Shown: positions 1 to 64,000 of the stretch, in pieces
Numbering within the stretch: the first letter of the stretch is position 1
Layout of the letters: each line of letters starts with the position of its first letter
Source: Escherichia coli
GTDB lineage: Bacteria > Pseudomonadota > Gammaproteobacteria > Enterobacterales > Enterobacteriaceae
DNA: 64,000 bases
Direction: 5' to 3' (one strand)
Assembly (NCBI RefSeq): GCF_003991155.1
Contig: NZ_CP031293.1
The notes under the pieces: generated by a model
Told to the model about the DNA's origin: nothing
What the model saw: only the letters and a program-made list of their open reading frames with translations
Databases searched by the model: none
Made by a program: the position numbers and the translations under genes

Positions 1-1
1 T

Positions 2-558
2 GTAGTGCGTAACACCAAAGAGACGCAAATTGACGTCCAGGTGTGGCTGGATCGCGAAGGTGGCAGCAAGATTAACACCGGCGTGGGATTCTTTGATCAC
101 ATGCTGGATCAGATCGCCACCCACGGCGGTTTCCGCATGGAAATCAACGTTAAAGGCGACCTCTATATCGACGATCACCACACCGTCGAAGATACCGGCC
201 TGGCGCTGGGGGAAGCATTAAAAATTGCCCTTGGCGACAAACGCGGTATTTGCCGCTTTGGTTTTGTACTGCCGATGGACGAATGCCTTGCCCGCTGCGC
301 GCTGGATATCTCTGGTCGCCCGCACCTGGAATATAAAGCTGAATTTACCTACCAGCGCGTGGGCGATCTCAGCACTGAAATGATCGAGCACTTCTTCCGT
401 TCACTCTCTTACACCATGGGCGTGACGTTGCACCTGAAAACCAAAGGTAAAAACGATCATCACCGTGTAGAGAGCCTGTTCAAAGCCTTTGGTCGCACCC
501 TGCGCCAGGCCATCCGCGTGGAAGGCGACACCCTGCCCTCGTCGAAAGGAGTGCTGTA

Positions 559-559
<1 letters not shown>
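2..559 (+). CDS. hisB: Histidine biosynthesis bifunctional imidazoleglycerol-phosphate dehydratase/histidinol-phosphatase, C-terminal part (5' end lies outside the window)
   Basis: Open frame runs from the window edge; translation matches HisB C-terminus as remembered; stop overlaps hisH start (taATG), typical of the his operon. Confidence 0.9.
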
Positions 560-2637
<2,078 letters not shown>

Positions 2638-2644
<7 letters not shown>

Positions 2645-3249
2645 CAGAACAACAACGTCGCGAACTGGACTGGGAAAAAACCGACGGACTTATGCCGGTG
2701 ATTGTGCAACACGCGGTATCCGGCGAAGTGCTAATGCTGGGCTATATGAACCCGGAAGCTTTAGACAAAACCATCGAAAGCGGCAAAGTCACCTTCTTCT
2801 CGCGCACTAAACAACGGCTGTGGACCAAAGGCGAAACGTCGGGCAATTTTCTCAATGTGGTGAGTATTGCCCCGGACTGCGACAACGACACGTTACTGGT
2901 GCTGGCGAATCCCATCGGGCCAACCTGCCACAAAGGCACCAGCAGCTGCTTCGGCGACACCGCTCACCAGTGGCTGTTCCTGTATCAACTGGAACAACTG
3001 CTCGCCGAACGTAAATCTGCCGACCCGGAAACCTCCTACACTGCCAAACTGTATGCCAGCGGCACCAAACGCATTGCGCAGAAAGTAGGCGAAGAAGGCG
3101 TGGAAACCGCGCTGGCCGCGACGGTACATGACCGCTTTGAGCTGACCAACGAGGCATCTGATTTGATGTATCACCTGCTGGTGCTGTTGCAGGATCAGGA
3201 TCTGGATTTAACAACGGTAATTGAGAACCTGCGTAAACGGCATCAGTGA
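2638..3249 (+). CDS. hisI: Bifunctional phosphoribosyl-AMP cyclohydrolase / phosphoribosyl-ATP pyrophosphatase
   Basis: 203-aa ORF, last gene of the his operon; overlaps hisF stop. Confidence 0.95.
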
Positions 3250-3377
3250 GTGGCGTGCTGAGCAGGTGTGATGTTGTTGTCACACCCGGAGCCATTACCC
3301 GATGCGCAAGCTTATCGTGCCTACACATTATCTCAACACACGTAGGCCGGATAAGATGCGCCAGCATCGCATCCGGC

Positions 3378-3418
3378 AAAAAAAACGGGCATGGTGTCAC
3401 CACCCTGCCCGTTTCTCT
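3378..3418. terminator. Putative bidirectional rho-independent terminator between convergent hisI and wzzB
   Basis: A-run, GC-rich hairpin (acgggcatggtgtcaccaccctgcccgt), then T-rich tail; read on the minus strand the hairpin is followed by TTTTTTTT. Confidence 0.6.
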
Positions 3419-3434
3419 TAAATGCACAATAATA

Positions 3435-4415
3435 TTATTTCGCGTTGTAATTACGCAGCGCGTTACGCCCAAGCACAATCCCCGCGCCAACCATGCCGCC
3501 CAGCAGCACTGCCAGAATCAAGGTAATTGCCTTTTTCGGACTATCGCGACGAATAGGTAACGTCGGTTTCATCACATAACGGTAAGCATGAATATCAAGA
3601 TCATCAACCTTTAAGCTTTCGATATCAAGCAGGTTTTGACGAGTCTGATAGTAGTTTGGTGAGAACACCAACGGACGGGTCGCCTCATGCTTAATCATCG
3701 ACTCCAGCGCTTCGCTCCCCAAAAGGAACAACGTATCTTGTGTGATATCTTCGCCAGTCTGTTGAATCTGCGGTTTTGTCACCTGCGCCTGATTCGCATA
3801 CTGCAACGCTTCCTGAATCTGACGGATACGCAGATCTTTCTGCTCCTGCGCAACCACTTCCTGCGTTCTTAAAGAGTCCTGCAAGTTTTTCCGTCCCAGA
3901 GCAATGTTGTCCTTGAGATCCTTTTCTAACTCTTGATTCACTTTATCGTCAACTTGCTGAATGTATTGGGCCAACTTCATTTGTGCGCCCTCTGCAGTTT
4001 GCCCAACATAAGAAACAGTCAATGGTAATTGCTGGTTCTTAACAGAAGGTTCGATGGTAAGTTTTTCTGGTTCTTCCTGATTATCCAGCGTTTCTGCTAA
4101 TGCAGAGAAGGCAGAACTGAAGCGACCAATTAACGTCTCCTGCAAATCCGATACTTTCGGTGCAGCCTGACCATAGATAACATTCATGGCATTGTTATAG
4201 CCAGCAATTTGCCCCACATCGGGCTGAGTGATAATTGCTGTTGACGTCCATTTCTCCTTCGCTACTGCCAAATATCCAATAGCCAGGGCAATAGCCACAA
4301 TGACGGAAATGATGATTGTCATCTTGCCACGCCACAACTGCACTAGTAAATCAATCAAATCAATCTGTTCCGGGTCATGGTTTTGCCCAGAAACATTATT
4401 ATTTTCTACTCTCAT
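3435..4415 (-). CDS. wzzB: O-antigen chain-length determinant (polysaccharide co-polymerase)
   Basis: Translation from the internal Met (MRVENNNVSGQNHDPEQIDLIDLL...) gives 326 aa with N- and C-terminal hydrophobic segments; the ORF track's 12 extra N-terminal residues are probably not translated. Confidence 0.9.
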   Translation of the reverse strand: MRVENNNVSGQNHDPEQIDLIDLLVQLWRGKMTIIISVIVAIALAIGYLAVAKEKWTSTAIITQPDVGQIAGYNNAMNVIYGQAAPKVSDLQETLIGRFSSAFSALAETLDNQEEPEKLTIEPSVKNQQLPLTVSYVGQTAEGAQMKLAQYIQQVDDKVNQELEKDLKDNIALGRKNLQDSLRTQEVVAQEQKDLRIRQIQEALQYANQAQVTKPQIQQTGEDITQDTLFLLGSEALESMIKHEATRPLVFSPNYYQTRQNLLDIESLKVDDLDIHAYRYVMKPTLPIRRDSPKKAITLILAVLLGGMVGAGIVLGRNALRNYNAK

Positions 4416-4560
4416 CATTACCCTAACTGACGGAAATTTCCAAGTCCGCATAGTTTAGCGATAATCCTCATGAATGCTATAGGATAATTGATAAAAATAA
4501 TGAATTGTTACGCAAGTAACAAAAGACAATCAGGGCGTAAATAGCCCTGATAACAGGATG

Positions 4561-5736
<1,176 letters not shown>

Positions 5737-5974
5737 TCAGAATTAACTTAACTGTGAATCATGATGTTTTTAGCATCCTGATAAGAGTTAAAAGTTTTAA
5801 CGCTACGTTGTAAGATGGTCAACGCAACGAAAAACAATTCAGAATTTCTTTATAAGAATAGCTGATATTTATTAAGTTAATATTAAGCAGTGAAATTTAG
5901 TCTATAAGATAATTGGTAAAAAAAACCCGGCATAATATACGCCGGGCCTCAATTTTATTGTTGATTAAATCAGA

Positions 5975-7381
5975 TTAATCCAGCCATTCGGTATGGAACA
6001 CACCTTCTTTATCAATACGCTTATAAGTATGCGCACCAAAATAGTCACGCTGTGCCTGGATCAGGTTCGCAGGCAGAACAGCAGCACGGTAGCTGTCGTA
6101 ATAGGCAACCGCTGCGGAGAAGGTCGGAACCGGAATACCGTTCTGTACTGCATAAGCAACGACATCACGCAGCGCCTGCTGGTAGTCATCGGCAATTTGC
6201 TTGAAGTACGGAGCCAGCAGCAGGTTAGCGATCTGCGGATTTTCGGCATAAGCATCGGTGATTTTCTGCAGGAACTGCGCACGGATGATGCAGCCAGCAC
6301 GGAAAATCTTCGCGATTTCGCCGTAGTTCAGATCCCAGTTGTACTCTTCAGACGCAGCACGCAGCTGAGAGAAGCCCTGGGCGTAAGAAACGATTTTGCC
6401 CAGATACAGCGCACGACGAACTTTTTCGATGAACTCAGCCTTGTCGCCTGCTGGCTGTGCTTGCGGACCAGAGAGAACTTTAGATGCGGCAACACGCTGA
6501 TCTTTCAGAGAAGAGATATAACGTGCAAACACAGACTCGGTAATCAGCGACAGCGGTTCGCCGAGATCCAGCGCGCTCTGGCTGGTCCATTTACCGGTAC
6601 CTTTGTTAGCCGCTTCATCCAGGATCACATCAACCAGGTAGTTACCGTCTTCATCTTTTTTGGTGAAGATATCTTTGGTGATGTCGATCAGGTAACTGCT
6701 CAGTTCACCGTTATTCCACTCGGTAAAGGTCTGCGCCAGTTCTTCGTTGGTGAGGTTCAGGCCACCTTTAAGCAGAGAATAGGCTTCAGCAATCAGTTGC
6801 ATATCACCGTATTCGATACCGTTGTGAACCATCTTCACATAATGGCCTGCGCCATCGGCACCAATATAGGTAACGCATGGCTCCCCGTCTTCAGCTACTG
6901 CGGCGATTTTGGTCAGGATTGGTGCAACCAGTTCATAGGCTTCTTTCTGCCCACCAGGCATAATAGAAGGACCTTTCAGCGCGCCTTCTTCACCACCGGA
7001 GACACCGGTACCAATGAAGTTAAAGCCTTCGGCAGAAAGTTCACGGTTACGACGAATGGTGTCCTGGAAGAAGGTATTGCCACCATCAATGATGATGTCA
7101 CCTTTATCGAGATATGGTTTGAGGGAATCAATAGCAGCATCCGTGCCTGCACCTGCTTTCACCATTAACAGGATGCGACGAGGCGTTTCCAGAGATTCAA
7201 CAAACTCTTTCACCGTATAGTAAGGAACCAGTTTCTTGCCTGGATTTTCGGCAATCACTTCTTCCGTCTTTTCACGGGAACGGTTGAAAATAGAGACGGT
7301 ATAACCACGGCTTTCGATGTTGAGCGCAAGGTTGCGCCCCATCACTGCCATACCGACGACGCCGATCTGTTGCTTTGACAT
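5975..7381 (-). CDS. gnd: 6-phosphogluconate dehydrogenase (decarboxylating)
   Basis: 468-aa [24 protein letters not shown]...; classic gnd position flanking the O-antigen locus. Confidence 0.95.
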
Positions 7382-7544
7382 TGTATACTCCTGTCAGGGG
7401 GTGTTCACCGCCGAGTGTGCGGCTTAAATGTGGTATAGATGTTAACTCACTCATAGAGATGGTGAATAGCAGTACCTTTGCTATACCACACTGAATATCT
7501 CATCTTTTCCGTCTTTTAAAACTTATTTATATGAAATTACTGAA

Positions 7545-8915
7545 TTACTTGTTCAATAACGCAAGGATAAGTTTTGTCTTTTCTTCCATCAGCGGCACAT
7601 CACCGCGCGATTCCACATTCAGGCGCACCACCGGTTCGGTGTTGGAGGAGCGCAGGTTAAAGCGCCAGTCGGCAAAGGTCATGCTGATGCCATCGGTGCG
7701 ATCCACCGCCAGCGCCTCACGGCTAAAATGCTGTTCGACGCGATTAATCGCCTCAGCGGGTTGCGCCAGTTTGCTGTTGATCTCACCGCTTGCCGGAAAC
7801 GCTGCCATCCGGTCGCGCACCAGTTCGCCCAGCGTTTTTCCTTTCAGACACACCAGTTCGGCGACCAGCAGCCACGGGATCATGCCGCTGTCGCAGTAAG
7901 CGAAATCACGGAAATAGTGGTGGGCGCTCATTTCGCCACCGTAGATGGCGTCTTCCTTGCGCATACGTTCTTTAATAAAGGCGTGTCCGGTTTTCGACAT
8001 CACCGGTGTGCCGCCCGCGGCGGTCACCACATCAACGGTATTCCAAGAGAGACGTGGATCGTGGATGATCTTCGCGCCGGGATTTTTTTCGAGGAACGCT
8101 TCTGCCAGCAGGCCGACAATGTAGTAGCCCTCGATAAACTGCCCTTTTTCGTCAAACAGGAAACAGCGGTCAAAATCGCCATCAAAGGCAATGCCCATAT
8201 CCGCGCCGTGTTTAATGACCGCATTGCGGGTGTCGTCGCGACATTCCGGCAGCAGCGGGTTAGGAATACCGTTGGGGAAATTGCCGTCCGGCGTGTTGTG
8301 CACTTTGATCAATTCCACAGGTGCGCCGAGGGCTTTAAAGCGGGCTTCGATAGCGTCCACCACCGGACCCGCTGCGCCGTTCCCGGAGTTGATCACCAGC
8401 TTGAGCGGCGTGAGGTTTTTGACATTGATATAACCGAACAGGTGATCAACGTAAGCGTCACGCAGGTTGATTTGCTGATAGCGACCGCATTTGGTTTCAT
8501 CGACGGGAGGAAAGTCGTTGGCTTCAGCCAGACGCTGGACGTCGCGCAGTCCGGTATCTCCGCTGATCGGGCGAGCCCCCTCGCGAACCAGCTTCATGCC
8601 ATTATAATCCATCGGATTATGGCTGGCGGTAACTTCGATGCCGCCATCCACGCCGAGATGGAACGTGGCGAAATAGATCTCTTCGGTGCCGGACATGCCG
8701 ATATCCAGCACATCGACGCCCGCATCCTGTAAACCTCTCGCCAGCGCCAGTTTTAAGGTTTCGCTGGTGAGGCGGACGTCACCGCCTAACACAATGGTTT
8801 TCGGTTTGAGAAATTCGCCATAGGCGCGACCAATGCGCCACGCAATATCTTCATTCAGTTCTTCGCCTAATTTCCCGCGAATATCATAGGCTTTAAAGCA
8901 GGTTAATTTTTTCAT
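7545..8915 (-). CDS. manB: Phosphomannomutase (O-antigen locus copy)
   Basis: 456-aa ORF with phosphohexomutase active-site loop (TASHNP); near-identical to cpsG at 30266..31636 except mainly at the C-terminus. Confidence 0.9.
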
Positions 8916-8939
8916 ATAAAAACCTTACCAATAATAAAA

Positions 8940-9698
8940 TTATTTATGCGCAAACAATTGCATTAGTTTTGAGATTTTTCTGATAATGATAGCAATTTTC
9001 CAATTTACATTATGGTTTTTCATAACTTCTACAATTTCCTTTGTACTTGATATCGCGTTATCAATTCTGGTACTTTCCCCACCCAATCTCATCTTTACAA
9101 ATACTTGAGGAACATAAATAACTTTAATATCATCACGTTTCAAAATCCTGACCATCTGATCATAGTCTGCAGCAATCCTATAGGATAAATCAAAATATCC
9201 ATCGTCTTTATATAATTCCCTCCTCATATAGAAAGATGGATGCGGTGGTGCCCAGCCTAATGATAGCTTAGAACGTTTAAAAGGACCACTACGCCAGTAT
9301 CGTTTGATTATATCAGTTTGGTTTTTTTCGAAAAAAACCAAATCACCGTATACAACATCCGCTTTTGTCTCATGGAAACGGCTTACAATAGTTTCAATAA
9401 TATCAGGTCTTGCTAAAAGGTCATCAGAATGAACGAATCCAATAATATCTCCCGTAGATAAATTTATACCTTTATTTAAAGCATCATAGATACCGTTATC
9501 GCTTTCTGATAGACATTTGGTTACTCTTGTTGATACTTCGTTAATTAGTTTTAACGTATTATCTGTAGAACCACCATCAATAATTATATACTCTATATCT
9601 TTATAGGTTTGCAACTCTATTGACTCTAAAGTATCCCTTAAAGTCTTTTCACTATTATAAGTCACTGTAATAATACTGACTTTCATTTTAACATCCAA
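8940..9698 (-). CDS. Family-2 glycosyltransferase (WcaE-like), O-antigen cluster
   Basis: 252-aa ORF with GT2 motifs (VTYNSE..., DGGSTDNT, DNGIYDA, SDD); visibly AT-rich; alternative start 12 nt downstream (MKVSIITV). Confidence 0.7.
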   Translation of the reverse strand: MDVKMKVSIITVTYNSEKTLRDTLESIELQTYKDIEYIIIDGGSTDNTLKLINEVSTRVTKCLSESDNGIYDALNKGINLSTGDIIGFVHSDDLLARPDIIETIVSRFHETKADVVYGDLVFFEKNQTDIIKRYWRSGPFKRSKLSLGWAPPHPSFYMRRELYKDDGYFDLSYRIAADYDQMVRILKRDDIKVIYVPQVFVKMRLGGESTRIDNAISSTKEIVEVMKNHNVNWKIAIIIRKISKLMQLFAHK

Positions 9699-9769
9699 TA
9701 ATAATCATAATTAAATAACGTCAGTACAGCATTACGAATAATAATGTTGCATTAGTATCCAGCATCATT

Positions 9770-11170
9770 TTAGATTCTAACAACATCATCTTCATCCAAG
9801 TAGACACCTGAACGTACCTCAATAATCTCCAAAGGGATCTTTCCTGGATTCTCAATAAAATGAGGTACACCTATTGGTATATAAGTTGATTCATTTTCAG
9901 AAACAAGAAATATTTCATCTTCATAATGGACTTTTGCTGTTCCAGAAACAACAATCCAATGCTCAGTACGATGGTAATGAATCTGTTTAGCAGTTTTATG
10001 TCCAGGATGAATAACGACATGTTTAACCTCAAATCGAGATCCTTCCGCTATAGAGTCATGACTGCCCCATGGCCTAAATATTTCACGATGCTGCAGATAT
10101 TCCGTACGGTTATTAACCTTAAGTTTTTCTACAATATTTTTTACCTGTTGAACTTTATCTTTATGCGCAACGAGAATAGCATCTTTAGTTTCAACAACTA
10201 CTAAATCTTTAACTCCTACTACACCAATTAATCTATGTTGTGAGTAAAGATAACTGTCAGAAGAATCATGAATTAATACATCTCCTCTAATTGCATTTCC
10301 ACTTTTATCTTTTCTGCTAATTTCCCATAATGCAGACCAAGAACCAACATCGCTCCAGTGGGCATTTAATGGAACTACCACAGCCTCTGTTGTTTTCTCC
10401 ATAACAGCGTAATCAATGGATTCTTCAGGGCAACAACTAAATGAGTCATTATCTATACGGATAAAATCAAGATCTTGTGTAGAGGACTTCAATGCTTGTT
10501 GGCATATTTTTAGTATGTCTGGTCTAAATTTATTCAACTCATCAATAAACACAGAAGCCCTAAACATGAATATTCCACTATTCCAAAGATAATCTCCATC
10601 TTCAAGATATTTTTTGGCCACATCTAGCTCAGGCTTTTCAACAAAAGCAGAAACTTTAAAACCATATTCATTTAAATTTTCTCCGGTTTTTATGTAGCCA
10701 TATCCAGTTTCGGGTTTGGTTGGCACAATACCAAAAGTTACCAGCTTACCTTCCTCTGCAAATTCTTTTGCAGCCAATATTGACGATATAAAGCGCTTTT
10801 GGTCTTGTATTTCATGATCGGCTGCTAGTACAAGCAGTATTGGATCCTCACCTGATGAAATCGCTTTAAGAGCAGCAAGCGCAACTGCGGGGGCTGTATT
10901 ACGACCTATCGGCTCTAGTAAAATGCCACTATTCGCTAAATTTACATTACGCATTTGTTCTGCAACGATAAAACGATGAACTTCATTACAAATAACCAGA
11001 GCAGGACGATGTTCAACCCCTTCAAGCCTTCTTAAGGTCTCTTGTAGCATAGTCAAACGACTAGTTAACGATAGGAATTGCTTCGGATATAGTGTTCGAG
11101 AAAGTGGCCACAATCTAGTTCCAGAACCACCGGCCATTACAACAGGAAGTAGCATATAAATAACCTTCAC
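9770..11170 (-). CDS. manC: Mannose-1-phosphate guanylyltransferase (O-antigen locus copy)
   Basis: 466-aa ORF with nucleotidyltransferase motif (MAGGSGTRLWPLSR) and C-terminal cupin region; diverged paralogue of cpsB; true start may be the Met 15 nt downstream. Confidence 0.85.
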   Translation of the reverse strand: MKVIYMLLPVVMAGGSGTRLWPLSRTLYPKQFLSLTSRLTMLQETLRRLEGVEHRPALVICNEVHRFIVAEQMRNVNLANSGILLEPIGRNTAPAVALAALKAISSGEDPILLVLAADHEIQDQKRFISSILAAKEFAEEGKLVTFGIVPTKPETGYGYIKTGENLNEYGFKVSAFVEKPELDVAKKYLEDGDYLWNSGIFMFRASVFIDELNKFRPDILKICQQALKSSTQDLDFIRIDNDSFSCCPEESIDYAVMEKTTEAVVVPLNAHWSDVGSWSALWEISRKDKSGNAIRGDVLIHDSSDSYLYSQHRLIGVVGVKDLVVVETKDAILVAHKDKVQQVKNIVEKLKVNNRTEYLQHREIFRPWGSHDSIAEGSRFEVKHVVIHPGHKTAKQIHYHRTEHWIVVSGTAKVHYEDEIFLVSENESTYIPIGVPHFIENPGKIPLEIIEVRSGVYLDEDDVVRI

Positions 11171-11622
11171 TTAAAATAATTTTTTGTGTACTGATGAACT
11201 GAGGAATTAGCTAACAATTCGGCTATATCGAACCAATTGTAAGTACTATGTTGTAGTGTTGGATAGTTAATTTGATGTGGCATCAAACTAATCTCATATC
11301 CGTGTACGACATAATGAGTTGAAAAACAAGTCCCAGAAAAATTGTCGCTGTAGAAATGTTCATAAATCCCAAGAAATTTTGCTTCATTAATGCTAATTTG
11401 AACACCCAATTCTTCTAAAGTAACTCTTTTGAATGCGTTCTCGAAAGACTCATCTTTAAGAATCCGTCCCCCCGGCACAAACCAATAATTTTGTGCTGGA
11501 CGATTAAGGCGCTGACCAAGCAGCGCCTTACCATCTTCGTTTCTTATAATAAGGTCTATCGAGATTAGTGGAGTATGTTCAACTATTGATTTAAATAACT
11601 CTGTTTCTAATCTCTTGTTCAA
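11167..11622 (-). CDS. gmm: GDP-mannose mannosyl hydrolase (Nudix), O-antigen locus copy
   Basis: 151-aa ORF, paralogue of the colanic acid gmm/wcaH (shared YWFVPGGR motif); sits between fcl and manC. Confidence 0.8.
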   Translation of the reverse strand: MNKRLETELFKSIVEHTPLISIDLIIRNEDGKALLGQRLNRPAQNYWFVPGGRILKDESFENAFKRVTLEELGVQISINEAKFLGIYEHFYSDNFSGTCFSTHYVVHGYEISLMPHQINYPTLQHSTYNWFDIAELLANSSVHQYTKNYFK

Positions 11623-11624
11623 TA

Positions 11625-12590
11625 TTAACTCCTAAATGAGTCAAGATTATTTATAAACCATTTATATGTTAATTCTAGTCCTTGTTTTAAATTATAACGA
11701 TATTTCCAACCCAAATTCTCAAGGCGTGTAACATCCATAAGTTTACGAGGCGAACCATCTGGTTTTGTTATATCAAAAACAATTTTTCCATCATAGCCAA
11801 CAACTAAAGCCATTGTTTCTGCCATTTCACGTATGGAACAATCAACACCAGTACCTACGTTAATATGAGATAACATTGGTTGAGTATTTTTTTTATAAAT
11901 TTCATCATCAAGCTCCATCACATATACTGATGCAGCGGCCATATCATCAACATATAAAAACTCGCGTTTTGGAGTTCCCGTTCCCCAGACAACCACTTCA
12001 TTTAAACCAAGTTCCTTTGCTTCATGAAAACGCCGCATAAGCGCTGGAATTACATGTGAGTTATTGGGATGAAAATTATCATTCATACCATATAAGTTAG
12101 TAGGCATTACACTGCGATAATCACATCCATATTGGCGATTATAAGATTCACATAGCTTTATACCTGCTATTTTGGAAATAGCATAAGGCTCATTAGTAGG
12201 CTCAAGAGTTCCCGTCAAAAGTGCAGATTCTTTCATTGGCTGTTCTGCAAACTTTGGATAGATACAACTTGACCCTAAGAATAATAGTTTCTTTATGCCC
12301 GCTTTGTAAGATGAGTGAATAATATTGCTTTCAATAAGAAGGTTCTGATAAATAAATTCAGCTGGAAAAGTGTTATTAGCATGAATTCCTCCTACTTTTG
12401 CTGCTGCAAGGTAAACCTGATCTATTCTCTCTTGCTCAAAAAAACATTCAACATCCTTTTGAACTGTCAAATCGAGTTCTTTGTGAGTTTTGACAATTAA
12501 CTCAACATCATTACGTGCTAATAATTGACGACAAATAGCAGAACCAACCATCCCACGATGTCCAGCCACAAAAATTCGCTTCTTGGTCAT
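11625..12590 (-). CDS. fcl: GDP-L-fucose synthase (O-antigen locus copy)
   Basis: 321-aa ORF ([19 protein letters not shown]...) clearly paralogous to the fcl at 34970..35935. Confidence 0.9.
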
Positions 12591-12593
12591 ACT

Positions 12594-13715
12594 TTAACGC
12601 TCCAAAGAGACTGCCACGTCAAAACCATGGCTTTTAAGAAGTGCATGCTGTTTAGCTTTTTCTAAATCACTAGCCACCATTTCTGCACACATTTCTTCAA
12701 CTGTAATCTCTGGCTCCCAACCCAAGACATTTTTTGCTTTTGTTGGATCACCAAGAAGAGTTTCAACTTCTGCTGGTCGAAAATAACGAGGGTCAACGCG
12801 AACAATAACATCACCAATATTAACACCAACGGCGCAATCTGATGTTTTATTTACAACAAATGCAATCTCATCAACACCAGTACCGGAAAACTCAAGTTCA
12901 AGTCCAACTTCTTTAGCAGACATACGGACAAATTCACGTACAGATATTTGTTTGCCGGTGGCAATAACAAAGTCTTCTGGCTGGTCTTGTTGAAGCATCA
13001 TCCATTGCATACGAACATAATCTTTCGCATGCCCCCAATCGCGTAAAGAATCCATGTTGCCAAGATATAAGCATTTTTCTATTCCCTGCGATATATTAGC
13101 TATAGCACGTGTGATTTTACGTGTTACAAACGTTTCCCCACGACGTGGGGATTCATGATTGAACAAAATACCGTTACATGCATACATTCCATAAGACTCA
13201 CGATAGTTTACAGTGATCCAATATGCATACAGTTTAGCTACGGCATAAGGTGAACGAGGATAGAACGGCGTTGTCTCTTTTTGTGGAACTTCCTGAACTA
13301 ATCCATACAATTCAGAGGTTGACGCCTGATAAAATCGGGTTTTTTTTTCTAATCCCAAAAAACGAATAGCTTCCAATAATCGTAAAGTACCTATAGCATC
13401 AACATCAGCTGTATATTCTGGGGATTCGAAGGAAACAGCTACGTGACTCATTGCGCCAAGATTATAAACTTCATCAGGTTGAACTTCAGATAATATCCGA
13501 GTCAAATTAGAAGTATCTGTTAAATCACCATAATGAAGTTGTAATTTTAAATTACGATGGTGTGGGTCTTGATATATATGATCAATACGGTCAGTATTAA
13601 ACAAGGAAGATCGACGTTTTATTCCATGAACCTCATAGCCTTTTTTAAGCAGAAATTCTGCCAAGTAGGAACCATCTTGCCCGGTAATTCCTGTAATTAA
13701 AGCTTTCTTACACAT
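12594..13715 (-). CDS. gmd: GDP-mannose 4,6-dehydratase (O-antigen locus copy)
   Basis: 373-aa ORF ([17 protein letters not shown]...) highly similar to the colanic acid gmd at 35938..37059. Confidence 0.95.
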
Positions 13716-13725
13716 AAATAACCTC

Positions 13726-14733
13726 TCAAAACTTAGATAGTGATTTATATAGATTATATGTTTCGGAGAAACACTTCCCCCATGAAAATTTATTAGATTG
13801 CGCTAATCCTTTATTTTTTAATTCATTAGCGTTAGCTTCTACACTTAATAAAGCTGAGAATAAACTTTCAATTGATACTTCTTCGACTAAAATCGCACTA
13901 TCCCCCACAACCTCGGGTATTGATGATCTATTTACGGCTATCACAGGACAGCCAGTTCGCATAGCCTCAAGCAAGGGAATTCCAAACCCTTCATATTCTG
14001 AAGGATAGATTAAGCAATAAGCCGAATTATATAATATATTTAGTTTTTCATTTGATACCTTCCCTAAGTACTGGAATCTTTCTGGAAGATATTCAGATAG
14101 TAACTTCATTTCTGCTTTATTTAAACCACCTCCGCCGACTATTTTAAGATTAGTATCAAAAAGTTTAGAAATGGCTTTAACTGCAAGCTCAAAATTTTTA
14201 TATCCTGAACGAGCACCGACAAAAAGCACAAAATTTTCTTTTTCTAGATTTAAGTGTCTATAATCTTCCGATACACCATTATGAATAACATGTATCTTTT
14301 TTTCATCAACCTTAAAGAAATTAATTAAATCCTTGGCTGTATTATTAGAGACACAAATGATTGCATCGCTATGTTTCACAGCCCATCTTTTTTGTAAGCT
14401 ATGAACATTGCGCCGAAGTCCTTTCATATACAATTCATATGTGAAATCGTGGACCGTGGTCACAACCGCATATTCCCCATCTTTCGGAACCCGATAATAT
14501 GTAGAATGAAATATACTGTAATCTGAATCACTTTTTAATGCTTCAAAACATCTATATCGTTCTAAAAACCGGCATGGCCGATGGAGATCATCATTGTGAT
14601 TTTCATTTTTATCATTAAATTGAATGAACTTGTATTCGTCATTTTTTAATCTCTTAATGATTTCTTCAAAGTATACAGTGATACCACCATATGATTGTAA
14701 ACTTTTCACAATCCCATCATATAATATTTTCAT
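13726..14733 (-). CDS. Family-4 (GT-B) glycosyltransferase, O-antigen cluster
   Basis: 335-aa ORF with C-terminal [13 protein letters not shown] motif typical of GT4 enzymes; AT-rich. Confidence 0.7.
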
Positions 14734-14801
14734 TTTTTGTTTTCATATATATAGATAACAATACAGTAAGCAATGAAATGGATGATTATAATTGTTTCAA
14801 T

Positions 14802-15818
14802 TTACTCTTTATATCCATTTGGATTCATTGTTTGCCATCTCCATGCATCTTCCACCATATTATTAAGAGTCCTTTTAGCAACCCAACTTAGCTGCTCGTT
14901 TGCTAAGGAAGGATCGGACCAACATTCAGCCACATCTCCATTTCGCTCAGAAACGATACGGAAAGGTATATCGCGTCCTGTTTCCAGTTTAAAAGCGTCG
15001 ATGATATCTAACACACTATAACCTTGACCAGTGCCTAAATTAAAAACTTTAAGCCCCTGGTTTCTATTGAGATTTTTTAAAGCGGCAAGATGCCCCTCAA
15101 CTAAATCGACTACATGGATATAATCTCTTACACCTGTTCCATCTTTTGTCATATATTTATTACCAAAAACATTTAGATAGGGTAATTTTCCAATTGCGAC
15201 TTGCGCAACATAGGGAAACAGGTTATTAGGAGTTCCTAAAGGATCTTCTCCAATTAATCCAGTCTCATGAGCACCTACAGGATTAAAATATCTTAGTATT
15301 GTGATATTTGCGTCGCTATTCGCGTTACAAAAATCACGCAATATATGTTCCACCATAAACTTTGAACGACCGTACGGATTGATCACCTCACCGACAGGGT
15401 GTTTTTCAGATATTGGAACATAATGAGGATTGCCATAGACAGTAGCAGACGAACTAAAAATTAGATTAGAAATATTCGCTTTCTGCATTTCATCAAGTAA
15501 TATTAGAGTCCCCAAAAGATTTGTGTCGTAATATTCTAATGGTTTTTTAATGGACTCGTTAACAGATTTTAAACCCGCAAAATGCATTACAGTAGAAACA
15601 TTATATTTTGAAAAGATATTTTTTAATATATGTCTATCTCTAATATCACCACGTAATTTTTTTATCTTAGATAAGCAAATTTCCTCTACTCGTTCTAGAG
15701 ATTTTGGAGAGGAATTGCAATAATTATCTAGCGATATAACATCATATCCATTTTGCAATAAAGTTAATATAGCATGTGAGCCAATATAGCCAGCCCCACC
15801 AGTCACAAGTATGCTCAT
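14802..15818 (-). CDS. UDP-hexose / UDP-N-acetylhexosamine 4-epimerase (GalE family)
   Basis: 338-aa ORF with N-terminal TGGAGYIGSH Rossmann motif and overall GalE-like layout; embedded in the O-antigen cluster; substrate not determinable from sequence. Confidence 0.85.
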   Translation of the reverse strand: MSILVTGGAGYIGSHAILTLLQNGYDVISLDNYCNSSPKSLERVEEICLSKIKKLRGDIRDRHILKNIFSKYNVSTVMHFAGLKSVNESIKKPLEYYDTNLLGTLILLDEMQKANISNLIFSSSATVYGNPHYVPISEKHPVGEVINPYGRSKFMVEHILRDFCNANSDANITILRYFNPVGAHETGLIGEDPLGTPNNLFPYVAQVAIGKLPYLNVFGNKYMTKDGTGVRDYIHVVDLVEGHLAALKNLNRNQGLKVFNLGTGQGYSVLDIIDAFKLETGRDIPFRIVSERNGDVAECWSDPSLANEQLSWVAKRTLNNMVEDAWRWQTMNPNGYKE

Positions 15819-15838
15819 ACTTTAATAGCTCCAATACC

Positions 15839-16906
15839 TTAATTTTCTTGACTATTGGCTCGATTGATCAAACTCATCCACTGAGCACTAACTATTTCTT
15901 CTGTATAATGTCTATTCACGAATAGGAATCCTGCATTTCCGTGTTCGGTTCGTTTAACATTATCTTCAAAGTAAGTTAGTTTTTCCTGAAATTCAATTTG
16001 AGATTGACACACAAATCCGCCACCCGATGAAGAAATCACGCTACTTGTCCCTCCAGATATATCCATTGAAATTACAGGTAATCCGTAGGACATAGCTTCA
16101 AGTATTGTAACAGGAAAACATTCAAAGTATGAACCGGATACAAAAACATCACTTTTTGCCAAAAAAACATCTGTGTTTAAACTCGGTCCATGAAAGTGTA
16201 TTTGGTTGTTATTCTTATATTTAGATTTGAGATACTCCAGCTCTTGACCACCTCCTACAATGTGTAAAACATACTTTTTTGTAGACGGGTGATTTATTAC
16301 TGCATTAATTAACCTTTCAACTCCTTTATCTTTAACAATCCGACCAATATAAATCAAATCAAGAGTTTCTTTTCCTTGATGTATGCGCTTATATTTTTGC
16401 GTTTTGATTGAATTTGGTATAATTACAACCCTTTTACAAAAAGTAAACTTATCTTTTTCCTTGTGAGAATTACAAACTACTACAGCTTTTTTATTAAGAG
16501 ACAAAAGAAATTTAAATACTTTTCTCCAAAAAATACTATTCTTGTCAAATGGATAATGTTCCCAGCAAATAATTTTATTCTTATTATACCGAAAAAAACC
16601 AATCAATAACAATAATGATGATGTAGCTATATCCGTGGAAATTATTAATTCAAGGTCTTTACTTTTGGCACTCAAAAAAAACAAATATTTAATGTAAAAC
16701 CTTAATTTGCTTTCTTCATATGCAGTATTGTCTTGGAATAAGTAGGTTTTCCGATTATCTTCTCTAACTTGTATCTCTTGTGCGTTTATTGCTGAAAAAC
16801 ATCTCACTTGTAGGCTGTTTTTAGTTAATATATCAATTAGATTTTCAACTGCTTTCTCAGTGCCACCTATTTTATTTTCATACAGCTTAAAGACTCCAAT
16901 GGACAT
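15839..16906 (-). CDS. Family-4 (GT-B) glycosyltransferase, O-antigen cluster
   Basis: 355-aa ORF with GT4-type C-terminal motif (FECFPVTILEAMSYGLPVIS). Confidence 0.7.
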   Translation of the reverse strand: MSIGVFKLYENKIGGTEKAVENLIDILTKNSLQVRCFSAINAQEIQVREDNRKTYLFQDNTAYEESKLRFYIKYLFFLSAKSKDLELIISTDIATSSLLLLIGFFRYNKNKIICWEHYPFDKNSIFWRKVFKFLLSLNKKAVVVCNSHKEKDKFTFCKRVVIIPNSIKTQKYKRIHQGKETLDLIYIGRIVKDKGVERLINAVINHPSTKKYVLHIVGGGQELEYLKSKYKNNNQIHFHGPSLNTDVFLAKSDVFVSGSYFECFPVTILEAMSYGLPVISMDISGGTSSVISSSGGGFVCQSQIEFQEKLTYFEDNVKRTEHGNAGFLFVNRHYTEEIVSAQWMSLINRANSQEN

Positions 16907-16907
16907 T

Positions 16908-18143
16908 TTATTGACTCACTCTTATATATTCTGCTGATTTAACTTCTTTATTGAATAGGAATAATGAGGGCTTATACAATATATCGCACCAAGACACATA
17001 AATAATATCTTTACCCATATTTGCCTGTGCCAAATTTATGATTGAACATGCGGTAATGAGTATTAAGAAGATCAGATGCTTACATAGTTTGCTAATTTTA
17101 TTAATATCGTAGGAGAAAAATATATAACTATATAATAACACCCAGAAAATGGAAAATCGATAAAATAAATCAGGCGATAACGATAAAAGGCATATCAGCA
17201 AAAGAAGTAAACTGCAAAAATTTTTGATTTGTGACTCTTGCCTCGTCATTTTTTTATTAAATAAAATTAAATAGATAAAAGTAAAAATAAAAAACACTGA
17301 CGGTAATATGATCTTATTCAAGATATATTCATTAGTGCTCAGCAAGCTATTGCTTATGCCTATGGTTACAGAGTCCATATATTCGGGAAAGTAAAAACCT
17401 AAGCTTTCCAATAATGGCCTAATCAATTGAAATAGCAAAGAAGATATTAACCCATCATGGTTAAGGATTAGAACTAATATTATTAAATACAATATTGTTT
17501 TGTTAAGTCTTATTAATTTGCTAACAAAAAAAACACCTAGCAATAGTATTGCGCTGGGATGAATACAACATGAAATAATTGCAGAGAATATAATTTTTTG
17601 TGACTTATACCTATTATTTTCACTGGTGAAATACTGTATAATCATATAAAGCATAATACTAAATGCAAGATATTGCCGCAATGAACTAGCTATAGCAAAA
17701 AATGGGATTACGCTTATTAGAATATATAAATATATACATCTATGAGATAATTCCGGATTGTATTTTTTAATGTAATTAACATATATATTAAAATAAAAAA
17801 TATATGATAAAAATGTTGAAAAAAAAGGTAAAAATTCTTTTTTTATTCCTAAAGATTTAAATAAATAAATAACAGTATTTATTGTAATATATCTATTGTC
17901 ACTATTTTCAAAAACTTTGTTTAGTGATGTTTGACTAACATATAAATATGTTTCATAATGCCTAGTCAAATCCCAATTTTCATAAGGTATTAACAAAAAT
18001 GCTAGTACCCCTAGCATAAATGAACATACATAAACACTCCATCTGGCCCCATTAATCATTTCAATCATTGCTAATAATAAAGCAAGAGGCAAATAAATTA
18101 TTGAAATAAATGAAGCACTAATTTTTATGTTTCTATTAATCAT
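16908..18143 (-). CDS. wzy: O-antigen polymerase
   Basis: 411-aa very hydrophobic, multi-pass, AT-rich ORF with low similarity to anything else in the window, between glycosyltransferases; typical Wzy signature. Confidence 0.65.
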   Translation of the reverse strand: MINRNIKISASFISIIYLPLALLLAMIEMINGARWSVYVCSFMLGVLAFLLIPYENWDLTRHYETYLYVSQTSLNKVFENSDNRYITINTVIYLFKSLGIKKEFLPFFSTFLSYIFYFNIYVNYIKKYNPELSHRCIYLYILISVIPFFAIASSLRQYLAFSIMLYMIIQYFTSENNRYKSQKIIFSAIISCCIHPSAILLLGVFFVSKLIRLNKTILYLIILVLILNHDGLISSLLFQLIRPLLESLGFYFPEYMDSVTIGISNSLLSTNEYILNKIILPSVFFIFTFIYLILFNKKMTRQESQIKNFCSLLLLLICLLSLSPDLFYRFSIFWVLLYSYIFFSYDINKISKLCKHLIFLILITACSIINLAQANMGKDIIYVSWCDILYKPSLFLFNKEVKSAEYIRVSQ

Positions 18144-18865
18144 CTTTTTATAACTTTTCTCATAAATAGGTAAATATCTGCTAACGCCGCATATAATTTC
18201 CCGTTTCTTTTCTTTCGGATTTGTCTCGCTTCCTCCAATGCTAATTTTACATTTTTAGCGCTAAGGCCGGCATTTCTCATCGAAGAGATATTTTTATCAA
18301 TATAATGAAAGATATAACCTTGTTTCTTCAATTTTAGCAAAAGATCATAATCAGAAGCAATTTTATAGCTAGTATTAAATAAATTTTCTCTGTGGATATC
18401 TTTTCTAATAAATGTGGCCGGATGGCTTAAATTCATATCTATATGTAGTTTCCAGTCTTTAGGCCTCCGGACCTGAATAACATCCAAGCTATCAGCCTCT
18501 ACCAAAGACATATTTCCATAAATAACATCATATTTATTTTCTTTCATTACTTTTATTACTTGACATAATACATCTTTATTATAAAAATCATCAGCGTTTA
18601 TAAATCCTATATAATTTCCAGATGCTTTTAACACACCTTTATTCATTGCATCATATATACCATTATCATTTTCAGAAATGATATATGAAATTTCATTTTT
18701 GTAAGAATTAACAATATTTAGAGTATTATCCGTTGATGCACCATCAATTATAATATATTCAATGTCATCATTGCAGTTTTGTGATAAGACACTTTTTATA
18801 GTATCTTCGATATACATTTCGCCATTGTACACAACGGTAACTATTGTTAAAGTTGGTTTATTCAT
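18140..18865 (-). CDS. Family-2 glycosyltransferase (WcaE-like), O-antigen cluster
   Basis: 241-aa ORF with GT2 motifs ([28 protein letters not shown]); paralogous to the GT2 at 8940..9698 and to wcaE. Confidence 0.7.
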   Translation of the reverse strand: MNKPTLTIVTVVYNGEMYIEDTIKSVLSQNCNDDIEYIIIDGASTDNTLNIVNSYKNEISYIISENDNGIYDAMNKGVLKASGNYIGFINADDFYNKDVLCQVIKVMKENKYDVIYGNMSLVEADSLDVIQVRRPKDWKLHIDMNLSHPATFIRKDIHRENLFNTSYKIASDYDLLLKLKKQGYIFHYIDKNISSMRNAGLSAKNVKLALEEARQIRKKRNGKLYAALADIYLFMRKVIKR

Positions 18866-18873
18866 TGTTAGCC

Positions 18874-20109
18874 CTACAATAAATTTAAATTATTTAATTT
18901 ATTTGTTTTCTTAATCAAAAAGTAAAATCTCGCCATTATTATAAACTCAGTTGAAATAACTCCTATTGCTGTACCAACTCCTGAGTATTCATTAGTCAAA
19001 TAAGTAATTATCAGTAGGCCTATTAATCCACTGGTAGTAATAATTTTTGTAAATTCTTTTTTCATACCAATAGGGATCATTACTAAAATTGCAATATAAT
19101 TACTTACCGTAACTATTGCTGGAGTAAAAGCTAAAACTTTGAGTATTTCTAAAGATTCATGATACGTTTTTCCATACATGATTAAAATTATATCGTCTGC
19201 AAAAAAGTAAAGAAATATGGAAAGTACGAACATCAGTGAAAATTGCCATCGAAACACTTTCCTGGCTAATAATAGTCCATCGTCATGATTATCCTTCATT
19301 ATATAAGTTACTCTAGGAAAAACAGCTTGGGTTATAGGACCAATAACGCCTTGTAGTGCAAGCCTAATTTTATCTGCAGCGATAAAATATCCCACTGCAG
19401 TTGTTCCTGATAATGCACCTAATATTATTGTTGAACTAGTAGTATAAAGGCTTATTGCTGCAGAGGAAATGAAGTAATGCCATCCATCATAAATTAACTC
19501 TTTCATTTTGGATAAGGATGGTGGTACCCATATTATTTTTTTAAGAGAAAATAAAAAATATGTAGATATTATACCTGCAATAACTGTTATTGATGATTGT
19601 ATTGTTATCGCTATACCAAGATCCTTTTCACTTTTAACCAATAAAAATGTTAAACATAGTGTAAGTAAGCGTGCGGAAAACATACTTATCGCTATTCCTA
19701 ACATTTTTTCCAGCCCTTGAAAAAACCATACTGGATATATTAAATTTCCTACGACAGATATGTATGCAAGAATGATAAATTTAATTTGGTAATCAATGAT
19801 ATTCAATTCCGAAATTAAATAAATAATTAACAAACCAAGAGATGCTGCAATTATTTTGATAAACGTTACATTCCAAAAAACTTTACTTATGGAATCAGTA
19901 TTTTCCCTTGATATTGATATGATTTTGGGCGCTGAGTAGTTAAATCCGTAATCAATAAATAATATAAAATATTGGACCACAGCAAAACTATACCCATATA
20001 TCCCGTATCCTGTAGGTTCAAGGATCCTGACAAGATAAGGCAGTGTGACCAATGGAAATATATAATTGCCACCTTGAACGCTTAATAAATAGATGATGTT
20101 TTTTAACAT
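18874..20109 (-). CDS. wzx: O-antigen flippase
   Basis: 411-aa polytopic membrane ORF with Wzx/MOP-family-like N-terminus; first gene downstream of the JUMPstart/ops element. Confidence 0.7.
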   Translation of the reverse strand: MLKNIIYLLSVQGGNYIFPLVTLPYLVRILEPTGYGIYGYSFAVVQYFILFIDYGFNYSAPKIISISRENTDSISKVFWNVTFIKIIAASLGLLIIYLISELNIIDYQIKFIILAYISVVGNLIYPVWFFQGLEKMLGIAISMFSARLLTLCLTFLLVKSEKDLGIAITIQSSITVIAGIISTYFLFSLKKIIWVPPSLSKMKELIYDGWHYFISSAAISLYTTSSTIILGALSGTTAVGYFIAADKIRLALQGVIGPITQAVFPRVTYIMKDNHDDGLLLARKVFRWQFSLMFVLSIFLYFFADDIILIMYGKTYHESLEILKVLAFTPAIVTVSNYIAILVMIPIGMKKEFTKIITTSGLIGLLIITYLTNEYSGVGTAIGVISTEFIIMARFYFLIKKTNKLNNLNLL

Positions 20110-20189
20110 AACGAGCCTACGTACTTAACAAGTCTTATTTTGCACGATAGTTTACAATTTGTTAAGTAATATGGGATAAACATTTAATT

Positions 20190-20201
20190 CACGCTACCGC
20201 C
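20190..20201 (-). promoter_or_regulatory. ops element (GGCGGTAGCGTG on the coding strand) within a JUMPstart-like leader of the O-antigen operon
   Basis: Exact reverse complement cacgctaccgcc seen on the + strand in the galF-wzx intergenic region. Confidence 0.8.
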
Positions 20202-20481
20202 CCTGGCTCAACAGCTACCAGCGTACTGCATGCATGTCCTAGTTGTACCTAGCATTAACCGTTATGGTTAGTTCGAAAAGCTTAACTCTGAACGTTTTAC
20301 CAAATCGCTTCAGAGATGGAGAAAATCTCAGCCTCCCACAATAAATGCCTATTGAAAAGTTATTGTTACTCATATTTAGAACGGTATAAAGAAAGAATGA
20401 GGCAATGAGTACAATTAGCCCCACGAATCCTCACCGCCGTTATAATTTTCTTATCAACCGTTACATCCGGTCAGATTTTCA

Positions 20482-21375
20482 TTATTCGCTTAACAGCTTT
20501 TCAATACCTTTACGGAACTTCGCCCCTTCTTTCAGGTTGCGCAGTCCATACTTCACAAACGCCTGCATATAGCCCATTTTCTTGCCACAATCGTAACTGT
20601 CACCGGTCATCAGCATTGCATCAACGGACTGTTTTTTCGCCAGTTCAGCAATGGCATCAGTCAGCTGAATACGCCCCCATGCACCAGGTTGAGTGCGTTC
20701 AAGTTCCGGCCAAATATCGGCAGAAAGCACATAGCGACCAACGGCCATGATGTCTGAGTCCAGCGTCTGCGGCTGATCCGGTTTTTCGATAAATTCAACA
20801 ATGCGGCTGACTTTGCCTTCACGATCCAGCGGCTCTTTGGTCTGAATAACGGAGTATTCAGAAAGGTCACCCGGCATACGTTTTGCCAGCACCAGGCTAC
20901 GGCCCGTTTCATTGAAGCGCGCAATCATGGCAGCAAGGTTGTAGCGCAGCGGGTCGGCGCTGGCGTCGTCGATCACTACGTCTGGCAGTACCACGACAAA
21001 TGGGTTGTCGCCAATGGCGGGTCGTGCACATAAAATGGAGTGGCCTAAACCTAAAGGTTCGCCCTGACGCACGTTCATAATGGTCACGCCAGGCGGACAG
21101 ATAGACTGCACTTCCGCCAGCAGTTGACGCTTCACGCGCTGTTCAAGGAGAGATTCTAATTCATAAGAGGTGTCGAAGTGGTTTTCGACCGCGTTCTTGG
21201 ACGCGTGAGTTACCAGGAGGATTTCTTTGATCCCTGCAGCCACAATCTCGTCAACAATGTACTGAATCATTGGCTTGTCGACGATCGGTAGCATCTCTTT
21301 GGGTATCGCCTTAGTGGCAGGCAACATATGCATCCCAAGACCCGCTACCGGTATAACTGCTTTTAAATTCGTCAT
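20482..21375 (-). CDS. galF: UTP-glucose-1-phosphate uridylyltransferase-like regulatory subunit
   Basis: 297-aa ORF ([43 protein letters not shown]...); canonical position upstream of the O-antigen cluster. Confidence 0.9.
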
Positions 21376-21617
21376 TATTTTCCTACCTCTAAGTGACTGA
21401 TAGTGCGTAAATTATTGCCATAGATTAGCCAAACGGTATGGCTATATACCAAAGCTTAGTTCCGCATAACTTTGATTAAACCTTGCGATAACACTACACA
21501 CCATCAGCATCTGGGTTACTCGGATTACTCGGAATTCCGCATACTGATAATTTAATCAGTACCTCTTTCCGAATAATCGTAGTCCAACCTGGTCCTTTTT
21601 TCTCTGACTCGTCTGCA

Positions 21618-22613
21618 TTACTCAGAAACAAACGTTATGTCGTCTTTTTTGGCATGGACGAATTCATACTGCAGAGTTCGATCCAGACCTTGCGACAGCG
21701 TATACGGTGCCACAAAACCTGAAGAATGCACTTTCGTTGCGTCAAACTGTGTTGTTGCGCAGAATTTTTTCACGCGCACTGAGCTGACAGCGTATTTTTT
21801 GCCCGTAATTTTGCTCAGGATATCAAAACAATATCCCCCCAGCATTCCTAGTGGGTAAGGCAAGTGCATAGAAGGGATCTTTTTGTTCAGGCTTTGTTCA
21901 ACTTCAGCAACCAACTGGTTCATGTTCAGGTCTGGCTTATCAACGTAGTTATAAACCTCATAACCTGCGGCAACATTCTTCAGTTTGTACTTGATAAACT
22001 CAACAATGTTTCCAACATAAGCCATGGACTTATAGTTAGTCCCTGCGCCCACCATCATAAACTTGCCGCCAGCGATCTGTTTCAGCAAGTTATAGACGTT
22101 ACCGCGGTTGCGTTCACCGAAGATAACGGTAGGACGGATGATGGTTAATGAACGTTCTGTTGGTGCTTTGTTATACCATTCACGCAGCACTTCCTCTGCC
22201 TGCCACTTACTTTTGCCGTAGTGGTTGAAAGGGTCGTGTGGATGGTTTTCGTCAGGGTTGTGTTTGTTCAAACCATAAACAGCAACGGAACTGGTAAAGA
22301 TGATATTTTTAACGCCATTTTTTTCCATGGCAGCCAACACATTGCGGGTACCCTGAACGTTGACATCATAATAGAGAGAAGTAGGGCTGACGTCATCGCG
22401 GTGTTCCGCTGCCAGTAGCACAACAGTGTCAAAACCGGCTAACGCCTGGTCGAGTGCCTGTTGATCACGAACATCGCCAATCTGTGTGATTTCTGGATAA
22501 AAGTGGCTCTGCTGTTTGTCCAGGTTCTTGATATTAAAGTCAGCAATTGCCGTTTCAAGTAGTCGGGTTCCTACGAATCCGGAAGCTCCTATGAGCAAAA
22601 CGTTATCGTTCAT
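21618..22613 (-). CDS. gnu: NAD-dependent epimerase of the Z3206 type (annotated as Gne or Gnu in other E. coli), between wcaM and galF
   Basis: 331-aa ORF with N-terminal GASGFVGTRL Rossmann motif; size and position match the epimerase found at this site in several non-K-12 serogroups; identity from memory, not searched. Confidence 0.65.
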   Translation of the reverse strand: MNDNVLLIGASGFVGTRLLETAIADFNIKNLDKQQSHFYPEITQIGDVRDQQALDQALAGFDTVVLLAAEHRDDVSPTSLYYDVNVQGTRNVLAAMEKNGVKNIIFTSSVAVYGLNKHNPDENHPHDPFNHYGKSKWQAEEVLREWYNKAPTERSLTIIRPTVIFGERNRGNVYNLLKQIAGGKFMMVGAGTNYKSMAYVGNIVEFIKYKLKNVAAGYEVYNYVDKPDLNMNQLVAEVEQSLNKKIPSMHLPYPLGMLGGYCFDILSKITGKKYAVSSVRVKKFCATTQFDATKVHSSGFVAPYTLSQGLDRTLQYEFVHAKKDDITFVSE

Positions 22614-22770
22614 AAATCACTTTAGTCTGGTTGTTACGTAAGAAACACAAGATAAAGATGAGTACCTTCTCTGAGTAGTCAATGCTGCCCAGCCCCAGCT
22701 TTAACAGTTAGTGTGAGGATTATAATCTTTTAGAACATTATATCCAGTAAGTTTATGAATGGTCGCAAAT

Positions 22771-24165
22771 CTACTCCCTCCGTTCCGGCAATCTAAAGTT
22801 AATCTTCTCCACATTAACAATATGGTGATTAATCCTGTCGATATCGACGGAGCTTTGCCCTTTTTCATTCACTGCATGAATATTCGTGAGTGAAAGCAGC
22901 GTTTTACGCTTTGCCATAAAAACGCCTCGAACGTCTTTGCGCATGTCAAAGTTCATGCTCAATGCGGGTCCAACTGAGGATTCCTGCATCACATTGATAT
23001 TTCGCATAAAAAGATGTTGCGGTTTGTTGTGTAACTCCAGCGACGCACGCTTCATCTCAATGTTAGTCAGCGCCACAAAGGAGACAGCATTCCCGGCGGA
23101 GATTTGAATGCCGCGCAATTTATAAGCAAGATGAGTATTATCCAGTTGAATATCATTCACTCGGAAATTCTGCGGTATCGAGAGATATTTGCCTTTAATT
23201 ACCCCATAGCCGATTAACATCCCGGCACTATTAATCATTTCAATATTATCAATCACAAAGTTGTCACAACCATAAATAGCAACTGTGGCGTTATCAATAC
23301 CTGCTTTCTTACTGAAATCCGGCGTGATATTACGAGCTTTGATATTACGGATAACAAAATGTTTACCATTTTCAACATGGATCAGTTGCCGACAATCCGA
23401 TCCCGTGATATTCGCCACGACAAAGTTTTTCACTGCCTGGTTTTCCGGATAATTATTATCGTAGGTACTTCCCGCAAGGCCTATGCCGATGCCCCAGTTG
23501 ATTTTGCCGTTGGTACAGTTAATGCGCTCAATGAGATGGTCGGATATCAAAATATCACTGTCGTTAATCGCCACGTTCCATTCAATAGCGTCGCCCTGTA
23601 AGTCGCTGAACTTACAGTTGGTGATGTTGGCACCGATTATCTGGTTATGAAATCCCTGGCGTAAGATGGCGTAATTAGCGTGGCTAACGGTCAGGTTATC
23701 GATGGTCAGGTTGTGCATGACCCGTTTGTTTTTGCCGCCGATATAAATCTGCGTTACCGGACCAAAGCCGCTCATCGCCAGCCCTTTGATGGTGCAGTCA
23801 GAACCACGCACATCCAGGGTGATGTTATGCATACTGCCGCCCTCCTCCCCTGTCACCTGGCTGCCGTCCTGTAAGACAAATCGCCCTCTGCCGTTGCCGC
23901 GCAGGCTTCCAAGGATGTGTAACGTTTTACCTGCAGGAATGAAGATGCCGGTGTTGATATTGTCACAAACCAATCCGGCAGGCACGACGACCGTTTGCCC
24001 TTCGCTGAAGGCTTGTTTAAATGAGGCGATCCAGTCGTGAGGGTTGTAGTCGTTAATGTTAACGCTTTGTTGAGCGGGAAGTGCGCGGGCGAAAGGCGTA
24101 TGGAGGAAGGCAAGCACAGAGCTTGCCGTCAGGAAGGTGCGTCGGGAGAGTTTTTTAAATGGCAT
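22771..24165 (-). CDS. wcaM: Colanic acid biosynthesis protein WcaM
   Basis: 464-aa ORF with Tat-like signal ([15 protein letters not shown]) and repeat-rich body; last gene of the colanic acid cluster. Confidence 0.9.
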
Positions 24166-24175
24166 GCGTTCTCCT

Positions 24176-25396
24176 CTATAAAGCCTGCAGCAAGCTGGCG
24201 AGTTCTCGATTGATCACCTGCTGGTTAAAATCGTGTTCGACTTTTTCGCGAGCACGTTTGATAACCGGAGCCAGTTCGTCGGTGTCCAGTTGGCTAAACG
24301 CCGCCAGTCGTTGCGCCAGTGCGCGAGCATCGTTCTCAGGCACCAACCAGCCGGATTTATCGGCCTCCACCAGTTCAGGAATTCCGCTATGCAGAGTAGA
24401 AACCACCGGAATGCCGACCGCCATCGCTTCCATTAGCGCCACCGGAATGCCTTCCATATCGCCGTCCGCACCCGTTACCGAAGGCAGCAGGAAAACATCC
24501 GCGTCGTCTAGCATCGCTTTCACTTCGTGGCTCGGTTTAAAGCCCGGCATCTCTACCACATCTTCCAGTTGATATTGTTCGATGAGGGTGCGCAGGCGTC
24601 GTTCCCACGGGCCAATGCCGAGGATGCGATAGCGAAATGCCACGCCCTGCTCTTTCAACTGACGGCAGGCTTCGATCGCCACATGCAGGCCTTTTTTCTC
24701 GGTTAAGCGTGCGACGGAAATGATTTCCAGCGGTGTTGCGGGCGCTTTCACCGGACGCGGGCTAAAGCGCGTCATGTCCACGCCCATGCGCGATACGGCG
24801 ATTTTTTCCCTCGGGCATCCCATTTTTTGCAGCCTTCCGGCCCACAGATCGCTGATCGGTAGCATCAGGTCGCCACGGCGGAACAGTTGCTGATATTCGG
24901 GAGTGTAGTGGTTGAGCACTTCCCGACTGGAGATATCAATGCCGTGGAAGATAGTAGCGATTTTGCCGCGAATGATACCCAGTTCCCGTAGTTTTGCTGC
25001 GATTACCCCCGCAGGGCCAAAATGAGCGATAAAGACATCGGCATAAAATGGTGTTGCGACCTGGCCGCAAATGGCAGACAAAATCAGGTTCCGCGACTCA
25101 GCACCATAGCGTTTGAGGTTGAGCGCCTGCCAGGTATTTTTACGATGAATGCCGCGTAAGGTCTGGCTGGCGCGGTGGCGCAGTTTCGCCACTTTGCCCG
25201 TAGGTTCGTCCTGTAACCAGCGGGTTCTGGCGGCAAGGTTATATTTTGTCCATGCCGCGTGGGTGTTTTGTGTGTCGCCTTTTTGCAGCGCGACAATCTC
25301 CACCTCAAAGCCCATATCAATAAACGCGGTAATTTGATTGAGGACGAAGGTTTCCGACGACAGTGGAAATTTCAGTAAAAAGAAGCCGACCTTCAT
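24176..25396 (-). CDS. wcaL: Colanic acid glycosyltransferase WcaL
   Basis: 406-aa GT4-type ORF in conserved order. Confidence 0.9.
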
Positions 25397-26673
25397 TTCG
25401 CCTCCCCGATGCGTTCAAGCACAGATTTCACCATCTGCATTCCCGTCTGACGTTCGCGACTGACGGCTTCGTTAAGTCGCGTGTTCAGTGCCGGAAGCTG
25501 GCCTAAGGTATCCGCAACCATCGCTTGCAGGCTGCCGTCTAATAAATGACGGATATCAATTGCCATCTCTGGTAGCCCCAGTTGTTGCATAATCCCGGCG
25601 GATTTATGTTCATAGTTGATGGCAATCGCCGGAGTGGCAAAGTTCATCGAGATAATGGCAGAGTGCAGGCGCGTACCGACGGTGAGTTCACAGGCCCCCA
25701 GAATTTTGCCCATTTCCAGATCGTTGAGTTCATCCATCACCACGTGGTAACGGGCAGGATCGCTGATGTGCTGGCGAAGATTGAGCGCCACCATGCGGTC
25801 GTCTTTGTTATAGCTGTCGATGCCCGTACAGGTGGAAAGCGCAATCACCTGATACCCTTCGTCGAGAATGCGATTGACCACCCCGGCAAAGGCTTTTTCA
25901 TACGCTTGCTGAGTGGTGCCGAGACGTTTGTCGAACGGTGCCAGTTCGCGCAGGGTAATTGCTACCGTTTTCTGTTGTGCGGCAACGTCCAGCCAGTGTT
26001 GAACGGCATAGCTGGCGGTGAAGTCTTCTGTGTGGTGATCGACCAGCCACGCAGTATCGACGCCATGTTCGACTTTTGCGGTGGTGATATTGCTGCGTTT
26101 CATCAGTTCAAGGCTGACCGATTCGCGCAGGATCAGCGCGTCGCAGTGACCAAAAACGTAGTTCGCCAGTTGGTTAAATTGCTCATCCTGGAATGGACCA
26201 ACGCTGTGACCAATCATAAATAGCGGCTTTTTCGCCATGAAAGTGCAAAGCGCGTGTTCAAACTGCGGCACGCCGTAGAGATCGACAAAAAACGATCCGC
26301 CGACCTGAATAATGGCGTCGTAACCTGACAGCAGGCGCACGAAGTCAGTGAATCCCTGAGCGATGGCGATATTACGCAGCTTGCCAGTGTCGGTGACGCG
26401 TGAGAGCAATACCTGATGCTGATAGCGGCGACGGAGGACTTTTTTAACGCGCCCGACAACGCCCGCCGCGCTGTTGTGTTTTTTCATTTGCAGGAACAGC
26501 GGATCGCCCATTACCGGGCGGTTGAGCAGCCAGGAAGAACTGACCGGATAGCGGCTCATCACGTCCACTTCGGCATGTGGATTGAGGATATTGATGGCAT
26601 CAAGTAAGCCACGCAGGATGGCGCTATCGCCACGATTGCCGCAAGTGTGGTTGCCCAGAATAAGTAATTTCAT
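25393..26673 (-). CDS. wcaK: Colanic acid pyruvyl transferase WcaK
   Basis: 426-aa ORF (MKLLILGNHTCGNRGDSAIL...), polysaccharide pyruvyl transferase-like. Confidence 0.9.
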   Translation of the reverse strand: MKLLILGNHTCGNRGDSAILRGLLDAINILNPHAEVDVMSRYPVSSSWLLNRPVMGDPLFLQMKKHNSAAGVVGRVKKVLRRRYQHQVLLSRVTDTGKLRNIAIAQGFTDFVRLLSGYDAIIQVGGSFFVDLYGVPQFEHALCTFMAKKPLFMIGHSVGPFQDEQFNQLANYVFGHCDALILRESVSLELMKRSNITTAKVEHGVDTAWLVDHHTEDFTASYAVQHWLDVAAQQKTVAITLRELAPFDKRLGTTQQAYEKAFAGVVNRILDEGYQVIALSTCTGIDSYNKDDRMVALNLRQHISDPARYHVVMDELNDLEMGKILGACELTVGTRLHSAIISMNFATPAIAINYEHKSAGIMQQLGLPEMAIDIRHLLDGSLQAMVADTLGQLPALNTRLNEAVSRERQTGMQMVKSVLERIGEAK

Positions 26674-26734
26674 TTTTTCCTCATAAATTTGATGCCAGGT
26701 GAGGCTGTGTTTGTTGTGTTCGTTGCCGTTTTTT

Positions 26735-27312
26735 GCCTGATGCGACGCTAACGCGTCTTATCAGACCTACAAGATCCGAGCACAGAACCGTAGGACGGAT
26801 AAGGCGTTCACGCCGCATCCGGCATTCAGTGCCTGATGCGACGCTGACGCGTCTTATCAGGCCTACAAGACCCGAGCACAGAGCCGTAGGACGGATAAGG
26901 CGTTTTACGCCGCATCCGGCATTCAGTGCCTGATGCGACGCTGACGCGTCTTATCAGGCCTACAAGATCCGAGCACAGAACCGTAGGCCGGATAAGGCGT
27001 TTTACGCCGCATCCGGCATTCAGTGCCTGATGCGACGCTGGCGCGTCTTATCAGGCCTACAAGACCCGAGCACAGCCCCCCAGGACGGATAAGGCGTTTT
27101 ACGCCGCATCCGGCATTCAGTGCCTGATGCGACGCTGACGCGTCTTATCAAGCCTACAAGATCCGAGCACAGAACCGTAGGCCGGATAAGGCGTTTTACG
27201 CCGCATCCGGCATTCAGTGCCTGATGCGACGCTGGCGCGTCTTATCAGGCCTACAAGACCCGAGCACAGCCCCCCAGGACGGATAAGGCGTTTTACGCCG
27301 CATCCGGCAACC
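26735..27312. repeat. Tandem array of about six REP/BIME-like palindromic units (~100 bp each)
   Basis: Repeated gcctgatgcgacgctgacgcgtcttatcaggcctacaag...ccgtaggacggataaggcgtt[tc]acgccgcatccggcattcagt with small variations, between wcaK and wzxC. Confidence 0.9.
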
Positions 27313-27336
27313 GTTGCCGGAACCGAAAACAGCCAT

Positions 27337-28815
27337 TCACCCCGCCCGTAAAAGCATTTTCATTTTTTCGCTGCGACAAAACTGACGCTTCACTTCCACT
27401 ACCAGCGGATGGCGTGACAGCACAATCATCACCACAAACGCCAGCACGCCCGCGGCTATTTGCACCGCCAGCAGCATGCCCAGAGCCATTTGCCCTTTCA
27501 GTACAATGCCCAGCGCATAACTGACCACCAGCGTCGGCAGCGAGAGATAAAACGGCAGCCATAAACTGAGGATGTACTGGCGATAACTGGAACCAAGAAC
27601 CGGTTTAATCATCACGAAGTAACTCAGAATGGTGTTGATAATCTGCACCAGCAGGAAACCGAGCGTGACGCCGATTGCGCCCGCCATCTGCCCACCAATA
27701 ACAATCGCCGGAATAAACAGAAAGGTTTTGAATACGTTGAATTTAAAGCTGATATCGACCCGCGCTTTCGCCATCAGCAGCGAACCAATCGGGTTCCCTA
27801 CTGAGCGCAGCAGCCCCACCACACACAGCAATTGCAGCACCGGAATAATGCTGCTCCACTTCTCACCAAAGACCAGCGGTACAAAGTTATTCGACACCAC
27901 CATCAGCCCCAGCAGCGCCGGAAAGTTGATAATCCCCACCACCGACAGCAGCTTGTAGAAGTTGATGCGCAGCTTTTCGGTGTCGTCCTGAATTTTGGCA
28001 AATGCCGGAAACAACACGCGGGTGATGATCGGATTCAGCTTCATCGGCGGCACAACGGCCACGTTGTACGCCAGGTTGTATCCCCCTGCCACGCCCGCAC
28101 CGAGAATACGCGCCAGCACCAGCGTTGAAAGGTTGGTGTTGAGATAGTTGATGATGCTGTCCGCCGTCAGCCAGGCACCAAAGCGTAAGTTCGGTGCCAC
28201 CGACGCCAGCGAGAAGTGCAGACCGGGGCGATAAATTTTGCGGCCAAAGTAGCCAAACAGCAGCGTTCTTACCGCACTATTGACCAGATAACCGAGGATC
28301 GCGGTCATCGCCAGTGGCCAGAAATGGGCGCTAACCACCGTAAAAGTGAAGCCCGCCAGCACCGCGCTGGTTTCGATCATGCCGATTTTGTTGAACTCCA
28401 GCTCTTTTTGCATCAACGCGCGGAACTGCTGCCCGTGGGGGATCACCACAAACGCCAGCGACAATGTTTTAATCAACGGTGCCAGGTCTGGGTTGTTCAG
28501 CACGTCACCAATGAGATCACTCAACAAAAACACCGCCACGCACACCACAAGCCCCAGCCCGACGTTCAGCCAGTACAACGTGGTAAGTTCCAGGTGACTG
28601 ATTTCTTTTCGCTGAATAATCGAGTTAGCGATACCGAAGTCAGAAAGCGTATCTGCCAGCGCGATGATCACCAGCGACACGGTAAGCAAACCGAACTGGT
28701 GGTTGTCGATAATCCGCGCCAGCACGGTCATCTGCACCAGCCCGAGGCCGATGATGATCACCGTGGCAATCGCCGACCACTTCGCGCCGCTGATGGTTTT
28801 TTCACGTAAGCTCAT
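27337..28815 (-). CDS. wzxC: Colanic acid repeat-unit flippase
   Basis: 492-aa polytopic membrane ORF in conserved position. Confidence 0.9.
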   Translation of the reverse strand: MSLREKTISGAKWSAIATVIIIGLGLVQMTVLARIIDNHQFGLLTVSLVIIALADTLSDFGIANSIIQRKEISHLELTTLYWLNVGLGLVVCVAVFLLSDLIGDVLNNPDLAPLIKTLSLAFVVIPHGQQFRALMQKELEFNKIGMIETSAVLAGFTFTVVSAHFWPLAMTAILGYLVNSAVRTLLFGYFGRKIYRPGLHFSLASVAPNLRFGAWLTADSIINYLNTNLSTLVLARILGAGVAGGYNLAYNVAVVPPMKLNPIITRVLFPAFAKIQDDTEKLRINFYKLLSVVGIINFPALLGLMVVSNNFVPLVFGEKWSSIIPVLQLLCVVGLLRSVGNPIGSLLMAKARVDISFKFNVFKTFLFIPAIVIGGQMAGAIGVTLGFLLVQIINTILSYFVMIKPVLGSSYRQYILSLWLPFYLSLPTLVVSYALGIVLKGQMALGMLLAVQIAAGVLAFVVMIVLSRHPLVVEVKRQFCRSEKMKMLLRAG

Positions 28816-28816
28816 A

Positions 28817-30211
28817 TCAATATGCCGCTTTGTTAACGAAGCCCTTGAATACCGTCAGGAAAACGATTTTGATATCGAACCAGACGCTCCATTCGCGGAT
28901 GTACTCAAGGTCGAACTCGACGCGTTTTTCCATTTTCTCCAGCGTGTCGGTTTCGCCGCGCCAGCCGTTAATCTGCGCCCAACCGGTAATGCCCGGTTTC
29001 ACTTTATGGCGCAGCATGTAGCCTTCAATGAGCTGGCGATACTGTTCGTTATGCGCCACCGCGTGCGGACGTGGACCGACAATCGACATCCCCCCGGTCA
29101 GCACATTGATAAACTGCGGCAATTCATCCAGCGAGGTGCGGCGCAGAAAGTTCCCCACTTTGGTGACGCGCGGATCGTTCTGCGTCGCCTGGGTCACCAC
29201 TTTGTCGTTCTCCATCACTTTCATGGAACGGAACTTCCACACTTTGATCGGCTTGCCATCCATGCCGTAGCGAGTCTGGCGAAAAATAACCGGCCCTGGT
29301 GAACTGAGTTTTACCGCCAGCGCAATACAGCACAGCACCGGGGAGATCAGCAGCAGAATAAGCGTTGCCAGCACAATATCTTCCGCACGTTTGAGCAGGC
29401 GGTTTACCCCGGAAAGTGGCGTGTCATACAGCGGCACCACCGGAACGCCGTTCATCTCTTCGAGACGTGAATGGAGAATGTTGAAGGTAAAGACATCGGG
29501 GATCAGCAGCACCGAACAGGTGGTGTCCGCCAGTTGATGGACCAGTTTTTTTACTCGTGCGCCGTCGCACATCTGCATCGCGATATAGACGTTATGAATC
29601 TTGCCCGCTTTCGCATCCTCGACCAGCTGTTGCAGATTGCCCGCCCAGTCGTTAGAAACGCCGCCCGGTTTTGGGTCGTGGTAAACGCCCACCACTTCAA
29701 ACCCTAACCACGGCTGATTACGGAAGCTCTCAAGCAGCATTTGTCCGGCGGCTAAATCCCCCGCCACCGCGACCATGCGCTTGTTATAGCCATGATTACG
29801 CAGCCAGCCCGCCCCAATGCGAATACATGAACGGCAAACCACCAGTCCGATACTGGTCAGCCCATACCACGCCAGCCAGATTTTCAGTTGCGTGTCGAAA
29901 TCATTGTTGAACGCCACCAGTCCAGCGCTGAAAATCACGCTTAAGGTCCAGTTTTGTAGCAACAGGGCAAATTCTGTCGCTGCCCGAACACCGCGCCATG
30001 AGCGATAAAAATCGGTGATGCCGCCCAGCATCTGGAACACCACCAGCGTAATCAGTGCCACCAACAGGTGCATGTAGAGGAATGACAGTCCGCTGACTTC
30101 GCAAACCAGCCATAGTCCGGCAAACATGATGGTGATATCTGAAAAGCGTTGCACCATAGAGATTAACGATGCATTGGTTTTCGCTCGCTCGCGCTTTTTT
30201 AGATTTGTCAT
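28817..30211 (-). CDS. wcaJ: Undecaprenyl-phosphate glucose-1-phosphate transferase (colanic acid initiating transferase)
   Basis: 464-aa ORF with N-terminal TM segments and C-terminal sugar-transferase domain (PGITGWAQ). Confidence 0.9.
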   Translation of the reverse strand: MTNLKKRERAKTNASLISMVQRFSDITIMFAGLWLVCEVSGLSFLYMHLLVALITLVVFQMLGGITDFYRSWRGVRAATEFALLLQNWTLSVIFSAGLVAFNNDFDTQLKIWLAWYGLTSIGLVVCRSCIRIGAGWLRNHGYNKRMVAVAGDLAAGQMLLESFRNQPWLGFEVVGVYHDPKPGGVSNDWAGNLQQLVEDAKAGKIHNVYIAMQMCDGARVKKLVHQLADTTCSVLLIPDVFTFNILHSRLEEMNGVPVVPLYDTPLSGVNRLLKRAEDIVLATLILLLISPVLCCIALAVKLSSPGPVIFRQTRYGMDGKPIKVWKFRSMKVMENDKVVTQATQNDPRVTKVGNFLRRTSLDELPQFINVLTGGMSIVGPRPHAVAHNEQYRQLIEGYMLRHKVKPGITGWAQINGWRGETDTLEKMEKRVEFDLEYIREWSVWFDIKIVFLTVFKGFVNKAAY

Positions 30212-30265
30212 CGTTGTTCCTGTTATTAGCCCCTTACCCGCAGTGTGGTAAGGGAAGATCCGACA

Positions 30266-31636
30266 TTACTCGTTCAGCAACGTCAGCAGAGTTCGCGTTC
30301 GCGCTTCCATCAGCGGCACATCACCGCGCGATTCCACATTCAACCGCACCACCGGTTCGGTGTTGGAGGAGCGCAGGTTAAAGCGCCAGTCGGCAAAGGT
30401 CATGCTGATGCCATCGGTGCGATCCACCGCCAGCGCCTCACGGCTAAAATGCTGTTCCACGCGGTTAATCGCCTCAACGGGTTGCGCCAGTTTGCTGTTG
30501 ATCTCACCGCTTGCCGGAAACGCGGCCATCCGGTCGCGCACCAGTTCGCCCAGCGTTTTTCCTTTCAGGCACACCAGTTCGGCGACCAGCAGCCACGGGA
30601 TCATGCCGCTGTCGCAGTAAGCGAAATCACGGAAATAGTGGTGGGCGCTCATTTCGCCACCGTAGATGGCGTCTTCCTTGCGCATCCGTTCTTTAATAAA
30701 GGCGTGTCCGGTTTTCGACATTACCGGCGTACCGCCTGCGGCAGTCACCACATCAACGGTGTTCCAGGAGAGACGTGGATCGTGGATGATCTTCGCGCCG
30801 GGATTTTTTTCGAGGAACGCTTCTGCCAGCAAACCGACAATGTAGTAACCCTCGATAAACTGCCCTTTTTCGTCAAACAGGAAACAGCGGTCAAAATCGC
30901 CATCAAAGGCAATGCCCATATCCGCGCCGTGTTTGATGACCGCATTGCGGGTGTCGTCGCGACATTCTGGCAGCAGCGGGTTAGGAATACCGTTGGGGAA
31001 ATTGCCGTCCGGCGTGTTGTGCACTTTGATCAATTCCACAGGTGCGCCGAGGGCGTTAAAGCGGGCTTCGATGGCGTCCACCACCGGACCCGCCGCTCCG
31101 TTCCCGGAGTTAATCACCAGCTTGAGCGGCGTGAGGTTTTTGACGTTGATATAACCGAACAGGTGATCAACGTAAGCGTCACGCAGATTGATTTGCTGAT
31201 AGCGACCGCGTTTGGTTTCATCGACGGGAGGGAAGTCGTTGGCTTCTGCCAGACGCTGGACATCGCGCAGTCCGGTATCACCGCTGATCGGGCGGGCCCC
31301 CTCGCGCACCAGCTTCATGCCGTTATAATCCATCGGGTTATGGCTGGCAGTAACTTCAATGCCACCATCCACACCAAGATGGAACGTGGCGAAATAGATC
31401 TCTTCGGTGCCGGACATACCAATATCCAGCACGTCGACGCCCGCATCCTGTAAACCTTTCGCCAGCGCCAGTTTTAAGGTTTCGCTGGTGAGGCGGACAT
31501 CACCGCCTAACACAATGGTTTTCGGTTTGAGAAATTCGCCATAAGCGCGACCAATGCGCCAGGCAATATCCTCATTCAGTTCTTCGCCTAATTTCCCGCG
31601 AATATCATAGGCTTTAAAGCAGGTTAATTTTTTCAT
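30266..31636 (-). CDS. cpsG: Phosphomannomutase (colanic acid locus copy)
   Basis: 456 aa from MKKLTCF (ORF track extends 16 codons further upstream); near-identical to manB at 7545..8915. Confidence 0.9.
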
Positions 31637-31726
31637 ATCGTTACCCTTTTTCAGGCAATAGTTGGCCCTGACCGAAACGGCCAATTTTGTTTTTGTCGTT
31701 ATTTACATCGCGGTTTCGCATTCATT

Positions 31727-31828
<102 letters not shown>

Positions 31829-31830
<2 letters not shown>

Positions 31831-33265
31831 ACACCCGTCCGTAGCGATCCGCGAAGCGCACCACATCATCCTCTTCGAGATAAGAGCCGGAGCGCACTTC
31901 AATTAAATCGAGCGGAATTTTCCCCGGGTTTTCCAGGCAGTGCGTCGCCCCCAGCGGAATATAAATGGACTCGTTTTCACCAAGCAGCTTGATATCACCG
32001 TCGATGGTGACTTTTGCCGTTCCTGCGACCACTACCCAGTGTTCCGCGCGGTGATGGTGCATCTGTACCGACAAACCTTCGCCCGGTTTCACGGTGATGC
32101 GTTTCACCTGATAGCGGTCGCCCGCGTCGATAGAGTCATATTTGCCCCACGGACGATACACTTCGCGATGCACCCGATGCTCATGGCGACCATCAGCTTT
32201 GATCTGCTCGACCACTTTTTTCACATCCTGCACCGCATTACGGTCGGCAATCAGCACCGCATCTTTGGTCTGCACTACCACCAAATCTTTCACCCCGACG
32301 GTGGTGACCAGGCCAGATTCGGCATACACATAGCTGTTTTCAGTTTTGTGATTAATCACATCGCCATGGCAAACGTTGCCCTCGGCGGTGTGGGCGCTGA
32401 TCTCCCATAAAGAGGACCAGGAGCCGACATCGCTCCAGCCTGCATCCATCGGCACCACAACGGCATCTGCCGTGCGTTCCATGACCGCGTAATCCACCGA
32501 CTCTTCCGGGCAGGCCAGAAACGCTTCTTCATCCACACGAATAAAATCGAGATCCGGATCGACGGCGCTCATCGCTTTTTCGCAGGCATCGAGAATATCC
32601 GGGCGATATTTTTTCAGTTCTTCGAGATAGCGTCCGGCACGGAACAGGAACATACCGCTGTTCCAGTAATATTCGCCACTTGCCACATAGGCCTGGGCGG
32701 TTTCCAGATTCGGTTTTTCGACAAACTGCGCCACTTCAAAGGCCACCGCATCCTGCTCACCCGCCGACACTTCACCGCGACGAATATAGCCATATCCGGT
32801 TTCAGGTAGATCCGGCACAATGCCGAAGGTCACCAGCTTGCCCGCTTCGGCATACGGCATGGCATTACGCACGGCGGCACGGAACGCGTCTTCATCGGCA
32901 ATCACATGATCCGCCGCCAGCACCAGCATTAATGGGTCGTTCTCCGGGCTATGACGTTTTGCCGCCAGCGCCGCCAGCGCAATGGCCGGTGCAGTGTTAC
33001 GCCCTGCCGGTTCGAGAATAATGTTCTCGGTGAGTTTGTTCAGTTGACGCAGCTGTTCCGCGACAATAAAGCGGTGCTGCTCATTGCAAATCACCACCGG
33101 GCTTTCGCACTCCACGCCGTTCAGGCGGCAGATGGTGGTTTGCAGCATGGTGAGATCGCCTTTCAGGCATAAAAACTGCTTGGGGTAAAGTACGCGGGAA
33201 AGCGGCCATAAGCGGCTACCGGAGCCACCTGCCATCACAACTGGATAGAGTTTCGACTGCGCCAT
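31829..33265 (-). CDS. cpsB: Mannose-1-phosphate guanylyltransferase (colanic acid locus copy)
   Basis: 478-aa [27 protein letters not shown]... Confidence 0.95.
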
Positions 33266-33267
33266 AA

Positions 33268-34491
33268 TTATCCCCGAATATCATTTATAAATTGACGTAA
33301 CACGTTCTCTTTATCGAGCGTGCGTTCGGCATATTCACGTGCCACCGTGTTGTGTTTGGGCAGCAGGAGCGCCTGACGAATCCCCGCCACCAGCGCCTCG
33401 ACCGATTCCGGTTCCACGCAAACCGCAATGCCCGGAAAGGTTTCGCAAAGCTGTCCCAGTTCTGTGTGGGCTTCAGCAGTAATCACCGCGTTACCGCCTA
33501 CCGCCAGAATATTGGTCAGTTTCGACGGCAATACGGCATCTGCCGCGCCGCGTTTTTGCACCACCAGATGGCAATCCCCCATCTTCAGCAGTGCGGGTAA
33601 AGCGTCATATGATTGCAGCGGAAAAAATTGCATGTTGCGCAGTCCACGCTGCTGCGCCATTTTTTCCAGCCGCGCTTTGCCGCCGCCCTGCCCGACAATG
33701 GCAAAAATAAGCGGTTCATCGCGCAGGCGATCGGCAGCTTCAATAACGTTTTCCAGCCCCTGCTTTTCACCAATATTGCCGGAGTAAAGAACGATTTTTT
33801 TGTTATCCGGCAGGGCAAGCTGGTTACGAAGGTCGTCAACATCGGCGTCTGCAACATGTTGAAAACGGGCGATTTCCGACCAGTTGGGGAAGAAGATGAC
33901 GTTTTCCGCCGCCACGCCTTTTTCGATAGCTTTATTCATCATCGAGCGCGAAATCGTGGAGACGTTATCGACGTTATGCAGTCCGCTACGTTCGAACGCC
34001 GTCGCCAGCTGTGCCACTTTGCCGCCTTTACTTTTTCCGGCAAGGCCCAGCCCCAGCATGGCGTCCACTTCGTAATCCTGAATATGCAGCACCGTGCGCG
34101 CACCAGACAGTTTCGCCAGCAGGCGCATTCCCGGCGTGCAAAACAGCGTTGGCACCACGCCGATAATGCGATCCGGCTTCCAGCGACGTTGCGCCATCAG
34201 CGGAAAGAAACTGCTGGCGGCAAAACTGCCGAGATGCAACAGGCGTTTCAGGGTGCTCGGCTGTTTTGGCACGTACAGCGGGCAGCGCCACACCGTGGCG
34301 GCCCCCTCTTCTCGTTTGTACCGCCAGGCGGAATAGTTCTCGCCCACCTGCCATTGCGGGTAGTAAGGCGGTGCGGTAATAACCCGCACCTCATGACCTT
34401 GTGCCGCCAGCCATTCCACCATCTCGCCGGTGTACTTGCCGATGCCGGTTAACTCCGGCGAGTAGTTAATGCCGTAGACCAGTATTTTCAT
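33268..34491 (-). CDS. wcaI: Colanic acid glycosyltransferase WcaI
   Basis: 407-aa GT4-type ORF. Confidence 0.9.
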
Positions 34492-34970
34492 AATCCGGGT
34501 ACTCCGGCACGCTTCTCAGCGAGAAAATAGGCGCGGCTGTTAGCGTGAACATTGTCACTGGCGAGCAACGCGTCCGGCGTCAGCCAGCGGTAATCGTCAT
34601 GCTGCTCATCCGGCAGTAACAGATCTTCTTCAGCGACTCTGAAGCGAAAACCGAGCACCACATAGTGAGTGGTGAAATCCGTGTCGGAGAAGTTATCGTC
34701 ATAAAAGTGCTGCCAGACACCGTAAAACTGGCCTACTGTTATCGGCAGACGCAGCCCCAGTTCCTCCATCGTCAGCCGCTCAAATGCGGCTTCCAGCGTT
34801 TCGTCTTTCTGCACGCGCCCTCCCGGCACAAACCAGTAACCCTGCGCCGGGCGGTTGGTTCTTTTGCCAAGCAGAAACTCGCCGCGACTGTTCTCGACAA
34901 TAAAGTCGAGAGAGACAAGCGGAGTAGAGCGCACTACCGTGGCAAAGTCTTCCTGACGTAAAAACATCAT
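34488..34970 (-). CDS. gmm: GDP-mannose mannosyl hydrolase (Nudix), colanic acid locus
   Basis: 160-aa ORF with Nudix-like features; overlaps wcaI start and fcl stop. Confidence 0.9.
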
Positions 34971-35935
34971 TACCCCCGAAAGCGGTCTTGATTCTCAAGG
35001 AACCACTGGTAAGTGCTGGCGAGCCCCGCTTCCAGTGAGATTTCGTGATACCAGCCAAGCTGATGCAGGCGTGTCACATCCAGCAGTTTGCGCGGTGTAC
35101 CATCCGGTTTACTGGCATCAAAAACCACCCGACCTTTGTAACCCACCACTTTGGCGATGGTTTGCGCCAGCTCGCGGATAGTGCAGTCAACGCCCGTGCC
35201 GACGTTAATGTGCGACAGCATCGGTTGGGTGTTCTCCAGCCAGACTTCGTGCGCCAGCTCCATCACATGAATGCTCGCCGCCGCCATATCATCGACGTGC
35301 AGAAATTCGCGCATCGGTGTACCGCTGCCCCACACCACCACGTCCGGTGCATTCTGTGCCGTCGCCTCGTGGAAGCGACGCAGCAATGCAGGGATCACAT
35401 GCGAATTACTCGGGTGGAAGTTGTCATGCGGGCCATACAGGTTGGTCGGCATGACCGAGCGATAATCGCGTCCATACTGGCGGTTGTAAGATTCGCACAG
35501 TTTGATCCCGGCGATTTTGGCAATAGCATAAGGCTCGTTAGTCGGCTCCAGCGTACCCTGCAATAACTCGCTTTCTGCCATCGGCTGTTTTGCCAGTTTC
35601 GGGTAGATACAGGACGATCCGAGAAACAGCAGTTTGTTCACGTCGTTCTGATGCGCGGCGTGAATGATGTTGCTCTCAATCATCATGTTCTGGTAGATGA
35701 AATCTGCCGGATAGGTGTTGTTGGCAACAATGCCGCCCACTTTCGCCGCCGCCAGATAGACCTGGTCAATACGTTCGCTGGCAAAGAAATCATGCACCGC
35801 GCGGCTGTCCAGCAGGTTCAGCTCGTCGCGGGTGCGTAATACCAGTTCCACATCACCGCGCTGTTCGAGCTGCCGCCTGATGGCGGAACCGACCATCCCG
35901 CGATGGCCAGCGATAAAAATGCGTTGTTTACTCAT
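34970..35935 (-). CDS. fcl: GDP-L-fucose synthase, colanic acid locus
   Basis: 321-aa [22 protein letters not shown]... Confidence 0.95.
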
Positions 35936-35937
35936 GC

Positions 35938-37059
35938 TTATGACTCCAGCGCGATCGCCACGTCGTAGCCGTGAGATTTCAGCAGAGAGTGTTTTTTCGC
36001 CGCTTCAAGGTCATTAGCCACCATTTCAGACACCATCTCTCTGAGGGTGATTTCCGGTTTCCAGCCCAGTTTTTCGTGCGCTTTGGTCGGGTCGCCGAGC
36101 AGCGTTTCAACTTCAGCCGGACGGAAGTAACGCGGATCAACGGCGATAATCACATCACCCGGTTTAACGCCCGGCGCGTCATGCCCGGTGACGGAAACCA
36201 CAATGCCCTTCTCTTCAACGCCCGTACCTTCAAAGCGCAGTTTGATGCCCAGTTGTGCTGCCGCCATTTCCACGAACTGACGCACGGAGTACTGAACGCC
36301 GGTGGCAATAACGAAATCTTCCGGTTGTTCCTGTTGCAGCATCATCCACTGCATTTTTACGTAGTCTTTGGCATGGCCCCAGTCACGCAGGGAATCCATA
36401 TTGCCGAGGTACAGGCACGATTCCAGCCCCTGGGCGATGTTGGCGATTGCGCGGGTGATTTTGCGGGTAACGAAGGTTTCGCCGCGGCGCGGGGATTCAT
36501 GGTTGAAGAGAATACCGTTACAGGCGTACATGCCGTAGGATTCGCGGTAGTTAACGGTGATCCAGTAGGCGTACAGTTTGGCGACCGCATACGGAGAGCG
36601 TGGATAGAACGGCGTGGTTTCTTTCTGCGGAATTTCCTGCACCAGACCATACAGTTCAGAGGTGGAAGCCTGATAGAAACGGGTTTTCTTTTCCAGACCG
36701 AGGAAGCGGATCGCCTCCAGCAGACGCAGCGTACCCATCGCGTCGACGTCAGCGGTATATTCCGGTGACTCAAAAGAAACCGCAACGTGGCTCATTGCGC
36801 CCAGGTTGTACACTTCATCCGGCTGCACTTCACGCAAAATGCGCGTCAGGTTGGAGGTATCACTCAGGTCGCCATAATGCAGATGGAATTTCGGGTTGCA
36901 GGTGTGCGGATCCTGATAAATGTGATCCACGCGCTCGGTGTTGAATGACGATGCGCGACGCTTAATACCATGCACCTCGTAACCTTTTTCCAGCAGAAAC
37001 TCTGCCAGGTAAGAACCGTCTTGTCCGGTTACGCCGGTGATGAGAGCGACTTTTGACAT
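35938..37059 (-). CDS. gmd: GDP-mannose 4,6-dehydratase, colanic acid locus
   Basis: 373-aa [26 protein letters not shown]... Confidence 0.95.
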
Positions 37060-37085
37060 GTCTTATTCCTCTGTATTTTTTGAAT

Positions 37086-37634
37086 TTATTCAGTTTCAAC
37101 GCGTTTGCGTATCACCACTGCGGGGTTCCCCCGGCAAACCACATTTGCCGGAAGCGATTTAAAAACACTGCTTCGCGCACCCACGACGGTGCCGTTGCCG
37201 ATCGTGACGCCAGGGGCAACAAAAACATCTGTCGCCAGCCAGCATTTCTCGCCAATCACAATAGGCGTGGCGTTAATGGTGAAATGTTGACTTGCATGGT
37301 CGTGGCTCCCGGTGCATAAATAACTTTTTTGCGATATCACCGAATGTGCGCCAATGGTTATTTCACCGAGGGTATATAAATTGACCTCATCGCCGACCCA
37401 CGCGTAATCACCTAAGGTTAATTTCCACGGATAGGTAATTTTTACTGACGGACGAATAACTACGTTTTTTCCTATTTTTGCGCCGAATAAACGTAATAAA
37501 AATGCCCGCCAGCGATACAATACTTGTGGCGACCAGGCAAATATTGTTGCCTGTACCGCCCACCATAATTGCACTTTAATAGCATTGCTGCCCCGGAACC
37601 CTTTCGGCACCGAGAACCCACTTAAATCCTGCAT
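37086..37634 (-). CDS. wcaF: Colanic acid acetyltransferase WcaF
   Basis: 182-aa ORF with hexapeptide-repeat acyltransferase features. Confidence 0.9.
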   Translation of the reverse strand: MQDLSGFSVPKGFRGSNAIKVQLWWAVQATIFAWSPQVLYRWRAFLLRLFGAKIGKNVVIRPSVKITYPWKLTLGDYAWVGDEVNLYTLGEITIGAHSVISQKSYLCTGSHDHASQHFTINATPIVIGEKCWLATDVFVAPGVTIGNGTVVGARSSVFKSLPANVVCRGNPAVVIRKRVETE

Positions 37635-37649
37635 CGTTTTCCCTTATAT

Positions 37650-38396
37650 TCAGCTTTTGTTATATAAGGCTTTCGTCTTTGAGGTAGTACGCTGGCGTAA
37701 ATGCCAGGATAATTCTGCCCAGAAGCCAGGCACATGTAATATTTGCCGTTGGACTTTTTTGGCATCAGCACACAATTCCATATTATTGGTGGTAGATACC
37801 CCACCCATGGAAAATTCAGACACCAGGCCATTGAGTTTTTTAAATGCATAACCGGCTTTATACATTTTGGCCGCCAGCGCGTAGTCGGAAGAAACTTTAT
37901 ATTCCAGGTCATAACGCCATTTCTTCAAGCCGGACACCGGGAAAAATATCGCCTGATGACTGGCGGGCAGGCTGTGGTAAATATACCAGCCCGGTTTGGC
38001 GCTACGTTTAATTTTATGCCCGTCGCCAAAATCCAGCAGCGCATCGCCGGTGATCATCACGTTATCTTTTTGCACTTTTAACTTACGGACAAAATTTGCG
38101 GCATCCTGATGAAAAATATCGCCCGAGTTGAGAAACAACGCGAACTTGCCTTGTGCCATCGCAATGCCCTTGTTCATGGCGTCGTAGATACCGTTATCTG
38201 GCTCGCTGACAAAGCGTAGGTTATAGATACCCTTGAGATTTTCCAGATACTCACGGGTACCGTCGTTGGAACCGCCATCGACAACAATCCATTCGAAGCT
38301 GATATCGTCCACCTGCGCTAGATGCGCCAGCGAGGCATGTGTTTTGACTATCCCTTCGAGGTTACGAAACGCGACAGTGATTATGCTAAGCAACAT
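37650..38396 (-). CDS. wcaE: Colanic acid family-2 glycosyltransferase WcaE
   Basis: 248-aa ORF with GT2 motifs ([19 protein letters not shown]). Confidence 0.9.
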
Positions 38397-38406
38397 GTTC
38401 TTATTC

Positions 38407-39624
38407 TTACCTCGTAATATTTAACGCTTTTCGCAAAATAAACGGACAGACGATTAAAAATGCATATTCCGGGCTAAATATCGAACCGGTAAAAAACAGC
38501 GATACCGGAGTAAAAAGATATAATTGCACGCGAAAATTGCGGTTATCACCAAAAGCGTTGATCATCATTTTTATCACTTTCCCCATGTACCACAGCGATA
38601 AAAACACTGCGAACCAGGAAAAATAAATAATCAGCAGATACAAACCATTGTCTATGGTTTTTCCGACATCCGCACCGTTAAATATTCCGAATGATGCGAC
38701 ATATTCATAAAGTGAGCCAAATCTGACTACACCGTCAATATGGGTCAAAGAATAACCGACCATCACCAGCGGACCGACAATACGATAATACGATGACGAA
38801 CCTTCCGTGCCTAAATCACCCAGACGGGTGGAAATATAAGGAAACGCGATTACCACACCAACCAGGAATACAGCCAGAGAAACCAATGCTAACGGTAACT
38901 TTTTCTTAATCGCCTCTTTATTCAGATATTGAAATGCCCACTCCAGCAAATAAAAAAGGATAAAGGTCATAACCCCTGAAAACGATCCGGATAATATTAT
39001 CCCTGCGAGAATCATAGCATCGGTTTTAGGCGTTTTGATACCAAACTGTTTGATGCTGAGCCAAATTGAGATTAATGCCAGAGCGAAAAATGCCGGTTCG
39101 AAATAAAGTGCTGTCGTGCGCTTGCCGCCGAATTTAATGAAATTCAGCACATAGCTGTTGCTGTAAATCAGATATTTCGAAATCGACTCCATAATACTGC
39201 TACCGCCGGTGAGGATAATTTGCGCCATCTCCACCGCCGCCAGCGCCACCACCAGCCCGACCACCAGATAAAAGAAACGTAATATCTTGCGATGGTTGTG
39301 TGGCGAAATTGTTTTAAAACGAATACTCCACACCATGCCAATAATGATCACAATATAGACAAACAGCATGGTTGAAGTGACGTATTTACTGGCATCCAAC
39401 GACTGACCAAACAGGTAGTTAAACGCCGTGAGTCCCGCACCAACCCCTAAGGCAATCATCAATTTTTTAACGTTGATGCGCTCTAAAAACAGCAGTAACA
39501 AGACGGGTAAAAAAGTGACGATGGTAATGGGGAAACTTTCGCCAAGCTGGGCGATTTTGACGTTAACCAGCAGGTAAATCAGCGGCAGCAGTAGGTAGCT
39601 ACAGATTCTGATAGAAGTTGACAT
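38407..39624 (-). CDS. wcaD: Colanic acid polymerase WcaD
   Basis: 405 aa from the internal Met [12 protein letters not shown]; polytopic membrane protein; 5' end overlaps the wcaC 3' end. Confidence 0.85.
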
Positions 39625-40816
39625 ACTCCTCCAGCATCTGTTGTCCACTGTAGGCGGCGCGGCTGCGTTGGCTAAACCCAGCCAGCGTGGTACCAAATAT
39701 CGCCTGCGCGATTTCCGGTTTGCTTAACTGCACCAGTTGCAGCACGTCTTCTTCGCTGACGGTTTTACCGCCGGATTTTTGCAGAACTTCCCGCGCCGCG
39801 TCGCTATGGGTGGCAATCACCGGCACGCCAATCGATAGCGCCTCACACAAAATCAGCGGGTAGTTATCGACGCGAGAACTGAATACCAGCGCATCCATCT
39901 GATTGAGCGCGCTCATCAACTTGCGCTTGTCAGTTTCAAAGCCGTGATTAACCACGTTGCCAGCGGTGAACGGCGAGAACTTACCAAAGGTATGCAGTTC
40001 AATTTTGTCGCCCAGCGCCATCATCTCACGTACCAGTTGCTGGTTAGTTTTGCCGTCGTAACGCAGATCATGCGCCACCACCGCGATTTTCGGCTTGTCC
40101 TGGGTTTCGCGCACCGGAGGCAAGTCCGCCAGAATCGCTTCGGTTGCCATATCAATACCGTTATTGATAATCCGGCAACGCCCTGGACCGTACAGACTAT
40201 TGAAAGCATCAGCCACATGCTGGCTGGGGGAAATAAACTGACAGCCCAGTGCCAGCATCTCGCGGAATAACTGGCGTTTACCCGCCACCAGCTGGTGCGC
40301 GCGATCAATCTTCACCGGTGGATAGTTATTTAAGGTCGGGCATTTCTGGCAGCCCGTTTTCCAGCCTTCGCAACCGTCGGTAAAGGCGCAGCGTCCGGTA
40401 ACGCTCCAGTGATCGTGTAACGTCCAGACCAGAGTGATATCCGGTTTATGGTTTTTCACTTTTTCGCAAAAGCGCACCACGCTCTTAAGATTCAACCAGT
40501 AGCTGTGCAGCACATGAAAATGCAGGACCACCGGACCCGGTGTGCGAGTAATGGTGCGATATAACTCATTGAAATTGCCGAACAGATCGCGATTAAACAG
40601 ACGAAACAACGCAATGTTCGCCATCGCGGTCATCCGCGGCGTATGTTTGATGACCTGCGGATAGTTTTGATGACTGACGCTCTCTTTGCCGCCTTTGCCG
40701 TAGCCGTAGACAAAATGTGACGCCAGCCCCTGTTGCAGCGCGCGCTGGTGGAGATCTAACGCCACACCTGCTGCCCCGCCTTCCGCCAGTCGCACATTGA
40801 ATTGCAGAATATTCAT
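39599..40816 (-). CDS. wcaC: Colanic acid glycosyltransferase WcaC
   Basis: 405-aa GT4-type ORF. Confidence 0.9.
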   Translation of the reverse strand: MNILQFNVRLAEGGAAGVALDLHQRALQQGLASHFVYGYGKGGKESVSHQNYPQVIKHTPRMTAMANIALFRLFNRDLFGNFNELYRTITRTPGPVVLHFHVLHSYWLNLKSVVRFCEKVKNHKPDITLVWTLHDHWSVTGRCAFTDGCEGWKTGCQKCPTLNNYPPVKIDRAHQLVAGKRQLFREMLALGCQFISPSQHVADAFNSLYGPGRCRIINNGIDMATEAILADLPPVRETQDKPKIAVVAHDLRYDGKTNQQLVREMMALGDKIELHTFGKFSPFTAGNVVNHGFETDKRKLMSALNQMDALVFSSRVDNYPLILCEALSIGVPVIATHSDAAREVLQKSGGKTVSEEDVLQLVQLSKPEIAQAIFGTTLAGFSQRSRAAYSGQQMLEEYVNFYQNL

Positions 40817-41301
40817 TTAATTACCTTCACTCGCGCTTTTTCTCCCACCACCAGCGCGTTGTCCGGGACAGAGTCGAGCACCACGCTGCCCGCGCCCACG
40901 GTGACGTTGTTACCAAGCGTGATATCACCAAGAATAATGACGTTGGCACCGAGTTCGACGCCGTTGCCAATGTGTGGACATGCCATGTTATCGGCACCAC
41001 GATTGCCGATAGTGACGCCGTGACGAATGGTGAAATCATCCCCCGCGACCACGTTTTTATTGATCACCACGGCGTAACCGTGATGGATAGTGAAACGGCG
41101 GCCAATGGTCGCGGCGGCCTGGATTTCATAACCGAAAAAGCATTCGGTGATAATGCGATACAGCACCAGCAGCGGGGCCGCCCACAGATTGTTGAGGACG
41201 TTCTTTTTGCGCCACACCGAACAAAAATGAGCGACGCGATAGGCAAGAACCATGCAGCACGGACGTAAACTCCAGCTGTTGGCGCGCAGATCTTCCAGCA
41301 T
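40813..41301 (-). CDS. wcaB: Colanic acid acetyltransferase WcaB
   Basis: 162-aa serine-acetyltransferase-like hexapeptide ORF. Confidence 0.9.
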   Translation of the reverse strand: MLEDLRANSWSLRPCCMVLAYRVAHFCSVWRKKNVLNNLWAAPLLVLYRIITECFFGYEIQAAATIGRRFTIHHGYAVVINKNVVAGDDFTIRHGVTIGNRGADNMACPHIGNGVELGANVIILGDITLGNNVTVGAGSVVLDSVPDNALVVGEKARVKVIK

Positions 41302-41303
41302 CT

Positions 41304-42143
41304 TTAGCGCCCCCGAATACCATCAGCCAGACGTTTGCCGTTACGCACCGACAGCAGCGTCAGCAAAGTGCGCCAGGTCATGCGTTTATTGCGGATCTGG
41401 TAGAGGGTAAACAGCTGATATTTTTTGCTGGCGCGGTCGAATTTGTCTTTGTGCTTGCGGTAAAAGTGGAAGTATCCGGAGAATTTTTTCGGTGACGATG
41501 TGATCTGCATTTCACCATGATTGATATGCAGGATCTGCGTCGCCTCTTCCACTTTCCACGGTTCGCCGTACTCCACCACCATCCGCAGGAAGATGTCGTA
41601 ATCCTGTGCCGCTTTCAGTTTGGTATCGAACAAGCACTCTTTGAAACGCCACGCCCAGGTAAAGACCTGATTGCCAATAATATTGCGTTTGTAGAACAGG
41701 CGGCGTGAATACGGCGATTTGGGATACAGCGGCAAGCTTGCCGGTTGGGAATAGACTTCGCCCTGGCAAACGTAGTCGTTAGCGTACAAAAAGGCGTGAG
41801 TGACCAGTTGCTGTTTATGGGCGAGGAAGACGCTCAGGCGGTTGGGTGTCCATTCATCATCATCATCGATCCCGGTGATGTATTCCCCTTGCGCCAGCAT
41901 AATCGCCTGGTTACGTACCGCGCACGCCCCGCTGTTAATGTCGTTGTGAATGTAGGTAATACGCGGATCGTTGAGGGCGGTGACGTATTGTTGTAGTTGT
42001 TCCCAGGAGGTGGAGCAATCATCCACGATAATCATCTCCCAGTTGTTGTAGTCCTGGCGCAGGACCGATTTTATCGCCCGAATAGCCAGTTGTTGGCGGT
42101 TCCAGGTCGGCATATAGATTGAAATCAGCGGATTGTCTTTCAT
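41304..42143 (-). CDS. wcaA: Colanic acid family-2 glycosyltransferase WcaA
   Basis: 279-aa ORF with GT2 motifs (IVDDCS, DDDDEW). Confidence 0.9.
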   Translation of the reverse strand: MKDNPLISIYMPTWNRQQLAIRAIKSVLRQDYNNWEMIIVDDCSTSWEQLQQYVTALNDPRITYIHNDINSGACAVRNQAIMLAQGEYITGIDDDDEWTPNRLSVFLAHKQQLVTHAFLYANDYVCQGEVYSQPASLPLYPKSPYSRRLFYKRNIIGNQVFTWAWRFKECLFDTKLKAAQDYDIFLRMVVEYGEPWKVEEATQILHINHGEMQITSSPKKFSGYFHFYRKHKDKFDRASKKYQLFTLYQIRNKRMTWRTLLTLLSVRNGKRLADGIRGR

Positions 42144-42174
42144 AGGTTGTTCTCCCGGCTTATGAGCTGGTTTG

Positions 42175-42250
42175 CTTGCCGGATGCGGCGTGAACGCCTT
42201 ATCCGGCCTACGGGGCGGTGCGAATGCAGGCGTCGTTATTTCGCATCCGA
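42175..42250. repeat. REP-like palindromic unit between wcaA and wzc
   Basis: gccggatgcggcgtgaacgccttatccggcctacg motif. Confidence 0.75.
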
Positions 42251-44398
42251 CTTATATTCGTATTCGTAATAGCCATAATCCTGATACGCGCTGGCGCGGC
42301 GGAAGATGGAGTTCAAAATCACCCCTTTCACCGGAATACCGTTTTGCTCAAAGCGGCTCAGACTGGTTTCCACTTCTTTCAAGGTGTTGACCGCATAACG
42401 CGCCACCATTAACGTGGTTTCGACATGACGACCAACAATTGCCGCATCGGTCACTGCCAGAATCGGCGGCGTATCAATCAACACCAGGTCATAGTTTTTA
42501 CTCGCCCACTTCACCAGTTCGGCAAAGCGTTCGCTCATTAACAGTTCTGAAGGATTTGGCGGCACCTGACCGCGCGGGATCAGGTCAAATTTGGCAATAG
42601 AGGTCGGTTTAGCAGCGGTAGTAATATCGCCCTGTCCAATCAGAATTTCCGACAGGCCATTAACGTTATTAGTGCCCAACAGCTCGTGGGTGTAGCCTTT
42701 GCGCATATCGCAGTCGATCAACAACACCCGTTTATTGGTCTGGCTAATCACCGCCGCCAGGTTGGCGCAGACAAAGGTTTTACCGATTGACGGGCTAACC
42801 CCGGTCATCATCAACACATTGTTCTGCGCCTGCATCATCGCGAAGTGCAGACTGGTACGCAGACTGCGGATGGCTTCAATCGCCAGATCGGTTGGATTCC
42901 CCACCGCCAGTAGCTGGCTCTGTTTATAGCGTTTAATCCCTTTGATGGTTTTGACGCTATCGCGCGCTTTCTGCCATTCCGACAACGGGATGCTGGCATA
43001 GACACTGATACCGTGTTCTTCCAGCACCTGCGGGCTTTCGATGCCGCGATTAAACAACGAGCGCAGCAGCACACCCACGATAGAGAGCATCAGGCCAAGG
43101 ATAATCGCGCCGAGGATAATCAGCCCTTTCTTCGGTTTTAGCACGCCAGGCTGGGTGATTGCCGGGTCAACAATGCGCACATCGCCGACGGTGCTGGCTT
43201 CGGTGATTTTCAGCTCCTGCTCTTTATTCAGCAGTTGCATATAGACCTGTTGACCAGACTCGACATCGCGGGTCAGACGGACAATTTCCTGCTGGGTTTT
43301 CGGCATCGCCGTTACGCGACCGTTAAGTTTGGCTTTCTCTTCTTCCAGCGCCTGCCGTTTCTCCAGCAGCGTGCGATACGCCGGGTGAACTTTGGTGTAC
43401 AGCTTGGAGATTTCCGCTTCTTTAAAGGTCAGTTCGTTCAACTGCGCGTCGATGTTCACCATCGAATCGAGCACCGCTTTTGCTTCCAGCGGCAGATCAA
43501 CAGAATCTTTATCCTGACGGAAGGCATTCAGTTTGTTTTCGGCAACATCGAGGCGGCTACGTACTTCCGGTAACTGTTGCGCGAGGAAAGCGAGGCTTTT
43601 CGACGCTTCCGCCGATTTGCGCTCAATATTTTGTTCCTGATAGTTACGGGCGATGCTGTTAAGAATGTCGCGGATCTGTTCGCGATCTTCACCGGTATAA
43701 GTCAGGCTCAGTACGCCTGCGTCTTTGCCGTTCTCCGTTACCGTCAGGCTGTTTTGCAGTTGGTTGATCATCCCCAGCGTGGAGTATTTGGTGACGGTAA
43801 ACTCACTGCCCGGGCTGGCGTGAATGGCTTCAACCATCAGCGTGACGCCTTCTTTTTTCAGCATCTGGCCCGCTTGCCCACGGGCGCTAAAGCCGCCGTC
43901 GCTGCTCAGAGTGTAGTTTTTATCGTCCAGCACATTAAGCGTAAACACCTGATCCGCCATCTCTTTCGGGCGGTTAAAGGTGGTCACTTTTACCGTCTCG
44001 TTCTGGCGTCCCATCAGGCGATCCCAGCCCGCACCGAAAATAGGGAACGTGTTTTTGCTCACTGCAATATCGAGGTCGAGATCGTCCACCGTTTTACCAA
44101 GCACCAGACGCGAACGAATCAACTGGATCTCGGCGTCCGATGCTGGCGGTTTGTTGGCTAATGCCGAACCAATGTCCTGCACTAACGAATTGCCGCTGTT
44201 TTGCTCGATTTGTACCAGTGCGTCGGCACTATAAATCGGCGTGGCTAAGAAGGTGTAAACCACGGCACAGAGGGCAAATACGGCGGTGATGCCAATTACC
44301 CACCAGCGCGCTTCAATGACGGTGCCGACCAGGCGACCAATATCGATTTCATCACTGCCCGTTACCGGAGCGGCATGTTGTTTTACTTTTTCTGTCAT
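42236..44398 (-). CDS. wzc: Tyrosine autokinase / polysaccharide co-polymerase
   Basis: 720 aa from MTEKVKQHAAP; Walker A (SPSIGKT), C-terminal Tyr-rich tail (YQDYGYYEYEYKSDAK). Confidence 0.95.
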   Translation of the reverse strand: MTEKVKQHAAPVTGSDEIDIGRLVGTVIEARWWVIGITAVFALCAVVYTFLATPIYSADALVQIEQNSGNSLVQDIGSALANKPPASDAEIQLIRSRLVLGKTVDDLDLDIAVSKNTFPIFGAGWDRLMGRQNETVKVTTFNRPKEMADQVFTLNVLDDKNYTLSSDGGFSARGQAGQMLKKEGVTLMVEAIHASPGSEFTVTKYSTLGMINQLQNSLTVTENGKDAGVLSLTYTGEDREQIRDILNSIARNYQEQNIERKSAEASKSLAFLAQQLPEVRSRLDVAENKLNAFRQDKDSVDLPLEAKAVLDSMVNIDAQLNELTFKEAEISKLYTKVHPAYRTLLEKRQALEEEKAKLNGRVTAMPKTQQEIVRLTRDVESGQQVYMQLLNKEQELKITEASTVGDVRIVDPAITQPGVLKPKKGLIILGAIILGLMLSIVGVLLRSLFNRGIESPQVLEEHGISVYASIPLSEWQKARDSVKTIKGIKRYKQSQLLAVGNPTDLAIEAIRSLRTSLHFAMMQAQNNVLMMTGVSPSIGKTFVCANLAAVISQTNKRVLLIDCDMRKGYTHELLGTNNVNGLSEILIGQGDITTAAKPTSIAKFDLIPRGQVPPNPSELLMSERFAELVKWASKNYDLVLIDTPPILAVTDAAIVGRHVETTLMVARYAVNTLKEVETSLSRFEQNGIPVKGVILNSIFRRASAYQDYGYYEYEYKSDAK

Positions 44399-44400
44399 TC

Positions 44401-44844
44401 TTATACCTGCTCTGCGTTCAATGCCTGCGCCCACTGGCGGGCAGACCGTTCAAGTAATGTGTACACCGCTGCAAACGTTTCCCGGCTTTTGCGATACGGA
44501 TCGGGGATTTCACATTCGTTATCCCAGTGACCAAACAGCATCACTTTGCCGCGCATCTCAGGTGCCATCTCGCATAAGCGTTCGATATGGCGCTTTTCCA
44601 TGGTCAAAATCAGGTCGTAGTTGCGACACAGACGGCGGCTGATTTGCCGTGCACAGTGACCTTCCAGAGACAGTTGATGTTCTGCGGCGACGCTGATAGC
44701 AGTAGGGTCAGCGCCCTTACCGACCAGCGCGCCGAGTCCAGCGGACTCCACTTTCAGCTCCGGGTGATAACGTTGCAGTAAGCGTTCCGCCGTCGGGGAG
44801 CGGCAAATATTGCCGACACAGACAACTAAGATGTTGTTAAACAT
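44401..44844 (-). CDS. wzb: Low-molecular-weight protein-tyrosine phosphatase
   Basis: 147-aa ORF with CVGNICRS active-site motif. Confidence 0.95.
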   Translation of the reverse strand: MFNNILVVCVGNICRSPTAERLLQRYHPELKVESAGLGALVGKGADPTAISVAAEHQLSLEGHCARQISRRLCRNYDLILTMEKRHIERLCEMAPEMRGKVMLFGHWDNECEIPDPYRKSRETFAAVYTLLERSARQWAQALNAEQV

Positions 44845-44849
44845 GACGA

Positions 44850-45989
44850 TTACCAGTTATGAATGTCGCTGGCTGTATCCGTCATGTAACGGACACCGCT
44901 AATAGTTGGCAGCAACTGATTGATCAGACGGTTCCAGCGGGAAACCGGGGCGGTGGTGACATACACCACGTCATAAGGTTGCAGGCGGAATTCTGTCGCC
45001 ATCACCAGCGACGTGGCATCGGACATATCCAGCTGGTAGATATTGGCAATCTTGCCGTTACGCCCGCCCTCGCCTTTCAGCGGACGAATGACAAAGATGC
45101 CGCTGGCGTTGGAGGTGGTCATGTCGATGCCTTCAGCATTGCCCAGGGCTTCAGTCAGGGTCATGCCGCTAAAGTCCATTTTCAGGGTGCTCTGTTTCTT
45201 CACTTCACCCATCACAAACACTTTCAGATCATCATTACGTGGCACGTAAAGAATATCGCCGGGGTAAAGCAGTCGGTTCTGATTGAGGTCGCCGTTTTGC
45301 ATCAGCGCCTGCAAAGAAATGCGTTCTTCACGACCATTGTGTGTTAGCACTACGTTGCGCCAGTCAGCGGTGTCGGTCAGGCCACCTGCGGCGTTGATGG
45401 CGTCGAGAATGGTCAGTGGCACGTTGGTGATCGCCTGTTGACCGGATTTATTCACCTGACCGGAGATATAGGCTTTTTGCGAGCGGAAGGCGGCGATATT
45501 AACGTCCACCTGCGGGTCAGCGATGTACGTCGCTAAGCGCCCGGTAATATCACTGCGGATTTCAGCGAGCGTTTTCCCCACGACGTGAACCTTGCCGATA
45601 TACGGGTAGAACATGGTGCCGTCAGGCTGTACCCAGTTGCCGGTGTCGCTGGAGCTGCGGTACTGACCGGCTGGCGTGGTGAGTTCCGGGTGATCCCAGA
45701 CGGTGACATTAAGAACGTCCCCCGGCCCGACGCGATACTGATAATTCGCGATCTCACTTTCCAGCGTCATATTGGGGCGCGCTACATTCGGGCGTGGGCG
45801 TAATTGATCAATCAGGCGCGGGGTCAACGGATAAACATTCACCATTTTGTCGAGATCGAAATCAGCGTCCTGCTGTTTGATGACGTCTTTCCCCATCGTC
45901 GACATATTGCTGCCCGGAAGTACTGTGCAACCGCTTATCAAGGTTACTGACACCAATAATGGCATCAATTTCATTTTGGATTTCATCAT
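44850..45989 (-). CDS. wza: Outer-membrane polysaccharide export lipoprotein
   Basis: 379-aa ORF with lipoprotein signal (LISGC) in conserved position. Confidence 0.95.
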
Positions 45990-46167
45990 TGTTTATTTAT
46001 CACTTTGGCAGAGTAATTATCCTGTGCACTATTAATAGCAATGTCGCCATGCACATTTACCTTGCAGTTAATTGAATAAAAATTTAACTGGCATCAGTCC
46101 TAAAAAAATTGATTTCATCCGCAAGCTATTGACAGAATAATTCAGACTGGTCTTTCAGGCATCCAGA

Positions 46168-46179
46168 CACGCTACCGCC
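46168..46179 (-). promoter_or_regulatory. ops element (GGCGGTAGCGTG on the coding strand) in the JUMPstart leader of the colanic acid operon
   Basis: Exact reverse complement cacgctaccgcc on the + strand, ~180 nt upstream of the wza start. Confidence 0.8.
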
Positions 46180-46647
46180 CCTGGCTTTTTAGCTACCAAT
46201 ACACTGATTTAGCTTAATTTTTAAAACCCTCTCAACATACAGTCGTTGATGAGAAAGGGTTATTGCGGAAATTAACTTCCGAATATAAGGTGACATTATG
46301 GTAATTGAATATTGGCTCTCCAATAATGCAGGAGGAAGTGTTACAGCTAACGGAATAGCAGGCAAGGTAACAATTCGGCAATTGGCTATTTTTAAGAATT
46401 ATATTAAGTGTCATTCAATATGGTTTTTAGGAGTTTCTTTAGGTTGACAATATTTAATATAGTGTCTCCACATGCGATATTTCTTAAATAATGTTTTATT
46501 ATTACCACTTTTAATTCAGGGATAATGTGAGGTTATAACCCTCAAATAATATGAGATAAATAGTGCTGCAACATTGCATTTTTGCCCCGATTTATCCATG
46601 ATCGAATTGTGACATTTGTCATACAACGAATAGGTTTTGTACTTACT

Positions 46648-48231
46648 ATGGAATGGATTGCCGATCCGTCTATCTGGGCTGGATTAATCACGCTGATTGT
46701 GATCGAACTGGTCCTCGGCATTGATAACCTGGTCTTTATTGCCATCCTCGCCGAAAAACTACCGCCGAAGCAGCGCGACCGCGCACGGGTTACCGGGCTG
46801 CTGCTGGCGATGTTAATGCGCCTGTTACTGCTGGCGTCAATCTCCTGGCTGGTCACCCTGACTCAACCGCTGTTCAGCTTCCGCTCGTTTACCTTTAGCG
46901 CCCGCGACTTAATCATGCTGTTTGGTGGTTTCTTCCTGCTGTTCAAAGCCACGATGGAGCTGAACGAACGGCTGGAAGGGAAAGACAGCAATAACCCCAC
47001 GCAACGCAAAGGTGCGAAGTTCTGGGGGGTGGTGACACAAATTGTGGTACTGGACGCCATCTTCTCACTCGACTCGGTGATTACCGCCGTCGGGATGGTC
47101 GACCATTTACTGGTCATGATGGCCGCCGTCGTTATCGCTATCAGCCTGATGTTGATGGCCAGCAAGCCGTTAACGCAATTTGTTAACAGTCACCCGACGA
47201 TCGTTATTCTCTGCTTAAGCTTCCTGTTGATGATTGGCTTTAGCCTGGTGGCAGAAGGTTTCGGCTTCGTCATTCCGAAAGGCTACCTGTACGCTGCTAT
47301 TGGTTTCTCGGTGATGATCGAGGCGCTCAATCAGTTGGCTATCTTTAACCGGCGACGTTTTCTTTCCGCTAACCAGACGCTGCGCCAGCGAACTACCGAA
47401 GCGGTAATGCGCCTGTTAAGCGGGCAAAAAGAAGATGCGGAACTGGATGCCGAAACCGCGTCTATGCTGGTGGATCATGATAATCAGCAAATCTTTAATC
47501 CGCAGGAACGGCGGATGATTGAGCGGGTACTTAATCTTAACCAGCGTACCGTCAGCAGCATTATGACGTCGCGCCACGATATTGAGCATATCGATCTCAA
47601 CGCACCGGAAGAAGAAATCCGCCAGTTGCTGGAGCGAAATCAGCACACGCGACTGGTGGTTACTGATGGCGATGACGCGGAAGATTTGCTCGGTGTTGTT
47701 CACGTTATCGACCTGTTACAACAGTCACTGCGCGGCGAACCGCTCAACCTGCGGGTGTTGATTCGCCAGCCGCTGGTGTTCCCGGAAACCTTGCCGTTGT
47801 TACCTGCCCTGGAGCAGTTCCGTAATGCCCGCACACACTTTGCTTTTGTAGTGGATGAGTTTGGCTCGGTGGAAGGGATTGTGACATTAAGTGACGTCAC
47901 AGAAACCATTGCCGGTAACTTACCGAATGAAGTGGAAGAGATCGACGCCCGCCATGATATTCAGAAGAATGCCGACGGTTCCTGGACGGCGAATGGTCAT
48001 ATGCCGCTGGAAGATCTGGTGCAATATGTGCCGCTGCCGCTGGATGAAAAACGTGAATATCACACCATTGCCGGGCTATTGATGGAATATTTGCAGCGTA
48101 TTCCAAAACCTGGCGAAGAAGTTCAGGTGGGGGATTATTTGCTTAAAACGTTGCAGGTGGAAAGCCATCGCGTGCAGAAGGTGCAAATTATTCCGCTACG
48201 TAAGGATGGCGAGATGGAGTACGAAGTGTGA
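46648..48231 (+). CDS. yegH: Inner-membrane TerC-family protein with C-terminal CBS pair and CorC/HlyC transporter-associated domain
   Basis: 527 aa from [10 protein letters not shown]; hydrophobic N-terminal half, CBS-like C-terminal half. Confidence 0.9.
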
Positions 48232-48305
48232 TAAAACATCAAATGCGCAGGTTCAAACTGCGCATTTGATTTATACAAAATTTAGTATAATCTAAGGATG
48301 GAGTA

Positions 48306-48644
48306 ATGAGAAAAAAGCTGGCTTTTCTTGATACCAGTCTTGACGATTTACGCGCATTTCCAGAATCGTCTCGACAGGAAATTGGCTATCAACTCGACAG
48401 GATCCAACAAGGGTTAAACCCATACGACTGGAAACCTTTTTCAACTATCGGCCCTGGTGTGCGAGAGATTCGTACTCGCGATGCTGATGGGATCTATCGC
48501 GTCATGTATATCGCAAAATTTGAAGAAGCGGTTTACGTATTGCATTGTTTTCAAAAGAAAACACAGACTACCAGTCAATCGGATGTTGATTTAGCCAAAC
48601 GACGCTATAAAGAACTTGTTCAGGAGCGGAAAAATGAAAATTGA
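48306..48644 (+). CDS. Putative type II toxin, RelE/ParE superfamily (HigB / Gp49-like killer protein)
   Basis: 112-aa ORF with characteristic ...GxGVxExRxRxxxGxYRVxY...VYVLHCFQKKTQTTSQSDVDLAKRR... signature; preceded by -10-like tataat and Shine-Dalgarno aaggatgg; overlaps the downstream HTH gene. Confidence 0.7.
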   Translation: MRKKLAFLDTSLDDLRAFPESSRQEIGYQLDRIQQGLNPYDWKPFSTIGPGVREIRTRDADGIYRVMYIAKFEEAVYVLHCFQKKTQTTSQSDVDLAKRRYKELVQERKNEN

Positions 48645-48924
48645 AACCTTTGATAGTGTGTGGGATGCGGTGAGTGACACCCCTGAACAAGCGGAAAATA
48701 TGCGGATCCGTGCCGAACTTGTAACGATCATTAATAACTGGATTGAACAACAAGGGTTTAGCCAGGCTCAGGCAGCGTCTGCTTTAGGGGTCACTCAACC
48801 TCGCATATCTGAACTTGCCAGAGGTAAGATCCAGATCTTTAGTATCGATAAATTGATCACCATGATGGCTCATGCAGGATTGCATATTCAACGTATTGAA
48901 ATTCAATATCCACATGCTGCTTAG
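48634..48924 (+). CDS. Putative HTH (XRE-family) antitoxin, HigA-like
   Basis: ~96-aa ORF from MKIETFD (alternative start at 48616); helix-turn-helix core (QAQAASALGVTQPRISELARGK); start overlaps the toxin stop (aaATGAaaattga). Confidence 0.7.
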   Translation: MKIETFDSVWDAVSDTPEQAENMRIRAELVTIINNWIEQQGFSQAQAASALGVTQPRISELARGKIQIFSIDKLITMMAHAGLHIQRIEIQYPHAA

Positions 48925-48935
48925 TGCTATAAACA

Positions 48936-48965
48936 CAGATGGCGACAAATTGACGCCGCCATCTG
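48936..48965. terminator. Possible shared hairpin terminator between the antitoxin gene and convergent asmA
   Basis: Inverted repeat cagatggcg...cgccatctg; flanking T/A runs are weak. Confidence 0.35.
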
Positions 48966-48976
48966 CATAACTTGTC

Positions 48977-50830
48977 TTACATCTTCTCCAGCAACTTCTT
49001 CACATCTTTGCCATTGCGGGAATCTTTATTCCGCTCGGCCCAGTCATTCAGGCGACGTTTCGCTTCATCCTGTAGATGTTTGCGCAGTAACTGATCCACT
49101 TGCAGGCTGTAATTGAGTTGCTGCCAGTTGCCATAAACCCGCAGCGGTACTGGCGTTTCTTTGAGGAAATCAATCAGTTTGCTTTCTCCGTTCCAGCCAC
49201 CAATCACACGAATGTCAAACTGGGTGTCGCAGGTTTGATCTGCCAGATTCAACATGCCTTCCCCTGTCAGCGCCAGCACTGGCGATTGACCTTGCATGTC
49301 GTTTAACGTCACGACGCCATCCTTCAACGTCAAATCGGTGGTAAAGCGGTCAAGACGCGTTACGTTATCGAAGTTTTCAGCGGCCTTCACATCACCACCA
49401 TTACGTTCTACCGCTTGCTGAATCATCTGCTGGAAGTTCATCCCTTCCATGCGCGTGTCGGTCATTTCGACATGTGCCTGTCCTTGCCAGTTATGGCGGA
49501 ATGCGTCGGCATCTATGTCAGCACCGGAGAAATCACCAGCCAGTGACATCTTTCCGGTCAACGAAATCGGATAGTTAAACGCCTTCAGAATGGTACCAAT
49601 CTCAACGTTTTCCAGCCGTGGCTGGAAGTTTATCCGCGGATTTATTGATGTCGCGTCCAGCGTGCCCGGCAGCGAAACCTGTCCACCGTTAAGCTTGCCC
49701 TGCAGTTGAGTAATTTCCAGCAAACCCGACTTGTTGGTCATTTGCGTGGCAACGTCTGTAAAATTCATTCCGCGCCAGCGCACGTTACTGGCCTGCAACA
49801 AAATATCAGCCGTAAAGCCATGCAATCCCTGATAGGCCGGTTCATCAATACGCGAAGAAATGACCGGGCGCGGCAACGTGGATTGGCTCTGCCCTTGCTG
49901 CGCGGCACCGTTTTCACCGTTCGCTGTTTCTTTAAGCGGGATGAGGTTGTCAAGATTCAGTTGCGGGAATTGCAGTCTCAACTGCCATTCCGGTTTCTCT
50001 GTCAACGTGACCTGTGCTTGCCCGCTCAGCGTACTGTCATTGGCGGTCAAACTAATTTGGTTAAATGAAAGGCGTTTATGTGACTCCTGCCACTGGGCCT
50101 GGAAACTCCCCTGCCCCTGAATACCTTGTTTTGGTAAATCGGCACCCTGCAACTGCCAGTTAATTTGTTCAATAGCCGCCGTTAAATCATGCGGATAATC
50201 AGAAGCATCTACCGTACCGTTAAGGGATATCGTGAGGTCGCGCTGATCGCGATTAACCCGCCCGGAGAACTCAAATGAGCCACGATGTTGGGGATCTTGT
50301 TCCATTTGCAGGCGGATATTGCGGATTGTCACCTGCTCGTCATCTTCATGCTGGAACACCAGCACGCTGTCCGCCATCTTAAGACTGGATATATCAAACG
50401 ACCATCCGCGATCGTCTGACAGATCCGGCAAGGTATTGTCGCGCGGTGCAACCGGAGCGTCTTCACTGCGCACCGCTTCCGTCTGCGGCGTCAGTTGGAT
50501 CACAGCCCCTTTTAGCATCACCTGCTTAACGCTCAGTTGATGACTCAGTAGTGGTAAAAGCGCCACGTCCAGACGCATGTTGTCGGCGCGAACCAGTGGC
50601 TGGCTCGCGCCCTGGGCGGTGAGAGACATTCGCCCGGAGAGGATACTAAGCTGCGGCCAGACGTGCCAACGCAGTGGCCCGTCGAGCTGCAATTGATAAC
50701 CGCTACGTGCAGCAACTTGCTTGACCATATAGTCGCGGAAATCATTCGGATTCACCAGCAACACTAACGCAGATAACCCGGCCACCAGCACGACCAGGAG
50801 TATCATCAGCGTCGTCAGAAATCGTCTCAT
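48977..50830 (-). CDS. asmA: Outer-membrane assembly / AsmA-family protein
   Basis: 617-aa ORF with N-terminal signal anchor (MRRFLTTLMILLVVLVAGLSALVL). Confidence 0.9.
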   Translation of the reverse strand: MRRFLTTLMILLVVLVAGLSALVLLVNPNDFRDYMVKQVAARSGYQLQLDGPLRWHVWPQLSILSGRMSLTAQGASQPLVRADNMRLDVALLPLLSHQLSVKQVMLKGAVIQLTPQTEAVRSEDAPVAPRDNTLPDLSDDRGWSFDISSLKMADSVLVFQHEDDEQVTIRNIRLQMEQDPQHRGSFEFSGRVNRDQRDLTISLNGTVDASDYPHDLTAAIEQINWQLQGADLPKQGIQGQGSFQAQWQESHKRLSFNQISLTANDSTLSGQAQVTLTEKPEWQLRLQFPQLNLDNLIPLKETANGENGAAQQGQSQSTLPRPVISSRIDEPAYQGLHGFTADILLQASNVRWRGMNFTDVATQMTNKSGLLEITQLQGKLNGGQVSLPGTLDATSINPRINFQPRLENVEIGTILKAFNYPISLTGKMSLAGDFSGADIDADAFRHNWQGQAHVEMTDTRMEGMNFQQMIQQAVERNGGDVKAAENFDNVTRLDRFTTDLTLKDGVVTLNDMQGQSPVLALTGEGMLNLADQTCDTQFDIRVIGGWNGESKLIDFLKETPVPLRVYGNWQQLNYSLQVDQLLRKHLQDEAKRRLNDWAERNKDSRNGKDVKKLLEKM

Positions 50831-50851
50831 GGTATCCTCAATGGGCCTGAA

Positions 50852-51433
50852 TTAGTCTTTATCGATTCGGCTGGCTACCGCGCCCTGCTGGTTGCGATAT
50901 TTCGCATCTTCACGGCGGTTGTAAGGTCGCGCCGCCGGGCCGGAAAGCGGCTCAAAGCTCAGCGCACCAATTAACATGCCCGGACGCAGCGCCAGCGGCA
51001 GCTTACCGGAGTTGTAGAACTCCAGCACAATGCAGCCAGACCAGCCCGGATCGATGCGGTGCGCGGTGACGTGCACCATCAGCCCCAGACGCGCCAATGA
51101 GGAACGCCCGTCCAGCCAGCCCACCAGATCGGCTGGCAGCGTCACCGACTCCAGCGTCACCGCCAGCGCCAGCTCTCCTGGGTGAAGATAGAACGCCTCG
51201 CTTTCATCGAGAACGATCTCATCGCTCATCACGCGGTCAAGCGCGGCGCTCACTTCATCTTTGGGACCGCTCAGATCGATAAACGCTGCCGTGTGACCAC
51301 GGAAGGTACGAAATTTATTGCCCAGGCGCACATCCACCGTCGCGCCGTTAATACGCTCCACTGGCGGACGTGGGTTGATCGACAAACGGCCTTCATCAAG
51401 CCAGGCTTCAATATCTCGGTCACACAGACGCAT
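50852..51433 (-). CDS. dcd: dCTP deaminase
   Basis: 193-aa [22 protein letters not shown]... Confidence 0.95.
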
Positions 51434-51524
51434 GGCATTTTCTCCTTTCGAGCATCACTCCCTTAACGCCAATTACGTCAAGGGCATACCAGGTTATCAC
51501 TGAACGGTACACAATTTATCAAGC

Positions 51525-52166
51525 TTATTCAAAGAACTGACTTATTTTCGCTTTCAATATATCGATCGCGATGCGGTTTTTCCCGCCGCGCGGCACGATA
51601 ATGTCCGCATATTGTTTAGAAGGCTCAATGAATTGCAGGAACATCGGGCGCACGGTTTTTTGATATTGCGCCATCACTGAATCCATTGAACGCCCACGCT
51701 CGTTAACGTCACGCTTGATGCGGCGCATCAGGCAGATATCCAGCGGGGTATCAACGAAAATGGAGAAGTTAAGTTCGTCACGCAAACGCGCATCCGTTAG
51801 CAGCAAAATGCCTTCGAGAATGATGACTTTCTTCGGCTCAACCGTCACCGTTTCTTTCATACGCGTATGTTCAACATAGCTGTAAACCGGCAGGTCAATG
51901 GCCGAGCCGCGTTTCAACGCTTGTAAATGCTCAAGCAACAGGCTGTGATCCATCGCGCTGGGATGGTCGTAGTTGGTCTTAACGCGTTCTTCCATCGACA
52001 GATGGCTTTGATCTTTGTAATAGCAGTCTTCGGGAATTACGCCGATGTGTTCATCACCGACTTGCTCACGTAATTCACGATAAAGGGTACTGGCAATAAG
52101 ACTCTTGCCGGAAGCCGATGCGCCAGCGATACCGATAATGACGCACTGATGAGACTGATCAGTCAT
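51525..52166 (-). CDS. udk: Uridine/cytidine kinase
   Basis: 213 aa from [22 protein letters not shown] (P-loop); the ORF track's 21-codon upstream extension is probably not translated. Confidence 0.95.
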
Positions 52167-52483
52167 ATATTTAGCGACCTGATTAACCTGGATGTTAGGA
52201 AGGGGGCGACGAAGCGCCAAACGCGGCAATTATAGGGATTTCATCCGCCTGATACCAGTCGAATAGCGTTGCCGCGCGCTCAGAGTTAATTGTTGACGAA
52301 GAATTCCCGGTGGCAAATTACGTTGATCAGTTTTATACAAGGTAAAAATTGTTATACGCAGTTGCGCAAATTATCCGCCTTTACGTCACTTTATGAGCAA
52401 TTCGCATATAAAATGTAAAACTTTTGTACTAGCATAAACACAGAAACGAATACTGGCGACCTGGTCTTGCGGATAAAGCGGTA

Positions 52484-55400
52484 ATGAGCAAACAATCACA
52501 GCATGTATTAATTGCCCTGCCCCACCCGCTGCTTCACCTGGTCAGTTTAGGTTTAGTCTCGTTTATCTTTACCCTTTTCTCGCTTGAGTTTTCGCAGTTT
52601 GGCACCCAACTCGCCCCACTGTGGTTCCCGACGTCCATCATGATGGTGGCGTTTTATCGCCATGCCGGGCGCATGTGGCCGGGGATTGCGCTGAGCTGCT
52701 CGCTGGGAAATATCGCCGCATCCATCCTGCTTTTTTCCACCAGCTCGCTGAACATGACCTGGACGACCATCAATATTGTTGAAGCCGTGGTCGGGGCAGT
52801 GCTACTGCGTAAATTGCTGCCGTGGTATAACCCATTGCAAAATCTGGCTGACTGGCTGCGTCTGGCACTCGGCAGCGCCATTGTTCCACCTCTGTTAGGG
52901 GGTGTTCTGGTTATCCTGCTGACGCCCGGAGACGATCCTCTCAGGGCATTTTTGATATGGGTACTGTCAGAATCCATCGGCGCACTGGCACTGGTGCCGC
53001 TGGGATTGTTATTTAAACCACACTATCTGCTGCGCCATCGCAACCCACGGTTGCTTTTTGAGTCGCTGCTCACGTTAGCCATCACACTGACGTTAAGCTG
53101 GCTTTCGATGCTGTATCTGCCGTGGCCTTTTACTTTCATTATTGTGCTGTTGATGTGGAGCGCCGTGCGCCTGCCACGAATGGAAGCCTTTTTGATCTTC
53201 CTTACCACGGTGATGATGGTGTCACTGATGATGGCCGCGGATCCCTCCCTGCTTGCTACGCCGCGTACATACCTGATGAGCCATATGCCGTGGCTACCGT
53301 TTTTGCTGATCCTGCTGCCCGCCAACATCATGACCATGGTGATGTATGCCTTTCGTGCGGAACGCAAACACATTTCCGAAAGCGAAACCCGTTTTCGTAA
53401 TGCCATGGAATATTCCGCCATCGGCATGGCATTAGTGGGCACCGAGGGACAATGGCTGCAATCCAACAAAGCGCTCTGCCAGTTTCTCGGTTACAGTCAG
53501 GAAGAACTGCGCGGACTCACCTTTCAGCAACTGACCTGGCCGGAGGATCTCAATAAAGATCTGCAACAGGTTGAAAAGCTGATCAGCGGTGAAATAAACA
53601 CCTATTCAATGGAAAAACGCTACTACAACCGCAATGGCGATGTTGTCTGGGCGTTGCTTGCCGTCTCACTGGTGCGCCACACGGATGGCACGCCGCTCTA
53701 TTTTATCGCTCAGATTGAAGACATTAACGAGCTAAAACGCACCGAACAGGTGAACAAGCAACTGATGGAGCGCATCACGCTGGCTAACGAAGCGGGCGGG
53801 ATTGGCATCTGGGAGTGGGAGCTAAAGCCGAATATTTTTAGCTGGGATAAGCGGATGTTCGAGCTGTATGAAATTCCTCCGCATATCAAACCGAACTGGC
53901 AGGTGTGGTACGAGTGCGTGCTGCCGGAAGATCGCCAGCACGCCGAAAAAGTGATTCGCGATTCATTGCAATCACGCTCGCCCTTTAAGCTGGAATTTCG
54001 CATTGCCGTGAAAGATGGCATCCGCCATATCCGCGCCCTCGCCAACCGGGTACTGAATAAAGAAGGCGAAGTCGAACGTCTGCTCGGCATTAATATGGAT
54101 ATGACCGAGGTTAAACAGCTTAACGAGGCATTGTTTCAGGAAAAAGAGCGCCTGCACATTACGCTGGATTCCATCGGTGAAGCCGTGGTCTGTATTGATA
54201 TGGCGATGAAAATTACCTTTATGAATCCGGTGGCGGAGAAGATGAGCGGCTGGACGCAGGAAGAAGCGTTAGGTGTTCCACTCCTGACGGTGTTGCATAT
54301 TACTTTTGGCGACAACGGACCATTAATGGAGAACATTTACAGTGCCGACACCTCACGTTCCGCGATTGAACAAGATGTGGTGTTGCACTGCCGAAGCGGC
54401 GGCAGCTACGACGTGCATTACAGTATTACGCCGTTAAGTACTCTGGACGGCAGCAATATAGGCTCGGTTCTGGTGATTCAGGACGTCACCGAATCGCGCA
54501 AAATGCTGCGCCAGCTGAGCTACAGCGCCTCCCATGATGCACTGACGCATCTCGCCAATCGCGCCAGTTTTGAGAAGCAACTGCGTATCCTGCTGCAAAC
54601 GGTAAACAGTACACATCAGCGACATGCACTGGTGTTTATCGATCTTGATCGCTTTAAAGCGGTGAATGACAGCGCCGGGCACGCCGCTGGCGACGCTTTA
54701 CTGCGCGAACTGGCGTCATTGATGCTGAGTATGCTGCGCTCCAGCGACGTGCTGGCGCGACTCGGTGGCGATGAATTTGGTCTGCTGCTGCCAGATTGTA
54801 ATGTCGAAAGTGCGCGTTTTATCGCTACACGCATTATCAGCGCCGTGAATGACTATCACTTTATCTGGGAAGGACGAGTACATCGGGTAGGTGCCAGTGC
54901 CGGGATTACCTTGATTGATGACAACAATCATCAGGCGGCTGAAGTGATGTCGCAGGCTGATATCGCCTGTTATGCCTCCAAAAATGGTGGCCGGGGCCGG
55001 GTGACGGTTTACGAACCGCAGCAAGCTGCCGCACATAGCGAACGGGCGGCGATATCGCTTGATGAACAGAGGCGGATGATTAAAGAGAATCAGTTGATGA
55101 TGATCGCCCACGGTGTCGCTTCGCCGCGGATCCCGCAAGCGCGTAATTTGTGGCTGATTTCACTTAAGCTCTGGAGTTGCGAAGGCGAGATTATTGATGA
55201 ACAAACATTTCGTCGTAGCTTCAGCGATCCGGCACTTAGCCATGCTCTTGACCGACGGGTATTCCACGATTTTTTCCAGCAGGCCGCAAAAGCGATTGCC
55301 AGTAAAGGCTTAAGCATCGCCCTCCCCCTTTCCGTTGCCGGTTTGAGTAGCGCCACGCTGGTGAATGAACTAATTGAGCAGCTGGAAAATAGCCCTCTAC

Positions 55401-55801
55401 CACCACGGTTATTACATCTGATTATTCCGGCAGACGCGATTTTAGATCACGCAGCAAGCGTGCAAAAACTGCGGCTGGCGGGATGTCGGATCGTATTCAG
55501 TCAGGTGGGCCGCGATCTGCAAATCTTCAACTCGCTGAAAGCAAATATGGCAGATTACCTGCTACTTGATGGTGAGTTATGCGCCAGCGTGCAGGGTAAT
55601 TTGATGGATGAGATGCTGATTACGATTATTCAGGGGCATGCTCAGCGACTCGGGATGAAAACCATCGCCGGGCCAGTCGTTTTACCCTTAGTGATGGATA
55701 CGCTTTCGGGCATCGGCGTCGATCTGATTTATGGTGATGTGATTGCCGATGCCCAACCGCTGGATTTGCTGGTGAATAGCAGTTATTTCGCGATTAACTA
55801 A
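52484..55801 (+). CDS. dgcE: Membrane-anchored diguanylate cyclase with MASE1-like N-terminus, PAS repeats, GGDEF domain and C-terminal EAL-like domain
   Basis: 1105-aa ORF; hydrophobic first ~300 aa, PAS-like repeats, GGDEF motif (RLGGDEFGLL), long C-terminal region. Confidence 0.9.
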   Translation: MSKQSQHVLIALPHPLLHLVSLGLVSFIFTLFSLEFSQFGTQLAPLWFPTSIMMVAFYRHAGRMWPGIALSCSLGNIAASILLFSTSSLNMTWTTINIVEAVVGAVLLRKLLPWYNPLQNLADWLRLALGSAIVPPLLGGVLVILLTPGDDPLRAFLIWVLSESIGALALVPLGLLFKPHYLLRHRNPRLLFESLLTLAITLTLSWLSMLYLPWPFTFIIVLLMWSAVRLPRMEAFLIFLTTVMMVSLMMAADPSLLATPRTYLMSHMPWLPFLLILLPANIMTMVMYAFRAERKHISESETRFRNAMEYSAIGMALVGTEGQWLQSNKALCQFLGYSQEELRGLTFQQLTWPEDLNKDLQQVEKLISGEINTYSMEKRYYNRNGDVVWALLAVSLVRHTDGTPLYFIAQIEDINELKRTEQVNKQLMERITLANEAGGIGIWEWELKPNIFSWDKRMFELYEIPPHIKPNWQVWYECVLPEDRQHAEKVIRDSLQSRSPFKLEFRIAVKDGIRHIRALANRVLNKEGEVERLLGINMDMTEVKQLNEALFQEKERLHITLDSIGEAVVCIDMAMKITFMNPVAEKMSGWTQEEALGVPLLTVLHITFGDNGPLMENIYSADTSRSAIEQDVVLHCRSGGSYDVHYSITPLSTLDGSNIGSVLVIQDVTESRKMLRQLSYSASHDALTHLANRASFEKQLRILLQTVNSTHQRHALVFIDLDRFKAVNDSAGHAAGDALLRELASLMLSMLRSSDVLARLGGDEFGLLLPDCNVESARFIATRIISAVNDYHFIWEGRVHRVGASAGITLIDDNNHQAAEVMSQADIACYASKNGGRGRVTVYEPQQAAAHSERAAISLDEQRRMIKENQLMMIAHGVASPRIPQARNLWLISLKLWSCEGEIIDEQTFRRSFSDPALSHALDRRVFHDFFQQAAKAIASKGLSIALPLSVAGLSSATLVNELIEQLENSPLPPRLLHLIIPADAILDHAASVQKLRLAGCRIVFSQVGRDLQIFNSLKANMADYLLLDGELCASVQGNLMDEMLITIIQGHAQRLGMKTIAGPVVLPLVMDTLSGIGVDLIYGDVIADAQPLDLLVNSSYFAIN

Positions 55802-55838
55802 GGCGTGCTTCCCCATCGACTGATGCGGCGTATCAGGC

Positions 55839-56696
55839 CTACAATTCGTCCGTTCCGTCTGGTTGCCAGCCTTCCGTATACCAGATATGCAACAGCGCAT
55901 AAGAACGCCAGGGCTTCCAGCGTTCGGCATAACGGCGGATTTGTGCCGGTGTCATTCCCGGAAATCGCTGTTTAATCAGATAATCATCCGGCAGGAAAAC
56001 ATCTTTCGCCTGCCAGCCACGTAAGGCGAAATAATTCGCCGTCCAGCGCCCGATACCCGGAAAAGTTTGCAGCGTTTTCATCGCTTGTTCTACGTCGCTC
56101 GGTATTGTCATTGGTAAGGTGCCCTCCAGCGCCGCATTTGCCAGATGAATCAGTGCCTCTGCCCGTTTCAACGGCATACCTAACGCTTTTAATGCCTGCG
56201 GGTCGGCTGCAGCCAGCCGCTGAGGCGTGGGGAAGCAGACATAATCCGGAAAATCATCCAACCGTTCGCCATAAAGCTGTGCCACTCTGGCGGTCAATTT
56301 TGCCGCCATCGCCACGCTCACCAGTTGGCCTAAAATCGCCCGCACGCCCTGCTCAAAAGCATCAACACTGCCGGGTAAACGCAATCCGGGCCGCGCCGCG
56401 CCTAACTTGCCCAACGCACCGTTAACAATCTGCGGGTTACATTGCAGATCAAACAGGCGGCTCATTTTCGCCAGACACTCTGCGGCAACAGGTTCTAAAC
56501 CTGCACTTAAATTTATGTGCAGAGTATGGCGGGCTATATCCGGAATAGCAGTCACCACGCCGCGATATTCGCCCATCGCCAGACTACGGGCATAATAATC
56601 GTCAGCGACCGTTTCCACACCGTTCACCGCACGGGCGGCGAGAAATCCCAACATCCACGACCAGTCATACGGCGGCTGCCAGTTCAGGGTATACAT
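55839..56696 (-). CDS. alkA: DNA-3-methyladenine glycosylase II
   Basis: 285-aa ORF MYTLNWQPPYDWSWMLGFLAARAV... with HhH-GPD region. Confidence 0.9.
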   Translation of the reverse strand: MYTLNWQPPYDWSWMLGFLAARAVNGVETVADDYYARSLAMGEYRGVVTAIPDIARHTLHINLSAGLEPVAAECLAKMSRLFDLQCNPQIVNGALGKLGAARPGLRLPGSVDAFEQGVRAILGQLVSVAMAAKLTARVAQLYGERLDDFPDYVCFPTPQRLAAADPQALKALGMPLKRAEALIHLANAALEGTLPMTIPSDVEQAMKTLQTFPGIGRWTANYFALRGWQAKDVFLPDDYLIKQRFPGMTPAQIRRYAERWKPWRSYALLHIWYTEGWQPDGTDEL

Positions 56697-56829
56697 CGCA
56701 TCTCCTTGTTAATCCGCTTTCAGCATAAACGTTATTCAGACGCTGCGCTTTGCTTTCATATTCCGGTTGTCGCGACGGCAACATTTCGCTAAAGTCACGC
56801 CCCTTCTTCACCGGCATGGGGATTATTTC

Positions 56830-58182
56830 GTGTTTATTGGTTTTGATTACGGTACAGCAAACTGTTCAGTGGCGGTCATGCGCGACGGTAAACCGCATTT
56901 GCTAAAAATGGAAAACGACAGCACGCTGCTGCCTTCAATGCTTTGCGCGCCAACGCGTGAAGCGGTAAGCGAATGGCTGTACCGCCATCATGACGTTCCG
57001 GCAGACGACGATGAAACGCAGGCGCTGCTGCGTCGGGCGATTCGTTATAACCGCGAAGAAGATATCGATGTTACGGCGAAAAGCGTGCAGTTCGGTCTTT
57101 CCTCACTGGCACAGTACATTGATGATCCAGAAGAGGTGTGGTTTGTGAAATCACCAAAATCGTTCCTCGGTGCCAGCGGCTTAAAACCGCAGCAGGTAGC
57201 GCTGTTTGAGGATCTGGTCTGCGCAATGATGCTGCACATTCGCCAGCAGGCGCAGGCGCAATTGCCAGAAGCGATTACCCAGGCGGTGATTGGTCGCCCG
57301 ATCAACTTCCAGGGGCTGGGCGGCGATGAAGCAAACGCCCAGGCACAAGGGATTCTGGAGCGCGCAGCGAAGCGTGCCGGGTTTAAGGACGTGGTATTCC
57401 AGTACGAGCCGGTGGCGGCTGGGCTGGATTACGAAGCCACCTTGCAGGAAGAAAAACGGGTGCTGGTGGTGGATATTGGTGGTGGTACGACTGACTGTTC
57501 ATTGCTGCTGATGGGGCCGCAGTGGCGTTCGCGTCTCGATCGTGAAGCCAGCCTGCTGGGTCACAGTGGTTGCCGTATTGGCGGTAACGATCTGGATATC
57601 GCACTGGCGTTTAAAAACCTGATGCCGTTACTGGGCATGGGTGGCGAAACCGAAAAAGGCATCGCCCTGCCGATTCTGCCGTGGTGGAATGCGGTTGCCA
57701 TCAACGACGTCCCTGCGCAAAGTGATTTCTACAGTAGTGCCAACGGTCGTCTGCTTAACGATCTGGTACGCGATGCCCGCGAACCGGAAAAAGTGGCCCT
57801 GTTACAGAAAGTCTGGCGTCAGCGTTTAAGCTATCGCCTGGTACGTAGCGCAGAAGAGAGCAAAATTGCGCTTTCAAGCGTAGCGGAAACCCGCGCCTCA
57901 CTGCCGTTTATCAGCGATGAACTGGCTACGCTGATTAGCCAGCAAGGGCTGGAAAGCGCCCTCAACCAGCCACTGGCGCGGATTCTGGAACAGGTGCAAC
58001 TGGCGCTGGATAACGCCCAGGAAAAACCGGATGTCATCTATCTGACTGGTGGTAGCGCCCGATCGCCGCTGATTAAAAAAGCGCTGGCAGAACAGTTGCC
58101 GGGCATTCCGATTGCAGGCGGCGATGACTTTGGCTCCGTCACCGCCGGGCTGGCACGCTGGGCGGAAGTGGTGTTTCGTTAA
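56830..58182 (+). CDS. yegD: Hsp70-family (actin-like ATPase) protein YegD
   Basis: Hsp70-like motifs (IGFDYGTANCSVA, VDIGGGTTDCSLL); most plausible start is the in-frame GTG at 56830 (VFIGFDYG), since there is no ATG right before the conserved N-terminus. Confidence 0.85.
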   Translation: MFIGFDYGTANCSVAVMRDGKPHLLKMENDSTLLPSMLCAPTREAVSEWLYRHHDVPADDDETQALLRRAIRYNREEDIDVTAKSVQFGLSSLAQYIDDPEEVWFVKSPKSFLGASGLKPQQVALFEDLVCAMMLHIRQQAQAQLPEAITQAVIGRPINFQGLGGDEANAQAQGILERAAKRAGFKDVVFQYEPVAAGLDYEATLQEEKRVLVVDIGGGTTDCSLLLMGPQWRSRLDREASLLGHSGCRIGGNDLDIALAFKNLMPLLGMGGETEKGIALPILPWWNAVAINDVPAQSDFYSSANGRLLNDLVRDAREPEKVALLQKVWRQRLSYRLVRSAEESKIALSSVAETRASLPFISDELATLISQQGLESALNQPLARILEQVQLALDNAQEKPDVIYLTGGSARSPLIKKALAEQLPGIPIAGGDDFGSVTAGLARWAEVVFR

Positions 58183-58194
58183 TTGAAAAATGGC

Positions 58195-60144
58195 TCAGTA
58201 GCGGCTTAAATCAGCCTTCGCCTGAGCCAGTTTTTCTGCCGCCTGACGTAGCTGCTCCATCAACGGCATGGTCCGTGCTGGAGCATGAAGGCGGAATCGC
58301 TGCAACTCTGTCGCACCGACAGTCAACGCCGATTCCAGCCGATGTCGTTTGGCGGTCATTTTCGCCATTACCGCTTGTCTGTCTGCTGGCGTTACCGCTT
58401 CATTCGGCCTGAAAACAAAACGGCGTTCGCAACTCGCTTTCCAGTCGATAACCGCCTGGGTCAGATGATCACCAAAACCTTTTACTTGCTTAACGCTCCG
58501 TCGGGTAACATCTGCGGCGGTTTCAATACCAAAGGACCGTAACGCCGCTTTACGCGCAGGGCCAACGCCGGGAATAGAGGCAACATCAATAAAAAATCCC
58601 TCCAGAAACTTCTGCTTCTGCCGTTCCCTTGCGGTGTCCTGAAGTGCTGCCAGATCGCGCTTTTCTTCTTCCGGTAACCCAAGAATTTCGTCCTTCATTT
58701 TTTCGAGCATCGTCCGTTTGGCGATAAAACCTTCCAGCCCGCCCAACTGTTGGATCTGGCTGACTAAATGGTCATAGTCCATTTTTGCGCGATTAAAAGC
58801 CTCTCTTTGTCGCTGGACTTCTGCTTTGTACGCTTTGCTTGTCAGGCTGCCAATAATCCAGATAGCCGCCAGCACGGGAACCAAAATGATATAACGCGGT
58901 TCTACCTGAAGGCCGCAAAGCAGCAGCGATAACGCTGACAGTGCGATCTCAATCAGAATGATGTATTCACGCCTTAACAGGCCTAAAGGAAGCGGCCTGC
59001 CAGTCGGTTGGAAATGATCGGGTAATGGCAGTTGCAATGCTGGTGGTGCTACTGACGCCATCACCATCGCCCAGACTTTCGCCAGCACAAAATCACCGCT
59101 GGTGGTAATGACCTCTTCGCCGAGATCAATAAAATAGATAACGCCTTGATTATCCAGCGCACACCACGGGCAGTCAGTCAAATGACCGGGGTAAACATGC
59201 ATTGCCGAAACGGTACATTTCTTTAACTGTTGGCGTAGTAAATCAAGTGCCGCAACCCACGCTTTTGCCGTCGGACGCCCGGTTGCCACGCCACTTTCCG
59301 TGAATGCCTGCTGAAACATGGCTTCAACATCACCTGGTAACATCGACAGCGGAATAGATCGTGGCGGCGGTTTTAAACCACGTCGCTGATTATCTGACGC
59401 GTAGGCATAACGGAAATGGGCAATATCCGTCTCCAGCGCATTACCCGCATCAGAGATAAGCGGTACACCGGAATAAGGATGCCGACCACCAAACAAGACG
59501 TGAAAAATCAGCAACGCAAGGCCAAAATTATCGTGATTCGCGGTGCGTTCAAAGCCAACAAATGACGACAAGGTTTGTAGCTCTGGCGGCGTAAAATGCG
59601 ACACGCCAACTTCGCATAAATGCAACGTGCCATTAGCGTTAATCTGAAAGGAGTCGCTATCAATCAACACCACTTTGCTGTCGCGACCTACCATAAAGCT
59701 GTTCTGGTTTACGTCACCCACGACGTGCCCGTGCTCGTGAATCGTAGCAAAAGATGAAGCAATATTGCGCGCAACATAGAGTAGAAAATCCCACGCACAA
59801 TGAGGGTAACTCTGGCGACGATGTGCCGGGCTATAGATCATATGAATCGGTTCTTTACCTGAAACCTTCGGCATCATAAAACCGATAACCTTTCCGCCTC
59901 GTCCACCGTGAAGCGTTGCCTGCGGCCAGGCGACATAATTCAACAATTGCGCGTCAGCTGTCGCAGCCATAAAGGCAAGTTTGTCCTGTTTTAAGGCGGG
60001 TGGCGGCGTGTGATAAATCTTGGCAACGCTATCGGCAAACTCCTCGATATCATAAACCGCACCTTCACCGCCTTTGCCCAGTTCACGGCCTGGCGTAACG
60101 CACTCACCAGTAGCAGTATATAAAGTGGGTTTCATGGTAACCAC
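58195..60144 (-). CDS. yegI: Eukaryotic-like Ser/Thr protein kinase with central TM segment and C-terminal extension
   Basis: 649-aa ORF with kinase-like N-terminus (GKGGEGAVY...AKIY; HGHVVGDVNQNSF; DSDSF); start could be the Met 9 nt downstream. Confidence 0.85.
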   Translation of the reverse strand: MVTMKPTLYTATGECVTPGRELGKGGEGAVYDIEEFADSVAKIYHTPPPALKQDKLAFMAATADAQLLNYVAWPQATLHGGRGGKVIGFMMPKVSGKEPIHMIYSPAHRRQSYPHCAWDFLLYVARNIASSFATIHEHGHVVGDVNQNSFMVGRDSKVVLIDSDSFQINANGTLHLCEVGVSHFTPPELQTLSSFVGFERTANHDNFGLALLIFHVLFGGRHPYSGVPLISDAGNALETDIAHFRYAYASDNQRRGLKPPPRSIPLSMLPGDVEAMFQQAFTESGVATGRPTAKAWVAALDLLRQQLKKCTVSAMHVYPGHLTDCPWCALDNQGVIYFIDLGEEVITTSGDFVLAKVWAMVMASVAPPALQLPLPDHFQPTGRPLPLGLLRREYIILIEIALSALSLLLCGLQVEPRYIILVPVLAAIWIIGSLTSKAYKAEVQRQREAFNRAKMDYDHLVSQIQQLGGLEGFIAKRTMLEKMKDEILGLPEEEKRDLAALQDTARERQKQKFLEGFFIDVASIPGVGPARKAALRSFGIETAADVTRRSVKQVKGFGDHLTQAVIDWKASCERRFVFRPNEAVTPADRQAVMAKMTAKRHRLESALTVGATELQRFRLHAPARTMPLMEQLRQAAEKLAQAKADLSRY

Positions 60145-60893
60145 ATAGCCAGTGCCAACGTTTTATCATCATCCGTACGCTCGTTTACCGCCGGGCTGGA
60201 CAAAAACTGCTTTAACAATTCAGGTAATAAATCGAGTTGTTCCTGCGTTGCTGACGCCAGTCCATTGAAAAACGGGGTAAAGAAAGGCACATGCGGAGAA
60301 TTATCCAGCATATTTAACGCCAGTCTCTGAATACCATCCGTAAATGCTGCAACTCTATGCGCACGCTCAGTGCTGGTGAAAGTTTCCAGTCTGGAAACGG
60401 CATCTTCATCGGTAATGAAATGCGTCATGTTGGCATATTCACCCACCATCGGCGTGAGAGGCAATTGCAGACCGTGACCCAAATCTACCACCACGCCGCC
60501 ATCGCCAATCTGCATAATCAAGGTGCCGTCAGGCGATGAAATCAGTCCCAGAAATGTGCAGGCAAAATCGCGAACCGCTAATTCTTTGGCTTCCGCCTCG
60601 GCAAAAAGTCGCTGACGAACGGTCAGCACAATATCCGTTGCGAGGACATCATTAAGCCCCAATTCCCCGCCCTGCACTTTTTGCATCATATAAGCCATCG
60701 CTTCATTGACGGCAAGCGTCGCACCTTCGCCACCCTGCGAAACGCTGCCTGCGCCATCAGCGACAAATACCGTCAATAATGGCTGCTGGTCTTCTAGCCA
60801 GGCAACCTGCATCTGGCAGGCATCCTGGCAAGGCAAGTCCGCGCTGATGTGCGACGTTCCAACGGTTGATGCATAGACCAGACGCCAGCTCAC
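60132..60893 (-). CDS. yegK: PP2C-family Ser/Thr protein phosphatase
   Basis: 253-aa ORF with PP2C-like metal-binding motifs (VADGAGS, TDG); overlaps yegI start and yegL stop. Confidence 0.85.
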
Positions 60894-61549
60894 ACTGACG
60901 TCCAGCCTTTTGGCGCTTCCAGCACAACTTCCGTTCCCGGCGTGGAGCGGGAAACCGAACGCAGCGAACTGGATAACCAGCTAAACAGTTCACGGAATTG
61001 TAATCCCTGCAGTGGCAAAGGCTGACGAACGCTGATTTGTGCCAAAGTCTTCATATCCGCCCCCTGAACACCGATGGAAAAGAAGGCAAACTTCTTATCT
61101 TCTTCCCCCTGAAACACTTTGTTGGCGGCAGCCTGCCACTCATCGGTTGGAGCGCCATCAGTGATCAGGAAAATCCACGGGCGATAATACGAAATACCAT
61201 TGGCACGATACTCACGTTTGCGCTCCTCAACCATATTCAGGGCTTTGGTAATGGCAGCGCCCATTGGTGTATCGCCCTGGGCAAACAGGATGGGCGGGAA
61301 AAAATTAGCGGCGCTGGTAAAGGGTTGTTCCACATGCACCGGGCCGAACGTCACAATACCGAGTTCCACTCTTTTTAAGGCCAGCGAATCGGCAAGCAGC
61401 TCATCGCGAAAGGTAACCAATCCGGCGTTAAGTTCATTAATGGGTCTACCGTTCATAGAACCAGAAACATCCAGCAGCAAAATGCAGGGGCAACGTGGTT
61501 CCGGGTTACTGGCAAAATCGCTGGTGGCAAACGTGATTTGTTCGCTCAT
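60890..61549 (-). CDS. yegL: von Willebrand factor type A (VWA) domain protein
   Basis: 219-aa ORF with MIDAS-like DVSGSM motif near the N-terminus. Confidence 0.85.
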
Positions 61550-61730
61550 AAGAAATCCTTTCTTAGAGAATTATTGAGGTCCGGTATCATACCGATTGCA
61601 ATAATGAAATAAGAGCAAACGAAGAAACTTTCAGAATTAGGCCCGGCGGCGCAGAAAATTTTGCTATTCGCCTCGCAAGAACGGAGAGCCGTCGATTGAC
61701 ACTAAGGGCGGAGTGACATAATTTCAGGAG

Positions 61731-61858
61731 TGAGGGTTAGGGAGAGGTTTCCCCCTCCCCCTGGTGTTCTTAGTAAGCCTGGAAGCTAATCACTAAGAGT
61801 ATCACCAGTATGATGACGTGCTTCATCATAACCCTTTCCTTATTAAAAGTCCTCTTCT
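61731..61858 (+). ncRNA. Sib-family antisense sRNA, copy 1 (approximate ends)
   Basis: -35 ttgaca (61696..61701), 17-nt spacer, -10 taattt; transcript fully overlaps the ibs ORF on the opposite strand; ends at GC hairpin plus tttcccgttt. Confidence 0.5.
61770..61829 (-). CDS. ibsA: Ibs-family type I toxin peptide, copy 1 (MMKHVIILVILLVISFQAY)
   Basis: 19-codon hydrophobic ORF antisense to the repeat unit; closely resembles IbsA as remembered. Confidence 0.7.
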   Translation of the reverse strand: MMKHVIILVILLVISFQAY

Positions 61859-62064
61859 CCGGGAGAGGGTTTCCCGTTTCAGCGTCCCGCTGAAATCGTC
61901 GGCTTACCTCCTTTCGCCCTGAATGCAGTCTATCGCTAACGCGTGAACAAAATAGTTTCCTCTGTGATTATTGCGTAACGTCTCGCAAAGAATATTTGCT
62001 GGCAGGATCGCAGACTACAAAGCCTGCGGATTGACAATCTGATTGTGAAGGCATACTTTCAGGA

Positions 62065-62207
62065 GTGAGGGTAGAGCGGGGTTTCCCCCGCCCTGGTAGT
62101 CTTAGTAAGCGGGGAAGCTTATGACTAAGAGCACCACGATGATGAGTATCTTCATCATGACCCTTTCCTTATTTAAGGCCCCTTCCTCGGGAGGGGCTTT
62201 CCCGTTT
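62065..62207 (+). ncRNA. Sib-family antisense sRNA, copy 2 (approximate ends)
   Basis: ttgaca -35 at 62031..62036, tacttt -10; terminator hairpin gccccttcctcgggaggggc plus tttcccgttt. Confidence 0.5.
62102..62158 (-). CDS. Ibs-family type I toxin peptide, copy 2 (MMKILIIVVLLVISFPAY)
   Basis: 18-codon hydrophobic ORF at the equivalent place in repeat unit 2. Confidence 0.7.
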   Translation of the reverse strand: MMKILIIVVLLVISFPAY

Positions 62208-62392
62208 CAGCGTCCCGCTGAAATCGTCGGCCTACCTCCTTTTGCCCTGAATACAGTCTATCGCTAACGCGTGAACAAAATAGTTTCCTCTGTGATTATT
62301 GCGTAACGTCTCGCAAAGAATATTTGCTGGCAGGATCGCAGACTACAAAGCCTGCGGATTGACAATCTGATTGTGAAGGCATACTTTCAGGA

Positions 62393-62535
62393 GTGAGGGT
62401 AGAGCGGGGTTTCCCCCGCCCTGGTAGTCTTAGTAAGCGGGGAAGCTTATGACTAAGAGCACCACGATGATGAGTATCTTCATCATGACCCTTTCCTTAT
62501 TTAAGGCCCCTTCCTCGGGAGGGGCTTTCCCGTTT
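62393..62535 (+). ncRNA. Sib-family antisense sRNA, copy 3 (approximate ends)
   Basis: Same promoter and terminator architecture as copy 2. Confidence 0.5.
62430..62486 (-). CDS. Ibs-family type I toxin peptide, copy 3 (MMKILIIVVLLVISFPAY)
   Basis: 18-codon ORF identical in protein to copy 2. Confidence 0.7.
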   Translation of the reverse strand: MMKILIIVVLLVISFPAY

Positions 62536-62720
62536 CAGCGTCCCGCTGAAATCGTCGGCCTACCTCCTTTTGCCCTGAATACAGTCTATCGCTAACGCGT
62601 GAACAAAATAGTTTCCCCTGTGATTATTGCGTAACGACTCGCAAAGAATATTTGCTGGCAGGATCGCAGACTACAAAGCCTGCGGATTGACAATCTGATT
62701 GTGAAGGCATACTTTCAGGA

Positions 62721-62863
62721 GTGAGGGTAGAGCGGGGTTTCCCCCGCCCTGGTAGTCTTAGTAAGCCGGGAAGCTTATGACTAAGAGCACCACGATGATG
62801 ATCCACTTCATCATGACCCTTTCCTTATTTAAGGCCCCTTCCTCGGGAGGGGCTTTCCCGTTT
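62721..62863 (+). ncRNA. Sib-family antisense sRNA, copy 4 (approximate ends)
   Basis: Same promoter and terminator architecture. Confidence 0.5.
62758..62814 (-). CDS. Ibs-family type I toxin peptide, copy 4 (MMKWIIIVVLLVISFPAY)
   Basis: 18-codon ORF; differs from copies 2 and 3 at positions 4-5. Confidence 0.65.
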   Translation of the reverse strand: MMKWIIIVVLLVISFPAY

Positions 62864-63048
62864 CAGCGTCCCGCTGAAATCATCGGCTTACCTCCTTTCG
62901 CCCTGAATGCAGTCTATCGCTGACTTGCGGATAAAATAGTTTCACATGTGATTATTGCGTGACGTCTCGCAAAGAATATTTGCTGGCAGGATCGCAGACT
63001 GCAAAGCCTGCGGATTGACAATCGGACCGTGAAGGCATACTTTCAGGA

Positions 63049-63191
63049 GTGAGGGTAGAGCGGGGTTTCCCCCGCCCTGGTAGTCTTAGTATGCTGGGTA
63101 GCTAATCACTAAGAGCACCACGATGATGAGTAGCTTCATCATGACCCTTTCCTTATTTAAGGCCCCTTCCTCGGGAGGGGCTTTCCCGTTT
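63049..63191 (+). ncRNA. Sib-family antisense sRNA, copy 5 (approximate ends)
   Basis: ttgaca at 63015..63020; terminator plus tttcccgttt near 63183. Confidence 0.5.
63086..63142 (-). CDS. Ibs-family type I toxin peptide, copy 5 (MMKLLIIVVLLVISYPAY)
   Basis: 18-codon ORF; variant C-terminal region. Confidence 0.65.
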   Translation of the reverse strand: MMKLLIIVVLLVISYPAY

Positions 63192-63420
63192 CAGCGTCCC
63201 GCTGAAATCATCGGCTTACCTCCTTTCGCCCTGAATGCAGTCTATCGCTAACGCGTAGATAAAATAGTTTCCTGTGTTATTACTGGATGCGTGCTCGCAA
63301 AAGTGCCTGCCATTCAGACGATTCCCGACAGTGTTTCATAATTCCTCCATTTTTCTCCCTTATTGGCTGGCTACACTAGTATCATTCCGCGAAACGTTTC
63401 AGGAAGAGAAACTCTTAACG

Positions 63421-64000
63421 ATGAAAGGCAGTTATAAATCCCGTTGGGTAATCGTAATCGTGGTGGTTATCGCCGCCATCGCCGCATTCTGGTTCTGGCA
63501 AGGCCGCAATGACTCCCGGAGTGCAGCCTCAGGGGCGACGAAACAAGCGCAGCAATCGCCAGCGGGTGGTCGCCGTGGTATGCGTGCCGGTCCATTAGCC
63601 CCGGTTCAGGCAGCGACCGCCGTAGAACAAGCTGTGCCACGTTATCTCACCGGGCTTGGCACCATTACCGCCGCTAATACTGTTACGGTGCGCAGCCGCG
63701 TGGACGGTCAACTGATGGCGTTGCATTTCCAGGAAGGCCAGCAGGTCAAAGCTGGCGATTTACTGGCAGAAATTGACCCCAGCCAGTTCAAAGTTGCATT
63801 AGCACAAGCCCAGGGCCAACTGGCAAAAGATAAAGCCACGCTTGCCAACGCCCGCCGTGACCTGGCGCGTTATCAACAACTGGTAAAAACCAATCTCGTA
63901 TCTCGTCAGGAACTGGATGCCCAACAAGCGCTGGTCAGTGAAACCGAAGGTACCATTAAGGCTGATGAAGCAAGCGTCGCCAGCGCGCAATTGCAACTCG
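63421..64000 (+). CDS. mdtA: Multidrug efflux RND membrane-fusion protein, N-terminal part (3' end lies outside the window)
   Basis: ATG at 63421 followed by [30 protein letters not shown]...; open to the window end; not in the ORF track because no stop is reached. Confidence 0.85.

Follow-up and report, generated by a model that had tools for sequence, protein, structure and literature searches.

In the Escherichia coli genome analyzed here, the region between wzxC and wcaK carries six tandem units with 12 REP palindromes. Judged by their sequence, these units form a BIME-2-type REP array, composed of Y and Z2 REPs with a short linker, and the array is an expanded six-unit allele of the K-12 element REP144. 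We favor, with some confidence, a single explanation that joins this identity to a function of the array as a 12-hairpin attenuator and mRNA stabilizer and as a gyrase site. By analogy with characterized REP arrays, attenuation and stabilization are the most likely roles at the wzxC-wcaK junction, and a gyrase site on the array DNA is probable. The reading of the array as neutral repeat DNA remains a serious rival to this regulatory explanation. Published work already covers this kind of element as well as the variability of its locus.

Architecture and identity of the array

Tandem Repeats Finder (TRF) placed the array at 26734-27309 of the window, that is, of the whole 64-kb stretch of DNA that was analyzed, with a period of 97 bp, 5.9 copies, 93% matches, no indels and a score of 1005. 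A repeat search found five in-register copies spaced 97 bp. The array had been noticed from the letters alone at 26735-27312, which is essentially the TRF span, and the self-alignment proposed there as a check for periodicity was run: both searches show head-to-tail repeats of 97 bp. The point differences cited in the same place (GCTAACG, GCTGACG and GCTGGCG) are found among the units. The window holds only two large tandem arrays, of which this is one, and its REPs elsewhere are limited to three solo copies. The components of the array are as follows.

26674..27336, minus strand: wzxC-wcaK intercistronic region, 663 bp
26734..27309: whole BIME-2 array, 6 units and 12 REP palindromes (TRF)
26734-26829, 26830-26926, 26927-27023, 27024-27120, 27121-27217 and 27218-27309: units u1 to u6, of 96, 97, 97, 97, 97 and 92 nt, respectively
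26734..26770, plus strand: Z2 REP of unit 1, TGCCTGATGCGACGCTAACGCGTCTTATCAGACCTAC (Z2 consensus scan)
26830-26866, 26927-26963, 27024-27060, 27121-27157 and 27218-27254, plus strand: the other five Z2 REPs
26790..26824, minus strand: Y REP of unit 1, reading TGCCGGATGCGGCG...CCTAC on this (mRNA) strand
26886-26921, 26983-27018, 27080-27115, 27177-27212 and 27274-27309, minus strand: the other five Y REPs
26771..26789: 19-nt tail-to-tail linker AAGAYCCGAGCACAGARCC, between the CTAC and GTAG ends, once per unit
26825..26829: 5-nt head-to-head linker TTCAG, at the 'S'-type position, between successive units

On the plus strand, each unit runs from a 37-nt palindrome, TGCCTGATGCGACGCTGRCGCGTCTTATCAGGCCTAC, through the 19-nt linker and an inverted 36-nt palindrome, GTAGGMCGGATAAGGCGTTTTACGCCGCATCCGGCA, to TTCAG. 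REP and inverted REP alternate in all units, and TTCAG separates the inverted Y from the next Z2 at all five internal junctions. The 19-nt tail-to-tail linker is conserved across units, and in u4 and u6 it ends in ...CACAGCCCC. The repeats align with Y and Z2 REPs, which bears out the REP/BIME identity suggested at the outset: the 12 REPs, six of each type, differ from their consensus at 0-3 positions, and the Z2 REPs at 0-1 by pattern scan. Their stems are imperfect, with mismatches present in the REP hairpins, and the wca mRNA carries the Z2 REPs as the reverse complement. The conserved GTAG/CTAC is kept by 10 of the 12 REPs; the Y REPs of u4 and u6, read on the plus strand, have CCAG in place of GTAG.

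A BIME-2 is defined by z2 and y REPs in alternating orientation, a short S linker and tandem copies (Ton-Hoang et al., PMC3333891), and its flanking tail-to-tail motif is of type s, l or r. The array shares with this family (in the nomenclature of Gilson, Bachellier and Hofnung) the Y and Z2 alternation, the short head-to-head linker, the tandem amplification, an extragenic site and a strain-variable copy number; it lies entirely inside the wzxC-wcaK gap, and the number of its units varies among strains. No structural difference from the family was noted. BIME-2 elements are the gyrase targets of Espeli & Boccard 1997. BIME-1, in contrast, consists of z1 and y REPs in a single copy with a long L linker that contains an IHF site. 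This class was ruled out by the Z2 and Y REPs, the tandem amplification, the 5-nt linker and the lack of the IHF core WATCARNNNNTTR. IHF binding had been offered as one possible role of the array; since the IHF site belongs to BIME-1 and no WATCARNNNNTTR core occurs on either strand of the wzxC-wcaK gap, this option is not supported. A CRISPR-like array was rejected on inspection, in that the segments between the palindromes are themselves repeated and form no unique spacers.

The K-12 counterpart of the array is catalogued as REP144, the REP of the wzxC/wcaK tandem gene pair (Harris et al. 2026 supplement, bioRxiv 10.64898/2026.03.23.713779), and the MG1655 record NC_000913.3 lists no REP feature at this locus. 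REP144 (MG1655, 2118467-2118652) has the same locus, flanks, Z2/Y units, 5-nt and 19-nt linkers and bracketing sequence, whereas it comprises 2 units and 4 REPs in a 275-bp gap, as against 6 units and 12 REPs in the 663-bp gap of this strain, and lacks the CCAG variant of the Y REP seen in u4 and u6.

The closest likeness at another locus is REP325, which lies in the yjdM-yjdN gap of K-12, is the source of naRNA1-6 and was published as six repeats of Y and Z2 (Qian 2015, PMC4550694); our repeat analysis gave it 5.8 units. It likewise consists of six tandem units of Z2 and inverted Y with 12 hairpins, in a gap of 657 bp between co-oriented genes of one operon, and when the two arrays are compared side by side, the palindromes at wzxC-wcaK prove to be of the same Z2 and Y types as those of REP325 and to share their layout. 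The two arrays differ in period (100 bp in REP325, 97 bp here), in linkers (17 and 11 nt in REP325, 19 and 5 nt here, with unrelated sequences), in unit uniformity (96% matches in REP325, 93% here) and in their orientation relative to transcription, which is opposite. The functional measurements cited below were made on REP325.

The array was described in the sequence-only reading as unusually long, which holds in part. Its six units are the highest copy number observed at the locus (in 3 of the 59 sampled genomes), and its 12 palindromic units equal the maximum stated for the 355 annotated REPs of K-12 (Harris et al., bioRxiv 10.64898/2026.03.23.713779). However, REP325 is nearly its equal, and the prpE-codB BIME array of O157:H7, a tandem Y/Z2-type array at another locus between other genes, is longer, with 7.6 units of 94 bp. 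The length of the array is at the top of the known range, not beyond it.

Copy number and turnover among strains

The copy-number variation predicted by the sequence-only reading was examined by comparing unit number among E. coli strains, and it is extensive: 0-6 units occur in 59 sampled genomes. The query joined 1 kb of flank from either side, without the array itself, and matched 4,696 of 5,426 complete E. coli genomes. From the ranking of these matches, 60 rows at even spacing were taken, of which 59 were full-length, and array size was determined from the span. In this ranked, non-random sample from a clinically biased database, no unit was found in 8 of the 59 genomes (about 1 in 7), one in 11, two in 15 (K-12 included), three in 2, four in 7, five in 8 and six in 3, namely this strain, Nissle 1917 and one other; a further genome had an internally deleted unit, and 4 had an unrelated sequence in the gap. 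The 13 alleles that were read at sequence level had unit counts in agreement with their spans. No allele of more than six units was present among the 59 sampled genomes. A synthetic 10-unit query returned 4- and 6-unit genomes alike at 100% coverage, without discriminating between them, and no span above six units appeared among the 40 matches listed. Strain variability at this locus was already published in 2011, when O157 strains were described as carrying REP indels of different sizes between wcaK and wzxC (Iguchi et al. 2011, PMC3158064).

The units of the array also record how it changes. Pairwise comparison gave no differences between u4 and u6 and one difference between u3 and u5; therefore, the last two units represent a recent block duplication. 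This block and the repeat that brackets the array are located as follows.

27121..27309: u5-u6 block, a 194-bp copy of u3-u4 and the most recent duplication
26721..26728 (left) and 27312-27319 (right): 8-bp direct repeat CGTTGCCG, bracketing the array

The same step is visible among close relatives. Flanks with at least 99.5% identity to those of the window occur in 37 genomes, of which 33 have a six-unit span and 4 a four-unit span; the latter are shorter by exactly 194 bp, which is one two-unit block, and the two that were read at sequence level consist of exactly u1-u2-u3-u4. In the Nissle array, u2 equals u4, and u1, u3 and u5 are near-identical. These unit relationships differ from those found here, which indicates that six-unit alleles arose independently at least twice.

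Across strains, the units combine a small number of variant sites in mosaic fashion, a pattern that fits unequal crossing-over or gene conversion. The array would thus grow and shrink through unequal homologous recombination or replication slippage between its units. TnpA-REP needs GTAG for REP binding (PMC3333891), and this motif is absent from the Y REPs of the duplicated u4 and u6. Because the duplicated block includes such a Y REP, we infer that a homologous mechanism is favored over transposase-driven amplification for the 194-bp step.

At the boundaries, occupied alleles read GTTCGTTGCCG-TTTTT-array-ACC-GTTGCCGGAACC. Array-free E. coli alleles read GTTCGTTGCCGGAACC, with a single copy of CGTTGCCG; they may represent the ancestral state or result from a microhomology deletion. 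In E. whittamii, a lone Z2 occupies the array position.

Operon setting, RNA folding and proposed action

wzxC (27337-28815) and wcaK (25393-26673) are both on the minus strand, according to the annotation of the 100% identical sequence NZ_CP029747.1 (E. coli 2016C-3878), and the array accordingly lies between the two genes inside the colanic-acid (wca) operon, as first described. The first REP begins 27 nt past the wzxC stop codon, and the last REP ends 60 nt before the wcaK ATG, which has the Shine-Dalgarno sequence GAGGA. Ribosome stalling reportedly requires that the REP lie no more than about 15 nt from the stop codon. Stalling by a stop-proximal REP is therefore unlikely at wzxC, given the 27-nt spacing.

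The sense strand of the gap folds far more stably than expected, with a minimum free energy of -333 kcal/mol against a mean of -253 for shuffled sequences (z = -11.8). Single hairpins on this strand are predicted at about -22 kcal/mol (Y) and -19 kcal/mol (Z2). Consensus scans of 26300-27700 returned 0 terminator-like sites against 1.5 expected and no sigma-70 promoter on either strand, both of which are weak negatives. Moreover, an A-run, not a U-run, follows the last hairpin on the mRNA strand. An intrinsic terminator was rejected on the absence of terminator-like sites and on this A-run, and an internal wcaK promoter in the gap on the result of the scan. With neither a terminator nor a promoter found around the gap, wcaK depends on read-through.

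The wca leader contains the following element.

46168..46206, minus strand: JUMPstart/ops element GGCGGTAGCGTG, wca leader upstream of wza, exact ops match

There are 2 exact ops matches in the window against 0.08 expected, and the JUMPstart scores 57.3 bits with Rfam RF01707, above the gathering score of 35. Antitermination of wca through JUMPstart and RfaH is stated in PMC9976346. Given the position of the array in the operon, the leader ops and the lack of a promoter- or terminator-like site, wca mRNA should carry all 12 hairpins.

In the explanation that we favor, the array would be co-transcribed within the roughly 23-kb wca operon, so that the mRNA would present 12 stable hairpins between the wzxC stop and the wcaK start. 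These hairpins would serve as leaky points of termination or pausing, in part dependent on Rho, that reduce transcription into wcaK-wcaL-wcaM, and as roadblocks to 3'->5' exonucleases that stabilize the upstream wza...wzxC message. Both attenuation and stabilization would rise with unit number, and the six-unit allele is inferred to be a stronger attenuator and decay barrier than the two-unit REP144 of K-12. RfaH, recruited at ops/JUMPstart, would blunt the Rho-dependent part. On the DNA, the Y REPs would be probable sites of gyrase binding and cleavage.

The analogy draws on REP325, which of the related arrays is the nearest one with experimental results. REP325 stabilizes the upstream mRNA, attenuates the downstream gene about tenfold and yields a ladder of hairpin-terminated transcripts; the ratio of yjdM to yjdN expression is about 35 in its presence and about 1 after its deletion. 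Bicyclomycin-sensitive (Rho-dependent) termination was observed with the full 12-hairpin array only, not with fragments of 2-4 hairpins. Genome-wide, expression of tandem gene pairs separated by REPs is biased toward the upstream gene. BIME-2 elements are enriched in gyrase cleavage sites, mainly in Y REPs, and independently of transcription (PMC6379681).

Other observations call for caution in carrying these results over to wzxC-wcaK. In RNA-seq data for uninduced K-12, which has two units, the base means are 36 for wzxC and 91 for wcaK (bioRxiv 10.64898/2026.03.23.713779), and thus no upstream bias exists across REP144. In the same study, the sole in-vitro Rho-binding peak adjoining REP144 is on the antisense strand. 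Since the array is inverted relative to transcription in comparison with REP325, the REP325 results may not transfer quantitatively. The Rho-dependent effect may even be negligible with an RfaH-modified RNA polymerase. Array-free alleles occur in genomes with wzxC and wcaK annotated intact; together with the unrelated repeats and the short gaps of most genera described below, they indicate that no particular copy number is required for colanic-acid synthesis.

Recurrent repeats at the junction and rival readings

We compared the junction in 76 Enterobacteriaceae species genomes. Typically, wzxC and wcaK lie 14-40 bp apart (median about 30 bp), and the gap between them exceeds 80 bp in 19 of 76 species. 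The corresponding counts are 2 of 75 for wcaJ-wzxC, 0 of 80 for wcaK-wcaL and 0 of 75 for wcaL-wcaM. The long gaps contain Y/Z2 REPs or BIMEs in Escherichia, other REP pairs in Citrobacter and GC-rich boxC-like palindromes in Lelliottia, Pluralibacter, Pseudenterobacter, Phytobacter and others; a boxC-like palindrome is also present in one E. coli allele class. The wzxC-wcaK junction is a recurrent landing site for repeats, and on the simplest reading they recur there since every other junction in this part of the operon is overlapping or very tightly spaced.

These comparisons bear directly on the rival readings. The array may be selfish or neutral repeat DNA without a selected role, a tolerated insertion whose unit number drifts by unequal recombination; we hold this to be a real possibility, though one with odds somewhat against it. 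It would account for the occurrence of all copy numbers from 0 to 6, of a partial unit and of a boxC-like filler with wzxC and wcaK annotated intact, for a gap of 14-40 bp in most Enterobacteriaceae and for the lack of an upstream bias across REP144 in the K-12 RNA-seq data. It would also account for the choice of junction, in that the neighboring junctions overlap or are separated by 1-12 bp, and an insertion there would damage translational coupling. However, 12 hairpins of about -20 kcal/mol in an mRNA are unlikely to be without effect on decay or elongation, the structurally equivalent REP325 shows roughly tenfold effects, and at least three unrelated repeat families colonized the junction independently. 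If an RNA barrier were advantageous at this junction, the presence of unrelated palindromic families at one site in different genera would be explained. On that argument, unit number could act as a strain-specific 'dial' under selection, setting the expression of wcaK (pyruvyl transferase), wcaL and wcaM against that of wza...wzxC, but we regard such selection as rather improbable. The main significance of the array could instead lie in recombination, as a junction whose repeats promote or mark breakpoints for exchange of the adjoining O-antigen/colanic-acid region between lineages, which we consider unlikely. In the L014 allele class, whose gap sequence is different, divergence from the window is 3.2% on the wzxC flank as against 0.5% on the wcaK flank, in agreement with the break in similarity reported, together with REP indels, for the wcaK-wzxC gap (Iguchi 2011, PMC3158064); and in Escherichia sp. 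MOD1-EC7003, a REP cluster joins the end of a wzc-like gene directly to wcaK. Yet among the 13 loci compared, only one pair is clearly discordant, and the region flanking the O-antigen locus recombines so heavily that breakpoints may fall in the gap by chance. Moreover, recombination would be a consequence of repetitiveness and not a mechanism of action, and it is compatible with the attenuator and stabilizer explanation.

Two further readings treat the array as coding for a product, either an RNA or a peptide, from the following features.

26986..27057, plus strand: strongest match to RF02564 (naRNA4; Rfam)
26793-26863, 26889-26960, 27083-27154 and 27180-27251, plus strand: the other four RF02564 matches
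26733..26933, plus strand: 66-aa ORF of repeat sequence with a TTG start, antisense to the operon

The array might encode nucleoid-associated sRNAs like naRNA4, which with HU would bridge cruciforms and condense the chromosome. This reading draws on the original model (PMC4550694) and on the five RF02564 matches, each of which covers one Y-S-Z2 junction with a score of 63.5-78 bits, above the gathering score of 59.5. However, these matches are antisense to the operon, in a strand where no promoter-like site was found, and the transcribed (mRNA) strand scores 45-54 bits, below the threshold; the strong matches of REP325, by contrast (95-111 bits), are on the sense strand of yjdMN. RF02564 also matches the Y/Z2 junctions of REP144 and of the prpE-codB array, and the model therefore reports REP homology, not sRNA genes. 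Furthermore, a 2026 study found no nucleoid compaction, stable ternary complex or REP-REP contacts from REP325/naRNA4 (bioRxiv 10.64898/2026.03.23.713779). We consider an naRNA4 gene highly improbable, and rejected it on strand, promoter and this re-evaluation. The chance that the 66-aa ORF is a real small-protein gene is smaller still. An open frame of 66 codons does exist, but no promoter-like site was found for it, and it is impossible in alleles with no unit. The ORF had been called spurious from the start, and we agree: it starts with TTG, runs antisense, is composed entirely of repeat sequence and is unannotated on the identical NZ_CP029747.1.

The explanation that joins the BIME-2 identity to attenuation, mRNA stabilization and gyrase binding has consequences that can be stated conditionally. 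If the REP325 findings transfer, strains with 0-6 units would differ in their wzxC:wcaKLM ratio while coding sequences and promoter stay unchanged, and unit number could in this way contribute modestly to differences in colanic-acid production or pyruvylation. The natural alleles of 0-6 units constitute a dosage series in which the scaling of REP-mediated attenuation with hairpin number could be followed. A recombination breakpoint, beside the O-antigen locus, likewise appears to lie at this junction. The mildly new leads are limited to the dosage effect of unit number on wcaKLM and the recurrent colonization of the junction by unrelated repeats.

Beyond annotation hygiene, the array is of little importance. 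It can confuse assemblers, ORF callers, which report the 66-aa ORF, and Rfam annotation, which places five 'naRNA4 genes' on the strand that is not transcribed. The peptide of this ORF repeats itself (PDATLTRLIRPTR... occurs twice), because u1 is 96 nt long, a multiple of three.

Array boundaries and E. coli gap alleles

The six-unit BIME-2 array in the wzxC-wcaK gap is bracketed by an 8-bp direct repeat, CGTTGCCG, at window 26721-26728 and 27312-27319, and array-free E. coli alleles such as L012 carry a single copy. The bracketing pair may be a duplicated target site, although REP/BIME insertion is not known to generate these, or it may be the microhomology at which precise deletion of the array took place. 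Half-unit alleles were also identified. In E. coli FDN-9 (L013) an internal deletion at a CGA microhomology has removed the stretch from inside Z2 to the linker and left the Y REP alone, and E. whittamii (L018) keeps the Z2 REP alone.

Another E. coli class, comprising L014 (NZ_CM187540.1) and the flank-search matches H87-H89, carries ~160 bp of unrelated sequence in place of the BIME, including a GC-rich boxC-like palindrome (CCCCTCGCCCCCAGGGGAGAGGGTTAGGGTGAGGGGG). L014 diverges from the window by 0.5% on the wcaK side but by 3.2% on the wzxC side. The search with the 2-kb wcaK/wzxC flank (array removed) revealed no megablast match in 730 of the 5,426 complete E. coli genomes, and in most matching genomes wcaK/wzxC diverges from the window by 3-4%, seemingly a high level for core genes of this species.

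The wzxC-wcaK junction across Enterobacteriaceae

Across 76 Enterobacteriaceae species (L017-L096), the wzxC-wcaK junction spans 14-40 bp as a rule. REP pairs occupy it in Citrobacter amalonaticus, and boxC-like repeats were found there in Pseudenterobacter, Pluralibacter, Lelliottia, Phytobacter, Kosakonia and Enterobacter kpr-6. These are examples of independent colonisation of the junction by unrelated palindromic repeat families. In the same comparison, expansion was almost never seen at three neighbouring junctions.

In Escherichia sp. MOD1-EC7003 (L089, 2100-2500), wcaK is preceded by a REP cluster whose last element is a Y-linker-Z2 unit, and this cluster comes immediately after a Wzc-like C-terminus (...YEYEYKSDAK*). 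wzxC was not found within 2.5 kb upstream. This arrangement points to a large deletion or rearrangement whose joint carries REP clusters.

Other repeats and RNA elements in the window

Outside the array, the window holds three solo REPs, and two of the gaps concerned, cpsG-cpsB and wcaA-wzc, are also REP sites in Iguchi 2011 (PMC3158064). Rfam searches identified two JUMPstart/ops elements (GGCGGTAGCGTG), each exceeding the RF01707 gathering score, as well as an 'algC RNA' motif and a Sib array.

Solo REPs and RNA elements in the window
3342-3377, minus strand, solo REP
20190-20228, minus strand, JUMPstart/ops element ahead of the O-antigen genes
31641-31690, minus strand, 'algC RNA' motif (RF02929, 78 bits; gathering score 33.8)
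31727-31762, plus strand, solo Z2 REP in the cpsG-cpsB gap, adjoining the 'algC RNA' motif
42178-42211, plus strand, solo REP in the wcaA-wzc gap
46168-46206, minus strand, JUMPstart/ops element upstream of wza, within the wca leader
61696-63157, plus strand, five tandem copies of Sib antitoxin RNA (RF00113, 139-150 bits)

The 'algC RNA' motif lies at the 5' end of ORF 30266-31684, which by position is cpsG/manB. TRF resolved the Sib repeats into 4.8 copies with a 328-bp period (61717-63282). The K-12 locus has two copies, sibA and sibB, with the Ibs toxin peptides encoded on the strand opposite the Sib RNAs; the five-copy locus would therefore amount to an expansion of this type I toxin-antitoxin array.

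Follow-up and report, generated by a model that had tools for sequence, protein, structure and literature searches.

The toxin-antitoxin pair Tad-Ata, composed of a COG4679 toxin and a COG5606 antitoxin with a helix-turn-helix (HTH) domain, was first found on the Paracoccus aminophilus plasmid pAMI2. The gp49-type family has been defined as Tad-Ata, i.e. COG4679-COG5606 (PMC2701414), and is listed with ribosome-dependent mRNA degradation as its activity and with the gene order toxin-antitoxin (PMC11980606). The pairing of Gp49 with HTH_37 has been described in transposons of the Tn3 family (PMC7157771), and surveys of the toxin-antitoxin content of E. coli already count Gp49 groups (PMC10790755). 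Mutational data are available for HigB1 of M. tuberculosis (HigB-TAC, Rv1955), where toxicity is inhibited by alanine changes at K58, R68, R77, K95 and K99 and strongly affected by N73A, whereas E66A and Q98A show a partial or mild effect only and F93 was not mutated; K95 has been equated with R81 of RelE (PMC9098466). The Gp49 proteins HigB2 and HigB3 of the same organism are devoid of several of the HigB1 pocket residues and displayed no toxicity in an M. smegmatis or in-vitro translation assay (PMC9098466).

The 64,000-nucleotide stretch of E. coli DNA analyzed here (the window) harbors a pair of this type at positions 48232-48976, which are the exact intergenic space between yegH and asmA, 745 bp from stop codon to stop codon. 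Two small overlapping genes on the + strand, toxin first and HTH antitoxin second, had been proposed for this space by a first-pass annotation made from the sequence, and the same ORFs with the same ends are already annotated in RefSeq as 'type II toxin-antitoxin system RelE/ParE family toxin' and 'helix-turn-helix domain-containing protein'. The convergent arrangement of the flanking genes was likewise described correctly. The exact toxin and antitoxin proteins occur in more than 1,000 contigs of public collections under generic names only, and in a literature search on the yegH-asmA toxin-antitoxin locus no paper and no experiment on the pair was found. On the basis of sequence comparison and predicted structures the locus is probably a type II toxin-antitoxin operon on the chromosome that belongs to the Gp49/HTH_37 (Tad-Ata, COG4679-COG5606) group, in which the toxin is encoded first and would act as a ribosome-dependent mRNase. 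The features of the locus are compiled in Table 1.

Table 1. Positions of genes and predicted signals in and around the yegH-asmA intergenic space (window numbering).
Feature	Position	Strand	Remarks
yegH (TerC family), left flank	46648-48231	+	K-12 homology stops at the yegH stop codon
Hairpin with 13-bp stem, just 3' of the yegH stop codon	48238-48270		terminator-like on the - strand (scan); T-tail on the + strand weak
Palindrome TTATACAAAA/TTTAGTATAA	48271-48290		core ATAC-N8-GTAT at 48273-48288; overlaps the -10 hexamer; one mismatch in the right half
-10 hexamer TATAAT	48286-48291	+	perfect; poor -35
Shine-Dalgarno region AAGGATGGAG	48294-48303	+	ahead of the toxin ATG
Toxin gene, 112 aa, Gp49 (PF05973), RelE fold	48306-48644	+	conserved E54, R56, R65, F82, K84, Q87
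Two copies of CTCGACAGGA	48370-48379 and 48393-48402	+	inside the toxin gene
Antitoxin gene, 96 aa	48634-48924	+	N-terminal F6-x-S-V-W-D-A motif, then XRE-type HTH_37 domain
Hairpin with 9-bp stem, between antitoxin stop and asmA stop	48936-48965		better T-tail on the asmA strand
asmA, right flank	48977-50830	-	K-12 homology restarts at the asmA stop codon

The two genes had been thought to be joined by an ATGA overlap. However, they overlap by 11 nt (48634-48644), and the TGA within the ATGA of the antitoxin is not in the toxin frame. An overlap of 4 nt is the usual state of the family (67 of 80 relatives), and in the nearest relative, from Pantoea, the A-run contains one extra A and the toxin ends at ATGA. 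A -10 hexamer and a Shine-Dalgarno sequence belonging to the toxin gene, both noticed at first reading, are indeed present, while a scan for consensus promoters reported no + strand promoter for the pair; a good -35 element is missing because its position is occupied by the hairpin on the yegH side. This hairpin is probably the terminator of yegH, and the hairpin between the antitoxin and asmA is a probable terminator as well. A search of positions 48150-49050 for RNA families gave nothing credible, the sole match being STnc40 with an E-value of 0.81.

The Gp49/RelE-ParE signature recognized in the toxin at first reading is borne out by a match to the Pfam family Gp49 with an E-value of 1.5e-29, in which residues 13-102 cover model positions 1-90 of 90, whereas the Pfam search returned no match to the HigB families and none to ParE (PF05016). 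The score against the NCBIfam toxin model upstrm_HI1419 is far below its cut-off (24.8 versus 62.85 bits). The structure predicted from a 27-sequence alignment has a pLDDT of 95.5 and displays the order β-α-α-β-β-β-β-long α, i.e. the RelE (BECR) arrangement with a long C-terminal helix. The best matches among solved folds are to M. tuberculosis HigB1 (PDB codes 7awk and 7nbu, TM 0.65-0.69), both in its free form and in its ribosome-bound form with cspA mRNA, followed by RelE, V. cholerae HigB2, S. pneumoniae HigB and ParE2.

In a profile alignment the toxin residues E54, R56, R65, F82, K84 and Q87 correspond to E66, R68, R77, F93, K95 and Q98 of HigB1, so that six of the nine residues of the HigB1 pocket (K58, E66, R68, N73, R77, F93, K95, Q98 and K99) are identical in the toxin. 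Across the alignment of 27 relatives all six show little or no variation, within the block YVLHCFQKKTQ. As to the remaining three, K99 of HigB1 aligns with T88, a position where most relatives possess a lysine, N73 aligns with D61, and K58 aligns with S46, with K43 nearby, in a loop where the alignment is uncertain. The three differences matter because HigB2 and HigB3, which were not toxic in the assays cited above, are also without several pocket residues. HigB1 is similar to the toxin as its best structural match, in its long C-terminal helix and in six pocket residues, but it shares only 19-20% sequence identity, differs at the positions of T88 and D61, and is accompanied by a SecB-like chaperone gene which the pair described here does not have.

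The C-terminal part of the antitoxin is an HTH domain of the XRE type (Pfam HTH_37, PF13744, E-value 4.9e-22). Neither this match nor that of the toxin to Gp49 can be ascribed to chance. Its closest solved relative is NE_1354 of Nitrosomonas europaea (PDB code 2a6c; E-value 3e-14, 41% identity, rmsd 1.2 Å), a structural-genomics entry without a described partner or function. Upstream of this domain the N-terminal segment F6-x-S8-V9-W10-D11-A12 is 85-96% conserved in 72 relatives. Toxin and antitoxin were also modelled as one chain, connected by a linker of 30 residues and with the alignment paired by locus. In this fused model, which has a pTM of 0.84, the linker is disordered; residues 3-6 of the antitoxin adopt a strand and residues 9-13 a short helical conformation, the block-mean pLDDT being at least 93 over this segment. 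We read the model as the antitoxin N-terminus folding onto the toxin, the contact being inferred from the confidence values. An N-terminal segment that folds onto the toxin has been described for other antitoxins of the HigA type.

Compared by family, the pair resembles Tad-Ata in its two Pfam families, the toxin-first order, the overlapping genes and the small protein sizes, but it is located at one chromosomal site among housekeeping genes without a transposon or plasmid context. The Pfam family takes its name from gp49-gp48 of phage N15, the toxin of which shares 32% identity over 95 residues (E-value 1e-16) and is encoded in the same gene order. N15 gp48 was considered as a homologue of the antitoxin and rejected, as it yields no alignment at all with the 96-aa protein. 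The HigBA systems of Acinetobacter baumannii and S. pneumoniae also contain a Gp49 domain and are of the reverse gene order, and the segment LHHFMKRTQKT of S. pneumoniae HigB aligns with LHCFQKKTQTT of the toxin; in sequence they are nevertheless distant, with E-values of 0.019 for a single-sequence and 1.4e-5 for a profile comparison. The canonical HigBA systems (Proteus Rts1, K-12 ygjN-ygjM, V. cholerae HigBA1 and HigBA2) share the toxin-first operon, the RelE-fold toxin and the XRE-type HTH antitoxin, but belong to the Pfam families PF05015, PF09907 and PF06296, and the antitoxin described here scores only 16.3 bits against the HigA equivalog TIGR02607, which has a cut-off of 47.7. The label HigB/HigA-like given at first reading thus holds for the layout of the genes but not for the proteins, which are Gp49 and HTH_37 and remain far under the NCBIfam cut-off for HigA. 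The conditions under which that reading was to be abandoned were looked at, and what was found is a strong match to the RelE/ParE superfamily and a pair that is absent from K-12 and not universal in E. coli. The pair as such has already been catalogued within a known type II family, the gene order and likely mechanism of which have already been described.

One genome per species was scanned, and the best 80 loci from other species, with toxin identities of 57-71%, were compared. A homologue of the antitoxin is located directly downstream of the toxin in all 80 loci, which stem from Alpha-, Beta- and Gammaproteobacteria, Acidobacteria and a Mycobacterium. The palindrome overlapping the -10 hexamer in E. 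coli has a family form, TATACA-N6-TGTATA, which lies over the -10 element and is common to most relatives (consensus among the related loci TATACAAAATTTTGTATAA). In 49 of 79 related loci the exact motif ATAC-N8-GTAT lies just before the start of the toxin gene, as opposed to 4 strand-wise matches, thus about 2 sites given that the motif is palindromic, in the 505 kb of these loci outside this position. In the whole window only two such palindrome sites exist, one of which is that at 48271-48290, and in relatives such as that from Pantoea the palindrome is situated between a TTGCAC -35 and a TATAAT element. Since both its place and its shape are as expected for the binding of an HTH dimer, the palindrome is a candidate operator, and it is likely to be the predicted autoregulatory operator of the antitoxin.

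In most relatives the operator and the -10 element end 8-12 nt before the start codon, so that the toxin mRNAs of these relatives may carry little or no leader. With 17 nt the leader of the E. coli allele is longer, and it includes a Shine-Dalgarno sequence. The M. abscessus prophage phiGD20-1 (L090:1489-2069) encodes a toxin that is 56% identical to that of E. coli, with an HTH gene directly downstream. This toxin occurs in a dozen M. abscessus prophage records, and its identity is unusually high for a comparison of Actinobacteria with Enterobacteria.

The distribution within the species was assessed in 5,426 complete E. coli genomes. A match to the spacer is present in 910 of them, 792 of which contain the full 745 bp (14.6%) and 118 a part of it; the copy number per genome is one with a single exception (highest number 2), and every copy inspected is located between yegH and asmA. 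The carriers include O157:H7, O55:H7, APEC O18 and NCTC86. The K-12 spacer comprises 273 bp without similarity to the toxin-antitoxin spacer, homology breaks at both stop codons, and a search for traces of the pair in it gave none, the best short match having an E-value of 0.59. A spacer of the K-12 type, matching over at least 80% of the query, is found in 3,819 genomes. Because the whole spacer is replaced, the locus represents an allelic replacement and not a simple insertion. Accordingly, two statements of the first-pass annotation stand only in part: the K-12 gap, described there as empty, contains no gene but does contain unrelated non-coding DNA, and the pair is strain-variable as was supposed, whereas its description as an insertion is unsupported.

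Several observations concern the surroundings of the pair. The toxin-antitoxin spacer is 100% identical to that of NCTC86, and the flanks are 96-98% identical. The gnd-galF O-antigen cluster at window positions ~7450-20420 does not align with NCTC86 (O15) except for a cpsG/manB-like segment at 7583-8917; the pair is located ~27 kb from this O-antigen recombination hot spot. In the yegL-mdtA interval (window positions 61717-64000) the ibs/sib type I toxin-antitoxin repeat is present in several copies in tandem, and one NCTC86 ibs/sib repeat unit gives five overlapping matches in the window with 85-94% identity.

The G+C content of the pair is 42-44%, compared to 50-55% in the flanks. The closest relative outside E. 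coli among the best 80 loci of the one-genome-per-species scan is 71% identical and stems from Pantoea, and relatives of 70-74% identity reside on conjugative plasmids of Erwinia and Pantoea beside psiA and parB-like genes. No Escherichia, Salmonella, Citrobacter or other enteric genus is found among these 80 loci, where the sampling of one genome per species still allows for a polymorphic presence in Escherichia, Salmonella and Citrobacter. Taken together, the low G+C content, the distant plasmid-borne relatives and the absence from other enteric genera indicate that the E. coli pair was horizontally acquired. Mobile copies on plasmids of E. coli itself were considered in view of 'plasmid' records with 97-98% identical toxins and were rejected for the two of three records that were inspected (H109 being the third): these are chromosomal segments, as asmA, dcd and udk are present and in one of them yegH as well.

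All 118 partial matches are devoid of the 5' part of the spacer; its first 243 bp are present in exactly the 792 full-length genomes, and none of the 5,426 genomes retains the 5' part of the toxin without the remainder. As judged from a spread sample, nearly all of the partial matches are due to a 5' replacement, in which an element of 389 bp, a relative of the K-12 spacer, takes the place of positions 1-243, so that the promoter and the toxin N-terminus are gone while the antitoxin ORF is intact. Examples are ChlosBP-23-1 and, via an identical spacer element, ABU 83972. In WB61 (L004:1230-1604) only the last 104 bp of the spacer are left, a relic which derives from the 5'-replaced type by two deletions; the second of these also removes the 3' end of yegH, which RefSeq annotates as a pseudogene. 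A different lesion is found in strains where 23 bp between the two copies of CTCGACAGGA are deleted, leading to a frameshifted toxin and an intact antitoxin. This was checked in two genomes, AR202.2 and H154 (220-bp span), and identity bands suggest that about 61 genomes have the deletion. Finally, in one strain IS1 is inserted in codon 77 of the toxin and the antitoxin is again intact.

At least three independent lesions have therefore struck the toxin, the antitoxin ORF is intact in the examined example of each, and no lesion removing the antitoxin alone was seen among the examined alleles. An apparently intact pair is present in ~730 genomes (13%), and about a fifth of the carriers have a broken toxin. 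Several E. coli lineages are losing the pair, toxin first. Some of the pair-less alleles arose by loss, since relics of the pair remain in them, and the sequence of the K-12 spacer, a deletion derivative of the 389-bp element, makes it plausible that the K-12 state has arisen by loss too.

The 389-bp element corresponds to L003:812-1200 in ChlosBP-23-1, and the element of ABU 83972 was recognized by an identical spacer segment of 181 bp. The K-12 spacer (L002:5487-5759) consists of the same element with an internal deletion of ~170 bp plus a REP. About 90 bp of the element occur 2-3 times per E. coli genome, and its segment L003:913-1056 matches the Rfam TwoAYGGAY RNA motif weakly (31.5 bits versus a gathering threshold of 43, E-value 0.004).

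A comparison of seven intact E. coli alleles revealed 17 variable sites. The antitoxin accounts for 8 synonymous substitutions and a single conservative one (I90V), a count that clearly points to purifying selection on this protein, and the stretch of promoter and operator shows no variation. In the toxin, 1 change is synonymous and 3 are non-synonymous (I69V, V94I and A97D), tiny numbers that are too small to be decisive and would fit neutrality, weak constraint or a different recombination history of the left half. Of the variable sites, 4 fall in promoter and toxin (the left 402 bp) and 13 in antitoxin and terminator (the right 343 bp), an uneven distribution which may reflect a recombination boundary within the operon.

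With fair confidence the pair can be regarded as a Gp49/HTH_37 module which is working or has recently been working, with a toxin that is likely a ribosome-dependent mRNase and an antitoxin that is likely an autorepressor. In the proposed mechanism the toxin would enter the ribosomal A site and cut mRNA, whereby translation would stop. The conserved N-terminal segment of the antitoxin would fold onto the toxin and block it, and the dimer of its C-terminal HTH domain would bind the palindrome and repress the operon. Once the antitoxin is lost or degraded by proteases, the toxin would be free. In E. coli the module would be a variant of the yegH-asmA spacer which differs between strains, was acquired horizontally and is being lost toxin-first in several lineages.

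A first rival reading accepts the pair as real but takes the toxin to be weak or inactive like HigB2 and HigB3, the locus then being an autoregulated HTH regulator or a decaying relic. The threonine and aspartate in place of the K99 and N73 equivalents, the 3:1 ratio of non-synonymous to synonymous changes, which fits neutrality, and the proportion of carriers with a broken toxin agree with this reading, which we still consider improbable: the ORF is apparently intact in ~730 genomes, six core residues are retained, among them the equivalent of K95, a threonine at position 88 is also found in relatives with an intact partner antitoxin, the antitoxin is subject to strong purifying selection, and every lesion seen hits the toxin first, as an active toxin predicts. 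[quoted passage not shown] However, these chains reach a TM of only 0.43-0.60 and thus fall behind HigB1, Pfam yields no ParE match, the residues of the RNase type are conserved, and the gp49 family is listed under ribosome-dependent mRNA degradation (PMC11980606), so that a ParE-type activity has to be regarded as exceedingly unlikely.

The preferred reading of a ribosome-dependent mRNase is compatible with a main role in anti-phage abortive infection or in anti-addiction directed at relatives borne by plasmids or phages, as distinct from selfish persistence. Relatives in prophages (M. abscessus, 56%; N15, 32%) and on conjugative plasmids, strong PHROG matches and the patchy strain distribution, typical of defence genes, are in favor of such a role, but PADLOC 2.0 gave no convincing match (toxin 0.0024 and antitoxin 6.9e-5 in E-value, both short and low-scoring), and the pair has yegH, asmA and the colanic acid genes as neighbors rather than a defence island; we hold this role to be unlikely, though less so than an inactive toxin. 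A more speculative reading, to which we attach the same low likelihood as to the inactive toxin, is that the pair is an old E. coli allele kept as a polymorphism beside the O-antigen/colanic-acid hot spot for conditional protection, be it abortive infection of phage or anti-addiction against Tad-Ata relatives on plasmids and in prophages, and that most lineages have replaced it stepwise and toxin-first with the TwoAYGGAY-like repeat element. If this were true, the 'empty' spacer of K-12 would be a derived state.

The significance of a probable Gp49/HTH_37 operon at this site goes little beyond bookkeeping, and in hundreds of genomes the toxin already bears a RefSeq label. Two modest additions are made to what has been described. 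For the family, the candidate operator TATACA-N6-TGTATA is common to the subfamily across phyla. For E. coli, the alleles of the yegH-asmA spacer form a natural series which records the toxin-first decay of a chromosomal toxin-antitoxin module, and K-12, being without the pair, offers a clean host for toxicity testing.

Follow-up and report, generated by a model that had tools for sequence, protein, structure and literature searches.

The closest described counterparts of the junction between yegD and yegI in Escherichia coli are the bidirectional terminators, both the SEnd-seq class of Ju et al. 2019 and the classical two-way intrinsic type, with which it shares a palindrome, flanking A- and T-runs and a convergent gene pair. 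It differs from them in that the element, including the T-run for yegD, lies mostly inside the yegI coding sequence and has a stop codon in its stem; its activity is predicted. Another related class is that of the convergent excludons (PMC12288877), in which yegD-yegI is explicitly listed and for which a short intergenic distance is typical. Functional excludons show mutually exclusive expression and dependence on RNase III, whereas yegD-yegI is documented by coverage overlap only. At its 5' end yegD resembles those enterobacterial genes that start with GTG and are over-extended in open reading frame predictions; the GTG, a Shine-Dalgarno sequence at 7 nt and a non-coding open frame upstream are the same, and yegD is no different from this class, being a standard case that is resolved in the annotation. 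The cassettes of a vWA, a PP2C and a Ser/Thr kinase gene, which we take to be the "TerY-P triad" of Anantharaman, Iyer and Aravind 2012, are matched by yegL, pphC and yegI, likewise three adjacent and co-oriented genes with overlapping stop and start codons.

The window, that is, the whole 64-kb stretch of E. coli chromosome that was analysed, contains dgcE, alkA, yegD, yegI, pphC and yegL. In the RefSeq/PGAP annotation of identical genomes yegD occupies 56830-58182 on the plus strand (450 aa, Hsp70/actin-fold ATPase, GTG start, TAA stop at 58180-58182) and yegI occupies 58195-60135 on the minus strand (646 aa, Ser/Thr kinase, TGA stop at 58195-58197). The rest of the three-gene cassette (60132-61549, minus strand) consists of pphC (60132-60893, PP2C phosphatase) and yegL (60890-61549, vWA), both assigned by annotation and Pfam. 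The sequence ATGA at 60132-60135 joins the ATG of yegI to the stop codon of pphC. In K-12 MG1655 the coordinates are 2147674..2149026 for yegD (450 aa) and 2149039..2150985 for yegI, and the gap is likewise 12 nt; in some E. coli strains it is 11 nt.

The yegD start codon and leader

The GTG at 56830-56832 is followed in frame by TTT ATT GGT TTT GAT TAC GGT (F I G F D Y G), and the phosphate-1 motif (xGxDxGTxN) is found at the extreme N-terminus of YegD (MFIGFDYGTANCS; FIGFDYGT after the start GTG). The protein matches Pfam HSP70 (E = 1.1e-24) with residues 3-228 on profile positions 2-205, so that position 2 of the profile aligns to residue 3. Upstream of the GTG the frame is open as far as 56767, giving a 471-aa product in the list of open reading frames, with no further in-frame ATG, GTG or TTG between 56767 and 56830. 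The codon at 56767, given as ATG in the preliminary description, is TTG.

The homologous start codon in Enterobacteriaceae is GTG in 58 of 79 loci and ATG in 21; Buttiauxella starts one codon earlier, with an ATG. The Shine-Dalgarno-like GGGGA at 56818-56822 on the plus strand, 7 nt upstream of the GTG, is conserved in nearly all of the 79 loci, with a spacer of 7-8 nt in 58 of them (range 4-11 nt). Indels in this spacer shift the reading frame among the aligned loci, and in several species a stop codon interrupts the frame 1-16 codons upstream of the start, leaving no alternative start. On this comparative evidence GTG 56830 is the yegD start and the 21 codons upstream are an artefact of the open reading frame track. 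The same start had been proposed in the preliminary description, and the comparison of loci, the HSP70 domain boundary and the existing annotation all agree with it; the suggestion that the upstream extension is probably untranslated fits the frame-shifting indels, the in-frame stops and the promoter and leader DNA that appear to stand in its place. The GTG start is no new inference, because RefSeq already annotates it both here and in K-12.

Translation of yegD wholly or partly from TTG 56767, which would give 471 aa with a 21-residue N-terminal extension, is very improbable. In its favour, the frame is open in the E. coli strain analysed, and 35 of 78 loci have an in-frame TTG 60-66 nt upstream with no stop in between and a seemingly semi-conserved conceptual peptide (..AKVxPLLHxHGD). 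The likeness is however one of nucleotides, since the other 43 of 78 loci have these bases in a different frame or broken by stops, which leaves the TTG unusable there. The TTG also has no Shine-Dalgarno sequence in front, begins a conserved -35-like hexamer and lies 2 nt past position -50, where the mapped alkA promoter ends; the GTG is the start in RefSeq and in the K-12 curation, and the Hsp70 fold begins at residue 3 of the GTG-started protein. A conserved ATG at 56816 was rejected both as a real start and as a uORF; it is out of frame here, agrees with the yegD frame in 35 loci but not in 40, and lacks a Shine-Dalgarno sequence. The old annotation of K. pneumoniae MGH78578 has a gene that is 18 nt longer (1371 vs 1353 nt), and an in-frame ATG is found 18 nt upstream of the start in a K. 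pneumoniae locus (L063).

The alkA promoter region (56715-56765) lies on the minus strand. The alkA transcription start site (TSS), a 51-nt promoter sequence and a 19-nt 5' UTR are given in the supplement of Kim et al. 2012 (PMC3415461), and the TSS and promoter were placed on the window by sequence match, the TSS at 56715 and the -10 element TATGCT at 56722-56727. From -50 to +1 (56765 down to 56715) the promoter abuts TTG 56767. The sequence AAT-N6-GCAA at 56750-56762, conserved across genera, is presumably the Ada box.

A putative yegD promoter of sigma-70 type, TTGTCG-17 nt-TAAAGT (56767-56795, plus strand), probably lies directly next to the alkA promoter. The -35 candidate at 56767-56772 has the TTG of the open reading frame track as its first three bases, and the -10 candidate at 56790-56795 predicts a TSS at about 56801-56804. 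Across loci TTG(T/C)(C/T) is conserved and is followed by an invariant TAAAGT at a distance of 17 nt in 73 of 79 loci and 16 nt in 5 of 79, with a spacer of variable sequence. TAAAGT is part of an invariant block, GCTAAAGTC, in 30 aligned species, and a nearly invariant 41-nt block, CATTTCGCTAAAGTCACGCCCCTTCTTCACCGGCATGGGGA (56782-56822, plus strand; alignment of 30 genera and species), spans the -10 element, the short 5' leader and the Shine-Dalgarno sequence. Each hexamer matches the consensus at 4 of 6 positions, and the promoter was not called in a generic promoter scan (8/12 matches). A yegD TSS is absent from the supplement of Kim et al. 2012, which gives those of alkA and yegL (PMC3415461).

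The leader between the -10 element and the Shine-Dalgarno sequence (~56796-56817, CACGCCCCTTCTTCACCGGCAT) is nearly invariant from Escherichia to Buttiauxella. Folding gave no stable structure (z +0.8 to -0.4) and no Rfam family matched, on which grounds a stable riboswitch-like RNA was rejected. Comparison by eye with the consensus sequences of sigma-32, sigma-E and sigma-54 revealed nothing convincing. Ribo-seq has reported yegD as translated and as activated by RyhB (Wang et al. 2015); pairing of RyhB with the leader (RNAduplex) was no better in energy than with shuffled targets.

A hairpin at the yegD-yegI junction

The stop codons of yegD (58182) and yegI (58195) are, as described earlier, nearly abutting, the sequence giving a 12-nt spacer, TTGAAAAATGGC (58183-58194). 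A convergent gap of this size is by itself statistically unremarkable; the palindrome on top of it is remarkable. The stem begins within this spacer, directly after an A-run (58186-58190) that the yegI transcript carries as its U-tract. The hairpin, identified by folding and conservation, extends over 58191-58229 and thereby covers the yegI stop and the last 11 yegI codons. Its 8-bp outer stem is formed by TGGCTCAG (58191-58198) and CTGAGCCA (58222-58229), its inner stem by GGCT (58203-58206) and AGCC (58213-58216). The yegI stop codon (58195-58197) is inside the outer stem and the yegD stop is located 8 nt before it. On the other side a T5 run at 58231-58235 on the plus strand, encoded by Lys-Glu codons of yegI, provides the U-tract for the yegD transcript. 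The hairpin is long for a textbook terminator, with 39 nt and an internal loop.

The folding energy is -22.9 kcal/mol on the plus strand (z -4.05) and -26.2 kcal/mol on the minus strand (z -4.59), and none of 200 shuffled sequences was as stable. As an A-run and a T-run border the palindrome, both RNAs carry a hairpin and a U-tract; next after the hairpin come AUUUUUCAA in the yegI RNA and GUUUUUCUG in the yegD RNA, which is therefore the anatomy of a bidirectional intrinsic terminator. A custom scan of the whole 64-kb window for sites with an A-run, a stem and a T-run gave three distinct sites, compared with a mean of 0.13 in dinucleotide shuffles. Each of the three lies at the 3' end of a gene, and the first, near 3400, is at a convergent junction. 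A simple terminator scan did not report 58191-58229, because the loop exceeds 8 nt. In the Term-seq supplements of Adams 2021 neither yegD nor yegI is mentioned. The element looks like a single bidirectional intrinsic terminator for yegD and yegI. That there is no room for separate terminators, as had been stated, is thus literally true but misleading, since one palindromic terminator-like hairpin is common to both genes.

Thirteen Escherichia variants retain the hairpin although the stretch is unusually polymorphic. Changes in the stem in these 13 sequences are single-sided, either tolerated as G-U pairs or weakening, and no compensatory pair was seen. The T-run is TTTTT in most E. coli sampled and is weakened to TTTCT or TTTTC in the E. 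coli strain L088, in L005 (labelled E. coli E69) and in Escherichia sp. L004; the last also has a weaker hairpin (-11 and -18 kcal/mol, T-run TTTCTCC). In E. albertii the part corresponding to 58265-61480 is deleted and the last ~70 nt of yegI with the hairpin are kept beside yegD. Distant yegI homologues keep the C-terminal peptide and have neither the outer stem nor the U-tract, which indicates that the protein sequence does not impose the stem. Several further genera, among them Kosakonia, Raoultella and Buttiauxella, have a classical terminator hairpin within ~10 nt after yegD. An origin of the present hairpin as the ancestral yegD terminator was rejected, since the sequences that follow yegD in Citrobacter, Salmonella and other genera do not resemble it; by these comparisons it belongs to the yegI end and the junction.

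Transcript overlap and interpretation of the locus

The explanation that we hold to be probable, with good confidence, is that yegD is a monocistronic unit, translated from GTG 56830 and read from the putative promoter, and that the hairpin at 58191-58229 serves as a terminator common to yegD and yegI. Transcription would start from the conserved sigma-70-type promoter (56767-56795), giving a leader of ~25-30 nt from which the GGGGA 7 nt upstream of the GTG would direct synthesis of the 450-aa protein; the 21-codon upstream "extension" would be promoter and leader DNA, open by chance in the E. coli strain analysed. At its 3' end yegD would meet the last gene of the horizontally acquired yegL-pphC-yegI cassette, and both units would end on the one palindromic hairpin flanked by A5 and T5. 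With the one stop codon (yegI) in the stem and the other (yegD) 8 nt ahead of it, ribosomes that terminate there should compete with hairpin formation, and termination is expected to be leaky, which would account for the overlapping transcripts in RNA-seq data. The coordinates, the conservation of the start codon, the hairpin with its conservation and the published call of overlap are observations; the promoter assignment, the terminator activity and the ribosome interference are inferred.

The overlap of the yegD and yegI 3' ends anticipated in the preliminary description has been published (ExcludonFinder; PMC12288877, Table 1), the pair being among 165 convergent pairs with overlapping transcripts in at least 50% of 58 MG1655 RNA-seq datasets. 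This call of overlap also agrees with a reading in which the hairpin is a tolerated structure at the 3' end of yegI and the RNA ends are made by Rho, by head-on collision of RNA polymerases or by 3' processing, the transcripts running well into the opposite gene. Many bidirectional terminators of E. coli are unlike intrinsic ones and depend on collisions that a stem-loop positions, as Ju et al. 2019 are cited in bioRxiv 10.1101/2022.10.23.513370; in addition, the inner stem GGCT/AGCC goes back to codons for a conserved Ala-Asp-Leu-Ser, and the stem has the lack of compensatory changes noted above. We regard this reading as rather unlikely, as the 8-bp outer stem and both A/T runs are specific to Escherichia and not dictated by the conserved peptide, E. 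albertii has retained the stem and the A/T runs after deletion of the cassette, and the configuration is ~20-fold rarer in shuffled sequence than observed, the other two sites being also at gene 3' ends, one of them convergent.

The overlap could also mean that yegD-yegI is a regulatory excludon, in which expression of one of the two genes would repress the other through transcriptional interference or cleavage of the 3' duplex by RNase III, linking a chaperone-like protein to a kinase-phosphatase module. Antisense interference had been raised as a possibility in the preliminary description. The pair is listed in the MG1655 excludome (PMC12288877), and yegJ overexpression causes a strong rise of yegD, from which the authors speculate on a common pathway (PMC13232886); termination would moreover be sensitive to translation with the stops in or adjoining the hairpin. 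Against this, the excludon call is based on a relative coverage threshold and is not a test of function (PMC12288877), and yegI and pphC are reported to be barely expressed in the laboratory (PMC13232886; bioRxiv 10.1101/303594). The pairing of yegD with alkA is ancient whereas the cassette is beside yegD only in Escherichia, and elsewhere the same cassette has unrelated neighbours and no yegD. A regulatory excludon is judged distinctly unlikely. Two bolder proposals, doubtful when taken jointly, are that the leader (~56796-56817) is a site of post-transcriptional control, e.g. for docking of RyhB or another sRNA or protein that activates yegD translation, and that translation of the last yegI codons gates termination in both directions. 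If the latter were true, the output of the kinase cassette would be coupled to yegD.

The start of yegD and its convergent arrangement with yegI are correctly described, ordinary and for the most part documented already; the curated 450-aa YegD is confirmed, with little import beyond housekeeping. Under the common-terminator reading the abutting stops would be dealt with in a conventional way, by a single two-way terminator at the place where a mobile vWA-PP2C-kinase cassette inserted beside the ancient alkA-yegD pair. For work on YegD it is of interest that the leader is extraordinarily conserved in a gene reported as a RyhB-activated target, and that deletion or tagging of the yegI C-terminus would also take out the likely yegD terminator.

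The yegL-pphC-yegI cassette

The kinase domain of YegI is unrecognised by Pfam and its kinase activity is taken from the literature (PMC13232886; bioRxiv 10.1101/303594). PADLOC v2.0.0 gave no matching system model for the cassette; YegI had weak partial matches to MkoA and PD-T4-6 (E ~2e-4), PphC and YegL none. The other two products are recognised by Pfam, PphC as PP2C_2 (E = 3.4e-51) and YegL as VWA (E = 5.4e-10). Klebsiella, Piscinibacter and Chromobacterium share this gene order, and their cassettes adjoin genes for BrxR/JetB or a KAP NTPase.

Gene layout and the start codon of yegD

Several complete E. coli chromosomes match the 1.8-kb region around yegD and its junction with yegI at 100% identity, and nearly all of 5,426 complete E. 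coli genomes match it at 95-99%. The gene order in the matching records is dgcE, alkA (-), yegD (+), yegI (-), pphC (-), yegL (-) and ibsA, and the RefSeq placement in window coordinates is 56830..58182 (+) for yegD and 58195..60135 (-) for yegI. The layout in K-12 MG1655 matches, with yegD at 2147674..2149026 (450 aa, version 4 of the protein record), yegI at 2149039..2150985 and a gap of 12 nt. The observation made in the preliminary description is confirmed, and its interpretation is partly supported. Both the yegD start and the yegD/yegI overlap are already known from annotation and literature, and neither the start nor the junction will surprise a specialist.

The GTG proposed as the yegD start is found at 56830, followed by F-I-G-F-D-Y-G-T, and the comparison of orthologues agrees. 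The frame is open upstream as far as 56767, where the ORF track begins a longer yegD. This upstream start was previously called ATG, but the sequence reads TTG, and reading the sequence between 56767 and 56830 revealed no in-frame start codon other than this TTG. A scan of one genome per species for YegD relatives gave 80 loci from Escherichia, Citrobacter, Salmonella, Klebsiella, Raoultella, Kosakonia, Kluyvera, Buttiauxella and others. Directly 5' of F-(I/V)-G-F-D-Y-G, 58 of 79 loci carry a GTG codon and the other 21 an ATG; in Buttiauxella the start is an ATG one codon farther upstream. A GGGGA Shine-Dalgarno sequence 7-8 nt upstream of the start is kept in most loci. In the aligned loci the spacer between this sequence and the start contains indels that are not multiples of three, and the upstream TTG is therefore out of frame (40/78 loci) or blocked by a stop before the start (3/78). 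In several species a stop stands 1-16 codons 5' of the start, and no alternative start is available. The semi-conserved upstream "peptide" of loci with an open frame stems from conservation at the nucleotide level, read in different frames across species. Position 2 of the Pfam HSP70 profile is aligned to YegD residue 3, so the GTG product starts exactly where the fold starts. That the TTG is unusable in 43 of 78 loci and that the HSP70 profile starts at residue 3 both argue that the long upstream extension, as suggested earlier, is probably untranslated. The GTG start is correct, yet it is the existing annotation, and among GTG-start genes with over-long ORF calls yegD is a routine case.

In an older annotation of K. 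pneumoniae MGH78578 (KPN_02521, Kim et al. 2012 supplement) yegD is 1371 nt, compared with 1353 nt in E. coli. A conserved ATG within GGCATGGGGA is in frame 18 nt upstream of the yegD start in the K. pneumoniae locus L063 and would account for the extra length. In E. coli, and likewise in roughly half of the species, this ATG is not in the yegD frame.

The start of yegI differs between the ORF list (GTG 60144) and RefSeq (ATG 60135, 646 aa), the latter overlapping the pphC stop (region 60132-60144). In K-12, pphC and yegI are separated by an inserted yegJ, which gives yegI a distinct 5' end (648 aa, MKTNIKVF...; locus L002, 7950-8030); the insertion is likewise remarked on in PMC13232886. A second tight convergent pair is formed by dgcE (+, end 55801) and alkA (-, end 55839), with a gap of 37 nt.

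The yegD upstream region

The alkA transcription start has been placed 19 nt upstream of the ATG, and a 51-nt promoter was printed (Kim et al. 2012, PMC3415461 supplement). On the window this promoter extends from the transcription start at 56715 to -50 at 56765. Its -10 element TATGCT and its Ada box (AAT-N6-GCAA, 56750-56762) are shared across genera. Two bases beyond its edge, the TTG at 56767 begins the hexamer TTGTCG. The distance from this hexamer to an invariant TAAAGT (56790-56795) is 17 nt in 73 of 79 loci and 16 nt in 5 more, while the sequence in between varies freely among loci. Such spacing and conservation is the signature of a sigma-70-type promoter. The TTG that the ORF track takes as a start codon is in that case most likely the 5' half of a putative yegD -35 element, and as such it would be absent from the yegD mRNA. 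The Kim et al. 2012 dataset (PMC3415461 supplement) has no yegD transcription start, and the putative promoter was not reported by a generic scan with a threshold of 9 consensus matches out of 12.

A 41-nt block upstream of yegD (56782-56822, CATTTCGCTAAAGTCACGCCCCTTCTTCACCGGCATGGGGA) is almost invariant from Escherichia to Buttiauxella (~80 Enterobacteriaceae species), and is present too at one locus where yegD is not directly beside alkA. Only part of the block is accounted for by the -10-like TAAAGT and the GGGGA Shine-Dalgarno sequence. Folding gave no stable structure for it and Rfam no match. Reported activation by RyhB at the translation level makes yegD a validated target of this sRNA (PMC4666370). 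A search of the leader for the RyhB pairing site with RNAduplex gave an energy no better than that of shuffled targets.

A putative bidirectional terminator between yegD and yegI

The two stops are as close together as described, with the yegD TAA ending at 58182, the yegI TGA at 58195-58197 (-) and a spacer of 12 nt between them (58183-58194, TTGAAAAATGGC). The conclusion that there is no room for separate terminators agrees with this short gap; however, folding of 58183-58240 identified one palindrome with the anatomy of a two-way terminator. In the outer stem TGGCTCAG (58191-58198) is paired with CTGAGCCA (58222-58229), and in the inner stem GGCT is paired with AGCC. The run AAAAA (58186-58190) precedes the hairpin and TTTTT (58231-58235) follows it. 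The energy is -22.9 kcal/mol (z -4.05 against shuffles) on the yegD strand and -26.2 kcal/mol (z -4.59) on the yegI strand, and none of 200 dinucleotide shuffles was as stable. A hairpin with a U-tract on either RNA is the anatomy of a bidirectional intrinsic terminator, here a putative one.

A simple terminator scan missed the hairpin because it allowed loops of at most 8 nt. A custom scan required perfect G+C-rich stems of 7 bp or more, flanked by an upstream A-run and a downstream T-run; it found only three distinct sites in the 64-kb window, compared with 0.13 on average in shuffles. The other two are likewise at gene 3' ends, one at a convergent junction (3385-3412, ORFs ending at 3249 (+) and 3435 (-)) and one just after an ORF ending at 48231 (48242-48266).

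The hairpin is not intergenic: its outer stem contains the yegI stop codon, and yegI Lys-Glu codons make up the T-run that would act for yegD. The junction would belong with the known bidirectional terminators and convergent excludons, its modest peculiarity being a putative terminator placed over the stop and final codons of one partner, where an acquired cassette ends.

The overlapping 3' UTRs proposed in the preliminary description are in print already. With ExcludonFinder, yegD-yegI and dgcE-alkA were listed among 165 convergent pairs with overlapping RNA-seq-defined transcripts in 50% or more of 58 MG1655 datasets (PMC12288877). The overlap of yegD and yegI may result from leaky termination at the shared hairpin. 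The yegI stop is in the stem and the yegD stop 8 nt before it, and ribosomes terminating at these stops should therefore hinder hairpin formation. Interference of ribosomes with terminators is the general background to this proposal. Termination that is assisted by collision and positioned by a stem-loop has been proposed for bidirectional terminators of E. coli (bioRxiv 10.1101/2022.10.23.513370) and is a compatible alternative to leaky termination. As for the antisense interference suggested earlier, yegI and pphC are reported in the literature to be barely expressed in the laboratory, and any effect under standard conditions would thus mainly be yegD transcription running into yegI.

The hairpin was present in all 13 Escherichia sequences sampled, with energies of -16.9 to -29.8 kcal/mol on the yegI strand and a gap of 12 or 11 nt; a weaker hairpin was found in one Escherichia sp. 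genome (L004). No compensatory stem pairs occur among the 13 sequences, the changes being single-sided or G-U. E. coli genomes differ more from one another at the junction and the yegI 3' end than in yegD and its flanks. Over the 121 nt of the junction (58150-58270) identity is 90-95% in 3,505 of 5,412 records and 80-90% in 183, while over the 1.8 kb it is 95-99% in 5,369. E. albertii (L006, 5354-5500) has a clean deletion of ~3.2 kb (window 58265-61480) that removes nearly the whole yegI, pphC and yegL cassette and joins the yegI 3' end to the yegL 5' end (58195-58264 to 61481-61533). The last ~70 nt of yegI, including the hairpin, are retained beside yegD, as would be expected if the hairpin serves yegD. 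Distant yegI homologues, those of the Klebsiella, Piscinibacter and Chromobacterium cassettes described below, keep the C-terminal peptide ..KLAQAQADLSxx, and in their DNA both the outer stem and a U-tract beside the stop are missing. This makes the outer stem specific for Escherichia, and the protein does not force it.

The yegL-pphC-yegI cassette

This compact cassette of a vWA gene (yegL), a PP2C gene (pphC) and a kinase gene (yegI) covers 58195-61549, with ATGA stop/start overlaps at 60132-60135 and 60890-60893. In the loci scanned, the adjacency of yegI and yegD is confined to E. coli and its closest Escherichia relatives, and in all other genera what follows alkA-yegD is a terminator of its own, a sib/ibs repeat or some other unrelated sequence. 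The cassette is therefore an insertion beside an ancient alkA-yegD pair. All three genes are also found together in Klebsiella spallanzanii, Piscinibacter aquaticus and Chromobacterium haemolyticum (L090, L092 and L093), with kinases of about 60% identity and a length equal to that of YegI. These cassettes sit among unrelated genes, namely those for BrxR and JetB in Piscinibacter, for a KAP NTPase in Chromobacterium and for regulators and enzymes in Klebsiella. A search of the cassette with PADLOC v2 gave no system match. The spread and the neighbours suggest that the module is mobile and possibly related to defence.

A repeat of ~270-380 nt is present in four tandem copies at 61615-62974 (61615-61990, 62052-62318, 62380-62646 and 62708-62974), all matching one E. 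albertii segment. RefSeq has two genes for Ibs-family toxins, at about 61770-61829 and 62102-62158 within the first two copies, and the sib/ibs units in K-12 are two in total.

Follow-up and report, generated by a model that had tools for sequence, protein, structure and literature searches.

The TerY-P (TerY-phosphorylation) triad of ter clusters was described by Anantharaman, Iyer and Aravind in 2012, as cited in passages of PMC11090510. One type of TerY-P has been reported to act against phages (Gao et al., 2020, as related in passages of PMC7699616 and PMC11090510).

In Escherichia coli, the yegL-pphC-yegI locus was described by Rajagopalan, Nagle and Dworkin (J Bacteriol 2018; bioRxiv 10.1101/303594) and further by Rajagopalan and Dworkin (FEBS Lett 2020; bioRxiv 10.1101/819920). 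The phosphatase PphC dephosphorylates the autophosphorylating membrane kinase YegI in vitro (bioRxiv 10.1101/303594; bioRxiv 10.1101/819920), and its D46N variant is dead (bioRxiv 10.1101/303594). YegI autophosphorylates on serine in vitro and PphC removes the phosphate from Ser162; autophosphorylation of this residue is important for activation of the kinase, and the point mutants K39D and D141N have been built (bioRxiv 10.1101/819920). PhoA-LacZ topology analysis placed the N- and C-termini of YegI, a protein of the inner membrane, on the cytoplasmic side (bioRxiv 10.1101/819920). The operon, its overlaps and its interruption by yegJ in K-12 are already known from the literature, which includes an RNA Biology paper of 2026: the difference in yegJ between K and B strains has been published, and a four-nucleotide ATGA overlap of pphC and yegI has been reported for REL606 and O157:H7 (bioRxiv 10.1101/303594; bioRxiv 10.1101/819920).

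Here, we analyzed this locus in a stretch of 64,000 nucleotides of E. coli DNA, referred to as the window. It is likely that the window carries the ancestral, uninterrupted form of a stand-alone TerY-P-class switch, a judgement that blends the identity of the operon, the polarity of the yegJ event and a role in conflict, each of which is graded separately below.

Organization of the yegL-pphC-yegI locus

The following genes, junctions and start codons are referred to throughout:

60890..61549, minus strand: yegL, open reading frame for a 219-aa TerY-type VWA protein
60132..60893, minus strand: pphC (yegK), open reading frame for a 253-aa PP2C-type Ser/Thr phosphatase with a GTG start
58195..60135, minus strand: yegI, open reading frame for a 646-aa membrane Ser/Thr kinase with an ATG start as in RefSeq
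60890..60893, minus strand: yegL/pphC junction, GTGA formed by the yegL stop and the pphC start (4 nt)
60132..60135, minus strand: pphC/yegI junction, ATGA formed by the pphC stop and the yegI start (4 nt)
60142..60144, minus strand: in-frame GTG upstream of the yegI ATG; the longest yegI frame reaches 60144 and would give a 13-nt overlap

A sequence-only reading of the window had placed genes for a VWA protein, a PP2C phosphatase and a Ser/Thr kinase on the minus strand at 58195-61549, which is borne out by the open reading frames. By megablast, all three match at 100% genes that bear these names on E. coli chromosomes, and comparison with the published locus revealed the same locus without structural difference. 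The allele of the window differs from K-12 by about 5% of the nucleotides in yegI and pphC. Together, identity and organization mark the locus almost certainly as the E. coli yegL-pphC-yegI operon.

At both junctions the stop codon of one gene overlaps the start codon of the next, as expected of a translationally coupled operon. The 4-nt overlap claimed earlier for yegL and yegK is present as GTGA, while the overlap of about 13 nt claimed for yegK and yegI arises only with the GTG at 60144 and shrinks to the 4-nt ATGA with the ATG start. This GTG is probably not the start, as RefSeq uses the ATG and alignments of 25 and of 53 homologues begin level with it.

The same spacing is found well beyond E. 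coli. A -4 overlap between yegL and pphC is present in 42 of 70 homologous loci; the gap between pphC and yegI is -4 in 15 loci, and most values lie within about 20 nt. Median gaps across about 70 homologous loci were -4 nt for yegL/pphC and +3 nt for pphC/yegI. Since stop/start overlaps recur over the homologous loci, the tight spacing is not a matter of chance. Such packing is typical of translational coupling, as the sequence-only reading had also proposed, and the three genes are presumably co-translated and co-transcribed. A simple consensus scan detected no sigma-70-like promoter upstream of yegL, and consensus promoter and terminator scans of the window yielded nothing exceeding chance. 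The 12-bp convergent spacer between yegD and yegI contains no significant hairpin (z = -0.68).

Domain architecture of YegL, PphC and YegI

The sequence-only reading had assigned VWA, PP2C and kinase domains to the three proteins. For YegL (VWA, 1.3e-9; VWA_2, 3.3e-7) and PphC (PP2C_2, 3.8e-51) this was supported directly by Pfam matches, whereas YegI itself did not match Pfam Pkinase at E<=10 and was recognized as a kinase by way of its relatives and its structural model.

The MIDAS motif of YegL is intact (D27-x-S29-x-S31, T94, D131) and at least 95% conserved among 70 homologues, and the same degree of conservation was observed for a Ser-rich C-terminal tail (W191, L192, S193, S195, S200, S202). 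YegL aligns with the first VWA protein of the IncHI2 ter cluster (31% identity, E 3e-26), and related plasmid matches carry a TerY-C/VWA annotation. By these matches, YegL is a TerY-type VWA protein as in a TerY-P triad. In PphC, conservation of at least 95% among 68 homologues extends to D24, D46, D131, D186 and the NERTDDDK motif. The phosphatase aligns over its full length with the PP2C protein of the ter cluster (24% identity, E 5e-6), and its gene adjoins the VWA gene, with the 4-nt overlap with yegL, as in a TerY-P triad.

YegI is composed of four parts of interest:

59230..60135, minus strand: kinase domain, aa 1-302, Hanks-type but divergent
59146..59226, minus strand: zinc-ribbon-like element, aa 304-330, with C307, H313, C322 and C325 invariant
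58825..58971, minus strand: transmembrane helical hairpin, approximately aa 389-437, predicted helices at 389-408 and from 415 onward
58423..58593, minus strand: cytoplasmic double helix-hairpin-helix (HhH) region, aa 515-571, motifs GVGPARK and GFGDHLT

Seventeen of 25 aligned YegI homologues match Pkinase at E<=1e-3 (best 3.8e-13), and a profile of the family matched 168 solved kinases in the PDB (best 1.5e-6). The AlphaFold model of YegI has a mean pLDDT of 88.3, and its top Foldseek matches are PknB-type kinases with a probability of 1.00 and TM scores of 0.67-0.74 on the target. Homologue alignments identified K39, D141, N143, D159, D161, S162 and the TPPE and GRHP motifs as invariant. 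By sequence and model, YegI has the features of a Hanks-type kinase, namely the kinase fold, the catalytic Lys, the Asp and Asn of the catalytic loop and the metal-binding Asp.

The C-terminal part of YegI consists, in this order, of the zinc ribbon, the transmembrane hairpin, a coiled coil and the two HhH motifs. The four Cys and His residues of the ribbon are invariant in 53 homologues; the element is modelled as two short strands and a helix, aligns with the CPxC of the ter-cluster kinase and presumably binds metal. Alignment of YegI with the C-lobe and Cys-rich ribbon of the ter kinase gave 23% identity (E 9e-7), so that YegI, encoded after the phosphatase and carrying a putative zinc-binding ribbon, corresponds to the kinase of a TerY-P triad. 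The membrane hairpin is weakly conserved in sequence, yet present in all aligned homologues. For the HhH region, Pfam HHH_5 was matched in YegI (7.6e-4) and in 11 of 25 relatives (E<=0.1). All 25 homologues of the smaller alignment share its glycines G525, G553 and G555; in the larger set G553 and G555 are found in 53 of 53 and G525 in at least 90%. By analogy, the double HhH region may bind DNA.

Comparison with TerY-P and other described systems

The ter-plasmid TerY-P triad and yegL-pphC-yegI are built from three shared protein families arranged in identical order, and in terms of sequence YegL, PphC and YegI are all homologous to the VWA, PP2C and kinase proteins of the ter plasmid. The alignment of all three proteins gives substance to the likeness to three-component signalling or conflict modules that had been noticed from the window. 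The E. coli triad differs in standing alone, without terD, terW or the biosynthetic neighbours of ter clusters, and in having one VWA gene instead of three. Unlike the ter kinase, YegI has an extra membrane hairpin and the double HhH region after the zinc ribbon. The anti-phage TerY-P system of Gao et al. (2020) is, according to PMC7699616 and PMC11090510, likewise a stand-alone three-gene cassette of VWA, PP2C and kinase; its kinase is said in the cited passage of PMC11090510 to end in an OB fold, whereas YegI ends in the transmembrane hairpin and HhH motifs.

Scans with defence models provided little resemblance. With the PADLOC models, TerY gave E = 0.014 against YegL, PphC matched nothing, and YegI had weak generic kinase matches but none to the TerY-P kinase; neither these proteins nor three distant homologous triads had a system-level match in PADLOC, and an NCBIfam scan of the three proteins returned sub-threshold domain matches only. 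Two further systems share some features. A defence system with the genes CnuB/C/H/E also has a kinase followed by a zinc ribbon, a VWA protein with a conserved MIDAS and a defence setting, but these genes do not adjoin yegL-pphC-yegI in E. coli or in the sampled homologous loci. The single-gene PD-T4-6 defence kinases show weak sequence similarity in the catalytic core, with E 2e-4 against YegI and values down to 5.5e-12 against a distant member of the family. The likeness extends no further than the kinase fold, and these proteins act singly, lacking VWA and PP2C partners.

Distribution and gene neighbourhood of the family

For the family, genomes were scanned with exact peptide patterns, and the best 80 of 126 matches were used. 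Among the matches listed, about 70 loci representing more than 10 phyla share the order VWA-PP2C-kinase, and only one of them (L079) is permuted; this conserved collinear order with tight spacing is what a TerY-P triad would be expected to display. Within the Enterobacteriaceae, the matches listed came only from Escherichia and one Klebsiella species, and the closest other relatives among them belong to the Burkholderiales (about 64%). Because of the exact-pattern scan and the use of the best 80 of 126 matches, absence of the triad from Salmonella or Citrobacter is suggestive only.

The large kinase family, spread across many phyla, comprises at least 3219 clusters (50% identity, E<=1e-30), and homologues reside on 38 non-E. 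coli plasmids. A conserved fourth gene was not detected in the flanks of 75 loci, the largest flank cluster being confined to 5 loci. About 7 of 19 sampled homologous loci adjoin strong PADLOC matches (Wadjet JetA/JetC, a type I restriction enzyme, MADS mad3 and PD-Lambda-4), in a sample picked for large open reading frames and without a matched control.

Possible role of the triad

Our best guess for the triad is a self-contained phospho-switch acting in stress or conflict. The three genes would be read as one unit, and translation is most likely coupled through their overlaps, which would keep adaptor, phosphatase and kinase in fixed proportion. PphC would hold YegI off, until a trigger tips the balance toward active YegI. 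This trigger could be sensed via the MIDAS site of YegL, the membrane hairpin or the putatively DNA-binding double HhH region in the cytoplasm. Active YegI would then phosphorylate its targets, with the Ser-rich tail of YegL as one candidate, and the most likely role of the switch would be a response to stress or to invaders such as phage or mobile DNA.

A role as a conflict module is a tentative proposal. Hints in its favour are the lack of a fourth gene, the defence neighbours, the plasmid homologues and the large kinase family; counted against it are the fixed position in Escherichia, purifying selection, the mismatch with PADLOC and the lack of a reported phage phenotype. Selection was analyzed in diverse strains, with dN/dS values of 0.058 for yegL, 0.143 for pphC and 0.151 for yegI. 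At values of no more than 0.151 all three genes are constrained, and diversifying selection was not detected at the gene level (dN/dS <=0.15). The highest synonymous divergence of the three genes was observed for pphC.

Fixed position and purifying selection fit housekeeping signalling equally well, and an ordinary Escherichia pathway instead of a conflict system is a real possibility, if short of probable. YegI might then act on endogenous substrates in stationary-phase, envelope or DNA-damage control, with PphC resetting the system and YegL serving as scaffold. Such a pathway agrees with the chromosomal place of the triad, which is flanked by yegD and mdtA in E. coli as in the cryptic Escherichia clades, with the purifying selection on all three genes, and with the weak stationary-phase expression of yegI and its recurrent mutations in the long-term evolution experiment (bioRxiv 10.1101/303594; bioRxiv 10.1101/819920). 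It also suits the PADLOC defence models, none of which matches the triad, and the 50,697 phage records, in which tblastn found no homologue of PphC. It is less easily reconciled with the patchy distribution described above, in which the matches listed from the Enterobacteriaceae are limited to Escherichia and one Klebsiella species and the Burkholderiales follow at about 64%. Further points against housekeeping are a self-contained cassette without conserved neighbours that is found on many plasmids and often beside defence genes, and the homology to TerY-P triads, one type of which is reported as anti-phage in passages of PMC7699616 and PMC11090510.

The stress or conflict switch can also be put in a more specific form, which we consider doubtful: the YegL-PphC-YegI family may represent an unrecognized stand-alone TerY-P-class system against phage or mobile DNA, in which the membrane-tethered HhH region would sense incoming DNA, PphC set the threshold and the YegL tail be the first substrate. 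If true, nearly every E. coli would possess a defence system that is missed by current defence-finding tools. The large, horizontally spread family, the homology to TerY-P and the defence neighbours make the triad worth including in a screen for phage or stress phenotypes.

It is very improbable that the operon is a silent, decaying remnant without current function. This idea draws on the reports of the authors who characterized the proteins, who did not find conditions of robust expression (bioRxiv 10.1101/303594; bioRxiv 10.1101/819920), and on the insertion elements and pseudogenes of some strains: ISVsa5 is inserted in a yegI, IS1 copies are present in pphC and strain NN5 has internal stops in pphC and yegJ. 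Decay is contradicted by dN/dS values of 0.06-0.15 across diverse strains, by 13 complete E. coli loci, 11 of which have intact reading frames (all but those of NN5 and 510016), by the invariant catalytic, MIDAS and zinc-ribbon residues across homologues and by the activity of recombinant PphC and YegI in published work.

Origin of the yegJ-containing junction

The sequence-only reading had placed yegJ between yegI and yegK in K-12 and had taken the window for the uninterrupted arrangement; both were confirmed. In MG1655, yegJ (b2071, plus strand) lies between yegI and pphC, and alignment of the region (blastn, window against MG1655) revealed a 785-bp AT-rich segment with yegJ in place of 50 bp at the pphC/yegI junction:

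60091..60140, minus strand: 50 bp replaced in K-12-type strains, comprising the 3' end of pphC (last two sense codons and stop) and codons 1-15 of yegI

The K-12 segment has a GC content of 37%, compared with about 51% in the flanking genes. As its boundaries and the new N-terminus of YegI are identical in four diverse yegJ-positive strains, although yegJ carriers are not monophyletic in trees of the flanking genes, the K-12 state is, to judge from these sequences, the product of one event with a single origin. In a census of 5426 complete E. coli genomes, yegJ was present in 1934 (36%) and the compact junction in 3471 (64%). A recent published statement restricts yegJ to K strains; with 36% of complete E. 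coli genomes carrying the segment, this is too narrow.

The compact junction is very likely ancestral and the K-12 layout derived, because the triad of the cryptic Escherichia clades, E. whittamii among them, is compact and lies between mdtA and yegD, yegJ is lacking from about 75 non-E. coli triads among the matches listed, and the segment is AT-rich. In Superficieibacter and a related metagenomic genome, yegJ is found between yegD and mdtA in the same orientation while the triad is absent; nucleotide identity there is 75% for yegJ, similar to yegD (77%) and mdtA (75%). The converse idea, that the yegJ layout is ancestral and the window arose by a secondary deletion fusing pphC and yegI, can appeal to this position and flank-like divergence of an old enterobacterial gene and to the differences of up to about 5% among E. 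coli yegJ alleles, but it is hardly credible and already largely refuted, as a deletion could not have rebuilt the exact ATGA and the native N-terminus shared with the cryptic clades, Klebsiella spallanzanii and distant phyla, the roughly 75 non-E. coli triads listed are free of yegJ, the segment is AT-rich against its flanks, and the triad is missing altogether from the genomes in which yegD and mdtA flank yegJ.

The compact form being ancestral, about a third of E. coli, K-12 included, would owe to one old event the exchange of 50 bp for 785 bp, a swap that abolishes the overlap and probably uncouples yegI from yegL-pphC. The 785-bp insert contains 8 promoter-like sites compared with 2.8 +/- 2.3 expected, and a stable hairpin directly follows the pphC stop (z = -2.7). 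If the triad were a defence system, uncoupling of kinase and phosphatase in the 36% of strains with yegJ could explain the absent K-12 phenotype. With K-12 as a derived minority state, work on the kinase and phosphatase is better done in a yegJ-negative strain.

More distant YegJ homologues are located in unrelated gene contexts. Two divergent YegJ proteins assigned to E. coli were considered as a clue to the donor and rejected, as they stem from frameshift-ridden assemblies. The new N-terminus of K-12 YegI, MKTNIKVFTSTGELTTL, retains the family pattern, which hints that the segment may have brought with it the 5' end of a diverged yegI.

Gene layout and published background

The window is E. 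coli chromosome, and the 5-kb stretch around the triad shows a 100% match to many complete genomes, annotated yegD, yegI, pphC, yegL and ibsA. The ORF listing agrees with the sequence-only reading, which had placed three minus-strand genes at 58195-61549:

58195-60135, minus strand: yegI, Ser/Thr kinase (longest ORF to 60144)
60132-60893, minus strand: pphC (yegK), PP2C phosphatase, GTG start
60890-61549, minus strand: yegL, VWA protein

At the first junction, the yegL stop and the pphC GTG start share GTGA, confirming the proposed 4-nt overlap. For pphC and yegI an overlap of about 13 nt had been proposed; the genes do overlap, but by 4 nt, the pphC stop and the yegI ATG sharing ATGA, as the longer version needs an upstream in-frame GTG. 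RefSeq uses the ATG and not this GTG, YegI homologues from many phyla begin level with the ATG in alignments, and the four-nucleotide ATGA overlap is already in the literature (Rajagopalan and Dworkin; bioRxiv 10.1101/819920).

The observation is real and its interpretation correct, and it is already known. Published work has described the operon and how K and B strains differ in yegJ, and has shown that PphC acts as a PP2C phosphatase, that YegI is an active kinase crossing the membrane twice, and that PphC dephosphorylates it (Rajagopalan, Nagle and Dworkin 2018, bioRxiv 10.1101/303594; Rajagopalan and Dworkin 2020, bioRxiv 10.1101/819920). A 2026 paper (RNA Biology) showed the synteny and reported RNase E as a binding partner of YegJ, whose overproduction is toxic. 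Those who characterised the proteins found no conditions of robust expression. Of value beyond the known facts are the results on ancestral state and population spread, together with the nomination of the family as a candidate TerY-P-like system.

The yegJ segment of K-12

In MG1655, yegJ lies on the plus strand between yegI and pphC, as the sequence-only reading had stated. Alignment located the insertion at the yegI/yegK junction, where 50 bp of the window (60091-60140) correspond to 785 bp in K-12 (MG1655 2150935-2151719; 7936-8720 of L001, the fetched MG1655 locus). The replaced 50 bp hold the 3' end of pphC (two codons and the stop) and the 5' end of yegI (15 codons). In K-12 the segment (GC content 37% versus ~51% in neighbouring genes) provides a new C-terminal dipeptide for PphC and a new 17-residue N-terminus for YegI. 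The latter, MKTNIKVFTSTGELTTLGRELG (L001 7936-7986), keeps the family pattern xTxTGxxxTLGRELG and is at some positions closer to the Klebsiella spallanzanii protein than to the native E. coli one. The sequence suggests that the inserted DNA brought the 5' end of a diverged yegI. The segment carries surplus promoter-like sites (8 observed versus 2.8 +/- 2.3 expected) and, directly downstream of the pphC stop codon, a stable hairpin (z = -2.7). Transcription of yegL-pphC thus plausibly stops within the segment, and yegI and yegJ would have divergent promoters of their own.

The closest YegJ relatives outside E. coli, with 75-76% identity, are found in Superficieibacter electus and a related metagenomic genome. 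In both (L082 6001-6462 and L102 6001-6462) yegJ is flanked by yegD and mdtA in the same orientation, and yegL-pphC-yegI is absent. Given this position and a nucleotide divergence from K-12 on a par with the flanking core genes (identity 75% for yegJ, 77% for yegD, 75% for mdtA), yegJ looks like an old resident of the yegD-mdtA interval in some enterobacteria. If it is indeed native there, as may be the case, its position inside the E. coli triad is puzzling.

The interval holds further genes. From yegJ to mdtA, Superficieibacter (L082 6914-10530) carries the immunity-type genes SUKH/SMI1, Tli3, Tle3_C and Imm52, so the interval gathers conflict-related cargo in another genus too. Between yegL and mdtA, the window (61696-63157) contains five tandem Sib RNA/ibs toxin units with a period of ~328 bp, each matching Rfam SIB_RNA at 139-150 bits. 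The units form a type I toxin-antitoxin array of variable copy number, with two in K-12 and one to five in the other strains compared.

Ancestral state and population spread

A scan with PphC, using one genome per species, yielded at least 79 loci. Among the matches listed, the order of the YegL, PphC and YegI homologues was kept in nearly all loci, and a YegJ homologue was found in none. The yegL/pphC overlap of 4 nt was present in 42 of 70 loci, the pphC/yegI gap being mostly within 20 nt, and in cryptic Escherichia lineages, E. whittamii among them, the compact triad sits between mdtA and yegD. Taken together, the widespread order and tight gaps, the scanned loci without YegJ and the cryptic lineages indicate that the compact form is ancestral, which bears out the idea that the window has the uninterrupted arrangement.

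Four diverse yegJ-positive strains share the same boundaries, spacer lengths and new YegI N-terminus; therefore, the insertion arose once. Since yegJ-positive strains are scattered in the trees of pphC, yegI, yegL and yegD and form no joint group, either recombination carried the allele from one background to another, or the allele's age left time for its flanks to be reshuffled. In a census of 5426 complete E. coli genomes, 1934 carried yegJ and 3471 the compact junction; the yegJ carriers came from several backgrounds, with KO11FL and the clinical isolate MS14387 among them. With these 1934 genomes, restricting yegJ to K strains, as the 2026 paper does (RNA Biology), is too narrow.

Two distant loci deviate from the common layout. 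In a Melainabacteria genome (L077 6784-7977), the PphC and YegI homologues are separated by a same-strand gene for a 397-aa TPR-repeat protein, which interrupts the same junction independently; the kinase there is without the HhH region. An Acidobacteria locus (L079 3342-6771) has the permuted order kinase, VWA, PP2C.

Domains and relation to TerY-P

Pfam identified PphC as a clear PP2C (PP2C_2, 3.8e-51) and YegL as a VWA protein (VWA, 1.3e-9), both as proposed. Across 70 YegL homologues, the MIDAS residues D27, S29, S31, T94 and D131 are kept at 95% or more. YegL ends in a Ser-rich tail (residues ~185-219, window 60890-61000, ...PKGW), in which 95% or more of the same 70 homologues, from many phyla, keep W191, L192, S193, S195, S200 and S202; the tail is a candidate phosphorylation target of YegI and PphC.

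A Pfam search with YegI alone gave no Pkinase match, only HHH_5 at residues 515-551. Because this touched the domain assignment on which the sequence-only reading could fail, YegI was tested further. Pkinase was matched by 17 of 25 aligned family members, the family profile found 168 solved kinases, K39, D141, N143, D159, D161 and S162 are invariant in homologue alignments, and the AlphaFold model (mean pLDDT 88.3) matches PknB and other Hanks kinases with probability 1.00. Model and alignment revealed three further elements beyond the kinase domain: an invariant C307-H313-C322-C325 ribbon, a two-helix membrane hairpin and a long helical region with two GxG hairpins. This last region is a double helix-hairpin-helix, in which G553 and G555 are invariant in all 53 sequences, while G525 is invariant in the set of 25 and kept in at least 90% of the 53.

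TerY-P modules have the same domain triad (PMC11090510; PMC7699616). An IncHI2 ter plasmid has the gene order VWA, TerD, VWA, TerY-C, hypothetical, PP2C, kinase, and its proteins align with YegL (31% identity, E 3e-26), PphC (24% over full length, E 5e-6) and YegI (23% over C-lobe and Cys ribbon, E 9e-7). As each E. coli protein aligns with its counterpart, the locus has the features of the TerY-P class, in line with the suggested likeness to three-component signalling/conflict modules. It does not have those of the experimentally tested anti-phage TerY-P, whose kinase ends in an OB fold (PMC11090510), whereas YegI has the membrane hairpin and HhH. PADLOC models gave no match to the triad or its distant relatives.

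Clues to function

The YegI kinase family comprises at least 3219 clusters at E<=1e-30, most top ones full length. Triad homologues occur on 38 plasmids from outside E. coli; of the 46 plasmid records matched in total, 21 were typed conjugative. No occurrence was found in the phage records searched, and no conserved neighbours of the cassette were found. Strong PADLOC matches in ~7 of 19 loci, from 20 large neighbouring proteins in a sample that favours large ORFs and is without control, are only a hint of defence genes beside triad homologues (Wadjet JetA/JetC, a type I restriction enzyme, MADS mad3, PD-Lambda-4_A, a SWIM-type and a caspase-like protein). The best reading is a self-contained phospho-switch for stress or conflict, in which PphC would hold the membrane kinase YegI off until a trigger arrives; the main rival is a housekeeping signalling role.

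In Escherichia, purifying selection acts on each gene of the triad, with dN/dS of 0.058 for yegL, 0.143 for pphC and 0.151 for yegI. pphC (60132-60893) has the top dS of six genes compared (0.166 versus 0.084-0.137 for the other five), and a genome labelled E. coli (E69) has a PphC of just 83% identity and a YegL of 97%, which points to old alleles or imported segments in pphC. The locus is inactivated in some strains: yegI is interrupted by ISVsa5 in PEC403 (NZ_CM168009.1), two IS1 copies break the pphC/yegJ region in 510016 (L093 3748-5788), and NN5 (L092 4697-5984) has internal stops in pphC and yegJ. Outside the triad, alkA (55839-56696) encodes 285 aa and its K-12 and Nissle counterparts 282 aa, with sequence differences over the last ~17 nt at the 3' end.

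What the first reader, a model, noticed from the sequence alone, without database searches (positions are those of the whole stretch)
61660..63260. Five tandem ibs/sib type I toxin-antitoxin units between yegL and mdtA
The ~330-bp unit is repeated five times head-to-tail. Each unit carries an 18-19-codon hydrophobic Ibs-like ORF on the minus strand and a convergent promoter and terminator consistent with a ~140-nt antisense Sib RNA on the + strand. The peptides vary (MMKHVIILVILLVISFQAY; MMKILIIVVLLVISFPAY twice; MMKWIIIVVLLVISFPAY; MMKLLIIVVLLVISYPAY). As I remember, the K-12 annotation names two units (sibA/ibsA, sibB/ibsB) at this locus; five copies here would be an expansion, but I cannot verify the reference copy number without alignment.
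Basis: partly seen in the sequence, partly recalled or inferred. Interest (0 to 1): 0.6.

Follow-up and report, generated by a model that had tools for sequence, protein, structure and literature searches.

The report
Five tandem ibs/sib toxin-antitoxin units
This is a real but ordinary array of five copies of a well-known E. coli toxin/antisense-RNA module (Ibs/Sib); K-12 has two copies at the same spot, copy number varies between strains, and this exact five-copy array is already present and annotated in 35 public complete genomes.

Summary
Window 61696-63301 holds five head-to-tail ~328-bp units. Each unit has a full-length Rfam SIB_RNA hit (139-150 bits, threshold 56) on the + strand.

The window is E. 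coli, 100% identical to strain 2016C-3878, where RefSeq already annotates ibsA plus four "Ibs family toxin" genes. K-12 MG1655 has two units (sibA/ibsA, sibB/ibsB) in the same yegL-mdtA gap, so five is an expansion of exactly 3 x 328 bp.

By gap size, 5,422 complete genomes divide as follows: about 43% have two or fewer units, 40% three, 11.5% four, and 0.8% (42) five. Thirty-five carry this identical array and one carries an independently arranged five-unit array.

A close relative (strain 980-2) differs only by one clean 328-bp indel, and the unit 2-3 spacer is a chimera of its neighbours. The fifth unit therefore arose by a single unequal crossover.

Tandem duplication and strain-to-strain variation of ibs/sib are already in the literature. 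Verdict: already known, low interest.

The parts
61696..63301 (.). Whole tandem array: five ibs/sib units, one sibA type followed by four sibB type, period 328 bp
   Evidence: Tandem Repeats Finder, direct-repeat families and five Rfam hits. The homology of the last unit's spacer ends at about 63301 (family D2).
60890..61549 (-). yegL (vWA-domain protein), left flanking gene
   Evidence: RefSeq annotation of the 100%-identical record, mapped as window = L001 + 59899.
63421..64000 (+). mdtA 5' part (RND efflux adaptor), right flanking gene; runs off the end of the window
   Evidence: RefSeq annotation; ATG confirmed at 63421.
61696..61731 (+). Sib1 promoter: TTGACA (-35), 17-nt spacer, TAATTT (-10), 7 nt to the +1 G
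   Evidence: Alignment to K-12 sibA with its annotated 5' end. The hexamers were read from the sequence. The promoter was too weak for the consensus scan.
61732..61875 (+). Sib1 antitoxin RNA (SibA type, 144 nt), including the terminator hairpin at 61847-61872
   Evidence: Rfam 149.5 bits. Ends mapped from the K-12 sibA annotation. Two nucleotides differ from K-12 SibA, both in the terminator stem. Canonical fold, MFE -52.9 kcal/mol, z -3.35.
61770..61829 (-). ibsA toxin ORF, MMKHVIILVILLVISFQAY (19 aa)
   Evidence: Translation. Identical to K-12 IbsA. RefSeq WP_010723109.1 ibsA.
62031..62066 (+). Sib2 promoter: TTGACA, 17-nt spacer, TACTTT, 7 nt to +1. The same element recurs at 62359-62394, 62687-62722 and 63015-63050 for Sib3-5
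   Evidence: Alignment A1 with the K-12 sibB 5' end.
62067..62202 (+). Sib2 antitoxin RNA (SibB type, 136 nt)
   Evidence: Rfam 141.2 bits. Ends mapped from K-12 sibB. Two nucleotides differ from K-12 SibB. Fold MFE -62.5 kcal/mol, z -4.27.
62102..62158 (-). ibs unit 2, MMKILIIVVLLVISFPAY (18 aa; one residue differs from K-12 IbsB)
   Evidence: RefSeq WP_100792650.1.
62395..62530 (+). Sib3 antitoxin RNA, identical in sequence to Sib2
   Evidence: Rfam 141.2 bits; zero differences from Sib2.
62430..62486 (-). ibs unit 3, MMKILIIVVLLVISFPAY (identical to unit 2)
   Evidence: RefSeq WP_100792650.1.
62723..62858 (+). Sib4 antitoxin RNA (136 nt). Differs from Sib2 at 5 positions: 1 in TRD1 and 4 in the P6 loop
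   Evidence: Rfam 140.2 bits; fold z -4.65.
62758..62814 (-). ibs unit 4, MMKWIIIVVLLVISFPAY
   Evidence: RefSeq WP_012767741.1, also present in E. coli B.
63051..63186 (+). Sib5 antitoxin RNA (136 nt). Differs from Sib2 at 6 positions: 5 in TRD1 and 1 in the P6 loop
   Evidence: Rfam 138.9 bits; fold z -4.16.
63086..63142 (-). ibs unit 5, MMKLLIIVVLLVISYPAY (one residue differs from K-12 IbsB)
   Evidence: RefSeq WP_001386901.1.
61926..62253 (.). The 328-bp segment that is the only difference from the four-unit array of strain 980-2. Its exact placement is ambiguous within the repeat. It marks the most recent duplication, of the MMKILII unit
   Evidence: Pairwise alignment A3: every other intergenic base is identical. 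The unit 2-3 spacer is a chimera of the two neighbouring spacers.

Best explanation
The region is an array of five tandem Ibs/Sib type I toxin-antitoxin modules at the chromosomal sibA/sibB locus of E. coli. In each ~328-bp unit a sigma-70 promoter on the + strand drives a 136-144-nt structured Sib RNA that ends at an intrinsic terminator. The opposite strand carries an ibs mRNA whose ribosome-binding site and whole 18-19-codon ORF lie inside the Sib gene.

By homology to the K-12 modules studied experimentally, Sib pairs with its ibs mRNA through two recognition domains. TRD1 targets a site inside the ORF and TRD2 targets the translation-initiation region. Pairing blocks expression and leads to mRNA decay. 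If Ibs is made, the hydrophobic peptide enters the inner membrane and arrests growth.

The array grows and shrinks by unequal homologous recombination between units. The latest step here was a duplication of the MMKILII unit, turning a four-unit array into five. Units 2 and 3 are therefore redundant. Units 2-5 share an identical TRD2 but differ in TRD1 and the P6 loop, so partial cross-repression among them is expected.

Shown here: sequence identity, family membership, anatomy, population distribution and the recombination footprint. Inferred: transcription, toxicity, repression and cross-talk.
For: Five full-length SIB_RNA hits score 139-150 bits against a threshold of 56. Five intact ibs ORFs with Shine-Dalgarno sequences lie wholly inside the Sib genes on the opposite strand. 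Unit 1 encodes a peptide identical to K-12 IbsA, and units 2/3, 4 and 5 are 1, 2 and 1 residues from K-12 IbsB. RefSeq names them ibsA plus four Ibs family toxins. The locus is orthologous to K-12 sibA-sibB between yegL and mdtA. Sib 5' and 3' ends, the -35 box and the terminators align with the annotated K-12 RNAs. All distinct Sibs fold into the same P1-closed multi-hairpin shape plus an 11-bp terminator, with z from -3.4 to -4.7. The mechanism (cognate-specific repression through TRD1 and TRD2, mRNA degradation) comes from PMC2943612. Tandem duplication and lineage-specific copy gain come from PMC2887945. Salmonella IbsA is reported to cause growth arrest by inhibiting the Fo sector of ATP synthase (bioRxiv 10.1101/2025.05.26.656083). 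The crossover is supported by strain 980-2, which is identical at every intergenic base except one 328-bp indel, and by the chimeric unit 2-3 spacer. All 9 variable Sib positions among the sibB-type units fall in the TRD1 or P6 segments.
Against: There are no expression data for this strain. The -10 hexamers are weak (3 of 6), and the consensus scan found no promoter in the array. No good sigma-70 match lies upstream of the ibs ORFs, and ibs mRNA ends are poorly defined even in K-12. K-12 ibsB is annotated only as a 'putative' toxic peptide. The peptides are too short for the profile-HMM tools, so toxin membership rests on identity to K-12 peptides and on the RefSeq names. The predicted cross-talk through the shared TRD2 is extrapolated from SibC/SibD experiments.
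Confidence: 0.93

Rival explanations
1. The five-unit count is an assembly artefact, a mis-expanded or mis-collapsed 328-bp repeat.
For: Units 2 and 3 are 99.4% identical over 328 bp. Short-read assemblers can miscount repeats of this kind.
Against: Thirty-five independently assembled complete genomes carry the same array at 99.9% identity or better. They come from humans, cattle, dogs, cats, pigs, sheep, chickens, mink, rivers and wastewater, and were sequenced by many laboratories. Neighbouring states with four units (980-2 and three others) and a separate five-unit arrangement are also assembled cleanly.
Confidence: 0.02
2. Some of the extra units are silent or decaying relics that no longer make toxin or antitoxin.
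For: There is no transcript evidence here. The -10 boxes are weak. K-12 IbsB is only a 'putative' toxin. Copy number fluctuates freely between strains, which fits weak selection on individual units.
Against: All five ORFs, start codons, Shine-Dalgarno sequences, -35 boxes, Sib helices and terminators are intact. Rfam scores are uniformly high. Within the sibB-type units the Sib RNA diverges about three times more slowly than the spacer (4-7% against 13-15%), which indicates purifying selection on the RNA.
Confidence: 0.08
3. The expansion is adaptive. The units are functionally orthogonal modules, each Sib controlling only its own Ibs, and they give the cell several independently regulated toxins.
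For: In K-12, Sib RNAs repress only cognate ibs mRNAs, apart from ibsA. Here all 9 variable Sib sites among units 2, 4 and 5 lie in the TRD1 or P6 segments. The chance of that is p about 8e-6 against the whole RNA and p about 0.02 if variation is confined to the ORF. Four of the five TRD1 changes in unit 5 are synonymous, so they alter pairing without altering the peptide.
Against: TRD2 is identical in units 2-5, and either TRD alone sufficed for repression in SibC, so cross-repression is likely. Units 2 and 3 are identical and cannot be orthogonal. Five-unit arrays are rare at 0.8%, and most strains manage with two or three units, which suggests neutral copy-number drift.
Confidence: 0.25

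Closest known systems
E. coli K-12 sibA/ibsA and sibB/ibsB locus (yegL-mdtA intergenic region; formerly QUAD/SIB repeats)
   Same: It occupies the same chromosomal gap with the same flanking genes and orientation. Unit 1 matches K-12 sibA/ibsA: the peptide is identical and the RNA differs at 2 nt. Units 2-5 are sibB/ibsB variants whose RNAs differ from K-12 SibB at 2-6 nt and whose peptides differ at 1-2 residues.
   Different: There are five units instead of two (+984 bp). Three IbsB-like peptide alleles (MMKILII.., MMKWIII....SYPAY) are absent from K-12 but already have RefSeq accessions.
Five-unit arrays in other E. coli genomes (35 identical, e.g. CREC-544, MRY15-117, AR Bank #0349; plus ARS-C301)
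   Same: Thirty-five genomes have the same sequence at 99.9% identity or better and the same annotation. ARS-C301 has five units at the same locus built from overlapping peptide alleles.
   Different: ARS-C301 orders the alleles differently (IbsA, IbsB, SYPAY type, then MMKILII twice) and is a singleton, so it arose independently.
Four-unit arrays (strain 980-2 lineage; E. coli B / BL21 / ATCC 11303)
   Same: Strain 980-2 is base-for-base identical apart from lacking one MMKILII unit. E. coli B shares the MMKWIII allele.
   Different: They have one unit fewer. This is the apparent parental state of the window's array.
Other tandemly duplicated type I TA loci (ldr/rdl, sibD/sibE, zorO/orzO)
   Same: Each is a small hydrophobic toxin with an antisense RNA, duplicated within one intergenic region, and copy number varies by lineage (PMC2887945).
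   Different: They belong to different sequence families and sit at different loci. In Ibs/Sib the antitoxin covers the entire toxin ORF and its ribosome-binding site.

Membership tests
Sib antitoxin RNA (Rfam RF00113 SIB_RNA) | Sequence and structure match to the family covariance model above the curated gathering score | tested here: met
   Five hits cover the full model (1-147) at 138.9-149.5 bits against a threshold of 56.
Sib antitoxin RNA (Rfam RF00113 SIB_RNA) | Secondary structure with a closing P1 stem, internal hairpins, a single-stranded J1/7 segment and a terminator hairpin | tested here: met
   All four distinct sequences give this shape as both the minimum-energy and centroid fold, with z from -3.35 to -4.65. 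The shape matches the description in PMC2943612.
Sib antitoxin RNA (Rfam RF00113 SIB_RNA) | Own promoter and terminator giving a discrete ~140-nt transcript | tested here: inconclusive
   The -35 box, spacing, +1 position and terminator align with the annotated K-12 sibA and sibB ends. The -10 is weak and the consensus scan missed it. The transcripts themselves cannot be observed with these tools.
Ibs type I toxin | An 18-19-residue hydrophobic peptide homologous to IbsA-E | tested here: met
   Unit 1 is identical to K-12 IbsA, and units 2-5 are 1-2 residues from K-12 IbsB. RefSeq/PGAP names all five as Ibs family toxins. Profile-HMM tools could not be run because the peptides are below the 20-residue minimum.
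Ibs/Sib type I toxin-antitoxin module | The toxin ORF and its ribosome-binding site lie entirely within the antitoxin gene and antisense to it | tested here: met
   Each ibs ORF occupies Sib positions +36 to +92, and the Shine-Dalgarno sequence lies within TRD2 at +92 to +111.
Ibs/Sib type I toxin-antitoxin module | Orthologous genomic position (the yegL-mdtA gap, which is the sibA/sibB locus) | tested here: met
   The flanking genes are the same as in K-12.
Ibs/Sib type I toxin-antitoxin module | Ibs overproduction is toxic and is repressed by the cognate Sib | not testable with these tools
   This is known for the K-12 pairs (PMC2943612). It needs induction and co-transformation experiments for the variant alleles.

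The most novel reading that the evidence does not exclude
The sibB-type units are diverging under selection at the RNA-recognition domains. Every variable Sib site lies in TRD1 or the P6 loop, and many of the changes are synonymous. On this reading the array is a snapshot of how new, partly orthogonal toxin-antitoxin specificities are born by unequal crossover followed by changes in the recognition domains. In addition, the 3' end of the last Sib serves as an attachment site for lambdoid prophages in other strains, which would link array dynamics to phage integration.
Probability: 0.2. Interest if true: 0.35.

Novelty: already known. Interest (0 to 1): 0.12.

Why it matters
It matters little beyond bookkeeping. 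The family, its mechanism, its tandem organisation and its strain-to-strain copy variation are all published, and this exact array is already in RefSeq with its toxin genes named.

The modest additions are these:
- A population-scale size distribution for the locus: two and three units dominate, four is about 11.5%, and five is about 0.8%.
- A clean example of a single unequal-crossover step from four to five units with zero other changes.
- The observation that variation among sibB-type RNAs is confined to the known specificity segments.
- A practical note that RefSeq annotates the ibs genes in this strain but not the sib RNA genes.

Tried and rejected
- The sigma-70 and terminator consensus scan found nothing useful in the array. 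A relaxed scan for ibs promoters on the minus strand also found nothing at 8 of 12 matches or better. The Sib promoter was therefore placed by alignment to the annotated K-12 ends, and the ibs promoter is left unassigned.
- The original Fozo 2008 paper could not be retrieved by PubMed id or by a guessed PMC id. I relied on PMC2887945 and PMC2943612.
- Whole-locus BLAST coverage does not discriminate copy number, because off-diagonal pieces get joined. I switched to flank-only queries and used the tool's joining distance as a ruler.
- I could count but not list the 11 or fewer genomes whose gap has six-unit size, so arrays of six or more units remain unconfirmed. The larger gaps I inspected were an ISEc13 insertion and prophage insertions, not bigger arrays.
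- Searching with the ARS-C301 array surfaced no six-unit relatives.
- Profile-HMM searches of the peptides are impossible because they have 18-19 residues.
- A literature search for prophage integration at yegL-mdtA found nothing relevant.
Full report

Yes. Tandem Repeats Finder reports a single array at 61717-63282 with period 328, 4.8 copies, 93% matches and score 2619. The direct-repeat finder places five copies in register at 328-332-bp spacing. Rfam gives five full-length matches to SIB_RNA (RF00113) on the + strand at 61696-61844, 62031-62173, 62359-62501, 62687-62829 and 63015-63157. These score 138.9-149.5 bits against a gathering score of 56.

On the minus strand, inside each hit, there is an ATGATGAA-initiated ORF behind an AAGGAAAGGG Shine-Dalgarno sequence:

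| Unit | ibs ORF (minus strand) | Peptide |
|---|---|---|
| 1 | 61770-61829 | MMKHVIILVILLVISFQAY |
| 2 | 62102-62158 | MMKILIIVVLLVISFPAY |
| 3 | 62430-62486 | MMKILIIVVLLVISFPAY |
| 4 | 62758-62814 | MMKWIIIVVLLVISFPAY |
| 5 | 63086-63142 | MMKLLIIVVLLVISYPAY |

Units 2 and 3 are 99.4% identical. Units 2 and 3 against unit 4 are 93.9% identical. All other pairs are 78-85% identical.

**2. What is it, and where does it come from?**

The window is Escherichia coli. The stretch 61400-63600 is 100% identical to the chromosome of strain 2016C-3878 (NZ_CP029747.1). RefSeq annotates yegL, ibsA, four "type I toxin-antitoxin system Ibs family toxin" genes and mdtA across it.

In K-12 MG1655 the same gap holds sibA/ibsA and sibB/ibsB only. 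The yegL-mdtA distance is 887 bp in K-12 and 1871 bp here, a difference of exactly 3 x 328 bp. K-12 IbsA is identical to the unit 1 peptide. K-12 IbsB (MMKLLIIVVLLVISFPAY) differs by one residue from units 2, 3 and 5 and by two from unit 4.

The wider neighbourhood is ordinary core chromosome: the colanic-acid cluster, yegH, asmA, dcd, udk, dgcE, alkA, yegD, yegI, pphC and yegL.

**3. Anatomy**

I aligned the five units with K-12 sibA-E taken with 30-nt flanks and transferred the annotated RNA ends.

| RNA | Window coordinates | Length |
|---|---|---|
| Sib1 | 61732-61875 | 144 nt |
| Sib2 | 62067-62202 | 136 nt |
| Sib3 | 62395-62530 | 136 nt |
| Sib4 | 62723-62858 | 136 nt |
| Sib5 | 63051-63186 | 136 nt |

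- **Promoter.** Each RNA is preceded by TTGACA, a 17-nt spacer, TAATTT (unit 1) or TACTTT (units 2-5), and 7 nt to a +1 G. This -10 is too weak for the consensus scan, which found nothing in the array.
- **Fold.** Each RNA folds into the published Sib shape: a P1 closing stem, three internal hairpins, a single-stranded J1/7 segment and an 11-bp GC-rich terminator followed by CUUUCCC. MFE runs from -52.9 to -62.5 kcal/mol and z from -3.35 to -4.65.
- **Overlap.** The ibs ORF occupies Sib positions +36 to +92, so the antitoxin covers the whole toxin ORF and its ribosome-binding site.
- **ibs promoter.** I could not place an ibs promoter. Even for K-12 the ibs mRNA ends are described as poorly defined, and they were mapped only for ibsC and ibsD.

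**4. Mechanism (by homology; not tested here)**

Han et al. 2010 (PMC2943612) showed that Sib RNAs repress only their cognate ibs mRNA, with ibsA as the exception. Repression works through two independent recognition domains. TRD1 (SibC +46 to +68) targets the ORF. TRD2 (+99 to +115) targets the translation-initiation region, needs the P1 stem and is helped by the P6 loop. Repression leads to mRNA decay. A 2025 preprint reports that Salmonella IbsA arrests growth by binding the a and b subunits of Fo ATP synthase.

Mapping these domains onto the window gives the following:
- TRD2 is identical in units 2-5 and differs at 3 positions from unit 1.
- TRD1 is identical in units 2 and 3, differs at 1 position in unit 4 and at 5 positions in unit 5.
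- The P6 segment differs at 4 positions in unit 4 and at 1 position in unit 5.

Among the sibB-type RNAs, all 9 variable positions lie in the TRD1 or P6 segments. The chance of that is p about 8e-6 against the whole RNA, and p about 0.02 if variation is confined to the ORF. Four of the five TRD1 changes in unit 5 are synonymous. The RNA diverges at 4-7% while the spacer diverges at 13-15%.

My inference is that Sib2 and Sib3 are redundant, and that Sib2-5 probably cross-repress through the shared TRD2 while differing in TRD1. This reproduces the published pattern of variable specificity domains rather than revealing a new one.

**5. How the fifth unit arose**

Strain 980-2 has flanks 100% identical to the window and four units: IbsA, MMKILII, MMKWIII and SYPAY. 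Aligning the complete intergenic regions shows identity at every base except one clean 328-bp indel.

The two differences between units 2 and 3 both lie in the spacer. The unit 2-3 spacer carries the 5' variants of the spacer downstream of the MMKILII unit and the 3' variants of the spacer downstream of unit 1. This is the footprint of one unequal crossover in a four-unit parent, with no later mutation. A deletion from five units to four would give the same pair of sequences, but the chimeric spacer makes the five-unit state the derived one.

**6. How unusual is five?**

I used flank-only queries (a yegL side plus an mdtA side). The tool joins the two flanks only when the gap is no larger than half the query length plus 500 bp, so the count of joined genomes acts as a ruler. 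The cumulative counts among 5,422 matching complete genomes were: gap up to 1051 bp, 2308; up to 1379, 4482; up to 1707, 5107; up to 2035, 5149; up to 2170, 5153; up to 2240, 5164; up to 2363, 5247. The expected gaps are 887, 1215, 1543, 1871 and 2199 bp for 2 to 6 units.

| Gap class | Genomes | Share |
|---|---|---|
| two or fewer units | 2308 | about 43% |
| three units | 2174 | about 40% |
| four units | 625 | about 11.5% |
| five-unit size | 42 | about 0.8% |
| 2035-2170 bp | 4 | - |
| six-unit size (2170-2240 bp) | at most 11 | about 0.2% |
| IS-like sizes (2240-2363 bp) | 83 | about 1.5% |
| larger gap or flanks unlinked | about 175 | about 3.2% |

The classes are approximate because IS elements can inflate a gap. 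Examples are IS1 in MB46, IS150 in PRO_A-1412 and ISEc13 in EC22.

Thirty-five genomes carry the window's array at 99.9% identity or better. They come from humans, cattle, dogs, cats, pigs, sheep, chickens, mink, rivers and wastewater. That rules out an assembly artefact. ARS-C301 has a differently ordered five-unit array (IbsA, IbsB type, SYPAY type, then MMKILII twice) and is a singleton, so the five-unit state has arisen at least twice. In every comparison array, Rfam finds one Sib per annotated ibs gene.

**7. Comparison with what is known**

Fozo et al. 2010 (PMC2887945) state that ibs-sib is repeated several times within the same intergenic region. They also report that lineage-specific duplications occur and that O157:H7 Sakai has seven Ibs genes. 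All defining features of the family that can be tested computationally are met (see the membership table). Toxicity and repression cannot be tested here. The three non-K-12 peptide alleles already have non-redundant RefSeq accessions shared with other strains.

**8. Verdict**

Both the observation and the interpretation are right. Five units is a genuine expansion relative to K-12 and lies in the upper tail of the species distribution. It is nonetheless a known, annotated state of a known polymorphic locus, produced by ordinary unequal recombination. Novelty: already known. Interest: low (0.12).

The least ordinary reading that remains possible is that the array records the birth of new antitoxin specificities, and that the last Sib doubles as a prophage attachment site in other strains. 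I give that about 0.2 probability and modest interest.

Noticed in passing
L009 4640-5005 and L010 4640-5005 (E. coli ESBL 15 and Z1323CEC0005); corresponds to window ~63150-63420: In these strains a lambdoid prophage (tyrosine integrase plus excisionase) sits directly upstream of mdtA. Homology to the window resumes at CCTTATTTAAGGCCCC, inside the 3' end (J1/7 segment and terminator) of the last Sib. The Sib 3' end therefore appears to be a phage attachment site, much like integration into the 3' ends of tRNA and tmRNA genes. No Sib remains between int and mdtA. A literature search found no description of this site.
   Followed up: partly
window 61696-63301 (L001/L011 annotation): The RefSeq record for the identical strain annotates all five ibs CDSs but none of the five sib RNA genes. 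The curated K-12 record annotates both.
   Followed up: yes
window ~59400-60130 region (yegI/pphC junction) versus K-12 L002: K-12 has yegJ between yegI and pphC, whereas in this strain yegI abuts pphC directly. This ~735-bp presence/absence polymorphism showed up as three-piece alignments in many genomes.
   Followed up: no
window 48306-48924 (+): A RelE/ParE-family type II toxin gene followed by a helix-turn-helix gene lies between asmA and yegH, according to the RefSeq annotation of the identical record. I did not check whether K-12 has it.
   Followed up: no
window 26793-27251 (+): Five tandem Rfam naRNA4 (CssrE; nucleoid-associated ncRNA, REP-type) matches are spaced about 97 bp apart, at 63-78 bits against a threshold of 59.5.
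   Followed up: no
window 46168-46206 (-) and 20190-20228 (-): There are two JUMPstart elements. The first lies just upstream of wza at the head of the colanic-acid cluster. The second is presumably at the head of another polysaccharide cluster, possibly the O-antigen cluster, but I did not check.
   Followed up: partly
window 31641-31690 (-): An Rfam algC RNA motif (78 bits against a threshold of 33.8) lies immediately downstream of cpsB in the colanic-acid cluster.
   Followed up: no
window 62121-62267, 62449-62595, 62777-62923, 63123-63251 (+): Repeated 42-48-codon ORFs on the Sib strand (for example MTKSTTMMSIFIMTLSLFKAPSSGGAFPFQRPAEIVGLPPFALNTVYR) start inside each Sib and run through its terminator. 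They are not annotated in RefSeq and are most likely a by-product of the ATGATGA/TCATCAT symmetry at the ibs start.
   Followed up: no
L006 9702-11075 (E. coli EC22): An ISEc13 (IS4-like) element is inserted between the second and third units of a four-unit array. IS1 and IS150 insertions were also seen in the array in other strains, so the array is a recurrent IS target.
   Followed up: partly
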